This document shows positions 1 to 54,074 of a stretch of 54,074 nt of DNA, one piece after another. The notes beneath the pieces are model-generated. The model was not told the origin of the DNA. It made no database searches and saw only the letters and a list, made by a program, of their open reading frames with translations. Within the stretch, counting starts at the first letter, position 1. Every line of letters begins with the position of its first letter. A program made the position numbers and the translations under genes. The stretch is from the NCBI GenBank assembly GCA_022562475.1, contig JADFPD010000002.1:1-54074 (forward strand), given 5' to 3'. The DNA comes from Chloroflexota bacterium. GTDB taxonomy: Bacteria > Chloroflexota > Dehalococcoidia > Lucifugimonadales > UBA3495.

Positions 1-819
1 TTTAGGGGTCTTACAGGCTGCGTCCTGTCCAACGAATATCTAGACGCCTTCCCGGTGCACCAAGTCGTGATGGCCGGCGATGGCCTAAAAGAGGTCTACG
101 TAAGCTTGGAAGACGGGGGTCTCGTGGAACTGACGGGTGAGCCCTCGGACCCGGCCCTGGCCGACCGTTTATATGACCTTGGGATCGAACTTGACCAAGG
201 GCAGACCGCTGAGATCAACCTGGCGCTGAAACGGTGGTCCCAGGACGTCGCAACGGCGTTGGACCGGGGCTTCGTGCTCACCATCGACTACGGCCGCACC
301 GCCAAAGACCTCTATGACCCGGAAAAGCGGCGCAGAGGGACCCTGGTCACCTACCGCAAGCACGTCCAGACCGACGCTCCGTTGACTCTGATCGGCCGCC
401 AGGATATCACAGCGCAGGTGGATTTCACGTCGGTGGCGCGCGCTGGGGAGATGGCCGGTCTGGATACATTGGGGTTGGTCACGCAGCGGAACTTCCTGTC
501 CAACCTGGCCCTGGACCGATTGCAGCAACAACTCAAAAACCAGGGCCTCTCTTCACGGCAGATGCAGGCCAACCGAGCCGGCCTATTGGACCTGGTGCGG
601 CCCGGAGGTCTGGGTGACTTCAAGGTGCTTGCACAGGGGAAAAACGTAGGGAATACGGCGTTGTGGGGACTGGAGCGTTCATCCGAAGCCGCGGCCCTCG
701 TCGAGAGCCTGCCGGTCCCATTGTTGACCGGCCACCACTTATCTTTGCCAGAGGGCAGATACCCTGGTGGCGAGTTAGAATTCGAGGATTTTCGGCCGGC
801 CCCGGATTCCTTTAATTAG
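1..819 (+). CDS. SAM-dependent methyltransferase, MidA/NDUFAF7 (DUF185, COG1565) family, C-terminal part; the 5' end lies upstream of the window
   Basis: Frame 1 is open from base 1 (..SNEYLDAFPVHQVV..) and runs into ORF 55..819. Motifs LTIDYG, GTLVTYRKH and QDITAQVDF fit the MidA family as I remember it. TAG stop at 817-819. Confidence 0.7.
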   Translation, partial: FRGLTGCVLSNEYLDAFPVHQVVMAGDGLKEVYVSLEDGGLVELTGEPSDPALADRLYDLGIELDQGQTAEINLALKRWSQDVATALDRGFVLTIDYGRTAKDLYDPEKRRRGTLVTYRKHVQTDAPLTLIGRQDITAQVDFTSVARAGEMAGLDTLGLVTQRNFLSNLALDRLQQQLKNQGLSSRQMQANRAGLLDLVRPGGLGDFKVLAQGKNVGNTALWGLERSSEAAALVESLPVPLLTGHHLSLPEGRYPGGELEFEDFRPAPDSFN

Positions 820-1006
820 AAAACGCCGCCGGGTTATTCCGTTCGTCCTGAGCTTGTCGAAGGATGTGCATCAGTCATGCTCATGGTGGAGAACAGTCTT
901 AACTCGAGCAGTGGTTCGACGGGTCCGATTCCATCGTGACTCTCGACCGCGGTCGGAGCTCACCACGAACGGAACGGCTGGAGGACGAAAGGCGAATCCG
1001 TCCGTC

Positions 1007-1582
1007 CTACGCCGAAGGCGCCAGGCCGATCTGTTCGGCTATTGGCTTCATGCTCTCCACGATGAACGTGATGTGTTCGTCCAGGTCTATCCCCAGTTCG
1101 TCGGCGCCCTTCTGGATGTCGTCCCGGCTGACATCCTTGGCGAAGGCCTTGTCTTTCATCTTCTTGCGCACCGATTTGGGCGTCACTTCGTCCAGAGATT
1201 TAGACGGCCGGACCAACCCGACGGCCCGGATGAAGCCGGAAAGTTCGTCCACGGCGAAGAGGGTATGCTCCATCTGGGATTCGCGCGGGATCCCCGTGTG
1301 CTCTCCGTGGGTAAGCACCGCCCGGACGATGTCTTCGGGGTAGCCGTGGTCCCTGAGTATCTGGGCCCCGTAGGTCGGATGGTCCTGGGGAGTGGGACAG
1401 ATCTCCCAATCAAAGTCGTGGAGCAGTCCGGCGATGGCCCACCGCTCCTCGTCGCCGCCGAATTTGCGGGCGTAACCCCGCATGGAGGCCTCCACGGCGT
1501 ATAGGTGCTTCATCAGCATCTCGGTCTTCACGTGGGTTTGCAGAAACTCCAAGGTCCGTTCCCTACTCATCACGCCGGTCAT
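1007..1582 (-). CDS. HD/HDIG-domain metal-dependent phosphohydrolase
   Basis: ORF 1007..1678. Contains the ..AGLLHDFDWE.. HD motif and ..AVLTHGEHTG... The internal ATG at 1582 (MTGVMSRERT..) or 1570 is the likelier start because the upstream part overlaps trmI. The start is uncertain. Confidence 0.7.
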   Translation of the reverse strand: MTGVMSRERTLEFLQTHVKTEMLMKHLYAVEASMRGYARKFGGDEERWAIAGLLHDFDWEICPTPQDHPTYGAQILRDHGYPEDIVRAVLTHGEHTGIPRESQMEHTLFAVDELSGFIRAVGLVRPSKSLDEVTPKSVRKKMKDKAFAKDVSRDDIQKGADELGIDLDEHITFIVESMKPIAEQIGLAPSA

Positions 1583-2465
1583 CGGCGGCCTCCTCTGATT
1601 CCTCAGGTGGATCTTCAGCCAGATCGGCTTCCGGGGGCCTGCCGTCTTTTTGAGCGCGGCCGGTCGGCTTGGGCTCACAGCGGACCGCCGTGGTGAGAAA
1701 TCCGCTATGGGCGATCATTCGGTGGTCGGGGCGGACGCTCCGTTCCGTGACGTGCCAGGTGCGCAACAATGTCTCCAGCGACTCGATCATCTGGAACCGG
1801 CCGTCCTCTCCCAGGGCCAGGACCAGCCGCTGCACCTGCAGGATGGTGGGCACGAAGCTGAGCATTATCCCGCCCATCACCAAGACATCGCCGATGCCGG
1901 GCACTGCCTGCCATGGCTCCGGCACGTCCAATACCACCCGGTCAACGCCCTGTTCATCGATGCCTTGGTAGATGTCGCTGACCTTGACCTCAAGGTTGGA
2001 GGTGTCGGGGATAATGCGTTCGATGTTGCGCATCGCCTTGGGCAGCACTGCTTCGTCGATCTCGTAGGTGATCACCTTGCCGGTGTTGCCCACCGCACGG
2101 AGCAGCGCGGACGTCAGGGCACCGGAGCCCAGACCTCCCTCGACCACCGTGGCGCCGGGGAAAATATCGGCGAAATTGACGATGTTGCCCAGGTCCTTGG
2201 GGTAGATGATCTGGGGACCGCGGGGCATCTGGCGCACGAAGTCGCCCAGGGAGGGGCGCACCGCCAGCAGGATATGGCTCTTGTCGGTCCGGTACCACCC
2301 ACCGACGCTGCCGCCGATCATATCGTCGTGGGACAAACGGCCGAGATGGCAGTGGTAGGTCTCTCCTTCGGCCAGGGTGATCATATAGCGGCGCGCCTTG
2401 CGGTCGATGAGCAGGGCCAAGTCGCCGGGTTGGAAACAGTTCTTATCGGTCTGAATTTGGTTCAA
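1563..2465 (-). CDS. trmI: tRNA (adenine58-N1)-methyltransferase TrmI/GCD14 family
   Basis: 300-aa ORF. SAM-binding motif VVEGGLGSGALTSAL; N-terminal beta-domain GDLALLIDRKARRYMITL; DVPEPW motif. Acidic C-terminal tail. TTG start. Confidence 0.8.
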   Translation of the reverse strand: MNQIQTDKNCFQPGDLALLIDRKARRYMITLAEGETYHCHLGRLSHDDMIGGSVGGWYRTDKSHILLAVRPSLGDFVRQMPRGPQIIYPKDLGNIVNFADIFPGATVVEGGLGSGALTSALLRAVGNTGKVITYEIDEAVLPKAMRNIERIIPDTSNLEVKVSDIYQGIDEQGVDRVVLDVPEPWQAVPGIGDVLVMGGIMLSFVPTILQVQRLVLALGEDGRFQMIESLETLLRTWHVTERSVRPDHRMIAHSGFLTTAVRCEPKPTGRAQKDGRPPEADLAEDPPEESEEAADDRRDE

Positions 2466-2490
2466 ATCTGGGGTCCGCCTTGGCCGGAGC

Positions 2491-2889
2491 TTAGTCTTTG
2501 ACCGAGCCTGGGACCGAGGCCGGACGGCTGCCCTCCAGGTAGGTGGTGTTCACCGGTGAGTAGGGGTCCATATGGGGGAAAAAGACGATCAGTGAGGCTG
2601 TTTTATCGCCCACCACTTTGAACCCATGCTCGGCGCCCGGCGGTATGACCACGGTGTGGTCTTTCTCCACCGTGTGAGTCTCGCCGTTGATCCGCACCTC
2701 CAGGGTGCCTTCCATGATCATGATCAATTCGTCGATCGCGTGGGTGTGGAGGGGCGCCCCTGTGCCAGGTTCGGCGGTGTTCAGGCTGAGGGAGCTGGAG
2801 ACGCCGTGCTCTTCAAGGGTGACGTCCCACTTGCGGTAGCCGGGCCGCCAAGGGACTTCCGGGACGTTATTATGGTCGATGATGGGCAT
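2491..2889 (-). CDS. cupin domain protein
   Basis: Cupin motifs GAPLHTHAIDELIMIMEG and VVIPPGAEHGF. The ATG at 2889 is preceded by GGGAGAA, whereas the track's start at 2970 has no RBS. Confidence 0.7.
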   Translation of the reverse strand: MPIIDHNNVPEVPWRPGYRKWDVTLEEHGVSSSLSLNTAEPGTGAPLHTHAIDELIMIMEGTLEVRINGETHTVEKDHTVVIPPGAEHGFKVVGDKTASLIVFFPHMDPYSPVNTTYLEGSRPASVPGSVKD

Positions 2890-3073
2890 CTTTTCTCCCG
2901 TTTGAGCCGCGTATAGCCGAGTGTCCGGCGGTGCGTGGACCAACTTGGCTTTTTCGCCGGTGGCAGACATTGTACGCCATTTGCCGCTGTTGGTGGGCTC
3001 ACCAGAGACTGACTCAACCCAGCCGGCGCCGCGCGTTTTACCCGAAGGACCGCATGGGCTACAGTAAGGCTAA

Positions 3074-3433
3074 ATGATGGAAAGCGACCAATTCACATTA
3101 CAAGAGGCTAACGACTTGGTCCCGTGGCTGGAAGAAACATTCCAGCGCTTGACGGGCCTAAGAGATGAGATTGCCGGGCTCCGGAGCCGCGCCGGCGGCG
3201 AAGCGGTGGACCCGGACCAGGGGGAACTGGAAGCGTTGGAACGCGGGCTTGACGACGGTTTTCAAGAGATATTGGACCGGGGCATCATCGTCCGGAATAT
3301 CGCCAGCGGCTTGGTGGATTTCCCGTCGCAGCGCGAGGGTAGGGAAGTCTATCTTTGCTGGATCGGAGGGGAAGAACGGATCGATTTCTGGCACGAGACC
3401 GACCAGGGGTTTGCCCATAGGCAACCGTTGTAG
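3074..3433 (+). CDS. DUF2203 family protein
   Basis: 119 aa. N-terminal FTLQEANDLVPWLEE and C-terminal LVDFPSQREGREVYLCWIGGEERIDFWHE match my recollection of DUF2203. TAG stop. Confidence 0.7.
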   Translation: MMESDQFTLQEANDLVPWLEETFQRLTGLRDEIAGLRSRAGGEAVDPDQGELEALERGLDDGFQEILDRGIIVRNIASGLVDFPSQREGREVYLCWIGGEERIDFWHETDQGFAHRQPL

Positions 3434-3754
3434 GGTTGGCGCGTGGACTGAACCAACCGCCCATGCTGGGCTGACCGGCCCACCGTATTTTTTGATGAAT
3501 CACGATCCGGAATATTGAGGAATTTAGACTACATCTTCCGGTGGTGCTAGAGTTAGGATAACCCGGCGTTTTCGAATCGATATTCTAGCCTGTGGAAGCT
3601 GGGGTTCGTCGGTCGACGTTTTGGGATTTTGTGATGATCAACGATTTCCACAACCTGAAAGCCAAATCGTCTCCATTTTGGACATTCCCGGATCAACTCT
3701 ATTAACATGTCAGTAAACCAATAAAATTGTGGATATCCCAAGACTCACCTTCAT

Positions 3755-4459
3755 ATGAAAGACCTACTACGCAATCAGCTAGCTGAATCGGAAAGTCAAT
3801 TGAGCCAAGGTGCTAACAAACTAGCGTTTTTATCCGCATTCGGGGTGCTTGAAACTTGGATCGAAGCGCAGGTATCAATGTCCCCTAGAGATATCGATGC
3901 GCTGAGTTTCAAACAAAAGATCGACTCGTTAACAAAAGAGGGTGTTCTCGTTGGGTCTTCACCTTTGATGATGAAGCACCTTCACGATTGTCGTAATCTC
4001 GTTGCTCATAGGTTTTCATTCGAGCCGTCAACAGATCAGGCTCGCCAATGGATACGTTGGATCAAACAAATTACGCTAAAGGATGGGAACATTCGCTCTC
4101 TGATAACAACTCCCGTAACAACGATCGCAGAAACTGAGACCATTGAAAACGCCATCGCGTTGATGAAGGACCACGATTATTCTCAAATCCCGGTGATGCG
4201 GGCGAACCAGCCGATTGGATACATCGACGAATGGTCCGTTCTTAACGCATTGGCCCGAGGAGAAGGCATTCTGGATCCGAATGATCCAGTGTCGAGCATC
4301 GTTGAACTAGGCAAAATAACTAGGATTCCCATCGATACCGACTTAAACGAAGCGATGCGTTTATTGAGAAAACAGCGTCGTCCCGGGTTTCTGCTTGTGT
4401 TTGATGCAGACAATCTTGAAGGAATTCTAACTAAATCCGATGTGTTGAACCTCATTTAG
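3755..4459 (+). CDS. two-domain protein: N-terminal HEPN-superfamily/DUF4145-like helical domain (R80-N-x3-H85) fused to a C-terminal CBS pair
   Basis: 234 aa. The N-terminus ..KQKIDSLTKEGVLVGSSPLMMKHLHDCRNLVAHRF.. resembles the DUF4145/HEPN pattern (helper helix + RNxxAH, i.e. Rx4H). From about residue 113 there are two CBS motifs (ITTPVTTIAETETIENAIALMKDHDYSQIPVM.. and ..IPIDTDLNEAMRLLRKQRRPGFLLVFDADNLEGILTKSDVLNLI). It lies in AT-rich DNA. No clear SD sequence. Confidence 0.7.
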   Translation: MKDLLRNQLAESESQLSQGANKLAFLSAFGVLETWIEAQVSMSPRDIDALSFKQKIDSLTKEGVLVGSSPLMMKHLHDCRNLVAHRFSFEPSTDQARQWIRWIKQITLKDGNIRSLITTPVTTIAETETIENAIALMKDHDYSQIPVMRANQPIGYIDEWSVLNALARGEGILDPNDPVSSIVELGKITRIPIDTDLNEAMRLLRKQRRPGFLLVFDADNLEGILTKSDVLNLI

Positions 4460-4498
4460 TCCAGGCATCGAGGCAAATATTTCTCGTAGGAGTAACAT

Positions 4499-4987
4499 AT
4501 GGCCAGCCGTACCTTGGGGAAAGTGTTCTTTAGTCACGTCCACGAAGATGCAGACTGCGCTGAGAAAATCACTACCTGGCTTCAATACAATCTGAATCAC
4601 GGAATTGAATGCTTTTCTGCGTCGGACGCCGGCATATTACGACCCGGAACAATGTGGGCCGAGGAGATTAAAAAAGCATTACAAGATGCGGACCTGCTCA
4701 TAGTCTTGGTTAGTCCAAACAGTCTGCAGAGGGAATGGATTTATTTCGAAGCCGGGTGTGGGTTTGTTCGAGATATTCCCGTTATTCCGGTGTGTTGCGG
4801 TGGAATAACGAAAGCAGATTTAACCCCTCCGTTAAGTCTTTTGCAGGCGTTGAATCTTCCCGAAGAATCGATCAAGTTGATACGAGCCGTGGCAAACGTA
4901 AGCGGCATGACTGCCGTACGGCGGCCTACCAAACTTCTACTTCCAGCATTGACCAATAGTAAATTCATTTGGAAGCCCCATCCTTAA
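4499..4987 (+). CDS. stand-alone TIR-domain protein (TIR_2-like, ThsB-like)
   Basis: 162 aa. KVFFSHVHEDADCAEKITTWL .. ILRPGTMWAEEIKKALQDADLLIVLVSPNSLQREWIYFEAG follows the bacterial TIR pattern (FISYxxxD .. pG..w...i...i..s..vvvl.Sp.s..S.W...E). The candidate catalytic Glu is E84 in WIYFE. AGGAG lies 7 nt upstream of the ATG, which is 39 nt after the preceding gene. Confidence 0.75.
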   Translation: MASRTLGKVFFSHVHEDADCAEKITTWLQYNLNHGIECFSASDAGILRPGTMWAEEIKKALQDADLLIVLVSPNSLQREWIYFEAGCGFVRDIPVIPVCCGGITKADLTPPLSLLQALNLPEESIKLIRAVANVSGMTAVRRPTKLLLPALTNSKFIWKPHP

Positions 4988-5002
4988 CTCTGATCGGAGA
5001 GA

Positions 5003-5974
5003 ATGATGTCATATTCATTTGTCGCGCGAAGATTGAAAGCAGGAGGGGTGATTCTCTTAGACGGCGGATTCGGCACCGAAGCGGCGCGAAGGGGGGTGGA
5101 AGGAATCCATGACGCCGCCGCGTGGTCTGTTACCGCCCTCAATTCCCCCGAGATTGCCATAGGAATACATCGCGATTTTCTCGCCAGTGGGGCAGACGTA
5201 ATAACCACGGGAACTTTTCGAACTAATCGGAGCGCACTACGAAAGATAGCTTTGGAACAATTGGCTCGTCCGTTAACAATTTTTGGCCTTTCGCTAGCCC
5301 AAGAAGCCCAACTTGAATTGAGAGAGTCAAATAACCGCCAGACTTGTGTTGCAGGAAGTATTACCACTGTCGGGGATACCTACAGCAACACCAGTCTTGG
5401 TAGGGGAAGTGAATCAGAGCACCGCGAAAAATGCGATTGGCTATCTACGGGAGGAGTTGACCTAATCTTCGTTGAAACGATGCCGAGTCTGGATGAGGCT
5501 ATCTGCGCAGTCGAGTGTGCTGTTGAAAGGGGCAAACCGGCCTGGCTCAGCGTAGTACTAGTACCAGTTAGTGGTGGTAAACCAACGATGGTCGATGGTA
5601 CCACGATACCTGACTTGATACATTCTCTCTCCTCTATGTCGGCTCCTCCAGAGGCTGTGTTGTTCAATTGCTGCCAACCGGAATTGATTGGAACTGCGCT
5701 GAAGGAGGGAAGAGAAACACTGGCCGGACTTGGGAATCTAATCCATATGGGCGCGTACCCAAACATTGAGGAGCCAAGAGATGACCCCGGCGAACCGTGG
5801 GTCCGTCGAGCGGATATAACACCGCAAGTTTTTGCGCAGATGACCGAATATTGGATAGATGCCGGGGCCCGTATCGTTGGAGGATGTTGCGGTACTGGCC
5901 CTGATGACATTCGGGCGGTCAAGAAAATGCTGAATGAGAGGAAAAGAGGCGCGAAACCCCACCGCCGGTCTTGA
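5003..5974 (+). CDS. homocysteine S-methyltransferase family protein (PF02574-like)
   Basis: 323 aa. N-terminal ILLDGGFGTE and C-terminal zinc-site motif GGCCGTGPDDIRAV. GGAGAG RBS. The start is 15 nt after the TIR gene's stop. Confidence 0.8.
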   Translation: MMSYSFVARRLKAGGVILLDGGFGTEAARRGVEGIHDAAAWSVTALNSPEIAIGIHRDFLASGADVITTGTFRTNRSALRKIALEQLARPLTIFGLSLAQEAQLELRESNNRQTCVAGSITTVGDTYSNTSLGRGSESEHREKCDWLSTGGVDLIFVETMPSLDEAICAVECAVERGKPAWLSVVLVPVSGGKPTMVDGTTIPDLIHSLSSMSAPPEAVLFNCCQPELIGTALKEGRETLAGLGNLIHMGAYPNIEEPRDDPGEPWVRRADITPQVFAQMTEYWIDAGARIVGGCCGTGPDDIRAVKKMLNERKRGAKPHRRS

Positions 5975-5991
5975 ACGGCGGAGGGGAATCA

Positions 5992-6234
5992 TCATTGACT
6001 TGCCTGGAATGTCTCGAACTGACGCATCGTTAACCCGCATTTTTCCAGATAGCGCTGGCAGGCCGTGGGACCAATCAATAATGGCGGACCAATTAGTAGG
6101 ATTCCTGATCCCACCGTTGCCTCGTATATCCGGAACGGGCGGATGTCTAGTGCACTTTCTAACCTAATTAGCTCGGAATCCAAAAAATCGAAAAGTTCGC
6201 TTCTATTTACATCGCTGTTAGGCTCGCTGGGCAT
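5992..6234 (-). CDS. hypothetical small protein (doubtful)
   Basis: 80-aa ORF overlapping the HicB-like gene's end by 17 nt. No motif recognised and it does not look like HicA. It is kept only because of its position. Confidence 0.2.
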   Translation of the reverse strand: MPSEPNSDVNRSELFDFLDSELIRLESALDIRPFRIYEATVGSGILLIGPPLLIGPTACQRYLEKCGLTMRQFETFQASQ

Positions 6235-6529
6235 TCGCGATACTCACTCGTCCGGGCGTTTGGAGGAAAGTATCTGGAATGTCGATTCCAAATTTTGCCG
6301 TATGGTTTGATCTGGAATCTGAGACCTTCAAGTTTTTCTCGCTGATGTAATCACCGAGGCGGTCAAGTTCGACGAGCAGATCGAACTCCAACTGGAGACA
6401 AGTTCGCAAGCTGTCTTCGGCCTCTGCTTTCGACGAGCCGTGAGCTGGTGTGCCAGTCTCTTTACACATCGCCATATACTGGCTTCCGTCTCGCACAGCT
6501 TTGCTGAGGGTAACGTAGATCTTTGCCAA
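6218..6529 (-). CDS. HicB-like (UPF0150) antitoxin-family protein
   Basis: 103 aa. ..YMAMCKETGTPAHGSSKAEAEDSLRTCLQLEF.. fits the HicB N-terminal fold pattern (y.A.c.e.g..g.G.t.eEA...l). TTG start preceded by AGGAGAG. Confidence 0.5.
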   Translation of the reverse strand: MAKIYVTLSKAVRDGSQYMAMCKETGTPAHGSSKAEAEDSLRTCLQLEFDLLVELDRLGDYISEKNLKVSDSRSNHTAKFGIDIPDTFLQTPGRVSIANAQRA

Positions 6530-6986
6530 GATGCTCTCCTGGTGGATAGACTTTATTTTGAAGGCGGTGTGCGGCGCTGCAGTAGTATTTGGTACCGCCG
6601 ATCGTAACGGCTAGATGCCTTTCTGCTGAAGATTCTGTATTTAAAGGATTGTGGGATTGCCCACAAGGCGCACCTGTTACCAGCGCGCCTCACAGAGGCT
6701 ACATGAATGATATGGTAATGTCAATTTCTCCTTTTGACCAATCAACGTTGCAGGGTTCGAATGGTCACAACGAATTTCGTATTATAGTGCCGGTAAATCG
6801 GGCATATCAACCCCGACAGGTCACTGGGTTTATCTGATCTCTAGCCCTTAGTAACCATAATGGCGCTTGGCCAGTCCTTAAAACAAGGGTAATGTGTTCG
6901 ATTTTTTCACGATTTAATAATCATCGGCCAATATTAGTCCATTTTCAGCGTGGGCTAGATACGACTGGCAAGGTATTCGTAATCGG

Positions 6987-8483
6987 CTAAATAAACCGCG
7001 CCCGCTCCGTGGCTGCGGCTGCGTGGTCTATGTAGACGGTGATGACCTCGGTGAAGAAGTCGACCATCGCCGTGCCCTGCTCCCGCTGGCCTACGCCCGA
7101 GGAATTCAGGCCGCCGAAGGGCAGATGCACTTCGCCGCCCAAGGTGGAGGCGTTAACGTGGACCATGCCGGTCTCCACGGTGTTGATGTATTCGTAGGCC
7201 TTGGTGATGTCCTTGGTATAGACCGAGGATGAAAGGCCAAACTCCACAGAGTTGGATATCTCGATGGCTTCTTTCAGGTCCTTGACCTTGAACACCGTCA
7301 GCACCGGGCCGAATATCTCCTCTTGAGCGATGCGCATGCCGGGCGAAACACCGGTGAAGATGGTGGGTTCCACGTAATAACCCAGGTCGAAATCTCCGCC
7401 GCTAAGCGCCCGGCCGCCATAGACCAGGTTGGCCCCCTCTTCCGTGCCGATGCCGATGTATTCCATGACTTTGTCTTTCTGGCTCTGGCTGGACAGAGGC
7501 GATATGTCGATGGAAGGATCGATGCCGTCGCCGATGGTCAACTTGCTGGTCCGGTCGATGAGCTCGGCCATGAACTGGTCGTAGATGTCCTCTTCCACGA
7601 TGACCCGGCTGGTGGCGGTGCAGCGTTGGCCGGTGGACCCGAAAGCGCCCTGCACGATGCCGCCCATGGCTTTGTCCATGTCGGCGTCGGCCAGGATGAT
7701 CACGGCGTTCTTGCCGCCCATCTCGGCCTGGACTTTTTTCAGCCGCTTGGCGCTCTCTCCGTACAGTTCAGTGCCCACCTCGGTTGAACCGGTGAAGGAG
7801 ATGCCTTTCACGTCGGGACTCTCCACCAGGGCTTTGCCCACTTGGGCGCCCGGTCCGGTGACCAGGTTCAGCACGCCGGCGGGAAGGCCGGCCTCCTCGA
7901 ATATCTCGATCAACTTCACAGCGCTGAGGGGCGTGCCCGAGGCTGGCTTGAAGACCAATGCGTTGCCGCAGATGAGCGCCGGGGCTATCTTCCAGGTTGG
8001 GATGGCCAGAGGAAAGTTCCAGGGGGTGATTATCCCCACCACTCCCAGCGGGCGGCGCACGGTGTAGGCCACGGTGTTGGGCAATTCGGATGGGGTTGTG
8101 TAGCCGAACATGCGGCGTCCCTCGCCGGCAGCGTACTCCATGATGTTCATGGACCGCTTGACCTCACCCTGGGCGTCGCCGATGGGCTTGCCCTCTTCGA
8201 TGGTGATGGTCCGGGCCATCTCATCTGCCCGGCGGCCCATGATCTCCAAGGCTTTGTAGATGACGCCGGCCCGGGCCGGCGCTGGGGTGTTGGCCCAGAC
8301 GGTCAGGCCTTCCTTAGCGGCGGCCACGGCCCGCAGGGCGTCGTCGGCGCCGGAAGTCTGGAACTCGCCGACTATCTGGTCGATGCGGGCCGGGTTGTGG
8401 ACCTGATAGGTCCGGCCGGTCACCGATTCAACCCATTGGCCGCCGATGTAATTCTTGTGTGTCGTGATCTGCGTTTCCGCCAT
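6987..8483 (-). CDS. NAD(P)+-dependent aldehyde dehydrogenase
   Basis: 498 aa. ALDH motifs: FTGSTEVG, the catalytic-Cys region GQRCTATSR, EEIFGPV, and the Glu site AEMGGKNA. Confidence 0.9.
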   Translation of the reverse strand: MAETQITTHKNYIGGQWVESVTGRTYQVHNPARIDQIVGEFQTSGADDALRAVAAAKEGLTVWANTPAPARAGVIYKALEIMGRRADEMARTITIEEGKPIGDAQGEVKRSMNIMEYAAGEGRRMFGYTTPSELPNTVAYTVRRPLGVVGIITPWNFPLAIPTWKIAPALICGNALVFKPASGTPLSAVKLIEIFEEAGLPAGVLNLVTGPGAQVGKALVESPDVKGISFTGSTEVGTELYGESAKRLKKVQAEMGGKNAVIILADADMDKAMGGIVQGAFGSTGQRCTATSRVIVEEDIYDQFMAELIDRTSKLTIGDGIDPSIDISPLSSQSQKDKVMEYIGIGTEEGANLVYGGRALSGGDFDLGYYVEPTIFTGVSPGMRIAQEEIFGPVLTVFKVKDLKEAIEISNSVEFGLSSSVYTKDITKAYEYINTVETGMVHVNASTLGGEVHLPFGGLNSSGVGQREQGTAMVDFFTEVITVYIDHAAAATERARFI

Positions 8484-8543
8484 GGTTTCCTTCCTTAAGC
8501 TGTTCCTGAGAAATATTGGGTGAGGGGCCGAAGTTGCCGGAAT

Positions 8544-8990
8544 TTAGCCGCCCGAATACTCCAAGCCAACACCGATCACTTCGATCTGCATCGACCGGAC
8601 ATCGGGGGCGGCATCGTCGAACCGGACACCCAGGGTAACGTTGATGCCGCGGTGGATCTCCGGGTTGCCCGGCACGTCGAACCTGTGTTCCAGATGGTCG
8701 CCGCGCAGGTCCAGGTCCATGTGCTCGGCGATGCGGGACTCGCCGTCATAGATGATGACTTCGTGGACCGTGGCGTGGTCCCGGGTCCGGAAGCTGACGA
8801 TAGCCCCCTCGACCCGCATCTTGACGCCGTCAACAACCGCGGGCGTGGGCAGGGGGAAGTGGAGCCAGGTATTTTGGCCCCGCGCGCCTTCGATACGGAC
8901 GAAAGGCCCGGTGGCGCGGACCGAGGTCAGCCGGCTAGGGTATTCAACATGCATGTTTACGCCGTGCATCCACAGAGTTCGCTGTGGCAT
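8544..8990 (-). CDS. hypothetical protein
   Basis: 148-aa ORF with an AAGGGGG RBS upstream of the ATG. Codon usage resembles the neighbouring genes. No family recognised. Confidence 0.55.
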   Translation of the reverse strand: MPQRTLWMHGVNMHVEYPSRLTSVRATGPFVRIEGARGQNTWLHFPLPTPAVVDGVKMRVEGAIVSFRTRDHATVHEVIIYDGESRIAEHMDLDLRGDHLEHRFDVPGNPEIHRGINVTLGVRFDDAAPDVRSMQIEVIGVGLEYSGG

Positions 8991-9289
8991 GGGTTCGCCC
9001 CCTTAGCTTTTGGCCTGGGTTTCAGACATCAAGCCGTTGACCGCGCCGGGTCCGTGTGGCGCGTGCGGCACGCCTGGCCCGGCCAAGCTGGCAAAGATTA
9101 TAGCCGCAATTATCGTGCGGGTACAGCGGCGGTCTTCTCACCGAAGACGGGGTCTGGACCCGTAGAATTCCGTACAGGTCTGGCAGCAAGATGGTCGCCC
9201 AAGATTGAATCTTGACAAATGATTATTCATTGTATACAGTTTATCAACTGGAATTTCCTTAAAAACGTGAATTTGCGGAGGGAAGTGTA

Positions 9290-9808
9290 ATGTCTAAGAA
9301 CATTCTGGTTTCAGACAAGACGTATGCCAGACTACAGGGTTGTGTCGAGCCATTCGTAGACAAAGAGCCCGAAGACGTAATCATTCGTCTTCTGAATGAT
9401 TACGAAAATGCTAACGGCAGCGCCGACTTCCGAAACAGTTCCAGAACTGAGTCTATGGGCGGGGACTCGGTTCTGCCACGCGACCGAAACCCTCGTGAGA
9501 GGGGTACCACCGTCAAAATCAACGATCACCGGATTGACGCCGTCTCGGTCCGCGACCTCTACAAACAGGCTCTTAAGTACTTACTTGAAAACCACGAGGG
9601 CAGCTTGAAGCAACAGATCCCGTTCAAAACCAGCGACGCACGGTACCTGTTGAATACCAGCGCGAAACATCCACGCGGGAACCCATTTGTGATACCAATG
9701 GAGTACGAGGGCTACTACATGGAAGCGCACAAGGACTACAAAAACGGGATTGCGCACCTTCGCCGACTTGTCGAGCGACTAGGCCTGACGTTCGAATATC
9801 TCGGATAG
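9290..9808 (+). CDS. hypothetical protein (orphan gene in an AT-rich pocket)
   Basis: 172 aa with a GGAGGGA RBS. The N-terminus ILVSDKTYARLQ..VIIRLLNDYE looks like a ribbon-helix-helix/SeqA-N-like segment, which is a weak call. A short hairpin at 9810-9825 follows the TAG stop. Confidence 0.55.
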   Translation: MSKNILVSDKTYARLQGCVEPFVDKEPEDVIIRLLNDYENANGSADFRNSSRTESMGGDSVLPRDRNPRERGTTVKINDHRIDAVSVRDLYKQALKYLLENHEGSLKQQIPFKTSDARYLLNTSAKHPRGNPFVIPMEYEGYYMEAHKDYKNGIAHLRRLVERLGLTFEYLG

Positions 9809-9962
9809 CAGTGCTGTCTAGCACTAGTCGATGCATTATTATGTCGATCTGAAAGAGCGTAGCGGAGGAAGTATCCCTTAAACATGGTTAGACCTCTAGA
9901 TCGGATTTGGGTGCCACTACGATTTTAGGTAGACTAGCATCGGCAGAGGTGGAGTAGATACC

Positions 9963-10721
9963 ATGGGTAGACTCGAAGGCAAGGTTGCCATCATCACCGG
10001 CGGCGCACGGGGACAGGGCGCCCTGGAGGCCGAACTGTTCGCCAAAGAGGGGGCCAAGGTCGTGATCTGCGACATCTTGGACCAGGAGGGCAAAGACGTC
10101 GAGGCGAAGGTCCAGGCGGCGGGCGGCGACGTTGTCTATTCCCATCTGGACGTGACCCGGGACGACGACTGGCGGCAGGCGGTGGACCTGGCCGAATCCC
10201 GCTACGGAAAACTCGACATCCTGGTCAACAACGCCGGCATCACCCGGGGCGCGCTGTCCATCGAAGAGACATCCGAAGAGGGGTGGGACGAGGTCCTGGC
10301 GGTGAACGCCAAAGGCGTTTTCCTGGGCACCCGCCGGGCTATTCCGGCCATGCGTCGGGCCGGCGGCGGTTCCATCGTCAACGTATCGTCTATCGCCGGC
10401 ATCCTGGGACGTAAGTTGGCGCCGGCCGTCTATAGCGCGTCCAAGGGGGCCGTCCGTGTCTTCACCAAGAGCACGGCCATCCAGCACGCCCACGAGCGGA
10501 TTCGCTGCAATTCCATCCATCCGGGCCCCATCGACACCCCCATGCTGGCGGGGATCACCAGCAACCCGGCCATGCTCCAAGAACGGACCGATGAGGTGCC
10601 CTTGGGCCGGTTGGGCAGCTCCGAAGACGTCGCCTATGGGGTCCTTTACCTGGCCTCGGACGAGTCTTCGTGGATCACCGGGATAGAGTTGATCATCGAC
10701 GGCGGCATCACGGCGATGTAG
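9963..10721 (+). CDS. SDR-family oxidoreductase (3-alpha/20-beta-hydroxysteroid dehydrogenase-like)
   Basis: 252 aa. TGGARGQG Rossmann motif, NNAG, and the catalytic YSASK. Confidence 0.9.
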   Translation: MGRLEGKVAIITGGARGQGALEAELFAKEGAKVVICDILDQEGKDVEAKVQAAGGDVVYSHLDVTRDDDWRQAVDLAESRYGKLDILVNNAGITRGALSIEETSEEGWDEVLAVNAKGVFLGTRRAIPAMRRAGGGSIVNVSSIAGILGRKLAPAVYSASKGAVRVFTKSTAIQHAHERIRCNSIHPGPIDTPMLAGITSNPAMLQERTDEVPLGRLGSSEDVAYGVLYLASDESSWITGIELIIDGGITAM

Positions 10722-10724
10722 CGC

Positions 10725-11858
10725 CTACCCGGCCACCATCATCTCGTCCGTGTTGATCAGGGGCGAGAGCAGCCGGGGCGCTCCGTCCGTGATCAGGACC
10801 ATGTCCTGCAGGTGCCAGGGGCCGATGTGGGGCTCTAGGGCGACCACCATCCCTTTCTCCAGGGTGTGTTTGCCCGAGGGGACCATGTAGGGCTCTTGCT
10901 GGTGCCACCAGGCCCCGACTCCGTGTCCGGCCAAGGCAACCTTTCCCTGGATGCCTGCGTCACCGAAGGCATTGTTGGCGAAGTGGTAGATGTCCGACGC
11001 CCGCACCCCGGGGCGGCAATGGTCGATTGTCGCCCGGTAGATGTCCCGGTTGATCTTGTAGGTCTCGATCATTTCGCGGCTGGGCTCGCCCACCACCACC
11101 GTGCGCGACTGGTGGCCGGGGTATCCGTTCAGGTAGGAAACGTAGTCGTTCCGGATGATGTCGCCGGCTTGGAAGGCCATGTCGCCTTCGCCGCCGTAGG
11201 CCACGTCGTTGCGGCTGGAGTTGAGGATGCCGTGGGCCCAGTTGGCCCCGCGCCTGATGCACCCCTCGATGATGCGGGAATGCACTTCTCGTTCGGTGTC
11301 GCCTGGGCGGACGGTGGGAAAGACCTCCAGGTAGACTTCATCCAGCAGGTTCGCCCCCTTCTCCAGCATCTCCACTTCCGCCGGGGTCTTGATCCAGCGC
11401 ACCCGGTCCATCATGTCGGTGCAGTCCATGAGCTTGGCTTTGGGCAGCAGCGAGGTCATCTCCTCCCACTGGCGGGCGCTCAGGTAGTCCTTCTCCAAGC
11501 CGATCTTTTTCCTCTCCAGCCCCATCTCCTTGAGTATGTCCGCGGTCCGGGCGTATGGCGACTCGCCGTAGCCGTCATAGACCTGGACATTCTCGATCCA
11601 GCCGTCGCGGCGGGCCAGGGGCGCCGCGATCTCGTTGGCCACCAATACCGGGTCGCCGTGGCGCGGCCAGACCACCAAGACCCCTCTGGGGGAGTCGGGG
11701 AAATCCAAGTGCCGGGCCAGGGTCCCCGGATAGGCAAAACCGGCCAGGTAGGTGAAGTTCTTCCCCGACCGGGCAACCACGGCCGAACAATTGTTTTTGT
11801 CCATCAGTAGGTTCAAGCGTTCGATGTTGGCGATGATTCCGCCGTGAACATTTGCCAT
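10725..11858 (-). CDS. M24-family metallopeptidase (Xaa-Pro dipeptidase/creatinase-like)
   Basis: Creatinase-like N-domain plus pita-bread fold motifs (GHGVG, metal ligands D..D..H..E..E spacing). The ATG at 11858 has a GGAGG 7 nt upstream. The track's upstream extension to 11963 is unlikely. Confidence 0.85.
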   Translation of the reverse strand: MANVHGGIIANIERLNLLMDKNNCSAVVARSGKNFTYLAGFAYPGTLARHLDFPDSPRGVLVVWPRHGDPVLVANEIAAPLARRDGWIENVQVYDGYGESPYARTADILKEMGLERKKIGLEKDYLSARQWEEMTSLLPKAKLMDCTDMMDRVRWIKTPAEVEMLEKGANLLDEVYLEVFPTVRPGDTEREVHSRIIEGCIRRGANWAHGILNSSRNDVAYGGEGDMAFQAGDIIRNDYVSYLNGYPGHQSRTVVVGEPSREMIETYKINRDIYRATIDHCRPGVRASDIYHFANNAFGDAGIQGKVALAGHGVGAWWHQQEPYMVPSGKHTLEKGMVVALEPHIGPWHLQDMVLITDGAPRLLSPLINTDEMMVAG

Positions 11859-12053
11859 GAAGGGCCTCCGGGCTCTGGATTGGGTCGAGTCTAGCCCAAT
11901 CGTCGTTTGGCGGCAACGGTGAGAATAACGGTTCCCGCAGGGGACCAAAGACTCTTCTCCCATCCTTCCCCGAAAGGAGGGGAAGGTTAGGCCCGAAGGA
12001 GTCGAGGCTCACGACGATGTCGGAGATGGGGCCGGCGGCTGAGGTAAGCTAAC

Positions 12054-12590
12054 CTAAGGACTGGGAGTCGCGCTATCGGCGGGCACGGGTGTTTGGCTGC
12101 TGAAACTGCCGGAGAACGGGCAGCCCTCTTCCACCGCGACGAACTGCATCAGCATGCGCCATCGTCCGTCTTCCCGAACGATAGGGTAAGGAATGGCGGC
12201 AACGTAGGCGTCAATCTCGCCCCGCCTGCCAGGCCGGGGTTCGCCGGTGAGTTCCATAGTCATGAAGGCCCGGTCCGGGTCCCCTTCCGCCACGAATACA
12301 TCTTTGACTTGCATAGCGGGATAGGTCAGAGCGTTTTCATCCCTCTCAAAGAATTGCTCGAACTCCTCGACAGTACAATTGTCGCTGATATTTGACGCCA
12401 ACAGCCGTCGCACCGCCGCCGCATCATGTTTGTTAGTCGCATCAAGCCAGCTATCGAACAGCTCCACAGCCGCCTTCTTGACTTCAGCCGCGGACTGGAG
12501 GTTGACGGCGGGGGTTGGACCGTCTGTGCCGCAGGCGACGGCAAGGGCTAGAGTGGCGGCGATGAGGGGGATGATTGCTGAGGGTCTCAA
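12054..12590 (-). CDS. lipoprotein with an NTF2/SnoaL-like domain
   Basis: 178 aa. Signal peptide plus lipobox LALAVAC|G. TTG start. The first ~45 codons are duplicated at 14832-14959. Confidence 0.7.
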   Translation of the reverse strand: MRPSAIIPLIAATLALAVACGTDGPTPAVNLQSAAEVKKAAVELFDSWLDATNKHDAAAVRRLLASNISDNCTVEEFEQFFERDENALTYPAMQVKDVFVAEGDPDRAFMTMELTGEPRPGRRGEIDAYVAAIPYPIVREDGRWRMLMQFVAVEEGCPFSGSFSSQTPVPADSATPSP

Positions 12591-12643
12591 ATTGAATGAA
12601 TCCTTTCTCGGGAAGCGTAGATACGTTCGGCATTATAAATACG

Positions 12644-12675
12644 AAAGCCCAGCAGGTTTCGTTTGCTGGGCTTTT
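12644..12675 (-). terminator. hairpin aaagcccagcag-N8-ctgctgggcttt downstream of the (partial) tRNA-Gly copy
   Basis: Perfect GC-rich stem flanked by A/T runs. An identical copy lies at 15012-15043. Confidence 0.5.
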
Positions 12676-12692
12676 GATTCACTTGCAAAAGT

Positions 12693-12737
12693 TGGAGCGG
12701 AAGACGAGATTTGAACTCGCGACCCCCTCCTTGGCAA
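12693..12737 (-). pseudogene. partial tRNA-Gly (3' 45 nt: anticodon loop to CCA), displaced att-site copy
   Basis: Identical to 15061..15105 of the intact tRNA-Gly. Confidence 0.9.
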
Positions 12738-12834
12738 ATGCATTTTTTCACACCTCAGGGTGTCTCTCCGCGCCCACCGACGGTAACAGGGCGCGGCATC
12801 TCTGTATCCGGGTATATCACGTTGTCTCCCCCCG

Positions 12835-12858
12835 TTGGTACAAAAATTGGTACAAAAA
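12835..12858. repeat. perfect tandem 12-mer x2 (ttggtacaaaaa), about 100 nt inside the islet border
   Basis: Read directly from the sequence: cccg ttggtacaaaaa ttggtacaaaaa ccattgg. Confidence 0.9.
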
Positions 12859-13026
12859 CCATTGGCTCACCGAAGGTGTGGCCCGTTGGGTTCGTTTCAC
12901 AAAAACACCGGTCATCCGGCATCGGCCAAAACAACAAGTGATGTACCTGACCGGAGGAGCGTGCATACGGGGAATGTACCTAAGGAACACTAAGACCCGG
13001 CAAATCATCAGTTGGACTGTGGCCGC

Positions 13027-13659
13027 CTATATGTTCATCTCTCGGCGTGTTCTCACTGCTTGTGGCAATCTTCCAGCCGAAACATCTTTGAACTTGCCGG
13101 TATGTATCTTGATGAACGGCGGTCCATTGAATGCTAGCAATCTCGGAACAACACCATGCCGTGTGCTGCACCAATAGTAGATTCTAGGTCCATCATCCCC
13201 GACATAATCGAAGTGCCCGGCGATACGTAGAAAATCGGTCTTCCGCTTCGGAAACATGTCCAACCCGACGGTTGCGCGAATTAGGAAGTAGTGGTCGCCA
13301 TCGATTTCATAACGGGATCTGTCTCGGATGTTATGAAGGGGATTCCATTCGGCATGGCCATCTTTTGTTATTCGAAAGAATTCCTTTGTGGCAACTAGGG
13401 TGCCGTCATCCTCGATCTTAGATAAGAACTTAACAGGAATGTAGAGGAAGTAATGAACTTCGTCGGCGTTGAATGACATTAGCCATTTGTTATTTTCGAA
13501 GCGGAAGTCCAGGACCGCCTCATCGGTTCCCGCCTTTACGATCATTTCGGTCGATAAGGTGATACTGGGCCAGCGAAGGACCAATGACAGCACGAGCCCG
13601 GCTATAGTGGCGACAATTAAGCCGGACGCAATCGCGGAAACGTCGATGATTCCGAACAT
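13027..13659 (-). CDS. hypothetical membrane-anchored protein
   Basis: 210 aa with an N-terminal TM helix (IASGLIVATIAGLVLSLVL). AT-rich codon usage. No family recognised. Confidence 0.55.
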   Translation of the reverse strand: MFGIIDVSAIASGLIVATIAGLVLSLVLRWPSITLSTEMIVKAGTDEAVLDFRFENNKWLMSFNADEVHYFLYIPVKFLSKIEDDGTLVATKEFFRITKDGHAEWNPLHNIRDRSRYEIDGDHYFLIRATVGLDMFPKRKTDFLRIAGHFDYVGDDGPRIYYWCSTRHGVVPRLLAFNGPPFIKIHTGKFKDVSAGRLPQAVRTRREMNI

Positions 13660-13937
13660 TTACCCCCTTTGCAAGCCCAGCGGGCTTCAACTAAAACCAG
13701 CTCATCACAGGCAACCGGCTCCCTGCCTCCTAGCTTTCCGCTCCAACCCCACCAGGTAGTCCTGGTGTTGCCCGTCACGAGTCCAGGCTGTGGCCAAGCC
13801 TTCGCGGATCAGAGTCTCGTCGATGCTGGTGCGGTGTAGACGTAGGCCAGGATGCGCCCGAACCGGTCTGAGAGCCTGGGTCCATCTTCAAGCCGCACGA
13901 TCTCACTAGCAAGTTCGGGTTTCGGGAGTTGGCGCGT

Positions 13938-14603
13938 TTACCCTATCCTCGATTGCACCTTGGCCCAGATGCTGGGTGGCAGGTTCTCTTCCGCCAATTG
14001 AAGAGCGCGCTGAGCAATTTCAGGAGGCGCGTTGGCCTTGATGCCTCCCAGAATCGGGGCTATATCGTCGGGGCCGCAGCTTGAGCACATCACCTTTAAC
14101 AAGTACCCTCTGCGGTCCGGAGGGATCGTTGCAACGAGTTCCCGGGACATGGCCAGCAGTTCCTCTTCGGTAAAGTTGTCCCAGAGCGCCTGCTGCAACT
14201 CCGTTTCTTCCCGGTATAGGTGGCCCAGGTAGATGCCGATGTAGGCGTTCAGCTGCTCGTGGAGACGTATACCCAGAGCAACACGCTGGTCGCCTATGGC
14301 GCTCCTTATCTGTGCGACCAGTTGCTCTATTTCCGCAGACAACGCCTCGTCTTCTTCGTGTTCCTCCTCACACCGTGCTGTAACACCCGGCGCCCGGCTC
14401 TCTAAGAGAGGATGGATCGACGCGTCTTCGCGGGACCGGTGCTCCCACAGGACAAAGATGAGGGCATCGATGGTTTCCAGAGTTTCCGCGGTGACGCCAT
14501 CGTCCGCGAAGTCGGTTACGCCGACCTGGTGGGACGCCGAAAATAGCAGGTGGCGAATCGCCTTGTGTGTGGCCCGGTAGGTGTAGTGTCTCGCCTGAGT
14601 CAT
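13938..14603 (-). CDS. hemerythrin HHE cation-binding domain protein
   Basis: Repeated H/E motifs: THKAIRHLL, WEHRSREDASIHPLLE, EEEHEEDEAL, YLGHLYREETEL. The ATG at 14603 (MTQARHY..) is preferred over the track's start at 14663. Confidence 0.7.
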   Translation of the reverse strand: MTQARHYTYRATHKAIRHLLFSASHQVGVTDFADDGVTAETLETIDALIFVLWEHRSREDASIHPLLESRAPGVTARCEEEHEEDEALSAEIEQLVAQIRSAIGDQRVALGIRLHEQLNAYIGIYLGHLYREETELQQALWDNFTEEELLAMSRELVATIPPDRRGYLLKVMCSSCGPDDIAPILGGIKANAPPEIAQRALQLAEENLPPSIWAKVQSRIG

Positions 14604-14831
14604 CGGTCCCCCGTCAGCCTGCCGCTGGGAAAGAATCGTGGCAAGATGGTAACAGAGAGACAAGCCATTGGCATCGGCAAACGTTCACCCCGCTCTGGAA
14701 AATGTAGATGACTTGGAATAGAATCTCCAACTCATCAGAGCCACTATTCCCCAAGCAACCAGCAGGCCTACTCCAACCTCACCTGCGATATAAGGGGCAG
14801 GTCCGGTTGGTAATGTATAGTCGTTGAAGAA

Positions 14832-15135
<304 letters not shown>

Positions 15136-15176
15136 TCGACTTTTTCCGGCATTTAGACCGGCTCCAAGATTGTTAA

Positions 15177-15194
15177 TGGCGCCGAGGGACAGAC
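15177..15194. repeat. distal att repeat: 17/18 match to the 3' end of tRNA-Phe (tggCgccgagggacagac)
   Basis: Compare 20938..20955 (tggTgccgagggacagac). It covers the CCA, discriminator, acceptor 3' strand, T-stem 3' strand and 2 nt of the T-loop. Confidence 0.85.
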
Positions 15195-15313
15195 AGAGGA
15201 AGCTATATCCCATCACGTCTCACCAAGGTGTAATAACGTGCCTAGTAGTATAGCAGAACCGGCTCGATTCTTGTCCACTATCCCTTGGTCTACCTGGCTG
15301 TACCTCCTGGTAT

Positions 15314-15336
15314 GTCGGCATTTTGGTCGGCATTTT
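15314..15336. repeat. tandem 11-mer x2 (gtcggcatttt g gtcggcatttt) immediately after the integrase remnant's stop
   Basis: Read directly from the sequence. Confidence 0.85.
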
Positions 15337-15711
15337 CTAACCTTGTTCCATCGCTTTGGCAAACGCGTTCGCGGCTTCTTTTTGCGCGCCCGGCATTAAA
15401 TGGCCATACACATCCCCGGTTGTAGCCACCGATGCGTGGCCCAGACGGCGACTCACCAACAGCAGACTTGCTCCATTCTGGAACATGACTGTCGCGTGAA
15501 AGTGGCGCAGGTCATGAAGGCGTGTCCGTTCCAAGCCCAACCGCTTTGCGTAAGTTTGGTATACACGGGTAAGGGTCATTGGATTTAGTGGGTCACCAAG
15601 TGGGCCAGGGAATAGCAAGCCATTGTCTTGGTACGATTCTTCGAGCTCAATAGGGCGGAGAAGTTGCCTGCCAATATGGGCACGCAGAATGGCAATCGTC
15701 CCATGGTCCAA
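15337..15711 (-). pseudogene. tyrosine recombinase/phage integrase remnant (C-terminal catalytic part only)
   Basis: LHDLRHFHAT (HxxR), LGHASVATT and the catalytic-Tyr region DVYGHL are present. The segment that normally holds the first catalytic Arg (between ..DLDHGTIAI and LRAH..) is missing. An in-frame TAG lies 12 codons upstream of the TTG. Confidence 0.8.
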
Positions 15712-15985
15712 GTCTACCGCCCGACGGCCAGCCGCTTGCCTGCTTCGCTAAGCTGGAACCCGCATACTGGACACCAGTGGCCGATAGTCTCGTAGTGAAC
15801 ACCGTTACTACGTCTTAGGCTTGCCTTGGTAGCCCGTGCAATCACCTTCTGGCCACTGTGGCCCGTGGTAAACCGTGGTTCCCTTACGGCTCTCTGATGG
15901 GCTTCCGGAGGCTACCGAGGGCATGTTTTCAGTGTAACAGTGGTAACGCGCACCCCCTAACTGAATCGTGTCATAATACCGGCAA

Positions 15986-15999
15986 CTTTTTAGGCAGAT
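15986..15999 (+). repeat. 14-nt motif ctttttaggcagat, copy 1 (16 nt before the DUF1330 ATG)
   Basis: An exact second copy lies at 16334..16347. Confidence 0.85.
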
Positions 16000-16015
16000 T
16001 TCAAGGAGGCAAGCA

Positions 16016-16306
16016 ATGGCGGCATGGGTGATTGCAGCAATTCAAAGTGTGAGTGATGAGGCCGGTTTCGCGGCTTATCAAGAACTAGGCGGACCGACGG
16101 TGGCCAAGTACGGTGGCAAGCGTGTGGCCGCCGGAACCAAAATAGAAGTAGCCGACGGCACGTGGTCTCCCATTAGGATGGTGGTGATTGAGTTCGAGAA
16201 CCTAGAGAAAGCTAAGACGTGGTACAACTCGCCGGAATACCAGGCAGCAAAGGAGAAAAGAATTAGCTCAAGTGACGGCGGGTTCATTTTCTTAGATGGC
16301 GCGTAA
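16016..16306 (+). CDS. DUF1330 domain protein
   Basis: 96 aa. The pattern ..Y.....P...KYGG......G..EV.EG.W.P.R.V.IEF.S.E.A..WY.S.EY.. matches DUF1330. AAGGAGG RBS. Confidence 0.85.
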   Translation: MAAWVIAAIQSVSDEAGFAAYQELGGPTVAKYGGKRVAAGTKIEVADGTWSPIRMVVIEFENLEKAKTWYNSPEYQAAKEKRISSSDGGFIFLDGA

Positions 16307-16333
16307 GCCGGGCGAGCCTAGTTAATCCACTAT

Positions 16334-16347
16334 CTTTTTAGGCAGAT
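16334..16347 (+). repeat. 14-nt motif ctttttaggcagat, copy 2 (5 nt before the GAF-kinase ATG)
   Basis: Exact copy of 15986..15999. Confidence 0.85.
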
Positions 16348-16352
16348 ACTGC

Positions 16353-18140
16353 ATGAACGACCAGCGTAAAACCAAGAAGCAGCTACTGGAAGATTTGGCT
16401 CTTGCACAAGAACGCATTGAGCTAGAACAGGCGCGCTCATCGGCCCTTCAAGAAGTCTCCAAAAAGTTGGCTGCTGCCCACGATACGGATGAAGTGCTGA
16501 ATCTGATCGTGAATGAAGCTGCGAGGCTCATTGGTGCTACCGGTGCCTATATCCGGTTGTTGGAGGGAACCGATTTGGTGCCCAGCGCCTCCACAGAATC
16601 CCTGATCGGATATGTTGCCGATAACGCCAAAGCTCAACCGACCGTCGCTGTTGAATCACGGTTCGGGGTTGGCCACGTGATGGCCACCAAGAAACCAGCG
16701 GTAAGAGAAGACGCGACAGTGGACGAGCGCGTATCACCTGAAGTACGTCTCATATTCAAACAACATGGGTTCCACGGGGCGGCATTAGTTCCCATGGTGG
16801 CCAATGACCGGTCAATTGGCGTGCTCTCCGTGATGGACAAGCGGATACGCCACTTCACAGAAGATGAAGTTTCTCTCCTAGCAGCCTTTGCCGACCAGGC
16901 AGCCCTTGCCTTAGATAAAGCCCGGCTCTTGAACGAGGCGGAGCGGGAGAAGGAACGTTCCGACGCCCTTTACCGTGTCTCTAACCTACTAGCCGGTGCC
17001 CATGACACCGACGATGTGCTGGACCTGATCGTGAACGAGGCAGGACGGCTCCTGGTTGCACCGTCGGTCAATATTCGCCTATTAGATGGAGACACTTTGG
17101 TGACCCGCGCGACCACCCGAAGCCCAATGGATAACCCCGAGTTGATTGGCCGGTGTCTCAAAGTAGGCGATGAGGGTGGGTTGGTGGGCCACGTGATGGC
17201 CACCAAGAAACCGTTATTTGGGGAGGAAGCCCTCCAGATGATTCTTCCGGAAGCGCGCAAGTTAATCGAAGAACGAGGTCTTGACCCTGCCGCTCTTGCC
17301 GTAGTTCCGCTTCTGGCAAACGACCGGTCCATCGGCGCACTCCGGGTGGCGGACGCCGGCAAGCTCGGCCGCCGGTTCACCGAGGATGAAGTCTCCCTCT
17401 TGAAAGCCTTCGCTGACCAGGCGTCGCTAGCATTGGAGAAGGCGCGGCTCTTGAAAGAGGCCGAGACCGAGAGAGAACGCTCGGACGCCCTCTACCGTGT
17501 CTCTAATCTCCTAGCGGGCGCACATGACACGAATGAGGTGTTGGAACTCATCGTGAATGAGGCGGCCCGGCTAGTTGGCACTCACGGAGCTTACATCCGG
17601 CTTTTGGAGGGCGGAGCTTTGGTAGTTAACGTCGCAACTGCTTCGGCAGCCGAGTATGTAGCCGATGCCGCCTCATTGTTTCCCGGATTCAAAGTAGAGG
17701 AAGGGACTAGCGCCTTTGGTCATACAATGGCAACCCAAATGCCCGTTGTTATAGAAGACACTCAAAATTCTGAGTGGGCAAAAGATGCCATGCGAGCCAA
17801 TCTCATGAAGCACGGTATAGACAGTGTCGCGCATGTTCCTCTCCTGGCCAACGACATGTCACTAGGCGTGCTAGTCGTGCTTGAAACTCGCGTACGCCGC
17901 TTTACCGAGGACGAAGTCTCCCTGCTGTCCGCCTTTGCCGATCAAGCATCTTTGGCTTTGGAAAAAGCCCGTCTTCTAAACGAGGCTGAGGCCCGAGAGC
18001 GGCAAGCCACCCAACTCTATGAGGTAACCACTCAACTGGCCTCCAATTATAATATGGACAGCGTGCTGGAGTTGATTGCCGAGAGGGCGAAGGAGCTGCT
18101 GAAAAGCGACGCCTCCTCCATTTGGAGATACGATGAGTAG
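16353..18140 (+). CDS. sensor histidine kinase, segment 1: three tandem GAF modules plus the start of a fourth; ends at an in-frame TAG
   Basis: 595 aa. The ~173-aa unit repeats, with the conserved linker FTEDEVSLL.AFADQA.LAL.KARLL.EAE...ERSDALYRVSNLLAGAHDT..VL.LIVNEA. It is in the same reading frame as the next two segments. Confidence 0.8.
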   Translation: MNDQRKTKKQLLEDLALAQERIELEQARSSALQEVSKKLAAAHDTDEVLNLIVNEAARLIGATGAYIRLLEGTDLVPSASTESLIGYVADNAKAQPTVAVESRFGVGHVMATKKPAVREDATVDERVSPEVRLIFKQHGFHGAALVPMVANDRSIGVLSVMDKRIRHFTEDEVSLLAAFADQAALALDKARLLNEAEREKERSDALYRVSNLLAGAHDTDDVLDLIVNEAGRLLVAPSVNIRLLDGDTLVTRATTRSPMDNPELIGRCLKVGDEGGLVGHVMATKKPLFGEEALQMILPEARKLIEERGLDPAALAVVPLLANDRSIGALRVADAGKLGRRFTEDEVSLLKAFADQASLALEKARLLKEAETERERSDALYRVSNLLAGAHDTNEVLELIVNEAARLVGTHGAYIRLLEGGALVVNVATASAAEYVADAASLFPGFKVEEGTSAFGHTMATQMPVVIEDTQNSEWAKDAMRANLMKHGIDSVAHVPLLANDMSLGVLVVLETRVRRFTEDEVSLLSAFADQASLALEKARLLNEAEARERQATQLYEVTTQLASNYNMDSVLELIAERAKELLKSDASSIWRYDE

Positions 18141-18152
18141 CGAGGCGGGCTA

Positions 18153-18521
18153 GTGGTGCCGGCCTGGGCCGGACAAAGGTCAAACGTAGATGAGGACATA
18201 GTAATTCCGCCGGGCGTCCTATCTGCTGGCCAAGCGTACGCACAGCGGCGGCCGGTCTGGATCGAGGACTACTTTGTCGGTGAGTCCGTGGCCCCAACCG
18301 CCGAAGAGAGAGAGTGGGTGTTTCAAAATTCTCGATCGCTTGGTTTAAGCTCTGGCATGTCGGTGCCAGTTATTGTTCGTGATGAGATATATGGGGTTCT
18401 GGCTATAAATTTCTTCAAGCCTCATCAATACACGGAGACGGAAGTCCAGCTTCTTCAGAACCTGGCTGATAGCGCCGCCGTGGCTATCGGCAATGCCCGG
18501 TTCATCGAGGAGACCGAGTAG
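18153..18521 (+). CDS. sensor histidine kinase, segment 2: remainder of GAF module 4; ends at a second in-frame TAG
   Basis: Continues the GAF4 sequence (..[47 protein letters not shown]). The GTG 'start' is only the first possible initiator after the TAG. Confidence 0.55.
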
Positions 18522-18530
18522 GCACGGGAC

Positions 18531-19277
18531 GTGGCGGAAGAAGCCAACCGGACCAAGAGCCAGTTCTTAGCCAACATGAGCCACGAACTGCGCACTCCTT
18601 TGAACGCCATCATCGGCTATAGCGAGATGCTTCAGGAAGAGGCGGCAGATTTAGAGAACGAGGAATTCGAGGAAGACCTGGAGCGTATCAACAATGCAGG
18701 CAAACACCTGCTGGGCCTGATCAACGATGTCTTGGACATCTCCAAAATCGAAGCCGGGGCCATGGACATCTACCTTGAGACATTCCCGGTGGAGCCAATG
18801 ATTCAAGATGTAGCTACCACGATGCAGACCTTGGTGGAGAAGAACTTCAACACGCTGGAGATAGATTGCCCCGATTCAGTTGGCTCCATCCACGCCGATA
18901 CCACCAAGATCAGGCAATGCCTGTTTAACCTGCTCAGCAACGCCAGCAAGTTCACTGATCACGGGACTATTTCACTGATTGTTAGCCGATACACCGAAGA
19001 CGGCCAAGAGTGGATCAACTTCGCCGTAGGTGACACGGGCATTGGCATGACCGAAGAACAGATGGGACGGCTCTTTGAAGCCTTTGCTCAGGCAGAAGCC
19101 TCGACCAGAAGAAATTACGGCGGCACGGGTCTGGGCTTGGCCATCACCCGCCACTTCTGCGAGATGATGGGCGGCACCGTCCTGGTAGAGAGTGAAGCTG
19201 GTAAAGGGTCTACGTTCACCATGAAGATACCTGCGGTTGTGGACGAGTCTATTGGCAACGGAGACTCAGATAGGTAG
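18531..19277 (+). CDS. sensor histidine kinase, segment 3: HisKA + HATPase_c catalytic core
   Basis: H-box [15 protein letters not shown]-box [10 protein letters not shown]1 DTGIGM, G2 GGTGLGLAI. The coiled-coil linker starts upstream of the TAG at 18519-18521. Confidence 0.8.
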
Positions 19278-19281
19278 GGAT

Positions 19282-20085
19282 ATGCCCGTTTCGGTCATAC
19301 AGCGGTTGCCGTTGATCGTTACGATGGCAGCCCTATTGCTAGTGGTTTCGGTCGCATGTGGAGGAGAGTCGAAGGCGACCCCATCTCCCACGGCCACGTT
19401 GGCACCCAGTCCGACCTCCTCCCCGACTGTCACACCTGAGCCAGTGGCAGTGGGGGAGGGAAACGGACTCACACCCGAGCAGGAGGCATGTCTTGTTGAG
19501 GCCATTGGAGAGCGGGCAGTACGTGAAGCGAAAACCGGGCAGCGCCCGCCAACCTCCGACGAGGTTGATGCCTTAATTGGTTGTGGAATCATGGAGCCCA
19601 AGCCGGATTTCGCTTTGTTGCCCGAGGTCTCAGCCCCCGCGGGACTTGGCACTGTCGCCTGGCCCAACAATTTCCAAGAGAGCTCGGCTTTGTTCGAGAG
19701 ATTACCTTCAGAGTTCGCTGGACACAGGATCAAAGCACGGTTCGAGCAAAGTGCGCTCGGCGTTTTCTCAACCACATACGAAGAGGATCCCAAAACGCCT
19801 AACACTGTGATGGGGATGACCGTCCACGACCTCACCAAAGGGGCCTTCTTCCCGCCCGATGCCAACGCCGGTCAATTCGTCGCCCTCTATGCCGGGGGTG
19901 CAGACTGGGAGGTGTTGGCTGCGGGACGGGAGGGTGACCTCGCTTGGGTGCAGTGGAAGACCGGTGGCATATATACGATGCACTGGGGCAACGCTCCTAG
20001 CTCCATCGTATTCCAAGCAATGGCTAACGATCTTAGTGTGCTCATGGCACTCGTTGAAGCTATGGTCTCGGCGGCCAGGGAATAG
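19282..20085 (+). CDS. lipoprotein, unknown function
   Basis: The ATG at 19282 gives MPVSVIQRLPLIVTMAALLLVVSVAC|GG (lipobox), followed by a Pro/Thr/Ser linker. Confidence 0.65.
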   Translation: MPVSVIQRLPLIVTMAALLLVVSVACGGESKATPSPTATLAPSPTSSPTVTPEPVAVGEGNGLTPEQEACLVEAIGERAVREAKTGQRPPTSDEVDALIGCGIMEPKPDFALLPEVSAPAGLGTVAWPNNFQESSALFERLPSEFAGHRIKARFEQSALGVFSTTYEEDPKTPNTVMGMTVHDLTKGAFFPPDANAGQFVALYAGGADWEVLAAGREGDLAWVQWKTGGIYTMHWGNAPSSIVFQAMANDLSVLMALVEAMVSAARE

Positions 20086-20142
20086 GTACTCCGGCTGTCT
20101 GAAGTGAGTTTGACTTCAGAACGATTTAGCAACAAATCTCCC

Positions 20143-20190
20143 GTCCGGTCCCACCCTATTTCACCAGGGCGTAGCTGTATGCCAACGGGC
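20143..20190. repeat. dispersed repeat, copy A (gtccggtcccacc ..36 nt.. atgccaacgggc)
   Basis: Both boxes recur at 20519..20588 with 58-nt spacing. The two copies flank the small Zn-ribbon ORF. Confidence 0.6.
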
Positions 20191-20208
20191 CTACTTGGCA
20201 CTCACCTG

Positions 20209-20427
20209 TCAACGAACAGGCGGTTGAATGAGTCGAAGGGTGCCACAGGTTCCGCATATGAATGCCAAGCAGGGGATATCCAGGGGAGTCCATGGTATAT
20301 CGTCCTGGGTCTCGTCATCCGTGCTGCTTCCACTCTGCCGATCCGATCCCTTCAGAATTACTGGGTGGCCTTTCGCAAAGTTGGTATTTCCGCAGTTGAT
20401 GCAAGGAGACTCTGGTGTCGCTGTCAT
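20209..20427 (-). CDS. small putative zinc-ribbon protein
   Basis: 72 aa with two CxxC pairs (CINCG ... CGTCG). No family recognised, and coding status is uncertain. Confidence 0.4.
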   Translation of the reverse strand: MTATPESPCINCGNTNFAKGHPVILKGSDRQSGSSTDDETQDDIPWTPLDIPCLAFICGTCGTLRLIQPPVR

Positions 20428-20518
20428 AAATCCTCCTGACTAAGGTCGGAACTTTCGTTTAGAAACGTTATACCAAAAAAGAAAATCCGGTCAACCTTGC
20501 TTTCCCTCAAAAACCTTT

Positions 20519-20588
20519 GTCCGGTCCCACCTCACCGTCACTAACTCCTCCACGTCCAGCATGAGGTGGTAGCCGCATGCCAACGGGC
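20519..20588. repeat. dispersed repeat, copy B
   Basis: gtccggtcccacc at 20519-20531 and atgccaacgggc at 20577-20588. An internal 8-bp inverted repeat (ccacctca/tgaggtgg) is present. Confidence 0.6.
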
Positions 20589-20937
20589 TTCCTTTGGCTC
20601 TCAAACCCTCGATTCAGGCGTGGATAATTCTTCAAGCCCTCTACAGCGTCGGAAACCACGGGTGCTAGCGGTTCGGCCAGGGAACGTGACTGAATTTACC
20701 TAAAAATATTTCCGGCGTTCACATCAGTCCGCCTGGTGTCCGCTAAGCCCTACCGGGGGGTGACACGAGCCCTAAGCAACGTCAAATTGAAGGGTCTTGG
20801 CATGCAGCCGGGGCCTTTACTTTGGCGCCTATGAATGCGGCGTTCCCAATCAGATGTCGGCAAATTGTCGGCAATCTAAACGGAATATCCTGAACAGCAG
20901 TGGGAATTAGGCGTGGAATCTGGGGAGAAGAGGTAGG

Positions 20938-21013
20938 TGGTGCCGAGGGACAGACTCGAACTGTCGACACCGGCATTTTCAGTGCCGTGCTCTACCACCT
21001 GAGCTACCTCGGC
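20938..21013 (-). tRNA. tRNA-Phe (anticodon GAA), CCA encoded
   Basis: The reverse complement GCCGAGGTAGCTCAGGTGGTAGAGCACGGCACTGAAAATGCCGGTGTCGACAGTTCGAGTCTGTCCCTCGGCACCA has anticodon loop CTGAAAA and T-loop TTCGAGT. Confidence 0.95.
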
Positions 21014-21180
21014 AGTAGTGTCTATTATCAAATCTGTTCCCATCGACTGTCAAGAAGATAATCCGCCTCGGCACACTGCTCGTCTATGCGCGCCGGTCAG
21101 GCGCAAGTCCAAGACTATAATAGGCGCCGGTACCGGGCTGGTACGCCTGGTGTCAGCATAGAGCACATCGCCGGGCTCAA

Positions 21181-21210
21181 TTGATAATCGACCGGCCGTA
21201 AGCGTATAAT
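21181..21210 (+). promoter_or_regulatory. sigma70-like promoter candidate for pdxS (TTGATA-18 nt-TATAAT)
   Basis: ttgata at 21181-21186 and tataat at 21205-21210, about 95 nt upstream of the pdxS ATG. Confidence 0.4.
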
Positions 21211-21303
21211 ACAGTCGCAACCGAGGCTAATTTCACAAGGAAATTGTCTCTTGCCGACTAAGGAACACCAAGGGTATACGCAGAAACCGGGAGGGCGGCG
21301 AAG

Positions 21304-22194
21304 ATGGTCGAGGTACTAACAGGGACGTTTGCGGTTAAGGCCGGTCACGCTCAGATGCTAAAGGGCGGAGTCATCATGGACGTGGTGAACGCCGAGCAGG
21401 CATTGATCGCCGCAGAGGCCGGAGCGGTGGCAGTAATGGCCCTTGAACGCGTGCCTGCGGACATTCGCGCCGACGGCGGCGTGGCCCGCATGACCGACCC
21501 GCAGATCATCTGCGACATCATGGACGCTGTGAGCATCCCAGTCATGGCCAAGGTCCGTATCGGCCACTTCGTCGAGGCCCAGATATTGGAGTACCTTGGC
21601 GTCGACTACATCGACGAGTCCGAGGTCCTGACCCCCGCCGACGAACTGCACCACATCTGGAAACAAGACTACAAAGTGCCCTTCGTCTGCGGCTGCCGCA
21701 ACCTGGGCGAGGCCCTGCGCCGCGTCTCTGAAGGGGCCTCCATGATTCGCACCAAAGGCGAGGCCGGCACCGGCGACGTGGTCGAAGCCGTCCGCCACAT
21801 GCGCGCCGTCCAAGACGCCATCCGGAAGCTCCAGACCATGCCCGAAGACGAACTGGTCGTCGAGGCCAGGGACATGCAGGTAAGCCTGGAATTGTTGATC
21901 AAGACCAAGGAATTGGGCCGCATGCCCGTGGTAAACTTCGCCGCCGGCGGCGTGGCCACCCCGGCCGATGCGGCGCTGATGATGCAACTGGGCGCCGACG
22001 GCGTTTTCGTCGGTTCCGGCGTATTTAAGTCGGACAACCCGGTCCAGCGGGGCTATGCCATCGTACAAGCTGTGACCCACTACAACGACCCCGAGATCCT
22101 GGCAAATGTCTCCAAGGGCCTGGGCGAGGCCATGGTCGGCATCAGCGCCAAGTCACTCCCCGAGGAGGAACTGCTCGCTGCCCGGAGCAGGTAA
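21304..22194 (+). CDS. pdxS: pyridoxal 5'-phosphate synthase, lyase subunit PdxS
   Basis: 296 aa. [35 protein letters not shown]. Unmistakable PdxS/SNZ signature. Confidence 0.95.
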
Positions 22195-22260
22195 GGACCT
22201 GGCACCGTTGGGGGGACCGGACCGGACGAAAAATCCAAACGCAATTATCAGCAGGCCGAG

Positions 22261-22884
22261 TTGGAAGTAGGCGTCTTAGCGATACAAGGCGACTTCGCCG
22301 AACATATAGCCGTCCTAGGCAAGCTTGGTGTTAAAGCCCGGGAGGTTAGACTGCCGGAACACCTGGATTCGCTGGACGGACTGATCATCCCAGGGGGCGA
22401 AAGCACAACACTCAGCCGGTTGATGACCATCTACAACCTGAGAGAGCCGGTGGCGCAGATGGCCGCCCAGGGCCGCGCCGTCTGGGGCACCTGCGCCGGC
22501 ATGATCATGCTCGCCCAGGAGATCACCGAAAACGACCCCATTCCGCTGGGCGTGATGGACATCGGCGTGCAGCGCAATGCCTTCGGCCGTCAGGTGGACA
22601 GCTTCGAACAGACTCTGGACGTGAGCGCGCTGGGGCCGGACCCGTTCCACGCAATCTTCATCCGCGCCCCGGTGATAATCCGCGTCGGAGAGGAAGTGGA
22701 TGTGCTGTCCACTCTGGACGCCGACCGGCCGGTGGCGGTGCAGCAGGGCAACCTGATGGCCACCTCCTTCCACCCAGAGTTGACCGACGACCACCGTTTC
22801 CACAGCTATTTCCTGGAACTGGCCGGCGGCAACGGCAGACCGCCAAGACCAAAACGGAACGCGGGCGGGAACAGCGCCTCATGA
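22261..22884 (+). CDS. pdxT: pyridoxal 5'-phosphate synthase, glutaminase subunit PdxT
   Basis: VGVLAIQGDF..H, LIIPGGESTT, the GTCAG catalytic Cys, and FHPE. TTG start. Confidence 0.9.
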   Translation: MEVGVLAIQGDFAEHIAVLGKLGVKAREVRLPEHLDSLDGLIIPGGESTTLSRLMTIYNLREPVAQMAAQGRAVWGTCAGMIMLAQEITENDPIPLGVMDIGVQRNAFGRQVDSFEQTLDVSALGPDPFHAIFIRAPVIIRVGEEVDVLSTLDADRPVAVQQGNLMATSFHPELTDDHRFHSYFLELAGGNGRPPRPKRNAGGNSAS

Positions 22885-23795
22885 TCACGCCCTTCCGCAT
22901 AAGCGATGCCCTGCGGTGCATGCTGGTTGATGCACCGGGAGGCGGCAACCTGGCGGCGCCAACGGAGTCGGTGGTGCGTTGCCGCCCGTTGCGCAACTCC
23001 ACCTTCTGGCGGCAGTCACTGGCCCGGAGCTCAAACCGGGTGACGGTGGGCGACTGGAACGGCATGCGCCTGGCCAGTCTCGCCTCGGCCCGGGTTCGCA
23101 GCGGGGTCAAAGCATGGGAAGTAGACCGGCTACACCTAAAAGAACTAGGCTCCGGCCAGGCACTGGACCTTCTGGAACAGATTGTTTTCGGCGCCGGTTC
23201 TCGCGGGGCGGAGAGGGTGTTCCTGCGTGTGCCCTCCGATAGTCAGATCGTGGACGTCGCAAGGAGGGCCGGGTTCTTTCCCTATTACGAAGAGATACAC
23301 CTGACGGGCCGCGAATGGCTACCCGGCACGAATGACGTTCTCGAAGAGAATACATGCCGGTTCATGGCGGAAGAGCGGTCGGCGCCGGACGAACACGGGT
23401 TGTTCCAACTCTATTGCGCCGCGACGCCGCAACGGGTCCGGGAAGGTATCGGCATGACCATCGATCAATGGCGGGATTCCCAGGAGCCGGCCCGGCCGCA
23501 CAGGAACGAAACGGTCTTGAAACTAGATGGGAAGATCGTTGGCTGGCGGATGCGGGAGCCCTTCGGGAAGACTACCGCCGGACAGGTCTTGGGTCATCCG
23601 AGCCACCCGGAAGCCTCTCCTTATCTGGTCCGAATTTCCTGCCAAACACAGAATTGGCTGGTGCCCAGCTATCAGCCGAACATCGCTGAATTGTTGGACC
23701 GGCAGGGCCTGAACGAGGCCGCGCGTTATACTATGTTGATCAAAACAGTCGTAGTGCCGGTTAGAAATCGCGAATTTTCCTACGTGGAGGCGTGA
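22881..23795 (+). CDS. hypothetical protein with a GNAT-like acetyltransferase core
   Basis: 304 aa. ..GAERVFLRVPSDSQIVDVARRAGFFPY.. resembles the GNAT motif A/B region. ATGA overlap with the pdxT stop. Confidence 0.55.
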   Translation: MITPFRISDALRCMLVDAPGGGNLAAPTESVVRCRPLRNSTFWRQSLARSSNRVTVGDWNGMRLASLASARVRSGVKAWEVDRLHLKELGSGQALDLLEQIVFGAGSRGAERVFLRVPSDSQIVDVARRAGFFPYYEEIHLTGREWLPGTNDVLEENTCRFMAEERSAPDEHGLFQLYCAATPQRVREGIGMTIDQWRDSQEPARPHRNETVLKLDGKIVGWRMREPFGKTTAGQVLGHPSHPEASPYLVRISCQTQNWLVPSYQPNIAELLDRQGLNEAARYTMLIKTVVVPVRNREFSYVEA

Positions 23796-25537
23796 TATTG
23801 GCAACGGTGCAGGAAGAGATTCAGGAAGCGGGACGCAAGCGCGAACGGGAAGAATTGGACCTCGTTCTGAAAGTGCTGCCCACTGGCGTCGCTGAGGCTC
23901 TGCGGGCCCGCGACGACCTGCACCAATTGCTGGAGGTCGTGCTGGACCTGGGGCGTTTGCCCGAGGCCCGGTTCGTGTCGGAAGACACCGAACTTGACGA
24001 GTCTCCCGTGACCGCCGCCGATCTGGAGAAAGTGATTGAACTAGTTGGCGAATTCGGAGACGACAACCGCGCCGGCATCGAGCGCACCCTGCACCGGATA
24101 TCAGCCATCCGAAACCGGAGTGGAAAGGTCATCGGCATCACCTGCCGGGTGGGCCGGGCGGTCTTCGGCACGATAAAGATCATTGAAGACCTGGCGTTCT
24201 CCGGAAAGAACATCCTGCTCTTGGGCCGCCCCGGCGTGGGCAAGACCACCATGCTCCGGGAGATGGCCCGGGTCCTTTCCGAAGAGGCCAAGAAGCGGGT
24301 AATCATCGTCGACACATCCAACGAGATCGCCGGCGACGGAGACGTTCCCCACCCCGCCATCGGCCGCTCCAGGCGGATGCAGGTCCCGACTCCGTCTCTA
24401 CAGCACGGCGTGATGATCGAGGCCGTGGAGAACCATATGCCCGAGACCATCATCATCGATGAGATGGGCACCGAGCAGGAAGCCGCCGCCGCCCGGACCA
24501 TCGCCGAACGGGGCGTGCAGCTTATCGCAACGGCCCACGGCAACACCCTAGACAACCTGATCATGAACCCAACCCTTTCCGACTTGGTGGGCGGCATTCA
24601 GACCGTGACCCTCGGAGACCAGGAAGCCCGGTACCGGGGAACGCAGAAAAGCATACTGGAGCGGAAGGCTCCGCCGACCTTTGACGTGGTGGTCGAGATA
24701 CAAGGCTGGGACCGCTTGGCCGTTCACGACAACGTTGCGCAGGTGGTCGACCAATGGCTGCGGGGATTCCCCATCGCGCCCGAAGTGCGGTCGCTGGGAG
24801 AAGACGGTGAGGTGAAACGCAGCCAGGAGCAGGTTAGGGTCAGTGAAGCCAAACCCGGGGCCTGGCAGCCAGACTCACGGCGGCAGGGCCGCCACGGGCG
24901 CCGCCCGGCCCAGGGTCAAACGGACCAGGCTCAAATGATGGACCAGAGCCCGGTGGCCGCGCCGCCTGCGCCCACGGAACCCGAGGCAGCCGTTAAAGCG
25001 TCTGAAGTGCGGGTGTTCCTGTTTGGCGTAGGGCGGGACAAGCTAGAGGCCGCCGCCGCGGAGTCGGGGACCACGGTACAGATCGTAAACGAACTTAGGC
25101 GGGCCGACCTGGTGCTGACGACAAAGACGCATTACCGCAGGGGCTCCCAATTGGTGCGCATCGCGGAGTCCAGCGGCACGCCGGTGTGCGTGCTTCGGAA
25201 GAACACCATGCCCCAGTTGCAGGAATTTCTGACCACCGTGATCAAAGAATGGCACGGCGGCGGCAACGGACACCGTCTGGGGCTAATGCCTGATCTGGGC
25301 AACGATGACGACGGCCCGCCATTCACCGGCGATAACAGCTCGCCCACCATGGAGAAGGCCATGGACGAAGCTGAAGATGCCGCGAACCGGGTCCTGTCCG
25401 GGGAACAGACCGTACATCTAGCCCCCCAACGCTCCTATATCCGGCGGCTGCAGCACCTGTTGGGGCAGCGTTACAACGTGGCCTCCGTCAGCCAAGGCCG
25501 GGAGCCGGAAAGGGCCGTCCTGTTCTATCGGGTCTGA
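23792..25537 (+). CDS. AAA ATPase with a C-terminal R3H domain (SpoIIIAA/Ycf45-like)
   Basis: Walker A GRPGVGKTT, Walker B IIIDE, and a C-terminal R3H-like ..RRLQHLLGQRYNVASVSQGREPERAVLFY. GTGA overlap with the upstream stop. Confidence 0.8.
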   Translation: MILATVQEEIQEAGRKREREELDLVLKVLPTGVAEALRARDDLHQLLEVVLDLGRLPEARFVSEDTELDESPVTAADLEKVIELVGEFGDDNRAGIERTLHRISAIRNRSGKVIGITCRVGRAVFGTIKIIEDLAFSGKNILLLGRPGVGKTTMLREMARVLSEEAKKRVIIVDTSNEIAGDGDVPHPAIGRSRRMQVPTPSLQHGVMIEAVENHMPETIIIDEMGTEQEAAAARTIAERGVQLIATAHGNTLDNLIMNPTLSDLVGGIQTVTLGDQEARYRGTQKSILERKAPPTFDVVVEIQGWDRLAVHDNVAQVVDQWLRGFPIAPEVRSLGEDGEVKRSQEQVRVSEAKPGAWQPDSRRQGRHGRRPAQGQTDQAQMMDQSPVAAPPAPTEPEAAVKASEVRVFLFGVGRDKLEAAAAESGTTVQIVNELRRADLVLTTKTHYRRGSQLVRIAESSGTPVCVLRKNTMPQLQEFLTTVIKEWHGGGNGHRLGLMPDLGNDDDGPPFTGDNSSPTMEKAMDEAEDAANRVLSGEQTVHLAPQRSYIRRLQHLLGQRYNVASVSQGREPERAVLFYRV

Positions 25538-25543
25538 CGCCGC

Positions 25544-26149
25544 ATGGCCTGCTTTATCGCATTTGAAGGCGGCGACGGTTCGGGCAAGAGCACCCAAGCC
25601 CGCTCGTTGTTGCGGCGGCTGCGCCGAAGGGGCGTCAAGGTCATTCGCACCCATGAGCCAGGGGGCACGCCACTGGGCCAGTCCCTGAGGCGTCTTCTGA
25701 AATCGGGCGATTCCATGACCCCCATGAGCGAGTTGATGCTATTTGAGGCTGCCCGCGCCCAGTTGGTCCAACAAGTGATCAGGCCCTTCTTAGACCAGGG
25801 CGGTGTGGTGATCGCCGACCGTTTTACCAGTTCGACCATGGCCTACCAGGGCTATGGACGTGGCCTGGACCGGGAGTTGATCGAGCGGCTGAACCGGGAA
25901 GCCACCGGAGGCCTGGAGCCCGACCTGACTGTGTTCTTGGACCTGCCCGTCGAGACGGCCCTGGCCCGCAAGGGCCGCGGGAATAGGGACAATTTTGACG
26001 ACGCTCCCGTGGACTTTCACCGTCGGATACACCGGGGTTACGCCGCTCTGGCCGCCGCTGACCCTGGAGGGTGGCTGGTTCTGGACGGCCAGCGCCCGCC
26101 GGAAGAGATCAGCCGGGAGATCTGGGCCAAGGTGCAAACGATCATCTAG
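25544..26149 (+). CDS. tmk: thymidylate kinase
   Basis: FIAFEGGDGSGKSTQ P-loop, the DRF motif (ADRFTSSTMAYQG) and the lid region. Confidence 0.9.
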   Translation: MACFIAFEGGDGSGKSTQARSLLRRLRRRGVKVIRTHEPGGTPLGQSLRRLLKSGDSMTPMSELMLFEAARAQLVQQVIRPFLDQGGVVIADRFTSSTMAYQGYGRGLDRELIERLNREATGGLEPDLTVFLDLPVETALARKGRGNRDNFDDAPVDFHRRIHRGYAALAAADPGGWLVLDGQRPPEEISREIWAKVQTII

Positions 26150-26173
26150 GCCCGACGGTTACTAGGCACCAAC

Positions 26174-26208
26174 AAAAAGGGCCCTCCCGGTCAGGGGGGC
26201 CCTTTTTG
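26174..26208. terminator. bidirectional rho-independent terminator between tmk and the selenoprotein gene
   Basis: aaaaagggccctcc-cggtca-ggggggcccttttt: a GC-rich stem flanked by A-run and T-run. Confidence 0.65.
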
Positions 26209-26225
26209 CTACGCCAGAATAAGGT

Positions 26226-26510
26226 CTAGTCGTCGGCCGGTGCAGGCTCGAGAAGCTCCAGCTTGGCGTCGATGAACTGGCGCATCTCCCGGACCCGTTT
26301 CAGGTCGGGGTAGATGTTGCCTTCGCCCTTCTTATCAAAGATCCGCTCACCATTGAAGAACACTTCCATGATGCCCTGTCCGCGGGGCGAGATTGCGATC
26401 GCAACGTCCGCGCCGTAGTGCCGGAAAAATTCATTCGCCATCCACGTGGCGACAGCGTGGTGCTGTCAACTAACGCAGTAGGTAATCTCTAACTGGAACT
26501 TGCCTTCCAT
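26226..26510 (-). CDS. SelW/Rdx-family selenoprotein (CxxU redox motif; in-frame UGA = Sec at 26468..26466)
   Basis: ATG at 26510 with a GAGGAA RBS. It reads MEGKFQLEITYCVS-U-QHHAVATWMANEFF..GIMEVFFNGERIFDKK..GNIYPDLKRV.., which matches the Rdx pattern I.YC..U......A.W.A.E....G.FEV..nGe.i.sk...g.fP. The ORF track splits it at the TGA (26226..26441 plus the tail of 26466..26738). Confidence 0.8.
26435..26452 (-). promoter_or_regulatory. candidate bacterial SECIS hairpin (UCGCCA-CGUGGA-UGGCGA)
   Basis: 6-bp stem with a 6-nt apical loop containing GU. It starts 14 nt after the UGA. Confidence 0.55.
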
Positions 26511-26614
26511 CTGGTTCCTCCGAGTAGTCCTGAATTTGGCTAACCTTAGTTTAGCGAATAACCTGGGAGTGTCAACCCAAATCCGGCGCCTAGCCCATGG
26601 AATCAGTAGCCGCT

Positions 26615-27616
26615 TTATAGGCGGGCGATCACCTCTTGGCCGAAGCGGCGGATGATGTTGTCCGGCTCGGAGCTGATGGCCAAGATCAAAAGGTTGTCCA
26701 CGCCTGCGTCCCTGATGGTGCGCACCTTTTCCAGGCACTCATCGGGCGTGCCGGCCACGGCGAAACGGTCGGCCAAGAAATCAGTCAGGCCCAGTTCGTC
26801 GCTGAGGGCGGCATTCCGAGTCTCGCCCAATTGCTCGTGTTCCGAGGGGACATACTCCCCCTGCAGCGCCATGACCGATTCCCGGAGTTCTTCCGGTACG
26901 TTCTTGCCTTCCAGAGTGAACCGGAAGGCGTGATGCCCGGATGCCACCAGAGCCATCTTTATCTCATCGATCGCGTCTTCACGCCGGTCGGCGATGTTGC
27001 ACTTGGCGAAGGCCCACACCTCGGCGGAGCCCTCCGGCCTTCCCGCGGCACGCTCTCCATCTCTGATCTGGGCGATGGTGTCGGCCAGGACCTCCCTGGT
27101 CAGGCCCGAATGCACGATGACGGCATCGGCTATTCCTCCGGCCATGGCCAAGGTCTTGGGCCCCTCAGCCGCCATTATTATTGGCACCGGGTTTTCCGAC
27201 CACTGCACATGGATGGGCCTGCCTTTGTAATCGTAGGACTGGCCGGTGAGGACCGCGCGCAATGCCTCTATGTACTCTCGGAGTTCGGTCAACCTGGCCG
27301 GGCGCAGGCCCAGGTTGAGGACGGCGCTATCTCCGCTGCCGATGCCCAAGAACGCCCTTCCGCCGGAGATCTCGTTCAGCGTGGCAATGGCCGACGCAGT
27401 CACGGCCGGGTGCCGGGTGAGGGCATTGGTCACCGTGGGACCGATGCGCACTCTGCTGGTGGCGTTGGCGACCACGCTCAAACTCAAGTAAAGCTCGCGC
27501 CACAAAGACTGGGAGTCGGGTATGCCGACGTAATCGAACCCCAAGTCCTCGGCCAATCTGGCGCTCACGGCCGTTTCATTCAAGTCGTGAGGAACGATGG
27601 CGACTCCGAATTTCAT
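26615..27616 (-). CDS. LLM-class (luciferase-like) flavin/F420-dependent oxidoreductase
   Basis: 333 aa. MKFGV.., GFDYVGIPDSQ, RIGPTVTN..TRHPAVTASAIATL..ISGGRAFLGIGSGDS is typical of the LLM family. Confidence 0.85.
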   Translation of the reverse strand: MKFGVAIVPHDLNETAVSARLAEDLGFDYVGIPDSQSLWRELYLSLSVVANATSRVRIGPTVTNALTRHPAVTASAIATLNEISGGRAFLGIGSGDSAVLNLGLRPARLTELREYIEALRAVLTGQSYDYKGRPIHVQWSENPVPIIMAAEGPKTLAMAGGIADAVIVHSGLTREVLADTIAQIRDGERAAGRPEGSAEVWAFAKCNIADRREDAIDEIKMALVASGHHAFRFTLEGKNVPEELRESVMALQGEYVPSEHEQLGETRNAALSDELGLTDFLADRFAVAGTPDECLEKVRTIRDAGVDNLLILAISSEPDNIIRRFGQEVIARL

Positions 27617-28698
27617 GACCGCTCCTTAGCTGTTTCCTTGTTGGTGGCGGAAGTGGCGGACCCGGCCAGGCGGCTCAGATACCGCGCCCGCTTCAGATTG
27701 GTGAATGTGTAGATAATGATGCAGAGGCCGAGCATCACTTCAGGCACCTCGGAGCCCCGGGGACCGTGGTTGAAGTTGTCCATGACCAGCCTCGGAATGT
27801 TGGCGCCCTCCCATATGTCGCCGGTGCGCCAAACCATGATCATCAACAGCGCCGGCGCCATGGTCAGAGACGGCAGTAAAAGTCTCATCTGGTCGCTCAG
27901 TCCCCGCAAGTTGGCGGTCAAACGCCACAGTCCACCGACCATGCCCAGTGCGCTGCCCCAGAACAGGGCCTCGAAGATGATGTTATTGGCGAAGTTCACA
28001 TTGTGGATGGTGGTCTCATCCTGGAAATTTATCTCTTGAATGACCGAGGGTGTTCCCCAGCCCACCAACCGCTGTCCCCAACTGATCTCTTCCATGGCGC
28101 CCAGGAAGAACCCCACCGCCAGGAACAGGTAGAGATACCGCAACTTGGTGTGCCTGGTGGCACGTAGCGCCCAGAAGGCGGCGCCCGCGAACACGGCAGC
28201 GGCCAGATACGTCGCCACCGACCACCACTCGCTGAGGCCGTCTTCACCCTCAAGCCAATCGGTGTCCAGGTGGGCACGTAGCGCCCAATGGGCCAGTCCG
28301 GCGAAGACGAACACTCCGATCAAGGACAGGAAAAAGACCAGTCCGTAGCGGTCCGGCGGCAGCGAATCACTCTCTTGCCTGCCTGCCGTTGGCCGAAGGG
28401 CGTTGGCCAAAGCTGCCCTCACCCTCCCGTTGCCCAAGGGCAGGGCGATGGCCGCGACGACGATTCCGGACCAGGCCCAGACATCTATTCCATTGGTCAC
28501 GGCGGCCGCGGTTTCCGGAGAAAGGGCGTTGGGCCCGGACTGGGATATCTCAACCAGCCATTCAACGCCCGAGAAGACCGGACCATCGAAGACCACCAAG
28601 AACAAGGCCAGGACCAAGCCAAAAAGTCCCATGGCCGTCCAAAGAGCGGACGCCTCGTAGATAGAAGGGACCTGGGCCGTGACGCGGTTGTCAGCCAT
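27613..28698 (-). CDS. polytopic membrane protein, unknown function
   Basis: About 9-10 hydrophobic segments. ATGA overlap with the downstream LLM gene. The start could be the ATG at 28698 or the TTG at 28704. Confidence 0.65.
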   Translation of the reverse strand: MADNRVTAQVPSIYEASALWTAMGLFGLVLALFLVVFDGPVFSGVEWLVEISQSGPNALSPETAAAVTNGIDVWAWSGIVVAAIALPLGNGRVRAALANALRPTAGRQESDSLPPDRYGLVFFLSLIGVFVFAGLAHWALRAHLDTDWLEGEDGLSEWWSVATYLAAAVFAGAAFWALRATRHTKLRYLYLFLAVGFFLGAMEEISWGQRLVGWGTPSVIQEINFQDETTIHNVNFANNIIFEALFWGSALGMVGGLWRLTANLRGLSDQMRLLLPSLTMAPALLMIMVWRTGDIWEGANIPRLVMDNFNHGPRGSEVPEVMLGLCIIIYTFTNLKRARYLSRLAGSATSATNKETAKERS

Positions 28699-28720
28699 GG
28701 TCAACCAGGCAGCGGGGCTA

Positions 28721-29899
28721 TCAGTAAACCTTGCGGGGTCCCACCGTTTTCAAGTAACCCTCGAAGTTGCGCCTGGTTTCGGGGATGGAATCGCCGCCGA
28801 ACTTCTCCATGAACGCATCGGCCAAGATGAGAGCGACCATGGCTTCGCCAACCACGCAGGCCGGGGGCGCCTGACAAACATCGGAGCGCTCGAAGTGGGC
28901 CAGGACCTCTTCGCCGGTGTCCAAGTCAACGGATGGCAGGGGCGTGACCATGGTGGCGATGGGTTTGACGACGAACCGGGCTACCAAGGGCATGCCATTG
29001 GTCATCCCGCCTTCGGTGCCGCCCAGCCGGTTGGTCTTTCGCCGCCAGGGATTGTCCGGGTCCGTCACCGGCTCGATCACGTCCTGCACCTGGGAGCCGC
29101 GCTGGCCGGCGATCTCCCATCCGAGGCCGATGGACACGGCCTTGACGGCGTTGATCGACATGAGGGCCTGGGTCACCCGGCCGTCGATCTTCCGGTCCCA
29201 ACTCACATGGGAACCCAGGCCGATGGGAACGTTTTCGGCGATGATCTCACAGGTGCCGCCCACGGTGTCGCCGGCCTCTTTGGCGGCGTCGATCTCGGCC
29301 GCCATCTTGAGGGCGGCGTCGGGGTCGGAGCAGCGCACGGGAGACTCCTCGACGGCTGCCCAGTCGATGGTCTCGGGCGGTTCGGCATTGATCGAACCGA
29401 TGGATAGAACGTGGCTGTGAATCTGGATGCCAAACTCTTCCAGCAGCTTGATGGCGATGGCCCCGGCAGCCACCCGGGCGGCCGTCTCCCGGGCGCTGGC
29501 CCGCTCCAGCACGTTCCGGACGTCTTCGAAGCCATACTTCATTGCCCCTGGCAGGTCGGCGTGGCCGGGACGAATACGGGTGACGCGTTGTGTGCGCGGA
29601 CTCTGGGGCGGGCCATCCAGCGGCTCGATGGCCATGGCCTCTTCCCAGTTGGCCCAGTCCTTGTTCTCCAGGGTCATGCCGATGGGGCTACCCAGGGTCA
29701 GTCCGTGGCGCACACCGGAGATGATCTTGGCCCGGTCCTGCTCGATCAGCATGCGTCCGCCCCGGCCGTAGCCCTTCTGGCGGCGGGCCAGGTGGACGCC
29801 GATATAGTCCTCGCTGATCGCGAGTCCCGCGGGGACGCCCTCTAATATTATTATCAGGCCCTGTCCGTGGGACTCGCCTGCGGTGAAAAATCTGACCAT
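28721..29899 (-). CDS. aroC: chorismate synthase
   Basis: MVRFFTAGESHG, GRSSARETA-like ERASARETAARV, and GGTEGGMTNG. Confidence 0.95.
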   Translation of the reverse strand: MVRFFTAGESHGQGLIIILEGVPAGLAISEDYIGVHLARRQKGYGRGGRMLIEQDRAKIISGVRHGLTLGSPIGMTLENKDWANWEEAMAIEPLDGPPQSPRTQRVTRIRPGHADLPGAMKYGFEDVRNVLERASARETAARVAAGAIAIKLLEEFGIQIHSHVLSIGSINAEPPETIDWAAVEESPVRCSDPDAALKMAAEIDAAKEAGDTVGGTCEIIAENVPIGLGSHVSWDRKIDGRVTQALMSINAVKAVSIGLGWEIAGQRGSQVQDVIEPVTDPDNPWRRKTNRLGGTEGGMTNGMPLVARFVVKPIATMVTPLPSVDLDTGEEVLAHFERSDVCQAPPACVVGEAMVALILADAFMEKFGGDSIPETRRNFEGYLKTVGPRKVY

Positions 29900-29954
29900 G
29901 GAAATCCTGTGTGTAAATCCTATGTGGAAGATAATGGGCGGAATGCGGTGCGCC

Positions 29955-30827
29955 CTAGGCGCCTCGAGAAGCCATTTCGGCGGTGGCTGCTTCCAGCATA
30001 ACGTCCACCGGTGCGTCCTTGCCCGTCCACATCTTGAAGGACAAAACCCCCTGGTACACCAGCATATGGAGCCCGCCCAAAGCGGTGGCCCCGGCGGCGG
30101 CGGCCTCTTTGAGGATGGGAGTTAGCAACGGATTATACACCAGGTCATTGACTATGGCTGAGGCTGGAATCTGGTCTGCCGATAGCGGAGAGCCGTGCTC
30201 GTCCGGCCCGTGGGACATGCCGATGGTGGTGCAGTTAACGATGAGATTAGCCGACGCGGCGGCTTCAGTTAGCGCATCCGCCGGCTCACCGCTTTTTGTC
30301 AGAGGGATGGCTACCGATTCGACCCCATTTTCCGATGCCAGTTGGGCCAGGGTTTCCGCCCGCTCCAGGGTCCGGTTGGCGATCACCAGCGAGTCCACGC
30401 CTCCCCTGACCAAGGCCAGCAGGATGCCTCTGGCGGCGCCACCGGCGCCCAATATCAGCGCGCGGGTACCCTGGGGAGAGTACCCGGTCTCAACCAACAA
30501 AGCGCGGAGGAATCCGGGGCCGTCGGTGTTATGGCCGGTCAGGCGGCCGTCCCGGTTCACGATGGTGTTCACTGCACCGGCGGCGGTGGCCCATTCGTCT
30601 ACTTCATCCAGGAAGGGAATCACCGCCTGTTTGTGGGGCACGGTGATGTTGATGCCCAACGAGTCGGGGGCGCGCAGCCCATCCACGAAATCGCCCACAC
30701 CCTCCGGGGTGACCTCCCACTTCTCGTAGGTAGCGTCGATACCCAGATGGTCCAGCCCCGCCTGTTGAAAAACGGGCGAGATGGAGTGGCCGATGGGGTA
30801 GCCGATTATGCCTATCTTGGCGGTCAA
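29955..30827 (-). CDS. aroE: shikimate dehydrogenase
   Basis: IGYPIGHSISPVFQ, NITVPHK, GHNTDG, and the GAGGAARG NADP site. Confidence 0.9.
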   Translation of the reverse strand: MTAKIGIIGYPIGHSISPVFQQAGLDHLGIDATYEKWEVTPEGVGDFVDGLRAPDSLGINITVPHKQAVIPFLDEVDEWATAAGAVNTIVNRDGRLTGHNTDGPGFLRALLVETGYSPQGTRALILGAGGAARGILLALVRGGVDSLVIANRTLERAETLAQLASENGVESVAIPLTKSGEPADALTEAAASANLIVNCTTIGMSHGPDEHGSPLSADQIPASAIVNDLVYNPLLTPILKEAAAAGATALGGLHMLVYQGVLSFKMWTGKDAPVDVMLEAATAEMASRGA

Positions 30828-30956
30828 AGTTAGCGAGTCCTGCCAGGGTGCTTCGAAAATATACGGGTAGCCGGGCGGTCGAACGACACATTCGACACCT
30901 GGAATATACCCACGGTCAAGAGCCGTGTCAATTCAGGATTCCGATGCCCGTGAGGA

Positions 30957-31017
30957 CAGGTTAGCCCGTCCGTTTGTCCTTTCAAGAGGCCAGGTTAGCC
31001 CGTCCGTCTGTCCTCTC
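30957..31017. repeat. 27-nt tandem duplication (34-nt period) spanning the stop codon of the FGE-family gene
   Basis: caggttagcccgtccgtTtgtcctTtc at 30957-30983 and caggttagcccgtccgtCtgtcctCtc at 30991-31017. Confidence 0.8.
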
Positions 31018-31977
31018 GATCGGAGGTTCGTCTGCGACGCATCTAAAGCCGACGACGATACTTCTGGTCAACTCGGGAGGAACGAATCTCTCCCGGAACC
31101 AGGTGAAGGCCACGGCCCATGGAACGTCCCAGGCCCCACCCCTGACCACTTTGATGGTACCGTTGGCCGCGCCTTTGGGATTCTTTTCGGGAGCATTCTC
31201 GTAGTACGCAGGGTCATACCAGTCGGCAACCCACTCCCAGACGTTCCCTGCCATGTCTAAAACCCCGTATGGACTTGCCCCAGCGGGATATGAGCCCACC
31301 TCTGTTGGGCCGCCGGCAGTGATCGACTCGCGGATCCAAAGTGTCCATTCGTCGTAATCTGACATCTGGCGGCCGCCGACACTTTCGGCGGAATAAAGAC
31401 GGTTGGGATCCCAAATATCCCCCCAGGGATAGGCCAGGCCCTCTGTGCCCCTGGCCGCTTTCTCCCATTCAGCCTCAGTGGGTAGCCTTTTCCCAGCCCA
31501 CGCACAGTAGGTCCGGGCGTCGAACCAGGAGACGCCGGTCACTGGTTGCATGCTGTGATTCAAATCCGGATCGCGCCAAAATGAAGGTAAGCGATGCCCA
31601 CTGGCGTCCACAAATATCCGGTACTGCTCGTTAGTGACCTCGACCTTGTCGATATAGTAGGCGTCTAAAACAACCTGATGGAGCGGTCCGGCACCCCGAA
31701 TCAGGTCGGCCATCTGCGGCTGTAACTCCTCAGGCCAACCGAACCCCAGCGCCGCGATTCGCTGCGGGAGAGACGCGCCCATCGTAAACTCTCCTGCCGG
31801 GATAAGGACCATGCCGCCAACTCCCGGCGTTTCGACCGGTTCTGTTGGCGTCGATTGAGCGGTGGGTTGAATAGTGAGATTAGGCGGCCCGGCTGTCGGC
31901 GATGCCCCTCCGCAGGCGAGGGCGCCGGTTAGTATCAGACACAATAAAAATACGGCCTGGGGTAGTTTTACCCTCAT
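30982..31977 (-). CDS. formylglycine-generating enzyme (SUMF1/FGE-sulfatase) family lipoprotein
   Basis: Lipobox LTGALAC|GG. IPAGEFTMG, VTNEQY..F, PVTGVSWFDA..YC.WAGKRLPTEAEWEKAARG, RVVRGGAW. Confidence 0.85.
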   Translation of the reverse strand: MRVKLPQAVFLLCLILTGALACGGASPTAGPPNLTIQPTAQSTPTEPVETPGVGGMVLIPAGEFTMGASLPQRIAALGFGWPEELQPQMADLIRGAGPLHQVVLDAYYIDKVEVTNEQYRIFVDASGHRLPSFWRDPDLNHSMQPVTGVSWFDARTYCAWAGKRLPTEAEWEKAARGTEGLAYPWGDIWDPNRLYSAESVGGRQMSDYDEWTLWIRESITAGGPTEVGSYPAGASPYGVLDMAGNVWEWVADWYDPAYYENAPEKNPKGAANGTIKVVRGGAWDVPWAVAFTWFRERFVPPELTRSIVVGFRCVADEPPIERTDGRANLAS

Positions 31978-32030
31978 GTGCGCACCACCGCGTAGACCAG
32001 GGCAGGTATTGCGGAAGGGATCAGGTGACG

Positions 32031-34718
32031 TTAACCGGCCAACTGTTCCAGAATCTCAATGAGGTGCTGCCGGCGTTCCTTCAGGTCCTGCAGGCGGGCC
32101 TCTTCGGTCTCCACCACCTCGGGTTTGGCCTTCTCGCGGAAGTTGGGATTGGAAACCAACTTCTCAACGCGCTCCATATTCTTGAGGCAATCGTCCAGTT
32201 CGGCGCGCAGGCGGTCTTTCTCAGCGGATAGGTCGACCACACCCTCCAACGGCAGGTGGACGACCAATGGATTGACCACCAGGGTTACACCCTTGGGCAA
32301 GTCTTTACTTGAGGAGCCATCGGCTACGATGTGCAGCGGTTCCAACCGTGACAGCGCCCGGATCACCTCCGCTTCTTCCTCTATCGGGCCCTGCATGCCG
32401 TTGGCTTCGATCTGGGCCTCCAGGCGTTGCCCGGCCGGTATACGGAGTTGGGCCCGGGTATTCCTTACGGCGCGGATGGCCTGCATCACCAGACCTATCT
32501 CTTCTTCGGCTTGGACGTCGATCCGGGGTTGGTCGGCGGTGGGGTATTCAGCCACCATGATGGATTCCACGACGCCGCCTTCTTGCGGAAGCTTGGAGCG
32601 CAGGTTCTGCCAGACCTCCTCCGTGATGAAGGGCATGAAGGGGTGGAGCAGACGCAGGGATCGTTCCAGCACATGGACCAGGGTGGGCAATGGCGACGGC
32701 CCTTCCCCGGAGCGCAGCCGGAGTTTGGCCATCTCGATATACCAGTCGCAGTAATCGTTCCAGAAGAAGTCGTACAGCTTCTGCTGGGCGTCGCCAACCT
32801 CGAAATTGCGCAGCGACTCGTTGACCTCGGCGGTCACCCGGTCCAGGAGGCTGACGATCCAGCGGTCTTCGCGGTGTTCCACGGCGGGCAGGTCGTGCCA
32901 GCCGTCCAGCCCCGACTTGACATCCAGTCTCGATATGACGAACCGGGAGGCGTTCCAGACCTTGTTGGCGAAATTGCGGGCCGCTTCCACCCGGTTCTCG
33001 CCGAAGCGCAGGTCATTGCCCGGCGCAGTGCCCGTTGTGAGAGCGAACCGCAAGGCATCGGTGCCGTACTTCTCGATAAGTTCCAGTGGGTCCAAGGTGT
33101 TGCCCCGGGTCTTGCTCATCTTGGCGCCGGAGGCATCGCGGACCAGACCGTGCAGGAACACGGTACGGAAGGGCACTTGGCCGGTGTTCTCGATGCCCAG
33201 CATGATCATGCGGGCCACCCAGAAGAACAGGATGTCGTAACCCGTAACCAATACAGCGGTCGGGTAGAAATAATCCAGGTCCTCCGTCTGCTCGGGCCAG
33301 CCCAAGGTGGAATGGGGCCAGAGTCCGGAGCTGAACCAGGTGTCCAGAACGTCGGAGTCCTGCTCGATGCCGGCGGCGCCGCAGCCCTCGCACCGGTCGG
33401 GGTCTTCGACGGCCACGGTCATATGGTGGCACGAGGAACAATACCAGACCGGGATGCGGTGCCCCCACCAAAGTTGCCGGCTGATGCACCAGTCCCGGAT
33501 GTTTTCCAGCCAGTTCAGGTAGACCCGCCGGAATCGCTCGGGGACTACCTTGATGCCGCCGTTGTATATGGCGGCGTGGGCCTTGCCGGCGATGCTGTCC
33601 GGTTGGTCCGGGCTCCCCAGGTTGACGAACCATTGAAGACTGACCAGGGGCTCCACCACGGTGCTGCACCGCTGGCAGTGTCCCACCGAGTGGCGGTGGT
33701 CCTCCACCTTTTCCAGCAGGCCCAATCGGTCCAGTTCCTCGGCCACTTTCCGGCGGGCCTCGTTGCGCTCAACGCCCTCATACTTCCCGGCGGCGGACGT
33801 CAGGTTGCCGTCCAGGCCGATGACGTTTACGATCTCCAGGCCGTGGCGCTCGCCGATCTCGAAGTCCACCGGGTCGTGGGCCGGCGTGACCTTCAGGGCG
33901 CCGGTCCCGAACTCGCGGTCGATGGCCTCGTCGCCTACCACCGGGATGGGCCGGTCCATTATGGGCAGCACTACATTTTTCCCAATTATCCGGTTGTACC
34001 GGTCGTCTTCGGGATGAACGGCCACGCCGGAGTCGCCCAGCATGGTCTCAGGGCGGGTGGTGGCAACGGTGATGAAGGACTTAGGGTCGTCTTCCAAGGG
34101 ATAGCGGATGTGGTAGAGCTTGCCGTCAACGTCCTGGTAGTCCACTTCCAAGTCGCTCAGGGCCGTGGCGCAGCGGGTGCACCAGTTGATGATCCGCTCG
34201 TGGCGGTAGATCAGCCCCTTTTGATAGAGGTTGACGAAGGTGGTTCGCACGGCCTTGGCAGGGCCGGGGTCCAGGGTGAAACGATGACGTTCCCAGTCGG
34301 CGGAGATGCCCAAACGCCGTGACTGCTCGTGGATCACGCCACCGAACTTCCGGACGTGCTCCCAGACTGTTTCCAGGAACTGATCGCGGCCCAACTCGTG
34401 GCGGCTCTGTCCCTCGGCGGCCAGCTGCCGCTCCACCACCCATTGGGTGGCGATGCCGGCGTGGTCGGTGCCGGGCAGCCAGAGGGTTGGGGCCCCGGTC
34501 ATCCGGCGCCAGCGGACCAGGGCGTCGATAATGGAAAATTGCAGGGCGTGGCCCAGGTGCAGCTCCCCGGTAACGTTGGGCGGGGGCATGATGATGACGA
34601 AGGGCTCGACGCCCTTTTCGATCTTGGCGTTGAAATAGCCTTGGGACTGCCAGTCCTGGTAGATCCGTTGTTCAACGTCGGCGGCGTTGTAAGTGCTGGG
34701 CATCTGGGCGGAAGTCAT
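32031..34718 (-). CDS. valS: valine--tRNA ligase
   Basis: 895 aa. PPNVTGELHLGH (HIGH), KMSKTRGN (KMSKS), the CP1 editing domain, and a C-terminal coiled coil. Confidence 0.97.
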   Translation of the reverse strand: MTSAQMPSTYNAADVEQRIYQDWQSQGYFNAKIEKGVEPFVIIMPPPNVTGELHLGHALQFSIIDALVRWRRMTGAPTLWLPGTDHAGIATQWVVERQLAAEGQSRHELGRDQFLETVWEHVRKFGGVIHEQSRRLGISADWERHRFTLDPGPAKAVRTTFVNLYQKGLIYRHERIINWCTRCATALSDLEVDYQDVDGKLYHIRYPLEDDPKSFITVATTRPETMLGDSGVAVHPEDDRYNRIIGKNVVLPIMDRPIPVVGDEAIDREFGTGALKVTPAHDPVDFEIGERHGLEIVNVIGLDGNLTSAAGKYEGVERNEARRKVAEELDRLGLLEKVEDHRHSVGHCQRCSTVVEPLVSLQWFVNLGSPDQPDSIAGKAHAAIYNGGIKVVPERFRRVYLNWLENIRDWCISRQLWWGHRIPVWYCSSCHHMTVAVEDPDRCEGCGAAGIEQDSDVLDTWFSSGLWPHSTLGWPEQTEDLDYFYPTAVLVTGYDILFFWVARMIMLGIENTGQVPFRTVFLHGLVRDASGAKMSKTRGNTLDPLELIEKYGTDALRFALTTGTAPGNDLRFGENRVEAARNFANKVWNASRFVISRLDVKSGLDGWHDLPAVEHREDRWIVSLLDRVTAEVNESLRNFEVGDAQQKLYDFFWNDYCDWYIEMAKLRLRSGEGPSPLPTLVHVLERSLRLLHPFMPFITEEVWQNLRSKLPQEGGVVESIMVAEYPTADQPRIDVQAEEEIGLVMQAIRAVRNTRAQLRIPAGQRLEAQIEANGMQGPIEEEAEVIRALSRLEPLHIVADGSSSKDLPKGVTLVVNPLVVHLPLEGVVDLSAEKDRLRAELDDCLKNMERVEKLVSNPNFREKAKPEVVETEEARLQDLKERRQHLIEILEQLAG

Positions 34719-34973
34719 TGCCGGATCCGTTCTCCGTGGGAATTTAGTTTCTCGTTTAATGGCCAGGGCGAAAATTGATTCAACCGGCCATGAGCAAATA
34801 TATCATTCGCCGTTGCAGAGCGTCCATTGAAGCAACCGGATGGAATGTTAAAAAACTATTCTACGGCCGATGCGTCCCCACGCCTAAAAACCCTTGAAAC
34901 GCGTTCTAAGGCGATTTACGGGGGTTAGTGGCGAAAAGATGACTGGGTGGTGGTCGGGGTGGGATTCCGGGCG

Positions 34974-35774
34974 CTATTTTTGGTGGAAATCCTGGCTTGG
35001 CCCGCGGCGCCCGTTATCGTGCTGTTCCAATAAATCCAACCGCCGGACCGCCTTTCGGGTGTCGCTGGCAACGCGGGCCGGGTCCCAGAGGTTGATGCGG
35101 TGTTTGTGGAGCCAGTAGGTGAATTCTTTAAGGTCGGAAAGGGATAGGTTGCGGCGGCGGTCCTTCTTGGTCTCTTTCTGGAAAGTCTTAAGCAATTCAG
35201 TCCGGGGTTTCTGGTAGAGGCTGACGTACGCCTCTTCGGTAACGTCTTCGGTGTCCGGATAACCGCGGGATAGGTGCAGTTTCCGGACCTCCTCTTCCGA
35301 AACCAATTGCAGCGCCTCTTCCAGGACCACGCCGTAGTGGAAGTTCATATAGGCCCGGAACTTGCTGGTTCCTAGGTAGTCCCGAAACTGGCCTTCATCG
35401 ACCGAGTCCGGTATCCGCCCGCTGAACAGAAAACGTTCCTTCTCCTCCACTGGGATGGCGCCGTCGACGCCGTCGCAGAGCCGCTCCGCCAGCAGCAGCC
35501 AGTCGAAGGCTTCGCCCATCAGGAGGTAACGGTATTTGCGGCCATCCAAGACCTCTTCGGGCCAGGTCCACCGGCCCATGGCTTCGAGAAGGGCAGACTG
35601 CCAGGGCGCTCCGGCGGCCAGCGCGGTCCGCAGGTGCAAGAGAGCTTCGGGCACTGCCGGAGCGATGGCGGTCTCGCCGGACGGTTCGACGATCTGCGTC
35701 CAATCGTTTGGCTCTACCATACCGGGCGCCTCCGCCATATCCGAGGACTGTGCCATTCCCGGTTTCTGGCTCAT
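34974..35774 (-). CDS. conserved hypothetical protein, translationally coupled to polX
   Basis: 266 aa. ATGA overlap with the polX stop. No family recognised. Confidence 0.6.
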   Translation of the reverse strand: MSQKPGMAQSSDMAEAPGMVEPNDWTQIVEPSGETAIAPAVPEALLHLRTALAAGAPWQSALLEAMGRWTWPEEVLDGRKYRYLLMGEAFDWLLLAERLCDGVDGAIPVEEKERFLFSGRIPDSVDEGQFRDYLGTSKFRAYMNFHYGVVLEEALQLVSEEEVRKLHLSRGYPDTEDVTEEAYVSLYQKPRTELLKTFQKETKKDRRRNLSLSDLKEFTYWLHKHRINLWDPARVASDTRKAVRRLDLLEQHDNGRRGPSQDFHQK

Positions 35775-37552
35775 GCCGGGGCCGTGCCATTCCGCCGGCC
35801 GTCGAAGACACTGAGGCGCTGGGGTTTGGGCGTTCGAATGAACTTCAGGAATCCCTCTCTGGACATGGTGTTAAGGATGTCCTCCGGCCGGCACCAGGCC
35901 CGGCGGGCCACCGCCACGCCGAAGCGCCGTTTGTCCAGGTGCGCGTGATGGTGGGAATCGGTGTTGATGACCAAGGGCACACCCAGTTCTCGGGCCCGGT
36001 AGGCATGGGTATCCCTCAGGTCCAGACGTTCGGGAGAGGCGTTGATCTCCAGCGCCGTTCCCGTGTCGCGGGCGGCCTGCAGCACCGCCTCCAGGTCGAA
36101 TTCCACCGGCTCACGTTGGCCCAGCAACCGGGTGGTGAGGTGTCCGATGATGGTCACCGAGGGATGTTCCATGGCCTTGATCATGCGGGCGGTCATGGTG
36201 GCTTGGTCTTGGCCCATGGCCGAGTGGACCGAGGCTACCACCACGTCCAACTGGGCCAAAATCTCGTCGGGATAGTCCATCTCGCCGTCGGCGCGGATAT
36301 CGCATTCCGAGCCGCAGAGGATGGTGATGTCGTAGTTCTCTTGCATGGAGCGCAGCAACTCGATCTGTGACTCCAGCCTCTCGTTGGTGAGGCCGTTGGC
36401 GACGCCCAGGCCCGCCGAGTGGTCGGTGAGGGCCATGTACTCGTACCCCTGGGCAGCGGCGGCTTCGACCATCATCTCGATGGGGTCGTTGCCATCGCTC
36501 CATTCGCTGTGGAGGTGCAGGTCGCCTTTCAGGTCTGCTTCTTCCACCAAATTAGGCAGGCGGTCTTCTAGGCTCGCGTCGAGCTCGTACATCCCGGTGC
36601 GCAGTTCGGGCGGCATCCAAGGCAGTCCAAGGCGTGCGTAGAAGCTCTCCTCGTCGGGGAACTCTTCCAACTGACCGGTCTCGGTGACGGTAATGCCGTA
36701 TTCATTGAGGGAGAGCCCCTTTCTTACGGCGAAGTCGCGGAGGCGGATGTTGTGCTGCCGGCTGCCGGTGAAATACTGGAGCAGGGCGCCGAATGAGCCC
36801 GGCTCGCCGATACGCAGATCGATCTGCATACCGGACTCCACCACCACGCTGGTCTTTTTTGGGCCGTGGGCCAGGACGTCTTTGACCATCGGCAAGGCAA
36901 CCAGCGCGTCTCCCACCGCTTCGGGGTCGGGCGCGGTCCCGATCAGGTCAATATCTCCGATGGTCTCTTCCCAACGCCTCAGGCTGCCGGCGGGGAATAG
37001 GGGGCCGATTTCCGGGCATTGTTCCCGCAGGGCCGCGATCACCTCTTCAGCCACCGGCAACGCTTGTCCGATGGGGGTGCGGCTGCCCATGGCCTGAAAG
37101 GCCTGGATGTGGCGCAGTATGCTGTCAGCGGCGCGCTTGCCCATCCGCGGCAACTCGGCCAGGCGGCCGTCCGCGGCAGCTTCGGCCACGCCTGCCACCG
37201 TGCTGATGCCCAACTCTTCGCCGATGGCCACGGCGGTTTTGGGGCCGATGCCGGGAATCTCCTTCAACTCGAGGACGCCTGGCGGCAGCTCCTCCAGCAG
37301 TTTCTGGTAGGCAGCCACTTGACCGGTCCCGATGAACTCGGCGATCTTTTCGCTGATCGCTTTGCCCACGCCCGGTATCTTGGTGAGGTCTTCGCCGTTC
37401 TCCACGGATTGGGCCAGGGGTGAGGACAGTTGCTCGATGGTGCGGGCGGCCCTCTGGTAGGCACGAATCTTGAAGACCGTGTCGCCCTTCATCTCAAGAA
37501 GAGAGCCCATGTTGTCAAACAGCTCGGCTATCTGTTCGTTGGTGGGAACCAT
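35771..37552 (-). CDS. polX: family X DNA polymerase with a C-terminal PHP domain (PolX)
   Basis: N-terminal HhH motifs (IPGVGKAI, IPGIGPKT), a nucleotidyltransferase core (GS.RR..E..GDIDL) and PHP motifs (DLHLHSEWSDG .. TDH). Confidence 0.9.
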   Translation of the reverse strand: MVPTNEQIAELFDNMGSLLEMKGDTVFKIRAYQRAARTIEQLSSPLAQSVENGEDLTKIPGVGKAISEKIAEFIGTGQVAAYQKLLEELPPGVLELKEIPGIGPKTAVAIGEELGISTVAGVAEAAADGRLAELPRMGKRAADSILRHIQAFQAMGSRTPIGQALPVAEEVIAALREQCPEIGPLFPAGSLRRWEETIGDIDLIGTAPDPEAVGDALVALPMVKDVLAHGPKKTSVVVESGMQIDLRIGEPGSFGALLQYFTGSRQHNIRLRDFAVRKGLSLNEYGITVTETGQLEEFPDEESFYARLGLPWMPPELRTGMYELDASLEDRLPNLVEEADLKGDLHLHSEWSDGNDPIEMMVEAAAAQGYEYMALTDHSAGLGVANGLTNERLESQIELLRSMQENYDITILCGSECDIRADGEMDYPDEILAQLDVVVASVHSAMGQDQATMTARMIKAMEHPSVTIIGHLTTRLLGQREPVEFDLEAVLQAARDTGTALEINASPERLDLRDTHAYRARELGVPLVINTDSHHHAHLDKRRFGVAVARRAWCRPEDILNTMSREGFLKFIRTPKPQRLSVFDGRRNGTAPA

Positions 37553-37558
37553 AACCAG

Positions 37559-38587
37559 CTACTCGGCGGGGTTCCCTTGGATGCCATGGACCATCTGGCT
37601 CATGAAGGCCGAAAGATGCCGGACGCCACCGATGGCCGCCACGTACTCCATCCGTTTGGGACCGATGACGCAGACCGTGCCGCTCACACCTTGGGGGACG
37701 CCGTATTGACACAGGATGACACCGAAGGGGTACAAGAACTCCTCCCGGTTTTCCTCCCCGATGAACACGACCGGGTTCGCCGTCTCCTGCGTGGCGCTCA
37801 GCACCCGCTCCAATAGGGCCCGGTCCTCCACCATTTGGACCAACTGGCGCGCCAGCTCCCCTCCGGAAAATTCAGGCTGACTCAGCAGCAGGCGCAGACC
37901 GTCAGTGTAATGCTCCTGGTCGTTGGTGCTTTCCGCCTCGCGCATGAGGCTCACCGAACCCTCTTTGACCTGTTCTTCCAGCGGATTGAGCTCAAGCCTG
38001 TTTGATTGCATCTGAGAACTATTGAGGCCACCAAGGGAATCGTTCAAGCGGCTTGCCGCCAGGTCTAACTGCACTTGGTCCACTTTTTTCCCGAATGGGA
38101 GTATCTTCCGGAGCAACCGCGCTTCCTCAAGCACCAGCACCAGAAGGGCGGTGGACTCTTGAAGAAATACCAGTTGGATCCGCTTGAGACGAGGGAACTG
38201 CGCTCTGGGGGCAGTGACAATGGCCAGGTTTTCGGTGAGCCGGGATAGGATCGCCGCGCACCGCTTGCTCCAGGCGCCTATGTCCGACTCCGTTTGGGCC
38301 AGGTCGCGGTCCACGCTCTCCCGCAGTTCCGGGGGGAGTTGTGGTGCCTCAGGCAGGCTTTCCACATAGAACCTGTAGCCCAGGTCGGAAGGCACGCCAC
38401 CGGAGGAAACATGGGGCCGGGAGATGTAGCCGTCTTCCGTAAGCTGGGCCATGGTATTGCGGACAGTGGCCGAGCTTATCTTTTGGTCGAGGCTTCGGGC
38501 AATCTCATCCGACGCTACCGGAGTAGCGGATTGAAGGTACTCGCCAACCAAGACGTTAAGTACTGCCGCAGCCCGTCCGCTGAGCAT
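37559..38587 (-). CDS. hrcA: heat-inducible transcription repressor HrcA
   Basis: N-terminal winged HTH (R...VL..LV.EY......PV.S..I) and the C-terminal ..GVIGP.RM.Y... motif (VCVIGPKRMEY). Confidence 0.9.
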   Translation of the reverse strand: MLSGRAAAVLNVLVGEYLQSATPVASDEIARSLDQKISSATVRNTMAQLTEDGYISRPHVSSGGVPSDLGYRFYVESLPEAPQLPPELRESVDRDLAQTESDIGAWSKRCAAILSRLTENLAIVTAPRAQFPRLKRIQLVFLQESTALLVLVLEEARLLRKILPFGKKVDQVQLDLAASRLNDSLGGLNSSQMQSNRLELNPLEEQVKEGSVSLMREAESTNDQEHYTDGLRLLLSQPEFSGGELARQLVQMVEDRALLERVLSATQETANPVVFIGEENREEFLYPFGVILCQYGVPQGVSGTVCVIGPKRMEYVAAIGGVRHLSAFMSQMVHGIQGNPAE

Positions 38588-38773
38588 CAGTCTCCCGCCA
38601 GCACCGCTATCGGGTCCTCAGTTTGAGACTAAGGAAGCTATTTTCGGACGTTAACATAGCTTTCTGGGCGGTGTCAAACGTTGACCCCTTGGGCCTATAC
38701 AATTATACTCAGCCAGAGTTTTGCCGGAGAATCTCCGGAGTTTGAATCATACGATAGGTGGGTAGGGATAGAC

Positions 38774-39442
38774 GTGGCTGCTCAAACTGGAACTCGCTCC
38801 CTGATCGATGCTCTCATCCCATTGGACGCGCGCAGCGCCAGGATCGCCCGGGATGTCGCCCTCATAGCCCTCTTCGCCCTGATGACGACTGGGCTGGCCC
38901 GGATCTCCGTACATCTTCCCTTCACCCCCGTGCCCATCACCGGGCAGACGTTGGCCGTGCTCCTGGCCGGCGCGACGTTGGGCAGTTGGCGGGGCGCCGC
39001 GGCGATGGTGGTGTACGCGGTGGGCGGCAGCCAACTCAACATGTTCGCCGGGGGCAGCGACGCCATCTTCCACTGGCAGGCCGGTTCGGGCGGCTATATC
39101 TTCGGCATCACGTCCGGGTCTTCGGGCCTCGTCTGGGACCTGGCTTCCGGTGGGTACATCATCGGCTTCATTCCGGCTGCGTTCGTGGTGGGTTTCCTGT
39201 GTGAGCGCGGATGGGACAGGAAGTCTTGGATAATGGTAGCCATGCTGGCCGGCAACGTGGTCCTCTACGTGCCCGGCCTGCTCCAGCTTTCATTCTTCGT
39301 GCCCAACGACAAAGTCATGGAATTCGGGCTCTACCCATTCATAGCAGGGGACTTGATCAAGCTTTACATCGCCGCCATCTCCGTCCCTGTCGCCTGGACC
39401 CTTCTAAATCTAAATAAACCTCGGGATGAACAATGGACATAA
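38774..39442 (+). CDS. bioY: biotin transporter BioY
   Basis: VPITGQTLAVLLAG..LG...G is the hallmark BioY motif. The GTG at 38774 follows GGTAGGGA. The track's TTG at 38681 is an alternative start. Confidence 0.8.
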   Translation: MAAQTGTRSLIDALIPLDARSARIARDVALIALFALMTTGLARISVHLPFTPVPITGQTLAVLLAGATLGSWRGAAAMVVYAVGGSQLNMFAGGSDAIFHWQAGSGGYIFGITSGSSGLVWDLASGGYIIGFIPAAFVVGFLCERGWDRKSWIMVAMLAGNVVLYVPGLLQLSFFVPNDKVMEFGLYPFIAGDLIKLYIAAISVPVAWTLLNLNKPRDEQWT

Positions 39443-40080
39443 CCTGGTTAGGACATTCTTGCTTCCGCCTCCACGACGCCGACATGACCGTGGTGACAGA
39501 CCCTTATCCGGCTTCGGTGGGCCTGAGAGTCGACAACCGGCCCGCGGAGATCGTCACCATTAGCAACCCTCACCCCAATCACAATAACGCCGGCAGCATC
39601 GAAGGCGAACCCAAGGTGTTCAAGGACCCAGGAGAGTACGAATACAACGGCGTCACCGCCCGCGGCGTGATGACGCCCTTGGCTGAGGGACAACCCCAGG
39701 AGGAACGCAACGTAGCCTTTACCATTGAGATTGGCAACATCAACATCTGCCATCTCGGCGACATCTCCATGCCTCTGACAACCCGCATCGTCGACGAATT
39801 AAAGCCCGTGGATGTTGTATTGGTGCCCACAGGCGGAAGATGCACCCTGGATATGGACCAGGTATATCAGACACTTCAGGACCTGGACGCCAAGATCGTG
39901 ATTCCGATGCATTACAAGACCGATGGGACCAAAGTTGATGTGGACCCCATCGACAATTTTGTCCGGCGCATGGGTTTGGACGAAGTGCAAGCCCAGCCGC
40001 GTCTGGTGGTCACCACCACCAATCTAGGCGCCGACATGCGCGTGGTGGTAATGACCAGCCAGGGAAGGCCCAGGCAGTAA
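39433..40080 (+). CDS. MBL-fold metal-dependent hydrolase (UPF0173-like)
   Basis: ITWLGHSCF.., TDPY, ..ICHLGD... Overlaps the bioY stop by 10 nt. Confidence 0.85.
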   Translation: MDITWLGHSCFRLHDADMTVVTDPYPASVGLRVDNRPAEIVTISNPHPNHNNAGSIEGEPKVFKDPGEYEYNGVTARGVMTPLAEGQPQEERNVAFTIEIGNINICHLGDISMPLTTRIVDELKPVDVVLVPTGGRCTLDMDQVYQTLQDLDAKIVIPMHYKTDGTKVDVDPIDNFVRRMGLDEVQAQPRLVVTTTNLGADMRVVVMTSQGRPRQ

Positions 40081-40294
40081 CCCGGTCTTCTTCCAATAAT
40101 TTCCCTGCGCCCACTCTCCTAGTTTCAAACCGCTGACTTCCCCCAACCCATGTTTGACCGATCGTTAATTTTTCCAACGGCATGCCCGCAACCGTCAACG
40201 ATGGGGCCCTGCGCATCTTAAGCCGGTACGCTCTCTCAGCGGCCGGCTACGAAAGTAAGCCGAAGAAAGAGGTGGGTTGGAGATGGGCCGCGGT

Positions 40295-40888
40295 TTAGGC
40301 TTCCTTGCGCCTCGCTGCCATCAACAGGCCTGCTCCAGCCACCACGGCGGCACCACCGGCCATCAAAGCGATCTTTGGCAGTCTGGCCACGGAAGGGTCA
40401 CCCGCGACCGGCAATGAGGCGGTGGGAGTCGCTCTGGGGGTTGGCTCCGGCAGGGGCGTTGGGTCCGGTAGAGGCATAGGCTCTACGAACGTCAGGTCTT
40501 GCACGTAGAAATCGAATACCCCGATGTACGGCCTGGATTCCAGAGCCCGGACCCTGCCGAACTCGTTCACCAGATAGAAGGTGATGGTGTGACCGACCAG
40601 TTCCTCGTTTAAGGGCTTGACCTCCAGTTGGTGGAAGGTCCCGTCGGCCTTGAGGCTGTACGGCGGGCTTTGGAACCCGTCTTCGCAACTGTCGATGCAG
40701 GCGATGAGGATGGTTCCCTCCGCAGGCGGCGACCCTTGCAACAGCACGGCGCCGGAGAAGAAATCCTGGAAGAACGGCTGAGGGGGCCGCTCAGCCTGAT
40801 TCGGTGTTGCCCCTAAAACGGCGAAGGCGGCAATAAGAAGGACCGTGACCAAGGATATGATTGCAGAGAACCGCCCCACCACACACAC
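40295..40888 (-). CDS. envelope protein with an N-terminal signal anchor, a beta-rich domain, a Pro-rich linker and a C-terminal TM + basic tail
   Basis: 197 aa. The C-terminus is ..LPVAGDPSVARLPKIALMAGGAAVVAGAGLLMAARRKEA. GTG start, with several alternatives. Confidence 0.6.
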   Translation of the reverse strand: MCVVGRFSAIISLVTVLLIAAFAVLGATPNQAERPPQPFFQDFFSGAVLLQGSPPAEGTILIACIDSCEDGFQSPPYSLKADGTFHQLEVKPLNEELVGHTITFYLVNEFGRVRALESRPYIGVFDFYVQDLTFVEPMPLPDPTPLPEPTPRATPTASLPVAGDPSVARLPKIALMAGGAAVVAGAGLLMAARRKEA

Positions 40889-41085
40889 CTCGCTGGAACT
40901 GTCCGGTACCCTGGTGTATCTCGCCAGCTTCGGACTTCAACGTCCGATGGCAGACCATCCAAACTCTGGATACGTCCCGGGCCGTCCGGGTCAGGCGAAT
41001 CGATATACCTATATCGTGGCCTATCGAACGGCCCTATGCAACACGATTGGCAGATGGTTTGCTCCGATTTTGGGGTCGGGGTAAT

Positions 41086-41125
41086 GAAAAAGAGGGAGTC
41101 CCGCATCAGCGGGACTCCCTCTTTT
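41086..41125 (-). terminator. rho-independent terminator after the collagen-like gene
   Basis: aaaa-agagggagtcccgc-atca-gcgggactccctct-tttt: a perfect 14-bp stem with A/T runs on both sides. Confidence 0.75.
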
Positions 41126-41154
41126 AAGCGCTGTTTAAGGCTTCCTAATTAGGA

Positions 41155-41811
41155 CTAGGCGCGCCTTCCCATCATGTACGATCCACCGGCGGCCAATAGG
41201 GCCACGATGGCTACGATGAGCGCGATGAGGCCAAGGGCTCCACCGCCGTCATCGCCTTCTGCGCCGGCAGGTCCGGCGGGTCCGGCAGATCCTGCAGCTC
41301 CAGCGGAGCCGGTAGATCCCGAGGACCCGGCAGAGCCGGTAGAGCCGTCAGAGCCAGCAGGTCCGGCTGGGCCTGGAGGGCCCGCGGATCCGGCAGCTCC
41401 GGCTGCTCCGGTAGTACCTCTAGGGCCGACTGCGCCGGTGCTTCCGGGGCCGCCGCCGCCGCCAGATGACCCGGAAGTCGCGGTGAGGTTCACAATGTCA
41501 CCGCCGCCCTCTTCCCAAAGGATGGTCTGGGAAGCGTTGGCGCCGCTGACTTTGAATGCCACCGTCTTGCCAGGGAAACCGGCGTTGCTGACAACAAGTA
41601 GACTATATTCGCCGCCATCCACGTTGGTGGCGGCCACCTGTTCGCCGTCTATCCATGCTGTGACAGCGGCTCCATCGACAGCGGTTGCGCCGTCCAGAGT
41701 CACTGTCCCCACGAAAACGTGGGGCCTGGCATTCTGTGCGAACACGGCTGTGGGTATTGCTAGTAATAGTGCCAAGGCCGTTACCAAGGCCAGGAATCTA
41801 GTTTTGGTCAT
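41155..41811 (-). CDS. membrane-anchored collagen-like (Gly-X-Y repeat) protein
   Basis: Signal peptide ..AIPTAVFA|QN, a ~90-aa beta domain, then about 22-25 uninterrupted G-X-Y triplets (GAVGPRGTTGAAGAAGSAGPPGPAGPAG...; nt 41242-41460), a GGG motif, a TM helix and an RRA tail. Strong AAGGAGGA RBS. Confidence 0.75.
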   Translation of the reverse strand: MTKTRFLALVTALALLLAIPTAVFAQNARPHVFVGTVTLDGATAVDGAAVTAWIDGEQVAATNVDGGEYSLLVVSNAGFPGKTVAFKVSGANASQTILWEEGGGDIVNLTATSGSSGGGGGPGSTGAVGPRGTTGAAGAAGSAGPPGPAGPAGSDGSTGSAGSSGSTGSAGAAGSAGPAGPAGAEGDDGGGALGLIALIVAIVALLAAGGSYMMGRRA

Positions 41812-41844
41812 TCGGTCCTCCTTGTTTCAATGGTGGTTGGTGTT

Positions 41845-41877
41845 GCTAGGCCGTCCCGATTCATCAGGGACGGCCTA
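41845..41877 (-). terminator. intercistronic hairpin (12-bp stem) between the surface-protein and collagen-like genes; no U-run
   Basis: ctaggccgtccc-gattcatca-gggacggcctag. Confidence 0.45.
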
Positions 41878-41897
41878 GCGTTGACCTTATCCTATCC

Positions 41898-44450
41898 TTA
41901 GTTAAGGGAGATCAGGTTCCAACCTGGGAACAAGGTCCCGCCTTGGAATGCCTGTTCGGTCGTCACATTCACCCAGACGATGTCGCCGGCTCCGGACTTC
42001 TCCAGAGTGTTGGCTGCGGCGAACGCAGGCCTCGGGTCGTAGAACTCCCAACCCTGGGTCGCGTTGTCGAACCGCCATACCCGGACTAGGTTATCGCCAT
42101 TGGCGATGACGTCCGCGAAGATCTCCGCAGGAGCAGTCGTAGCTGCCGCTGCTTGACCGGCCGCTGCCAGTACGGAGAGCGATGTGGACACCGTGTTGGC
42201 TCCGATCTTGACGGTCACGATGTTCGAACCGGTAACGCCCGGTACGATGAACGAGGTGGTCAGTCCGCCTTCGGAGTCAGAGGTTACCACGCCGCTCCGG
42301 ACATCGGCGCCACCGATGGTGAGGGTTGACAGCCCGGAGAGGGGCGGGAAGCCAGAGGCGATAACGTCTACGACATCACCGATATTGGCTTCGGTGGAGG
42401 ATAGCGTGACCTTTGGCTTGGGAATGGACAGTGTCTGCGCGGTGGCTGTGTTGCCCACACTGTCGGCATCCTTGGCCGTGAAAGTCACCGTCTTCGGTCC
42501 AACACCGACCGTGCTGGGAATCGTGACTGCAGTATCGATACCACCGGCCCCGTCGGAGACGGCTACTTTCGTAATAACCGTGGTCCCGCCGGATGCCAGG
42601 GTGATCGTAACTGAAGTATTTGGTACCCAACCTTCCCCTGTGACAGGAACGGACTGGCCCATAGTCGCCGAGGCCACGCCCACCGAGATCGTCGGGACGG
42701 TGACGGTGAACTTAGTGGTCCCGGTAAGGTCGTCCGAATTGTTCTCGGTGCCGTCCGCGCCGTTGTCCTTCAACGATATGGTCTTGGAACCGATTCCAGC
42801 GTCCTTCGGTATAGAAAGGCTGATGCCCGGCACGTCACCTGAGGACGTCAGGTTGGCCAGTGGATGGGTGGTCGACTTACCGTCAACTGTGACCTTGTTG
42901 GCGGCAACAGTACCGGAACCCGTGAACTTGGTGCCGGTGATCAATACCTTGGTTCCTCTCGGTCCAGTGGTGGGCACCACGGTCAGTACGCGTGATGTCA
43001 CCGTGAACTTGTCGGACCCGGTCGAAGCGACTCCGTCAGCTCCTTCGATCGACACCGTCAACGTGATGACCGAAGTCGTCGCGGAGGAGGGTATCGTGAA
43101 CTGGTCGGAGCCAGGCAGCGCGCCGCTGCCTGTCGTGAACAGATTGGTCTTCGTCGTCGAATCAAAGTCCGGGTTGAGGGACGAAGTATTGGCGGCAGCT
43201 GCGGGCCGGCTGGCTGGGAATCCAGTGCCGACTATCGTAACTGTCGTTCCAGGAGGACCACTGTCGGGGGTGATCGTTACCGAGCGTCCCTCGACTTCGA
43301 TGGTCCCTGTGGCGCTGGTGCCGTTGGCGTCCGTCACCTTTACCTGGTTGACGCCCTTCTTTGCGTTGCTGGGTATCTTAACTGAAATCTTGAAGTCGTC
43401 GAGACCACTGGTGCCACCTGACGGATTGTCGGCATCCCGGTCTATATGAGCCTTGCTTGAGATCGTGCCCACTACTTGGGTCGACGTGAGCGCGATGCCG
43501 CCGAACAGTATGGACGCCTCGCTGGCGATGTTACTGCCGGCCTTGTAATTCTTACCAGTGAGGGAGATCGTGTCGCCTGCTTTACCGGTCCCGGTCACGG
43601 TGAGCTCGGCTTTAACCGCGATGGAACCGGAGGTAGCGGATAGACCGGCGGTGTCAGTTGCCGTGACTGTGCCGGTGCTCCCCTTCATCGTTCCTGAAAT
43701 GACGGCCTTGCGGTCGCTACCTACTACAGCGGAACCGGAAACCACACCGCCGCTCAAGCTGACGGTGAGGCCGGTGGTGAATCCACCAACCGTTACGGTG
43801 ACTGCCCCGCCTTCAACCTGTGAGGTCTTGCCACCCAGGGAGATCGTCCGCGTGAAACTTAACGGACCGCCCGCCGTGGCGATATTCACGTTGATCGGAT
43901 CCGCGCTGGTCGATACCTTTCCTGCGGTATTAGCGCTTAAGGTACCGGCCGAACCGCTCTTCGCCGGGTTCACGATGCCGGCAAGCTGGCTGAAGCTGAT
44001 TCTTATCAACGTGCCAGGAGCACTAGCTCCAGTTATCGGGGCATCGATATTGTCACCGCCCGTCTTAAACCCGGGCACCGTTATGGTAACGGTTTGGCCG
44101 CTAACCGTCGGGTCTGCGGTCAGCGGTTGCAACAGGGTATCCGGACCGGCAGCGATCCTAGATTTATCTATGGTTGCCGGAAGTACAACACCGGCCGGGA
44201 ATGTGATCGTGATGGTTCCCGAACCGGCGGCCAACGCCGTTGCGGTCCCCGTTAGACCGAAGGTCACGTCCCAGCTTGTCTTTTTGTTTACGCTGAGGCT
44301 AGCGGGAATGAACGCGGGGTTGTGGACACCAGTGCCGTTGTCTGCCTTAACTTCCGAGGCTGAAAACATGCCCAAGGCAAACATCGTCGCGATAACGGCG
44401 ATGGCCATGAGCAGTGCGAGCCCAAAAGATTGTCCTATTTTAGTGTTCAT
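41898..44450 (-). CDS. large secreted cell-surface protein with multiple IPT/TIG-like Ig-fold repeats (S-layer candidate)
   Basis: 850 aa, rich in T/G/S/V. Repeated ..P.sGPpGT.VTI.GtGF.. modules (e.g. ITPDSGPPGTTVTIVGTGFPAS, VVPTTGPRGTKVLITGTKFTGSG). N-terminal hydrophobic signal. Strong RBS AAGGAGATAGGAG and a 550-nt AT-rich upstream region. Confidence 0.8.
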   Translation of the reverse strand: MNTKIGQSFGLALLMAIAVIATMFALGMFSASEVKADNGTGVHNPAFIPASLSVNKKTSWDVTFGLTGTATALAAGSGTITITFPAGVVLPATIDKSRIAAGPDTLLQPLTADPTVSGQTVTITVPGFKTGGDNIDAPITGASAPGTLIRISFSQLAGIVNPAKSGSAGTLSANTAGKVSTSADPINVNIATAGGPLSFTRTISLGGKTSQVEGGAVTVTVGGFTTGLTVSLSGGVVSGSAVVGSDRKAVISGTMKGSTGTVTATDTAGLSATSGSIAVKAELTVTGTGKAGDTISLTGKNYKAGSNIASEASILFGGIALTSTQVVGTISSKAHIDRDADNPSGGTSGLDDFKISVKIPSNAKKGVNQVKVTDANGTSATGTIEVEGRSVTITPDSGPPGTTVTIVGTGFPASRPAAAANTSSLNPDFDSTTKTNLFTTGSGALPGSDQFTIPSSATTSVITLTVSIEGADGVASTGSDKFTVTSRVLTVVPTTGPRGTKVLITGTKFTGSGTVAANKVTVDGKSTTHPLANLTSSGDVPGISLSIPKDAGIGSKTISLKDNGADGTENNSDDLTGTTKFTVTVPTISVGVASATMGQSVPVTGEGWVPNTSVTITLASGGTTVITKVAVSDGAGGIDTAVTIPSTVGVGPKTVTFTAKDADSVGNTATAQTLSIPKPKVTLSSTEANIGDVVDVIASGFPPLSGLSTLTIGGADVRSGVVTSDSEGGLTTSFIVPGVTGSNIVTVKIGANTVSTSLSVLAAAGQAAAATTAPAEIFADVIANGDNLVRVWRFDNATQGWEFYDPRPAFAAANTLEKSGAGDIVWVNVTTEQAFQGGTLFPGWNLISLN

Positions 44451-44550
44451 CTACTCCTATCTCCTTGTGCTGCTTACTTGAAGCGAAGATTACTTCTGTG
44501 ATCCTTTTCCTTTTGGACTTCGCTTACATTCACTTGAATCTACCGAAAAT

Positions 44551-44570
44551 TGTGTTACCGGTGTGTTACC
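44551..44570. repeat. direct 9-mer repeat tgtgttacc-gg-tgtgttacc (11-nt period) about 100 nt upstream of the surface-protein start
   Basis: Read directly from the sequence. Confidence 0.85.
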
Positions 44571-45006
44571 TGCCTGCGAGTCCTCCGGGTGAATCGAACC
44601 TCTACTCACATATACAACCCCCGCGGAGGCTTGGGAATATCAGAGGAATCGATATCCGGAGAAATAAAAATAAGGCCACAAAAAGACATAGTTACCCCTC
44701 GCCTCCTAATAAAATAGATAGACTGAGCTAAATTCTCTCATATTTAGCACTATCGACTTTCGCTTGTCAAGGTGCCCAACTTAACTCTAACCAGTAAAAA
44801 TCGCCCCATGGGTTTCCCCGTGGAGCGGTCCACCAACGGAGTTTTTAAGCCGGGACTTGAGGTGATCAGTTGCGCGCCAGCCGATTGCGCAAGGTACATT
44901 GTGGGATTGATCTTTAAAAAGCGCAACCCGTCTAATGGGCCAATTTCCGGCCATTTACGGCCGAAGTCCGTTGATCACCCGGTTTCGACGCTAAGGTGAC
45001 GGTATT

Positions 45007-46296
45007 TTATGCGTCTCTGTTCAGGTTGGCCAAGAATTCTTCATTGTTGTCTGACTTGGCCAGCCGCTCCAAGACCCGCTCGGTGGCATTCGCGCCGCCG
45101 TCGTTGGAGATGAGACTGATCATGCGCCGCAGCAGCACGATCTGCTTCAACGTTTCCTCACTGAACAGCAACTCCTCACGGCGGGTGCCGCTGCGTACGA
45201 TGTCGATGGCCGGGAAGTAGCGGCGCTCCGCCAGTTTCCGGTCCAGGTGCAGCTCCATGTTGCCGGTGCCTTTGAACTCCTCGTAGATCACCTCGTCCAT
45301 CCGGCTGCCGGTGTCCACCAGGCAGGTGGCGATGATGGTCAGAGAGCCGCCTTCCTCGATGTTGCGGGCGCCGCCGAAGAATTTCTTGGGCGGGTATAGC
45401 GCCGCCGGGTCAATGCCGCCGGAAAGGGTCCGGCCGCTGGTGGGAACGGCCAGGTTATACGCACGGGTGAGGCGGGTGATGCTGTCCAGCAGGATGACGA
45501 CGTCTTTCCCCATCTCCACCAGCCGCTTGGCCCGTTCCAGGCAGAGTTCCGCGACCCGGCACTGTTCTTCCACCGATTCATCAAAGGTGGACGCGAAGAC
45601 ATCGCCGTTCACCGCCCGGCGCATGTCGGTAACTTCCTCAGGGCGCTCCCCGATGAGGGCCACCATCAACGTGGCTTCGGGGCAGTTCTGCTGGACGCCG
45701 TGGGCGATCTGTTTCAGCATGGTGGTCTTGCCGGCTTTGGGGGGCGAGACGATCAGGCCGCGCTGACCCAGGCCGATGGGAGCGAACAGGTCGACCATTC
45801 TGGTGGACAGTTCTGAGCCTGACGTTTCCAGGATCACCTGCTTCTCGGGGAAGATGGGGGTCATGTGTTCGAAGGTCGGGCGGTACCGGCTCTGGACCTG
45901 GTCGGTTTCCATCCCGTTGATCAGTTCGACCCGGACCAGTCCGAAGTAGCGCTCTCCCTCTTTCGGCGGCCGGACCTGCCCCGTGACGGTGTCGCCGTTC
46001 CTGAGGTTGAACCGCCGGATCTGGGACTGGGAGATGTAGACGTCTCCGGACGCCCGTTGGGTGATGACCTGCCGGAGGAAGCCGTAACCCTCGTCCATGA
46101 TTTCCAGGATTCCGGTTGATTCCAGCGCCTGTTGGGCGGAGACCACTTGGAACAGCCGGCTGAGCAGGTCTTCTTTATGCAGGTTCGCCAGAGCATGGGT
46201 GTCGTTCAATCCGACGTCGCTGGCCAAGCCCAAGAGCTCTTCTTTGGACTTAGCCCCCATCTCCGACACATCGAGCATTTTTTGAGTGGTCGCCAT
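45007..46296 (-). CDS. rho: transcription termination factor Rho
   Basis: N-terminal insertion/RNA-binding domain (GYGFLR), Walker A PPKAGKT, and the Q/R loops. The ATG at 46296 follows GAGGTG; the track's start at 46302 is a GTG. Confidence 0.95.
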   Translation of the reverse strand: MATTQKMLDVSEMGAKSKEELLGLASDVGLNDTHALANLHKEDLLSRLFQVVSAQQALESTGILEIMDEGYGFLRQVITQRASGDVYISQSQIRRFNLRNGDTVTGQVRPPKEGERYFGLVRVELINGMETDQVQSRYRPTFEHMTPIFPEKQVILETSGSELSTRMVDLFAPIGLGQRGLIVSPPKAGKTTMLKQIAHGVQQNCPEATLMVALIGERPEEVTDMRRAVNGDVFASTFDESVEEQCRVAELCLERAKRLVEMGKDVVILLDSITRLTRAYNLAVPTSGRTLSGGIDPAALYPPKKFFGGARNIEEGGSLTIIATCLVDTGSRMDEVIYEEFKGTGNMELHLDRKLAERRYFPAIDIVRSGTRREELLFSEETLKQIVLLRRMISLISNDGGANATERVLERLAKSDNNEEFLANLNRDA

Positions 46297-46501
46297 GTTC
46301 ACCTCTTAACAGGGGTCCTTGATCGTGGACCAGGCTGTGGCCCAGCAGAGGCAACGTTCCGGCAGGCGCCGGAATGTAGCTCTGCGGAGGGGCCCTCGTA
46401 CTACGCGCCCGCGGTCTGGTTGACCGTGATTCTGCGGACTAAATAACGTTTGCCGGCTGGTTTAAATCTCTCGGGTGTGCCGCCGTTCGCCGGCCCGGCG
46501 G

Positions 46502-47161
46502 CTAGGAGTTGGCTATCTTATCCCAGTCCGCCTTGAACCGGGCTACGCCGGAGGCAGTTAGGGGGTGTTCGACCATTTGGGTCAGTATCTTATAAGGAAC
46601 GGTCGCGATGTGGGCCCCGGCCTGGGCCGCCATGGTGCAATGCAGCGTGTGGCGGATGCTGGCCGCCAACACCTTGGTTTCAATATTGTATTCCTTGTAC
46701 ACGGATACTATGTCTTTAATCAGGTCTATGCCTTGAAGACCGATGTCATCCAGCCGGCCAATAAAAGGGCTGACCGCCGTGGAACCGGCCTGAGCGCCCA
46801 GGATAGCCTGGTTCACCGAGAAACATAGCGTCTGATTGATCTTGATCCCTTCTTCGGCCAGGACCGATATCGCCTCGAACCCTTCAGCCGTGCTGGGAAT
46901 CTTCACCCAGGGATTGGGGATCCAAGTCGCGATGTCGCGCCCTTCGTCGATCATCCCTTTGGCGTCGAGGGATATCACTTCCACGGATATGGGTCCATCG
47001 ACGATGTCGGATATCTCGCGCACCGCCGACTTATAGCTTTCCGCATTTCCAATGCCTTCAGCGGACGCCAGCGATGGATTGGTGGTGACTCCGCTGATCA
47101 CTCCCATCCGGGCGCCGTCTCTGATCTCCTGGATATTGGCTGTGTCCAAAAAGAGTTTCAT
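46502..47161 (-). CDS. tal: fructose-6-phosphate aldolase / transaldolase, subfamily 3B
   Basis: 219 aa. [12 protein letters not shown]......[11 protein letters not shown] and the catalytic-Lys region (VKIPST). Confidence 0.9.
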
Positions 47162-47292
47162 GGTTTCATCACCCCTCTAAGAATTTCTTCAGCGAGCCCG
47201 TTCTCGTCGAGGTTGGGGCCCATAAGCCGGTTGATCGGGGTTTTCTTGTCGGACATGAAAGATTGTTGCATCGGGCAAGCCTGATCGCCGGT

Positions 47293-48939
47293 CTATTTGG
47301 AGTTTAGGTCCAAAGGCAAGGGCCTTTGGGCGCCTTCCCGGATCGTCTCTTTGGCGGCCCCGATGAACTGTTTGAATAACGGGTGAGGCCGGTTGGGCCG
47401 GGACTTGAACTCTGGGTGGTATTGGGTGCCGACCATGAACGGATGGTCCAACACCTCACCGGTTTCGACTAAATTCCCGTCTGGGGAGAGCCCGCCGACG
47501 ATCAGTCCGGATTTTTCCATCGACTCCCGGTAGGAATTGTTAAGCTCGAACCGGTGACGGTGCCGCTCCATAATTGTGTCGGCCCCGTAGGCCGCTTTAG
47601 TCTGGGTATGACTCTGGGGATGACAGGGATAATCCCCCAACCGCATGGTGCCCCCCTTGATGGAGACGCCCTCTTGGTCAGGCATTATGTGCACCACCGG
47701 GTTTTCGGTATCCGGGGCCAGCTCCTCCGAGTTGGCGTCCTCTATACCCAGGACGTTCCTGGCCCATTCGATGACCATTACCTGCAAACCGAGGCACAGG
47801 CCAAGATAGGGGACCTTATGCTCTCTGGCGTAGCGTACCGTGTCAATCATTCCTTCAACGCCCCGGGGGCCGAATCCGCCCGGGACCACGATCCCGCAGA
47901 CGGCGGCCAGATGCGCCTCCGGCCCGTCCCGCTCGATATCTTCGGAGTGGACCCACTGGATATCGATGTCCCTGGTGTGTTCCAAGCCGGCATGCCGTAG
48001 CGCTTCGCGGACCGAGATATAAGAATCAGGGTACTCAACGTACTTGCCGACCAGGGCGATGGATAGATTTTCTTTGGGTTCGTTCATGCGGTCGACCATC
48101 GCCGACCATTCGGTCAGGTCTAGGGGTTGACCTCCAAGACTCAGGGCCTTCATAACAATATTGCCCAAGCCGGCTTCCTCAAGCATCAACGGCACTTCAT
48201 AGACGTTGTCAACGGTAACCACGGGAATCACGGCTTCCAAAGGTACATCGCAAAAAGCCGAGATCTTCTCGCAGATAGCCTCGGATACCGGATGGTCGCT
48301 TCTGCAAAGGATGGCGTCGGGTTGTATGCCTATCGAACGCAATTCTTTCACGCTGTGTTGGGTCGGTTTCGTCTTCAATTCTTGTGCTGCCGATATGTAA
48401 GGAAGCAAGGTCAGGTGGATGTAGAAAACATTGTCCCGGCCCACATCATTCCTCATTTGCCGGATGGCCTCCAAGAAAGGCAGCCCCTCAATGTCCCCCA
48501 CCGTCCCTCCGACCTCGGTGATGATCACATCGGCGCTTGATTCGGCGGCCAGAGCGAGGATTCGGTCTTTGATGGCGTTTGTGACGTGGGGCACCGTCTG
48601 AATGGTGCCGCCTAGAAAGTCGCCGCGCCGCTCCTTGGCGATTATGTTGAGATAGACTTCTCCGGCGGTGAGGTTGGAGGACCGGGTCAGTTCTACGTCG
48701 ATGAATCTTTCGTAGTGGCCCAGATCAAGGTCGGTCTCTCCGCCGTCTCGGGTCACAAACACTTCACCGTGCTGATAGGGAGACATGGTGCCCGGATCGA
48801 CATTGAGGTAAGGGTCCAACTTGATGACGGAGACGGAGAGTCCCCGGCTTTTCAGGATGCGTCCGATCGATGCGACGCTGATCCCTTTGCCCAGTGAACT
48901 GACAACTCCCCCGGTAACGAAGATAAACTTTGTCGGCAT
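47293..48939 (-). CDS. pyrG: CTP synthase
   Basis: KFIFVTGGVVSSLGKG, the GATase Cys (GLCLGLQ), and HRHRFE. The ATG at 48939 is preferred over the upstream TTG at 48951. Confidence 0.95.
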   Translation of the reverse strand: MPTKFIFVTGGVVSSLGKGISVASIGRILKSRGLSVSVIKLDPYLNVDPGTMSPYQHGEVFVTRDGGETDLDLGHYERFIDVELTRSSNLTAGEVYLNIIAKERRGDFLGGTIQTVPHVTNAIKDRILALAAESSADVIITEVGGTVGDIEGLPFLEAIRQMRNDVGRDNVFYIHLTLLPYISAAQELKTKPTQHSVKELRSIGIQPDAILCRSDHPVSEAICEKISAFCDVPLEAVIPVVTVDNVYEVPLMLEEAGLGNIVMKALSLGGQPLDLTEWSAMVDRMNEPKENLSIALVGKYVEYPDSYISVREALRHAGLEHTRDIDIQWVHSEDIERDGPEAHLAAVCGIVVPGGFGPRGVEGMIDTVRYAREHKVPYLGLCLGLQVMVIEWARNVLGIEDANSEELAPDTENPVVHIMPDQEGVSIKGGTMRLGDYPCHPQSHTQTKAAYGADTIMERHRHRFELNNSYRESMEKSGLIVGGLSPDGNLVETGEVLDHPFMVGTQYHPEFKSRPNRPHPLFKQFIGAAKETIREGAQRPLPLDLNSK

Positions 48940-49182
48940 TTGCCTACGCAAAAAATGGGTGTTGGTGAGGGGTGTTCAATCTACCAAACCACCGCCCCAA
49001 TAGACACGCCAATCAATACAATGGAAGCATGAGCGTGCAGGGGGCGCTAAATGAAAACGAGGGCGTTTGCGGGGAATCCAACGCTAATTATAGGAGCCGA
49101 TTTTCCAAAGTGTCAAGCGTCAAAGGATGAAGATTGGAAATATCTGAAATCCATTTGGTCGGGCCGGCCGACTCGGTCCGCG

Positions 49183-50589
49183 TCACACGCGCGGCAGCTT
49201 TTCCAGGTAATCGGCGTCGTATTCGGCGATCCACCCCAGCTCCACCTGTTCATCCAGGGGGACCGCGCCTGGCGCTCCCCCGCCCTCAGGCAAATTTCCG
49301 ATGGTCCGGTCTTCGGCAAGCACCTTCAGCCTATCCTGGTCTATCCCCAACAACTCCCCTAAGACATATTCGTTGGCTTCCCCCAAACGTGGGGCCGGCC
49401 CCCGGATTTCAGCTTCGCTCCGGGAGAACTTCCAGCCCCTTCCCACGTATCCCTTGGGCCGCAGACCCGCTTCAGGAGGGTTGTGAACGGTCTCGAAGAA
49501 ACCCCGGTCCAAGTATTGGGGGTCGGTCAACGCCTGCTTGGCCGTTAGCACCGCCCCGGCGGGCGCTCCCGCACCTTGCAGTGTCTCCATGACCTGGTAG
49601 GAGGTCCTGGCCGATGTCCAGGCTGAGATGATCTCGTCCAGTTCTTCTTGATGTCGCCGGCGGTCGATGGGGTCGGCGAACCGGGGATCGGAGGCGAGTT
49701 CCGGCATGCCCATCCCGAGGCAGACCGCTTGCCAGTCGCTTTCATCGCGCGACGCGATGGCCACCCATTGGTCGTGGCCCTGACAGGGGTAAACGCCGTG
49801 GGGCGACCAGACGGGATGACGGTTTCCGATGCGCTGGGTCCTCCGGCCGTTGAAAGCGTAGTCCAGTAGACCAGCGCCGATAACGGTGGTACCGGTCTGA
49901 TACATCGCCAGGTCGATCCACTGGCCCTCGCCGGTGCGGGCCCTCCGCAGCAGGGCAGCCATCAAGGAGCTCAGGGCTGTCCAGGTAGCGAGGAAATCGG
50001 AGTAGGAGTTTCCCATCTTGTTGGGGACCTGCCCGTCGGTCAGTCGGCCGTCCTCCCCTTCCTCCATATATCCCATGAATGCCCCGGTGCCGTGGGTCGG
50101 TTCCAAGGCCGACGCCATGGCCCCAAAGTTGCTCCAGGGCCCGCTATGCCCGTATCCGGTGTTGGACACCATGATCAGGTCCGGCTTGCGGTCCCGAAGG
50201 CTTTGGAAGTCCAATCCGAACCGGGCCATCACCCTAGGCGTGAAATTCTCCAGGACAACGTCGCAGACCCCAACCAGATCTTTGATGATCTTCTGAGACT
50301 CCTCGGAACGGAGGTCCAAGGTCAAACTTCGCTTGCCTCGGTTCAGGTTTTGAAAGGTGCCGCCCTGCTCCCACCACAGCTCACCGGGCTGGTTGTCTGG
50401 GAAAGGCCCTGTCAGAGTCCGGGTGGTGTCCATGAACTGGGCCTGGCAGGTGTCGATCTTGATGACCTCGGCGCCTAGGTCTGCCAGGTTTGCCCCGGCG
50501 AAGGGCATGGCGAAGACGCGGCTCAGGTCCAATACCCGGATGTTTTTCAGCGGGGCCAAGCGTTTCAAGGGTTTGGGGGCAGGTGGCAT
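49183..50589 (-). CDS. family III CoA-transferase (CaiB/BaiF/Frc family)
   Basis: 468 aa. N-terminal IRVLDLSRVFAMPFAGANLADLGAEVIKID is typical of PF02515. Confidence 0.85.
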   Translation of the reverse strand: MPPAPKPLKRLAPLKNIRVLDLSRVFAMPFAGANLADLGAEVIKIDTCQAQFMDTTRTLTGPFPDNQPGELWWEQGGTFQNLNRGKRSLTLDLRSEESQKIIKDLVGVCDVVLENFTPRVMARFGLDFQSLRDRKPDLIMVSNTGYGHSGPWSNFGAMASALEPTHGTGAFMGYMEEGEDGRLTDGQVPNKMGNSYSDFLATWTALSSLMAALLRRARTGEGQWIDLAMYQTGTTVIGAGLLDYAFNGRRTQRIGNRHPVWSPHGVYPCQGHDQWVAIASRDESDWQAVCLGMGMPELASDPRFADPIDRRRHQEELDEIISAWTSARTSYQVMETLQGAGAPAGAVLTAKQALTDPQYLDRGFFETVHNPPEAGLRPKGYVGRGWKFSRSEAEIRGPAPRLGEANEYVLGELLGIDQDRLKVLAEDRTIGNLPEGGGAPGAVPLDEQVELGWIAEYDADYLEKLPRV

Positions 50590-50632
50590 TTTTCTGATTG
50601 CCTTCCTATATTTAGGTCGGTTGGATGATTGG

Positions 50633-51829
50633 CTAGATGACGCCGTGCTGCCTGAGCGATATCAAGTCTTCGGGTGAGTAGCCCAATTCTTGTCCGAATA
50701 TCTCCGAATTGTGCTGGCCCAAGAGCGGGGCCGGCCGGGATGCGGTGATCGTCTCTCCGGGCAGCCGCACGGCCATCCCCGGGTATTGGGCCACGCCGAC
50801 CACGGGATGGTCCACCTCGACGAAGAAGTCACGGGCTTGGAGATGGGGGCACTCGGCTAGGTCTCCAGCGTCCTGGGCCATGCCGAACACCAAGCGCTGC
50901 TCGCCCGACGCCAGGAAAAGCGGCATCCGGTCCCATCGGGCTAGACCTTTGATCAACAGCTCTCTAAGCTCTTCGCCGTGGGCGACCCTGCCGGCGCCGG
51001 TGGCGAACTTCTCGTCCTGCAGCTCCTCTCCACCGATCAAGCCGGCGATGGCCGACCATGGTTGGGAACCCTGCACCGAAGGGGCCACGTAGCCGTCGCG
51101 GGCGGGCATCAGTTCTTCGAAGCCCGCCCCCCGGACCGGACGGCGACCTTTCACCGCTCCCATGTAGTTGTAGTAGGGCACCGGTTGGACCAGGTGGGCG
51201 CCCAGACATTCGGTGGCCGCGACGTCCACCTGCTGGCCTTCGCCGGAGGTGAGCCGGGCGAATAGGGCCACCTGGGTGGCCGCGGCGGCGTTGGCTCCGG
51301 CCACATAGAATGACTGGTCCAGAACGCTGCGCAGGGGCGATTGATCGGAATCGCCCGAATGGTACATGAGACCGCTCAGGGCATAGGTTACGATGTCGGT
51401 CGCCTGAAAATCCCGGTAGGGGCCGGTCTGACCGAAGGGGGTGATGGAGGTGACCACCAGTCCGGGGTTTATCCCGGCCAAGGACGCATAGTCCAAGCCG
51501 AGTTCCTTGGACCGGGCCGGCGGGTAGTTCTCCACCAACACGTCGGCGCCAGCCAAAAGCCGGTCAAGCAGTCTGCGGCCGCTGACGCTGGAAGGGTCCA
51601 GAGTGACGCCCTTCTTGTTGGTGTTCAGATAAAGAAAGGTCAGGCTCTTTTCCAAGTCGGGGTCGTCGCCGGCGAAGGGACCCATACGGCGGGCATCGTC
51701 ACCGGAACCGGGGACCTCGATCTTTATCACCTCCGCCCCGTAGTCCGCCAGAATCTTGGCGCACCAGGGCGCGGAGATCCCGGATCCCAGGTCCAAGACG
51801 CGAAACCCGGTCAGCAGCCCAGCGGGCAT
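50633..51829 (-). CDS. family III CoA-transferase (CaiB/BaiF/Frc family)
   Basis: The true start is the ATG at 51829 (MPAGLLTGFRVLDLGSGISAPWCAKILADYGAEVIKIE). It overlaps the stop of the upstream hydratase gene by 1 nt (ATGA). Confidence 0.85.
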   Translation of the reverse strand: MPAGLLTGFRVLDLGSGISAPWCAKILADYGAEVIKIEVPGSGDDARRMGPFAGDDPDLEKSLTFLYLNTNKKGVTLDPSSVSGRRLLDRLLAGADVLVENYPPARSKELGLDYASLAGINPGLVVTSITPFGQTGPYRDFQATDIVTYALSGLMYHSGDSDQSPLRSVLDQSFYVAGANAAAATQVALFARLTSGEGQQVDVAATECLGAHLVQPVPYYNYMGAVKGRRPVRGAGFEELMPARDGYVAPSVQGSQPWSAIAGLIGGEELQDEKFATGAGRVAHGEELRELLIKGLARWDRMPLFLASGEQRLVFGMAQDAGDLAECPHLQARDFFVEVDHPVVGVAQYPGMAVRLPGETITASRPAPLLGQHNSEIFGQELGYSPEDLISLRQHGVI

Positions 51830-52896
51830 CAGTCTTCCACTTCCCAGACCAGGGGCAGGCTCTGGCCCTTCTTGGGCAAAACCACGGTGCCTCGGCCGGA
51901 GGCGGTCCGCTCCCCCCGGTTGTTGGTCAGATTGACATCGCAGTCCACGTGGCCATAGCCTCCGACATCGCGGAGGGCGGTGACCGTACCCGATGCAGTG
52001 ATCACGTCTCCGGGGTAGTCCATTCCCCGGTGTTCCACATAGAAACGCTTGAACCACCCTTCCGGGCCGGCGAGCTGAATCATCAATTGCCCAAGATATT
52101 GGTTCTTCAGCGACCCATTCACAACGACATTCGACAGGCCCTGATGGACCTGAGCGAAGGGCAGGTCCCAGTGGATGCGGGCGTAATTTCCATTGGCGGA
52201 AGCCCAGCGCACGAGATGGGTGGTGGTGAGCGGGCCTTTGACCACTTGCTCCAATTCCATGCCAACCGACACGTCTTCGAAATATCTTTGGGTCCCCGCT
52301 GCATGGACGGCGCGGGGAACGGTCTGATCGGAGGCGGGAGGGGAGATCACAACGCTATTCAGTCCTTCTCCGGCGTCGGCGGCCGCCTTTACCTCCTCGC
52401 TGGGCGGCCGGCTCCGATGGATGCTGACACGGTCGGCGACGCTGATGGCGTCCCCATTCTGGTTGGTCTGAGTCTCCCGCCGGACCACGAATACCAGAGG
52501 GCCCGAGCGGCCCTGCTTCTCGAAGATGTCCACGAATCGAAATTGGCGGGTTACCCAATCCCCAACGTAGGCCGGGCGCAGAAATTGCCAATCGCTGCCG
52601 CCGTTCAGACCGTAGCTGTTGAAGGGCAGGGGCACATCGAAATGGGACTCCTGGCCGGCGCCGAAATATCCGATGGGCGGGGCGATGTCCTTCCAGGTCG
52701 CCAAGGGAGGGCACAGCAACCCTTTGAACCGGCTGGCCTCGGCCACGGCCCGGTCGATGTACAGAGGGTTGGGGTCTTCAGTGGCGTCGGCCAGATCGTA
52801 GGCCATCTCTTCGCTGAGGGGGAAACGGTTCCTTTCGGGCGAGGTCTCGCTGCCGATCAGCGCGCGGACCTCCGGAGTGATCAGGCTGTCTGCCAT
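51829..52896 (-). CDS. fused double hot-dog (FAS1-like dehydratase N-domain + MaoC-like) enoyl-CoA hydratase
   Basis: The ATG at 52896 (MADSLITPEV..) follows AGGGAG. N-half ..DATEDPNPLY.D; C-half ..ASANGNYARIHWD...A......V.NG... Confidence 0.8.
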   Translation of the reverse strand: MADSLITPEVRALIGSETSPERNRFPLSEEMAYDLADATEDPNPLYIDRAVAEASRFKGLLCPPLATWKDIAPPIGYFGAGQESHFDVPLPFNSYGLNGGSDWQFLRPAYVGDWVTRQFRFVDIFEKQGRSGPLVFVVRRETQTNQNGDAISVADRVSIHRSRPPSEEVKAAADAGEGLNSVVISPPASDQTVPRAVHAAGTQRYFEDVSVGMELEQVVKGPLTTTHLVRWASANGNYARIHWDLPFAQVHQGLSNVVVNGSLKNQYLGQLMIQLAGPEGWFKRFYVEHRGMDYPGDVITASGTVTALRDVGGYGHVDCDVNLTNNRGERTASGRGTVVLPKKGQSLPLVWEVED

Positions 52897-53089
52897 GCGA
52901 AGCGCTCCCTGTGTGATTGCCAGATAGGATGATCGCCAGATAGGCGCAGGCGTGCGCCGCGTGCAGTTTAGCATACCCCGAATGCCATAGCCGGGTGTAT
53001 CATGTGGGCCGGTCAAGATGTCACCCGGCGGTAGTTCTCCGGTCACGATAATGCAGCGTTTTCCGGCCGGATATCATGGAGAGGATGCG

Positions 53090-53599
53090 ATGACCCTGAA
53101 CGAGTTTATCGAAGACGCATTTAACACTGAACACGAGTACCTCATGGACGCCCTGAGAGACCTCACGCCTGAAGAGTTGATGTGGCGGGCCGGCCCTGAT
53201 GCCAACCCCATCGGCTGGATCCTGTGGCACATGACCAGAGTGGAAGACATGTGGTTCCAGTTCTTCGTTCAGCGTCAGACCGAGATCTGGGAACGGGATG
53301 GCTGGAATGAGAAGTTCGGATTGCCCACCAGGGACAACGGCTTTGACCACACACTGGAGCAGGTGGCCAACTTTCCGGCCTATGATCTGTCTGAGATGTT
53401 GGCGTACGGAGAAGCGGTGCGAGCCGCGACATTGAGTTACTTGAAAACGGTTACTCCGGAGCAGATGAACGAGGTCCCGCGGGAGGCCCGGCCCGAGATG
53501 TCGGTGGGCCGAATATTTAGACAGGTTGTCGGCGAGATCTACCAGCACCAGGGCCACATCGCCTACCTGAAGGGACTGGCCCGGGCCGGGAAGTCATAG
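53090..53599 (+). CDS. DinB-family (DinB_2/DUF664-like) protein
   Basis: The ATG at 53090 follows GGAGAGGA. Four-helix-bundle His motifs: ..GWILWHMTRVED.. and ..IYQHQGHIAYL... Confidence 0.85.
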   Translation: MTLNEFIEDAFNTEHEYLMDALRDLTPEELMWRAGPDANPIGWILWHMTRVEDMWFQFFVQRQTEIWERDGWNEKFGLPTRDNGFDHTLEQVANFPAYDLSEMLAYGEAVRAATLSYLKTVTPEQMNEVPREARPEMSVGRIFRQVVGEIYQHQGHIAYLKGLARAGKS

Positions 53600-53769
53600 A
53601 GTAGGGTCTTAGGTGCATTCCAAACCAAAGTACGATCCAAGTTCCTTGACATAGGAAACCCCTGCGGGTAGCTTGAAATCACCCATTTCATCCCGGAACC
53701 GCGCCGGTTTTCCCGCAGGCGACCAGGGAACAGCCCAACGTTAACCTCACCGGCGCTTGAATAGCGATT

Positions 53770-54074
53770 TGAAAACAGCGGCAGGCATCCTCCGAAAATT
53801 CTTTCTCCAGCCCAAGCTCAGGATGTTCATGGGTCTGGCCATCGGCGCGGGCATCGGTATCGCCATGGTCCGGGATGTGGAATGGGGGTTACTCTCTGCC
53901 GCCTTCACCGATTTTCCGGTCCGTTACGGTCTGATATCTTTGGCGGTATTCTCCGCGGCCACAGCCATGCGGGCCTACCGTTGGCAGGTGTTGTTCATCG
54001 GCGACAAGGTGCCACTGCACCGGCTTCTGTTGGTGCAGAACGTTGGCATCGGCCTCAACAGCGTCTCCCCCGTC
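53770..54074 (+). CDS. lysylphosphatidylglycerol-synthase-TM-region/flippase-like (UPF0104) membrane protein, N-terminal part; runs off the window
   Basis: The open frame reads ..LRKFFLQPKLRMFMGLAIGAGIGIAMV..AMRAYRWQVLF....V.L.RLLLVQNVGIGLNSVSP. The R.YRW..L motif is typical. The start is uncertain (TTG at 53758 or 53770, or ATG at 53824). Confidence 0.5.

Follow-up and report, generated by a model that had tools for sequence, protein, structure and literature searches.

A 54,074-nucleotide stretch of a marine Chloroflexota genome (the window) carries two adjacent genes, in a small islet of foreign DNA, that both look like anti-phage genes. The first (gene 1) encodes a probable ligand-gated RNase that combines a HEPN and a CBS module, and the second (gene 2) encodes a minimal TIR protein. 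For gene 1 we lean towards an abortive-infection RNase that acts autonomously under the control of a ligand, as a permuted analogue of the defence protein DS-11, and that lies beside a separate, possibly truncated TIR module. The original prediction had joined the two genes into a Thoeris-like signalling module in which the CBS pair would read a product of the TIR protein.

Gene layout of the variable islet

Features of the islet, with positions in the window:

3421..6985, no strand: strain-variable, low-GC islet between a DUF2203 gene and an aldehyde dehydrogenase gene
3679..3708, + strand: weak match to a sigma-70-like promoter, ahead of gene 1 (TGGACA-18-TAACAT, 9/12 matches)
3755..4459, + strand: gene 1, open reading frame of a HEPN-CBS protein, 234 aa
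3755..4084, + strand: HEPN-type helical domain of gene 1, aa 1-110 (Pfam HEPN-clan matches, model helices)
3992..4009, + strand: R80-N81-L-V-A-H85 motif (Rx4H), predicted to be catalytic (alignment of 17 family sequences)
4091..4453, + strand: CBS pair (Bateman module) of gene 1, aa 113-233
4488..4492, + strand: AGGAG ribosome-binding site of gene 2, read directly, 6 nt before the ATG
4499..4987, + strand: gene 2, open reading frame of a minimal TIR protein, 162 aa
5003..5974, + strand: gene 3, homocysteine S-methyltransferase (PF02574, E = 3.8e-57)
6218..6529, - strand: 103-aa open reading frame at the far end of the islet

The GC content of the islet is 44-53% (44-48% over positions 3501-5000), compared to 59-64% in the flanks. 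When the window was aligned by blastn with a related contig (L048), positions 1469-3420 and 6986-9128 matched, and L048 was found to hold 1.6 kb with a Fic gene where the window has the islet. As a Fic gene takes this place in a related genome, positions 3421-6985 are a variable hotspot. Its present content is probably horizontally acquired, strain-variable cargo, with two conflict-type modules and a methyltransferase gene forming one transcription unit.

Genes 1 and 2 are co-directional and separated by 39 nt, with no terminator predicted between them, and gene 3 starts 16 nt past the TIR stop, within the islet, and is absent from the L048 site. Upstream, a terminator-like hairpin (3467-3482) closes the DUF2203 gene, and the number of sigma-70-like sites is not above shuffled expectation. 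Rfam and repeat searches of the islet found neither a riboswitch nor att-like or inverted repeats, and no Hma genes lie near 3421-6985 in the window. The 103-aa open reading frame had no significant match to a Pfam, NCBIfam, PADLOC or PHROGs family; by eye it had been taken for HicB-like, an assignment that we rejected, as it had no library support and the sequence no similarity to the HicB-like gene beside P0017.

The HEPN-CBS protein and its family

The presence of a CBS pair in gene 1 is strongly supported by sequence profiles and modelling alike. Two stretches matched PF00571 (E = 1.7e-19), and the top Foldseek matches in the PDB were all CBS-pair proteins, with TM scores of 0.75-0.82 (target-normalised), the fold matches including complexes with AMP, ADP, ATP, Ap4A and SAM. 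A CBS pair has two motifs in tandem, with a beta-alpha-beta-beta-alpha fold and a ribose-binding G-h-h-T/S-x-x-D. Among 17 family sequences, G155, T226 and D229 were invariant, at positions of the G-h-h-T-x-x-D motif, and the ribose-binding motif of gene 1 reads G-I-L-T226-K-S-D229. The Bateman region of cystathionine beta-synthase was the best match for all 17 family members.

The N-terminal part of gene 1 appears to be a HEPN-type domain of the DUF4145 type, an assignment supported by sequence and by the structural model. R80 (CGT, 3992-3994) and H85 (CAT, 4007-4009) were read directly from their codons, and N81 was also present. R80, H85 and E33 of helix 2 were invariant in the 17 family sequences, and N81 was nearly so (at least 90% conserved). 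The residues R80, N81 and H85 agree with the definition of the HEPN superfamily, metal-independent RNases with an Rx4-6H motif and a polar residue after the R (Anantharaman et al. 2013). The DUF4145 match of gene 1 itself (aa 51-100) scored 20.7 bits with the whole protein and 22.7 bits with the domain alone, just short of the 23.1-bit cutoff. Among the N-domains of the 17 family members, nine matched DUF4145 (best E 2.8e-5), and others matched HEPN_Swt1, HepT-like, PaREP1, RiboL-PSP and HEPN, the recurring Pfam families all belonging to the HEPN clan.

An AlphaFold2 model from the single sequence was unusable (pLDDT 45), and the model used was the one built from the family alignment (pLDDT 87.8). 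Its predicted helices span residues 2-17, 21-39, 69-85 and 93-107, with an insert at 44-61, R80-H85 being located at the end of helix 69-85 and E33 within helix 21-39. The HEPN topology described in PMC3710099 agrees with these helices and with the position of the motif. However, a profile of the N-domain searched against PDB sequences returned noise only (E of at least 0.4) and no HEPN entry, and all meaningful Foldseek matches of the whole gene 1 model in PDB and BFVD fell in its CBS half. The HEPN fold named by the original prediction is favoured by the Pfam clan matches and the model helices, but not by the sub-cutoff DUF4145 score or by the PDB and Foldseek searches. Some gene callers place the start of gene 1 at TTG 3800 (219 aa); ATG 3755 is favoured by the family alignments, given the conservation of L9 and E13 among the three closest sequences and a first helix common to the 17-member family.

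The family itself is rare and unnamed, with ~18 full-length proteins recovered by profile search (E 1e-52 to 1e-125). A word-indexed search for homologues of gene 1 on its own retrieved only the query, and when 1.84 billion representatives were searched exhaustively by phmmer, the N-domain gave three real matches, the query included. A 550-aa repeat protein (P0008) from the exhaustive search was discarded as a low-complexity false match. Scanning a genome collection for gene 1 added one Chloroflexi MAG and one CBS-only match, and no relatives were found by tblastn against plasmids or in a scan of viral contigs.

We then compared the HEPN-CBS contexts, of which 11 are distinct, the window included, a small sample in which many contigs are short. 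An Hma operon encloses or adjoins the gene in 3 of the 11, while 8 are without Hma genes. Two of the relatives (L004 and L007-9) lie between hmaA and hmaB, within the operon, and the third Hma-linked copy (L018/19) is frameshifted and sits beside a decayed DUF1156 gene. The Hma (DUF1156/DUF499) assignments near these relatives were made at E values of 3.8e-193 for HmaA, 1.3e-103 for HmaB and 1.8e-105 for HmaC. Several other HEPN-CBS genes stand alone, with neighbours that are on the opposite strand or unrelated, and some members have metabolic surroundings (sugar metabolism in L005, heme synthesis in L011). Toxin-antitoxin-like genes adjoin some family copies, and the copies include at least one pseudogene. 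This occurrence with varied partners or none is consistent with the possibility that gene 1, like DS-11, may act as a one-gene system.

The TIR protein and its pairing with gene 1

Judging from its sequence, gene 2 is a short member of a TIR subfamily borne by phages and plasmids. It matched TIR_2 (E = 2.3e-14) and ThsB_TIR (PF08937, 29.8 bits against a cutoff of 21.2, E = 8.4e-7), as well as the PADLOC ThsB models (E down to 8e-7), and W80 and E84 (GAA, 4748-4750) are both present and invariant among its relatives. Because the catalytic Glu is kept, gene 2 is presumably an NAD-consuming enzyme. Its match to phrog_29177 (E = 4.7e-25) covered only profile positions 5-129 of 250. The 28 relatives from viral contigs and plasmids have stop-to-stop frames of at least 250 aa, save one split by a frameshift, and the full-length relatives in the alignment carry a C-terminal extension, which is a winged-helix domain in the closest relatives, LmuC-like in the 274-aa protein P0003 (L003), and is unassigned in the plasmid ones. 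Gene 2 is the only subfamily member without a C-terminal domain, which could mean that it depends on a partner; it may also act alone or be a truncated remnant.

The separate elements of the original prediction were all recovered: the two open reading frames with their gap and AGGAG site, the AT-richer DNA, the stand-alone TIR with W80 and E84, the Rx4H signature and two CBS motifs in gene 1, and a foreign, defence-like setting. The two-gene module built from them found no synteny from either side. Indeed, the comparison that had been named beforehand as able to overturn it found a TIR gene in none of the 10 other HEPN-CBS contexts, and a HEPN-CBS gene was present within 5 kb in none of 29 loci of TIR relatives, again a small sample with many short contigs. 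As their pairing is not conserved, genes 1 and 2 more likely represent two separate modules than a new signalling system of the Thoeris kind. That a TIR gene is tightly linked to one encoding a sensor-like domain does not suffice to infer a Thoeris-like pair, and synteny separates the two genes here. A functional link at this particular locus is possible, as they are 39 nt apart and co-directional with no predicted terminator.

How such a link would work can be stated: upon infection, the TIR protein would convert NAD+ to an ADP-ribose-derived messenger, which the CBS pair would bind to switch on the HEPN RNase. We regard this as improbable, though linkage is tight, both genes run in one direction and the ribosome-binding site is good, CBS pairs bind adenosine ligands such as those of the complexes listed above, gene 2 exceeds the ThsB_TIR cutoff and, alone in its subfamily, is without the C-terminal domain, and fusions of TIR with HEPN domains of the DUF4145 type occur occasionally (PMC3710099 Table 1). 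Besides the lack of synteny, gene 1 keeps all the family-invariant CBS residues and so presumably has the same ligand as its TIR-less relatives, and DS-11 functions as a single protein (PMC13092281). No publication linking Thoeris with CBS domains was found in the literature searched, so that the TIR-to-CBS signalling idea is undescribed there and also unsupported; the original claim of novelty holds for Thoeris with a CBS sensor but not for CBS and HEPN in defence, as DS-11 is published. A TIR protein that, in this Chloroflexota lineage, lost its own C-terminal sensor domain and was wired to a HEPN-CBS RNase, with the Bateman module reading an NAD-derived adenosine nucleotide made by the TIR, would be a recent one-off assembly of two otherwise independent modules and the first system of TIR signalling in which a CBS receptor is combined with a HEPN effector, but we give it little credence.

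Two other readings concern gene 1 alone. The family could provide trans-acting suicide RNases that serve a neighbouring primary system, as PrrC does in a type I restriction-modification operon. The primary system would be Hma or BREX-related in the relatives, the window gene would be orphaned or re-paired with the TIR gene, and the CBS pair might monitor a cofactor such as SAM, depleted by phage SAM lyases. We consider this unlikely, cofactor sensing included. The three contexts in or beside Hma operons favour it, as do the HEPN backup effectors described for BREX-related loci (PMC12839542), the HmaC of L007 with no Pfam-detectable HEPN domain, the best match of all family members to the cystathionine beta-synthase Bateman region, SAM-bound structures of which were among the fold matches, and the SAM-related methyltransferase gene that follows in the window. 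However, most contexts are without Hma genes and several are without an obvious partner, the hmaA-hmaB gap is a hotspot at which defence genes are inserted generally, those of unrelated systems included (PMC11232893), and the SAM link is circumstantial, the CBS similarity being generic. It is more doubtful still that gene 1 has no role in immunity and encodes a regulatory RNase that responds to a metabolite in the housekeeping turnover of RNA, its co-expressed neighbour being a methyltransferase of methionine salvage and the TIR gene a decayed remnant. Ligand-regulated RNA stability was indeed proposed for HEPN-CBS fusions when they were noted in 2013 (Anantharaman et al., PMC3710099), several members lie amid metabolic genes, gene 3 is in the same unit as gene 1, and gene 2 is truncated relative to its TIR family. 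Yet the HEPN-CBS family is patchy, rare and found in low-GC variable DNA, it recurs inside defence operons and beside toxin-antitoxin-like genes, and it includes at least one pseudogene copy, which is the pattern of conflict genes and not of housekeeping genes.

For the autonomous RNase that we favour, the predicted active site of the four-helix HEPN domain would combine E33 of helix 2 with R80-N81-x3-H85, which ends helix 3. At the C-terminus, the Bateman module would bind an adenosine-containing metabolite, candidates being ATP/ADP/AMP, Ap4A, SAM and NAD-derived compounds, and because the relatives have no TIR, this ligand must be available without a dedicated one. By analogy with DS-11 and dimeric HEPN enzymes, we infer that binding or loss of the ligand would alter the geometry of a gene 1 dimer, which would switch on RNA cleavage and arrest the infected cell. 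Gene 2 would be independent of it.

Comparison with known systems

Thoeris consists of a ThsB TIR protein, which makes a messenger, and a ThsA effector with a SLOG or Macro sensor, which the messenger activates. Like ThsB, gene 2 is a small stand-alone TIR protein with a catalytic Glu that scores on ThsB_TIR models, and the adjacent gene likewise fuses a nucleotide-binding sensor to an effector domain. However, no SLOG, Macro or SIR2 domain is present here, gene 1 having no PADLOC match and only CBS and HEPN-clan matches in Pfam, and the TIR-effector neighbourhood that is conserved in Thoeris has no counterpart in the other contexts of the gene 1 family. The other members of the gene 2 subfamily bring a C-terminal domain of their own and are found on phages and plasmids as single genes. 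Its closest comparison is with the phrog_29177 and plasmid proteins annotated as "toll/interleukin-1 receptor domain-containing protein" (such as WP_074192387.1 and WP_016654325.1), whose TIR core is 33-42% identical and which have W80, E84 and the IPVIPxC...PLSLLQ extension in common with it; these proteins are ~250-375 aa long with a C-terminal domain, whereas gene 2 ends at 162 aa.

In Csm6/Csx1, the CARF-HEPN proteins of type III CRISPR, a nucleotide sensor also controls a dimeric Rx4-6H HEPN RNase, but the sensor is a CARF domain that reads cyclic oligoadenylates made by Cas10 and is unrelated in sequence to the CBS pair, and gene 1 has no cyclase gene nearby. The position of gene 1 relatives between hmaA and hmaB resembles that of PrrC in EcoprrI and of HEPN proteins in BREX and DUF499 "BR"/Hma loci, which are likewise within operons (PMC12839542, PMC3710099). 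No CBS sensors are reported for these HEPN proteins, "CBS" being absent from the main text of the BREX survey (PMC12839542), and the window copy, unlike some relatives, is not in an Hma locus. The recurrence in Hma and BREX-related operons offers a natural setting in which to ask which metabolite the sensors read during infection and whether HEPN-CBS proteins act as backup effectors.

The nearest likeness is to DS-11 (E. coli WP_000257686.1, NF053863), a validated one-protein CBS and HEPN anti-phage system that protects E. coli and whose defence requires the CBS adenine-pocket residue Y157 and HEPN R330/H335 (PMC13092281, Science 2026, DefensePredictor). Like gene 1, DS-11 is a single polypeptide with a CBS pair and an Rx4H HEPN domain, and the adenosine-ligand-gated RNase logic proposed for it is the one that we propose for gene 1. 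The domain order is reversed, the HEPN domain of DS-11 being C-terminal while R80/H85 of gene 1 precede the CBS pair, and DS-11 is 365 aa long against 234 aa. Gene 1 scored 35.1 bits on NF053863, in the CBS region only and against a cutoff of 260, and 2 of the 17 family members matched this model at all. A specific CBS relationship between the two was rejected, as the best match of every member was cystathionine beta-synthase. From these sequence comparisons, gene 1 and DS-11 look like independent assemblies of the same two domains and not like orthologues. To the class of one-protein CBS and HEPN defence, of which only DS-11 has been tested so far, gene 1 would then add a second architecture, much smaller and assembled independently, and it would show that recruitment of Bateman modules as immune sensors has happened repeatedly.

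Gene pair and surrounding islet

The original prediction described a HEPN-CBS protein gene followed by a gene for a stand-alone TIR protein, and both open reading frames are present, separated by 39 nt, with an AGGAG at 4488-4492. The region is AT-rich as claimed (44-48% GC versus 59-64% in the flanks), gene 1 does encode the motif R80-N-L-V-A-H85, and gene 2 the residues W80/E84.

Features of the window
3755-4459, + strand: gene 1, HEPN-CBS protein, 234 aa; Pfam CBS pair at aa 113-233 (E=1.7e-19) and a DUF4145 match near threshold at aa 51-100
4499-4987, + strand: gene 2, TIR protein, 162 aa; Pfam TIR_2 (E=2.3e-14) and ThsB_TIR (29.8 bits, cutoff 21.2)
5003-5974, + strand: gene 3, homocysteine S-methyltransferase, starting 16 nt past the TIR stop (PF02574, E=3.8e-57)
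9290-9808, + strand: 172-aa ORF of a second insertion
15061-15135: tRNA-Gly
16353-18140: triple-GAF protein gene
18531-19277: histidine kinase fragment
20938-21013: tRNA-Phe

Genes 1-3 probably form one transcription unit, as no terminator-like site was predicted between them. The start of gene 1 differs among gene callers (ATG 3755, giving 234 aa, or TTG 3800, giving 219 aa); despite the lack of an obvious RBS, the alignment favours ATG 3755 because it conserves residues in the predicted first helix.

The aldehyde dehydrogenase beside the islet falls into a cluster, at 90% identity or more, with proteins labelled Dehalococcoidia, Chloroflexota and SAR202, which makes the host a Chloroflexota bacterium. 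A related 96-kb contig, L048, shares the backbone of this region (M24 peptidase, short-chain dehydrogenase, DUF6623 and aldehyde dehydrogenase, then DUF2203, cupin and TrmI), with window 3421-6985 swapped for 1.6 kb carrying a 382-aa Fic_N/Fic gene (L048 10499-12141). Between the DUF2203 and aldehyde dehydrogenase genes, the cargo varies among related Chloroflexota genomes, and the site looks like a small integration hotspot; neither an integrase nor flanking repeats were found there. A second window-specific, lower-GC insertion (9129-9964) is missing from L048, and the first 55 residues of its 172-aa ORF product show a weak, below-cutoff similarity to the T4SS effector SepA family (NF047386, E=3.3e-7), with no further family matches. 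Window 12000-21000, of mixed, lower GC (52-58%), contains the tRNA-Gly, triple-GAF and histidine kinase features, ends with the tRNA-Phe, and may be another variable region.

A rare HEPN-CBS family

A word-indexed search of 5.8 billion proteins with gene 1 returned only the protein itself. Residues 1-112, used in an exhaustive phmmer search of 1.84 billion representatives, gave two real matches, P0009 (240 aa, same architecture) and the truncated P0007; a third was a false hit to low-complexity sequence. A profile built from the three closest sequences then brought in about 18 proteins (225-240 aa; E 1e-52 to 1e-125), which form a family without a name; each shares 26-34% identity with the window protein, and all come from metagenomes save one from a Chloroflexi MAG. 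In the 17-member alignment, R80, H85, E33 and the post-motif F-E-P-S loop are invariant and N81 is nearly so; in the CBS half, P120, V121, P146, V147, G155, G171, D174, T226 and D229 are invariant.

By definition, a HEPN domain consists of two alpha-hairpins, helix 2 being joined to helix 3 through an insert; the Rx4-6H motif closes helix 3, a polar residue comes after its R, and helix 2 carries a conserved acidic residue (PMC3710099). The AF2 model of the gene 1 protein on the family alignment is confident (pLDDT 87.8) and fits this definition: its helices lie at 2-17, 21-39, 44-61 (the insert helix), 69-85 and 93-107, and a canonical CBS pair comes after them. When the 17 N-domains were scanned singly with Pfam, the recurrent matches were nearly all to HEPN-type families (DUF4145 in 9, HEPN_Swt1 in 6, PaREP1 in 5, HepT-like and HepT-like_2 in 4 each, RiboL-PSP in 2 and HEPN in 1), the single recurrent exception being MauJ (2/17), and none reached the gathering score. 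The N-domain profile found nothing among PDB sequences, and Foldseek with the whole model returned CBS proteins only. On its motif, its topology and its profile matches, the predicted HEPN domain is a well-supported call, albeit one that no structure match confirms.

Genomic contexts of both genes

Eleven distinct HEPN-CBS contexts were obtained, and a TIR gene occurs in just one, that of the window and the identical metagenome contigs L001 and L002. A TIR-subfamily HMM that recovers window gene 2 had no match (E up to 10) at any of the other HEPN-CBS loci that yielded DNA (all but the P0019 locus), and the precomputed Pfam annotations of the loci carrying them, including that of P0019, list no TIR. 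At L004 and L007-L009, the HEPN-CBS gene has an SNF2-NOV_C helicase gene on one side and a DUF1156 methyltransferase gene on the other. A DUF499 ATPase gene comes next in L007-L009, and in L004 two small ORFs of no assigned function stand between the HEPN-CBS and methyltransferase genes. PADLOC classes the L007 operon as Hma (HmaA 3.8e-193, HmaB 1.3e-103, HmaC 1.8e-105). A frameshifted copy adjoins a decayed DUF1156 gene at L018/L019; at L011 the gene sits between a DUF2283 and a HicB-like gene amid heme-synthesis genes; one locus has a DUF4287/DUF5655 gene next; and the neighbours at L010, L012 and L017 are either unrelated genes or genes on the other strand.

Several neighbours of these genes deserve mention. 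On either side of the Hma operon at L007-L009 lie a SIR2_2-domain gene and another large helicase gene, which has a HIRAN domain (1-572 and 12618-12714), the whole being a larger defence island. One L004 ORF (2137-2934, + strand, 217-265 aa), between the HEPN-CBS and DUF1156 methyltransferase genes of what is likewise an Hma operon, has no Pfam or PADLOC match and shows by eye a candidate PD-(D/E)xK-like D...QxK pattern. The split homologue of L018 (2640-3430) and L019 (233-1023) forms two ORFs and appears to be eroding together with the DUF1156 gene, downstream of an SMC-like coiled-coil protein gene and a 385-aa ORF. Two neighbours lack library matches: a 607-aa protein at L010 (261-2084, + strand) weakly matches the family N-domain HMM (E=3.4e-5), and a 190-aa protein at L013 (4475-5047, + strand) contains H-D-L-R-D-L, a segment that recalls HEPN.

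The closest relatives of gene 2 are 44-48% identical (BLASTP), two of them being 271-274 aa with a C-terminal winged-helix domain; tblastn added plasmid-borne relatives of about 250 aa, one of which is the sole cargo of a 4.6-kb Klebsiella plasmid besides ccdAB, mobilisation and replication genes, and IMG/VR gave 25 viral contigs. The best PHROG is phrog_29177 (E=4.7e-25), of which the window protein spans the first half only. At 29 TIR-relative loci the open frame (the protein for P0003) is at least 250 aa, with one exception split by a frameshift, and none has a HEPN-CBS gene within 5 kb. Against these relatives, the window TIR stands out as truncated to the TIR core. The winged-helix domain of the relative P0003 (aa 185-262; L003 10001-10825), absent from the window TIR, matches the Lamassu LmuC model (PADLOC PDLC03869, E=2.6e-9) and, weakly, the ABC-3C middle components MC2 and MC4.

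Proposed mechanism and relation to known systems

The domains and the defence flavour of the original prediction hold, and its Thoeris-like pairing does not: since the context surveys from both sides lack the pair, the present data show no synteny elsewhere, an outcome that the original prediction had itself named as refuting it. Genuine signalling from TIR to CBS would fit the adjacency and probable cotranscription in the window, and we consider it very unlikely; in the literature library searched, no paper mentions Thoeris and CBS domains together. The adjacency is best explained by conflict genes having accumulated at a hotspot. Gene 1 would encode an autonomous dimeric HEPN RNase, its autonomy being supported by the absence of a partner common to its relatives, with activity set by an adenosine-type ligand in the Bateman cleft and abortive infection as the outcome, by analogy with the proposal for DS-11. 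Gene 2 would be a separate TIR module that kept its catalytic Glu and lost the family's C-terminal domain. This loss may have left it constitutively weak or reliant on another factor, or it may be a remnant.

Alternatively, gene 1 could serve methyltransferase-based systems as a backup effector, one that perhaps senses SAM. Hma is an experimentally supported system, and defence systems are known to insert in its hmaA-hmaB gap, a hotspot (PMC11232893); HEPN backup effectors are frequent in Hma loci, which have been renamed type-1 BREX-related systems (PMC12839542). Set beside the relatives in other surroundings, such a role seems unlikely. A non-immune regulatory RNase, for which one might look to the copy among heme-synthesis genes, is improbable next to the recurrence in Hma operons. 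An autonomous, ligand-controlled RNase is the reading we prefer.

HEPN-CBS fusions have been on record since 2013 as candidates for ligand-regulated RNases (PMC3710099). DS-11, a one-protein CBS+HEPN system, protects E. coli, loses defence with CBS Y157A or HEPN R330A/H335A, and is proposed by its authors to have its nuclease regulated by a CBS-bound adenine derivative (PMC13092281). Orthology of the window protein to DS-11 is ruled out, as the DS-11 model NF053863 matches its CBS part alone (35 bits, cutoff 260) and the domain order is reversed. That model is matched by 2/17 family members, and within NCBIfam all 17 score best against the Bateman region of cystathionine beta-synthase. The window protein is a predicted, separately assembled analogue of DS-11, and the real novelty here is its rare, compact, permuted HEPN-CBS family, which recurs in Hma operons and is a variant of the kind made known by DS-11.
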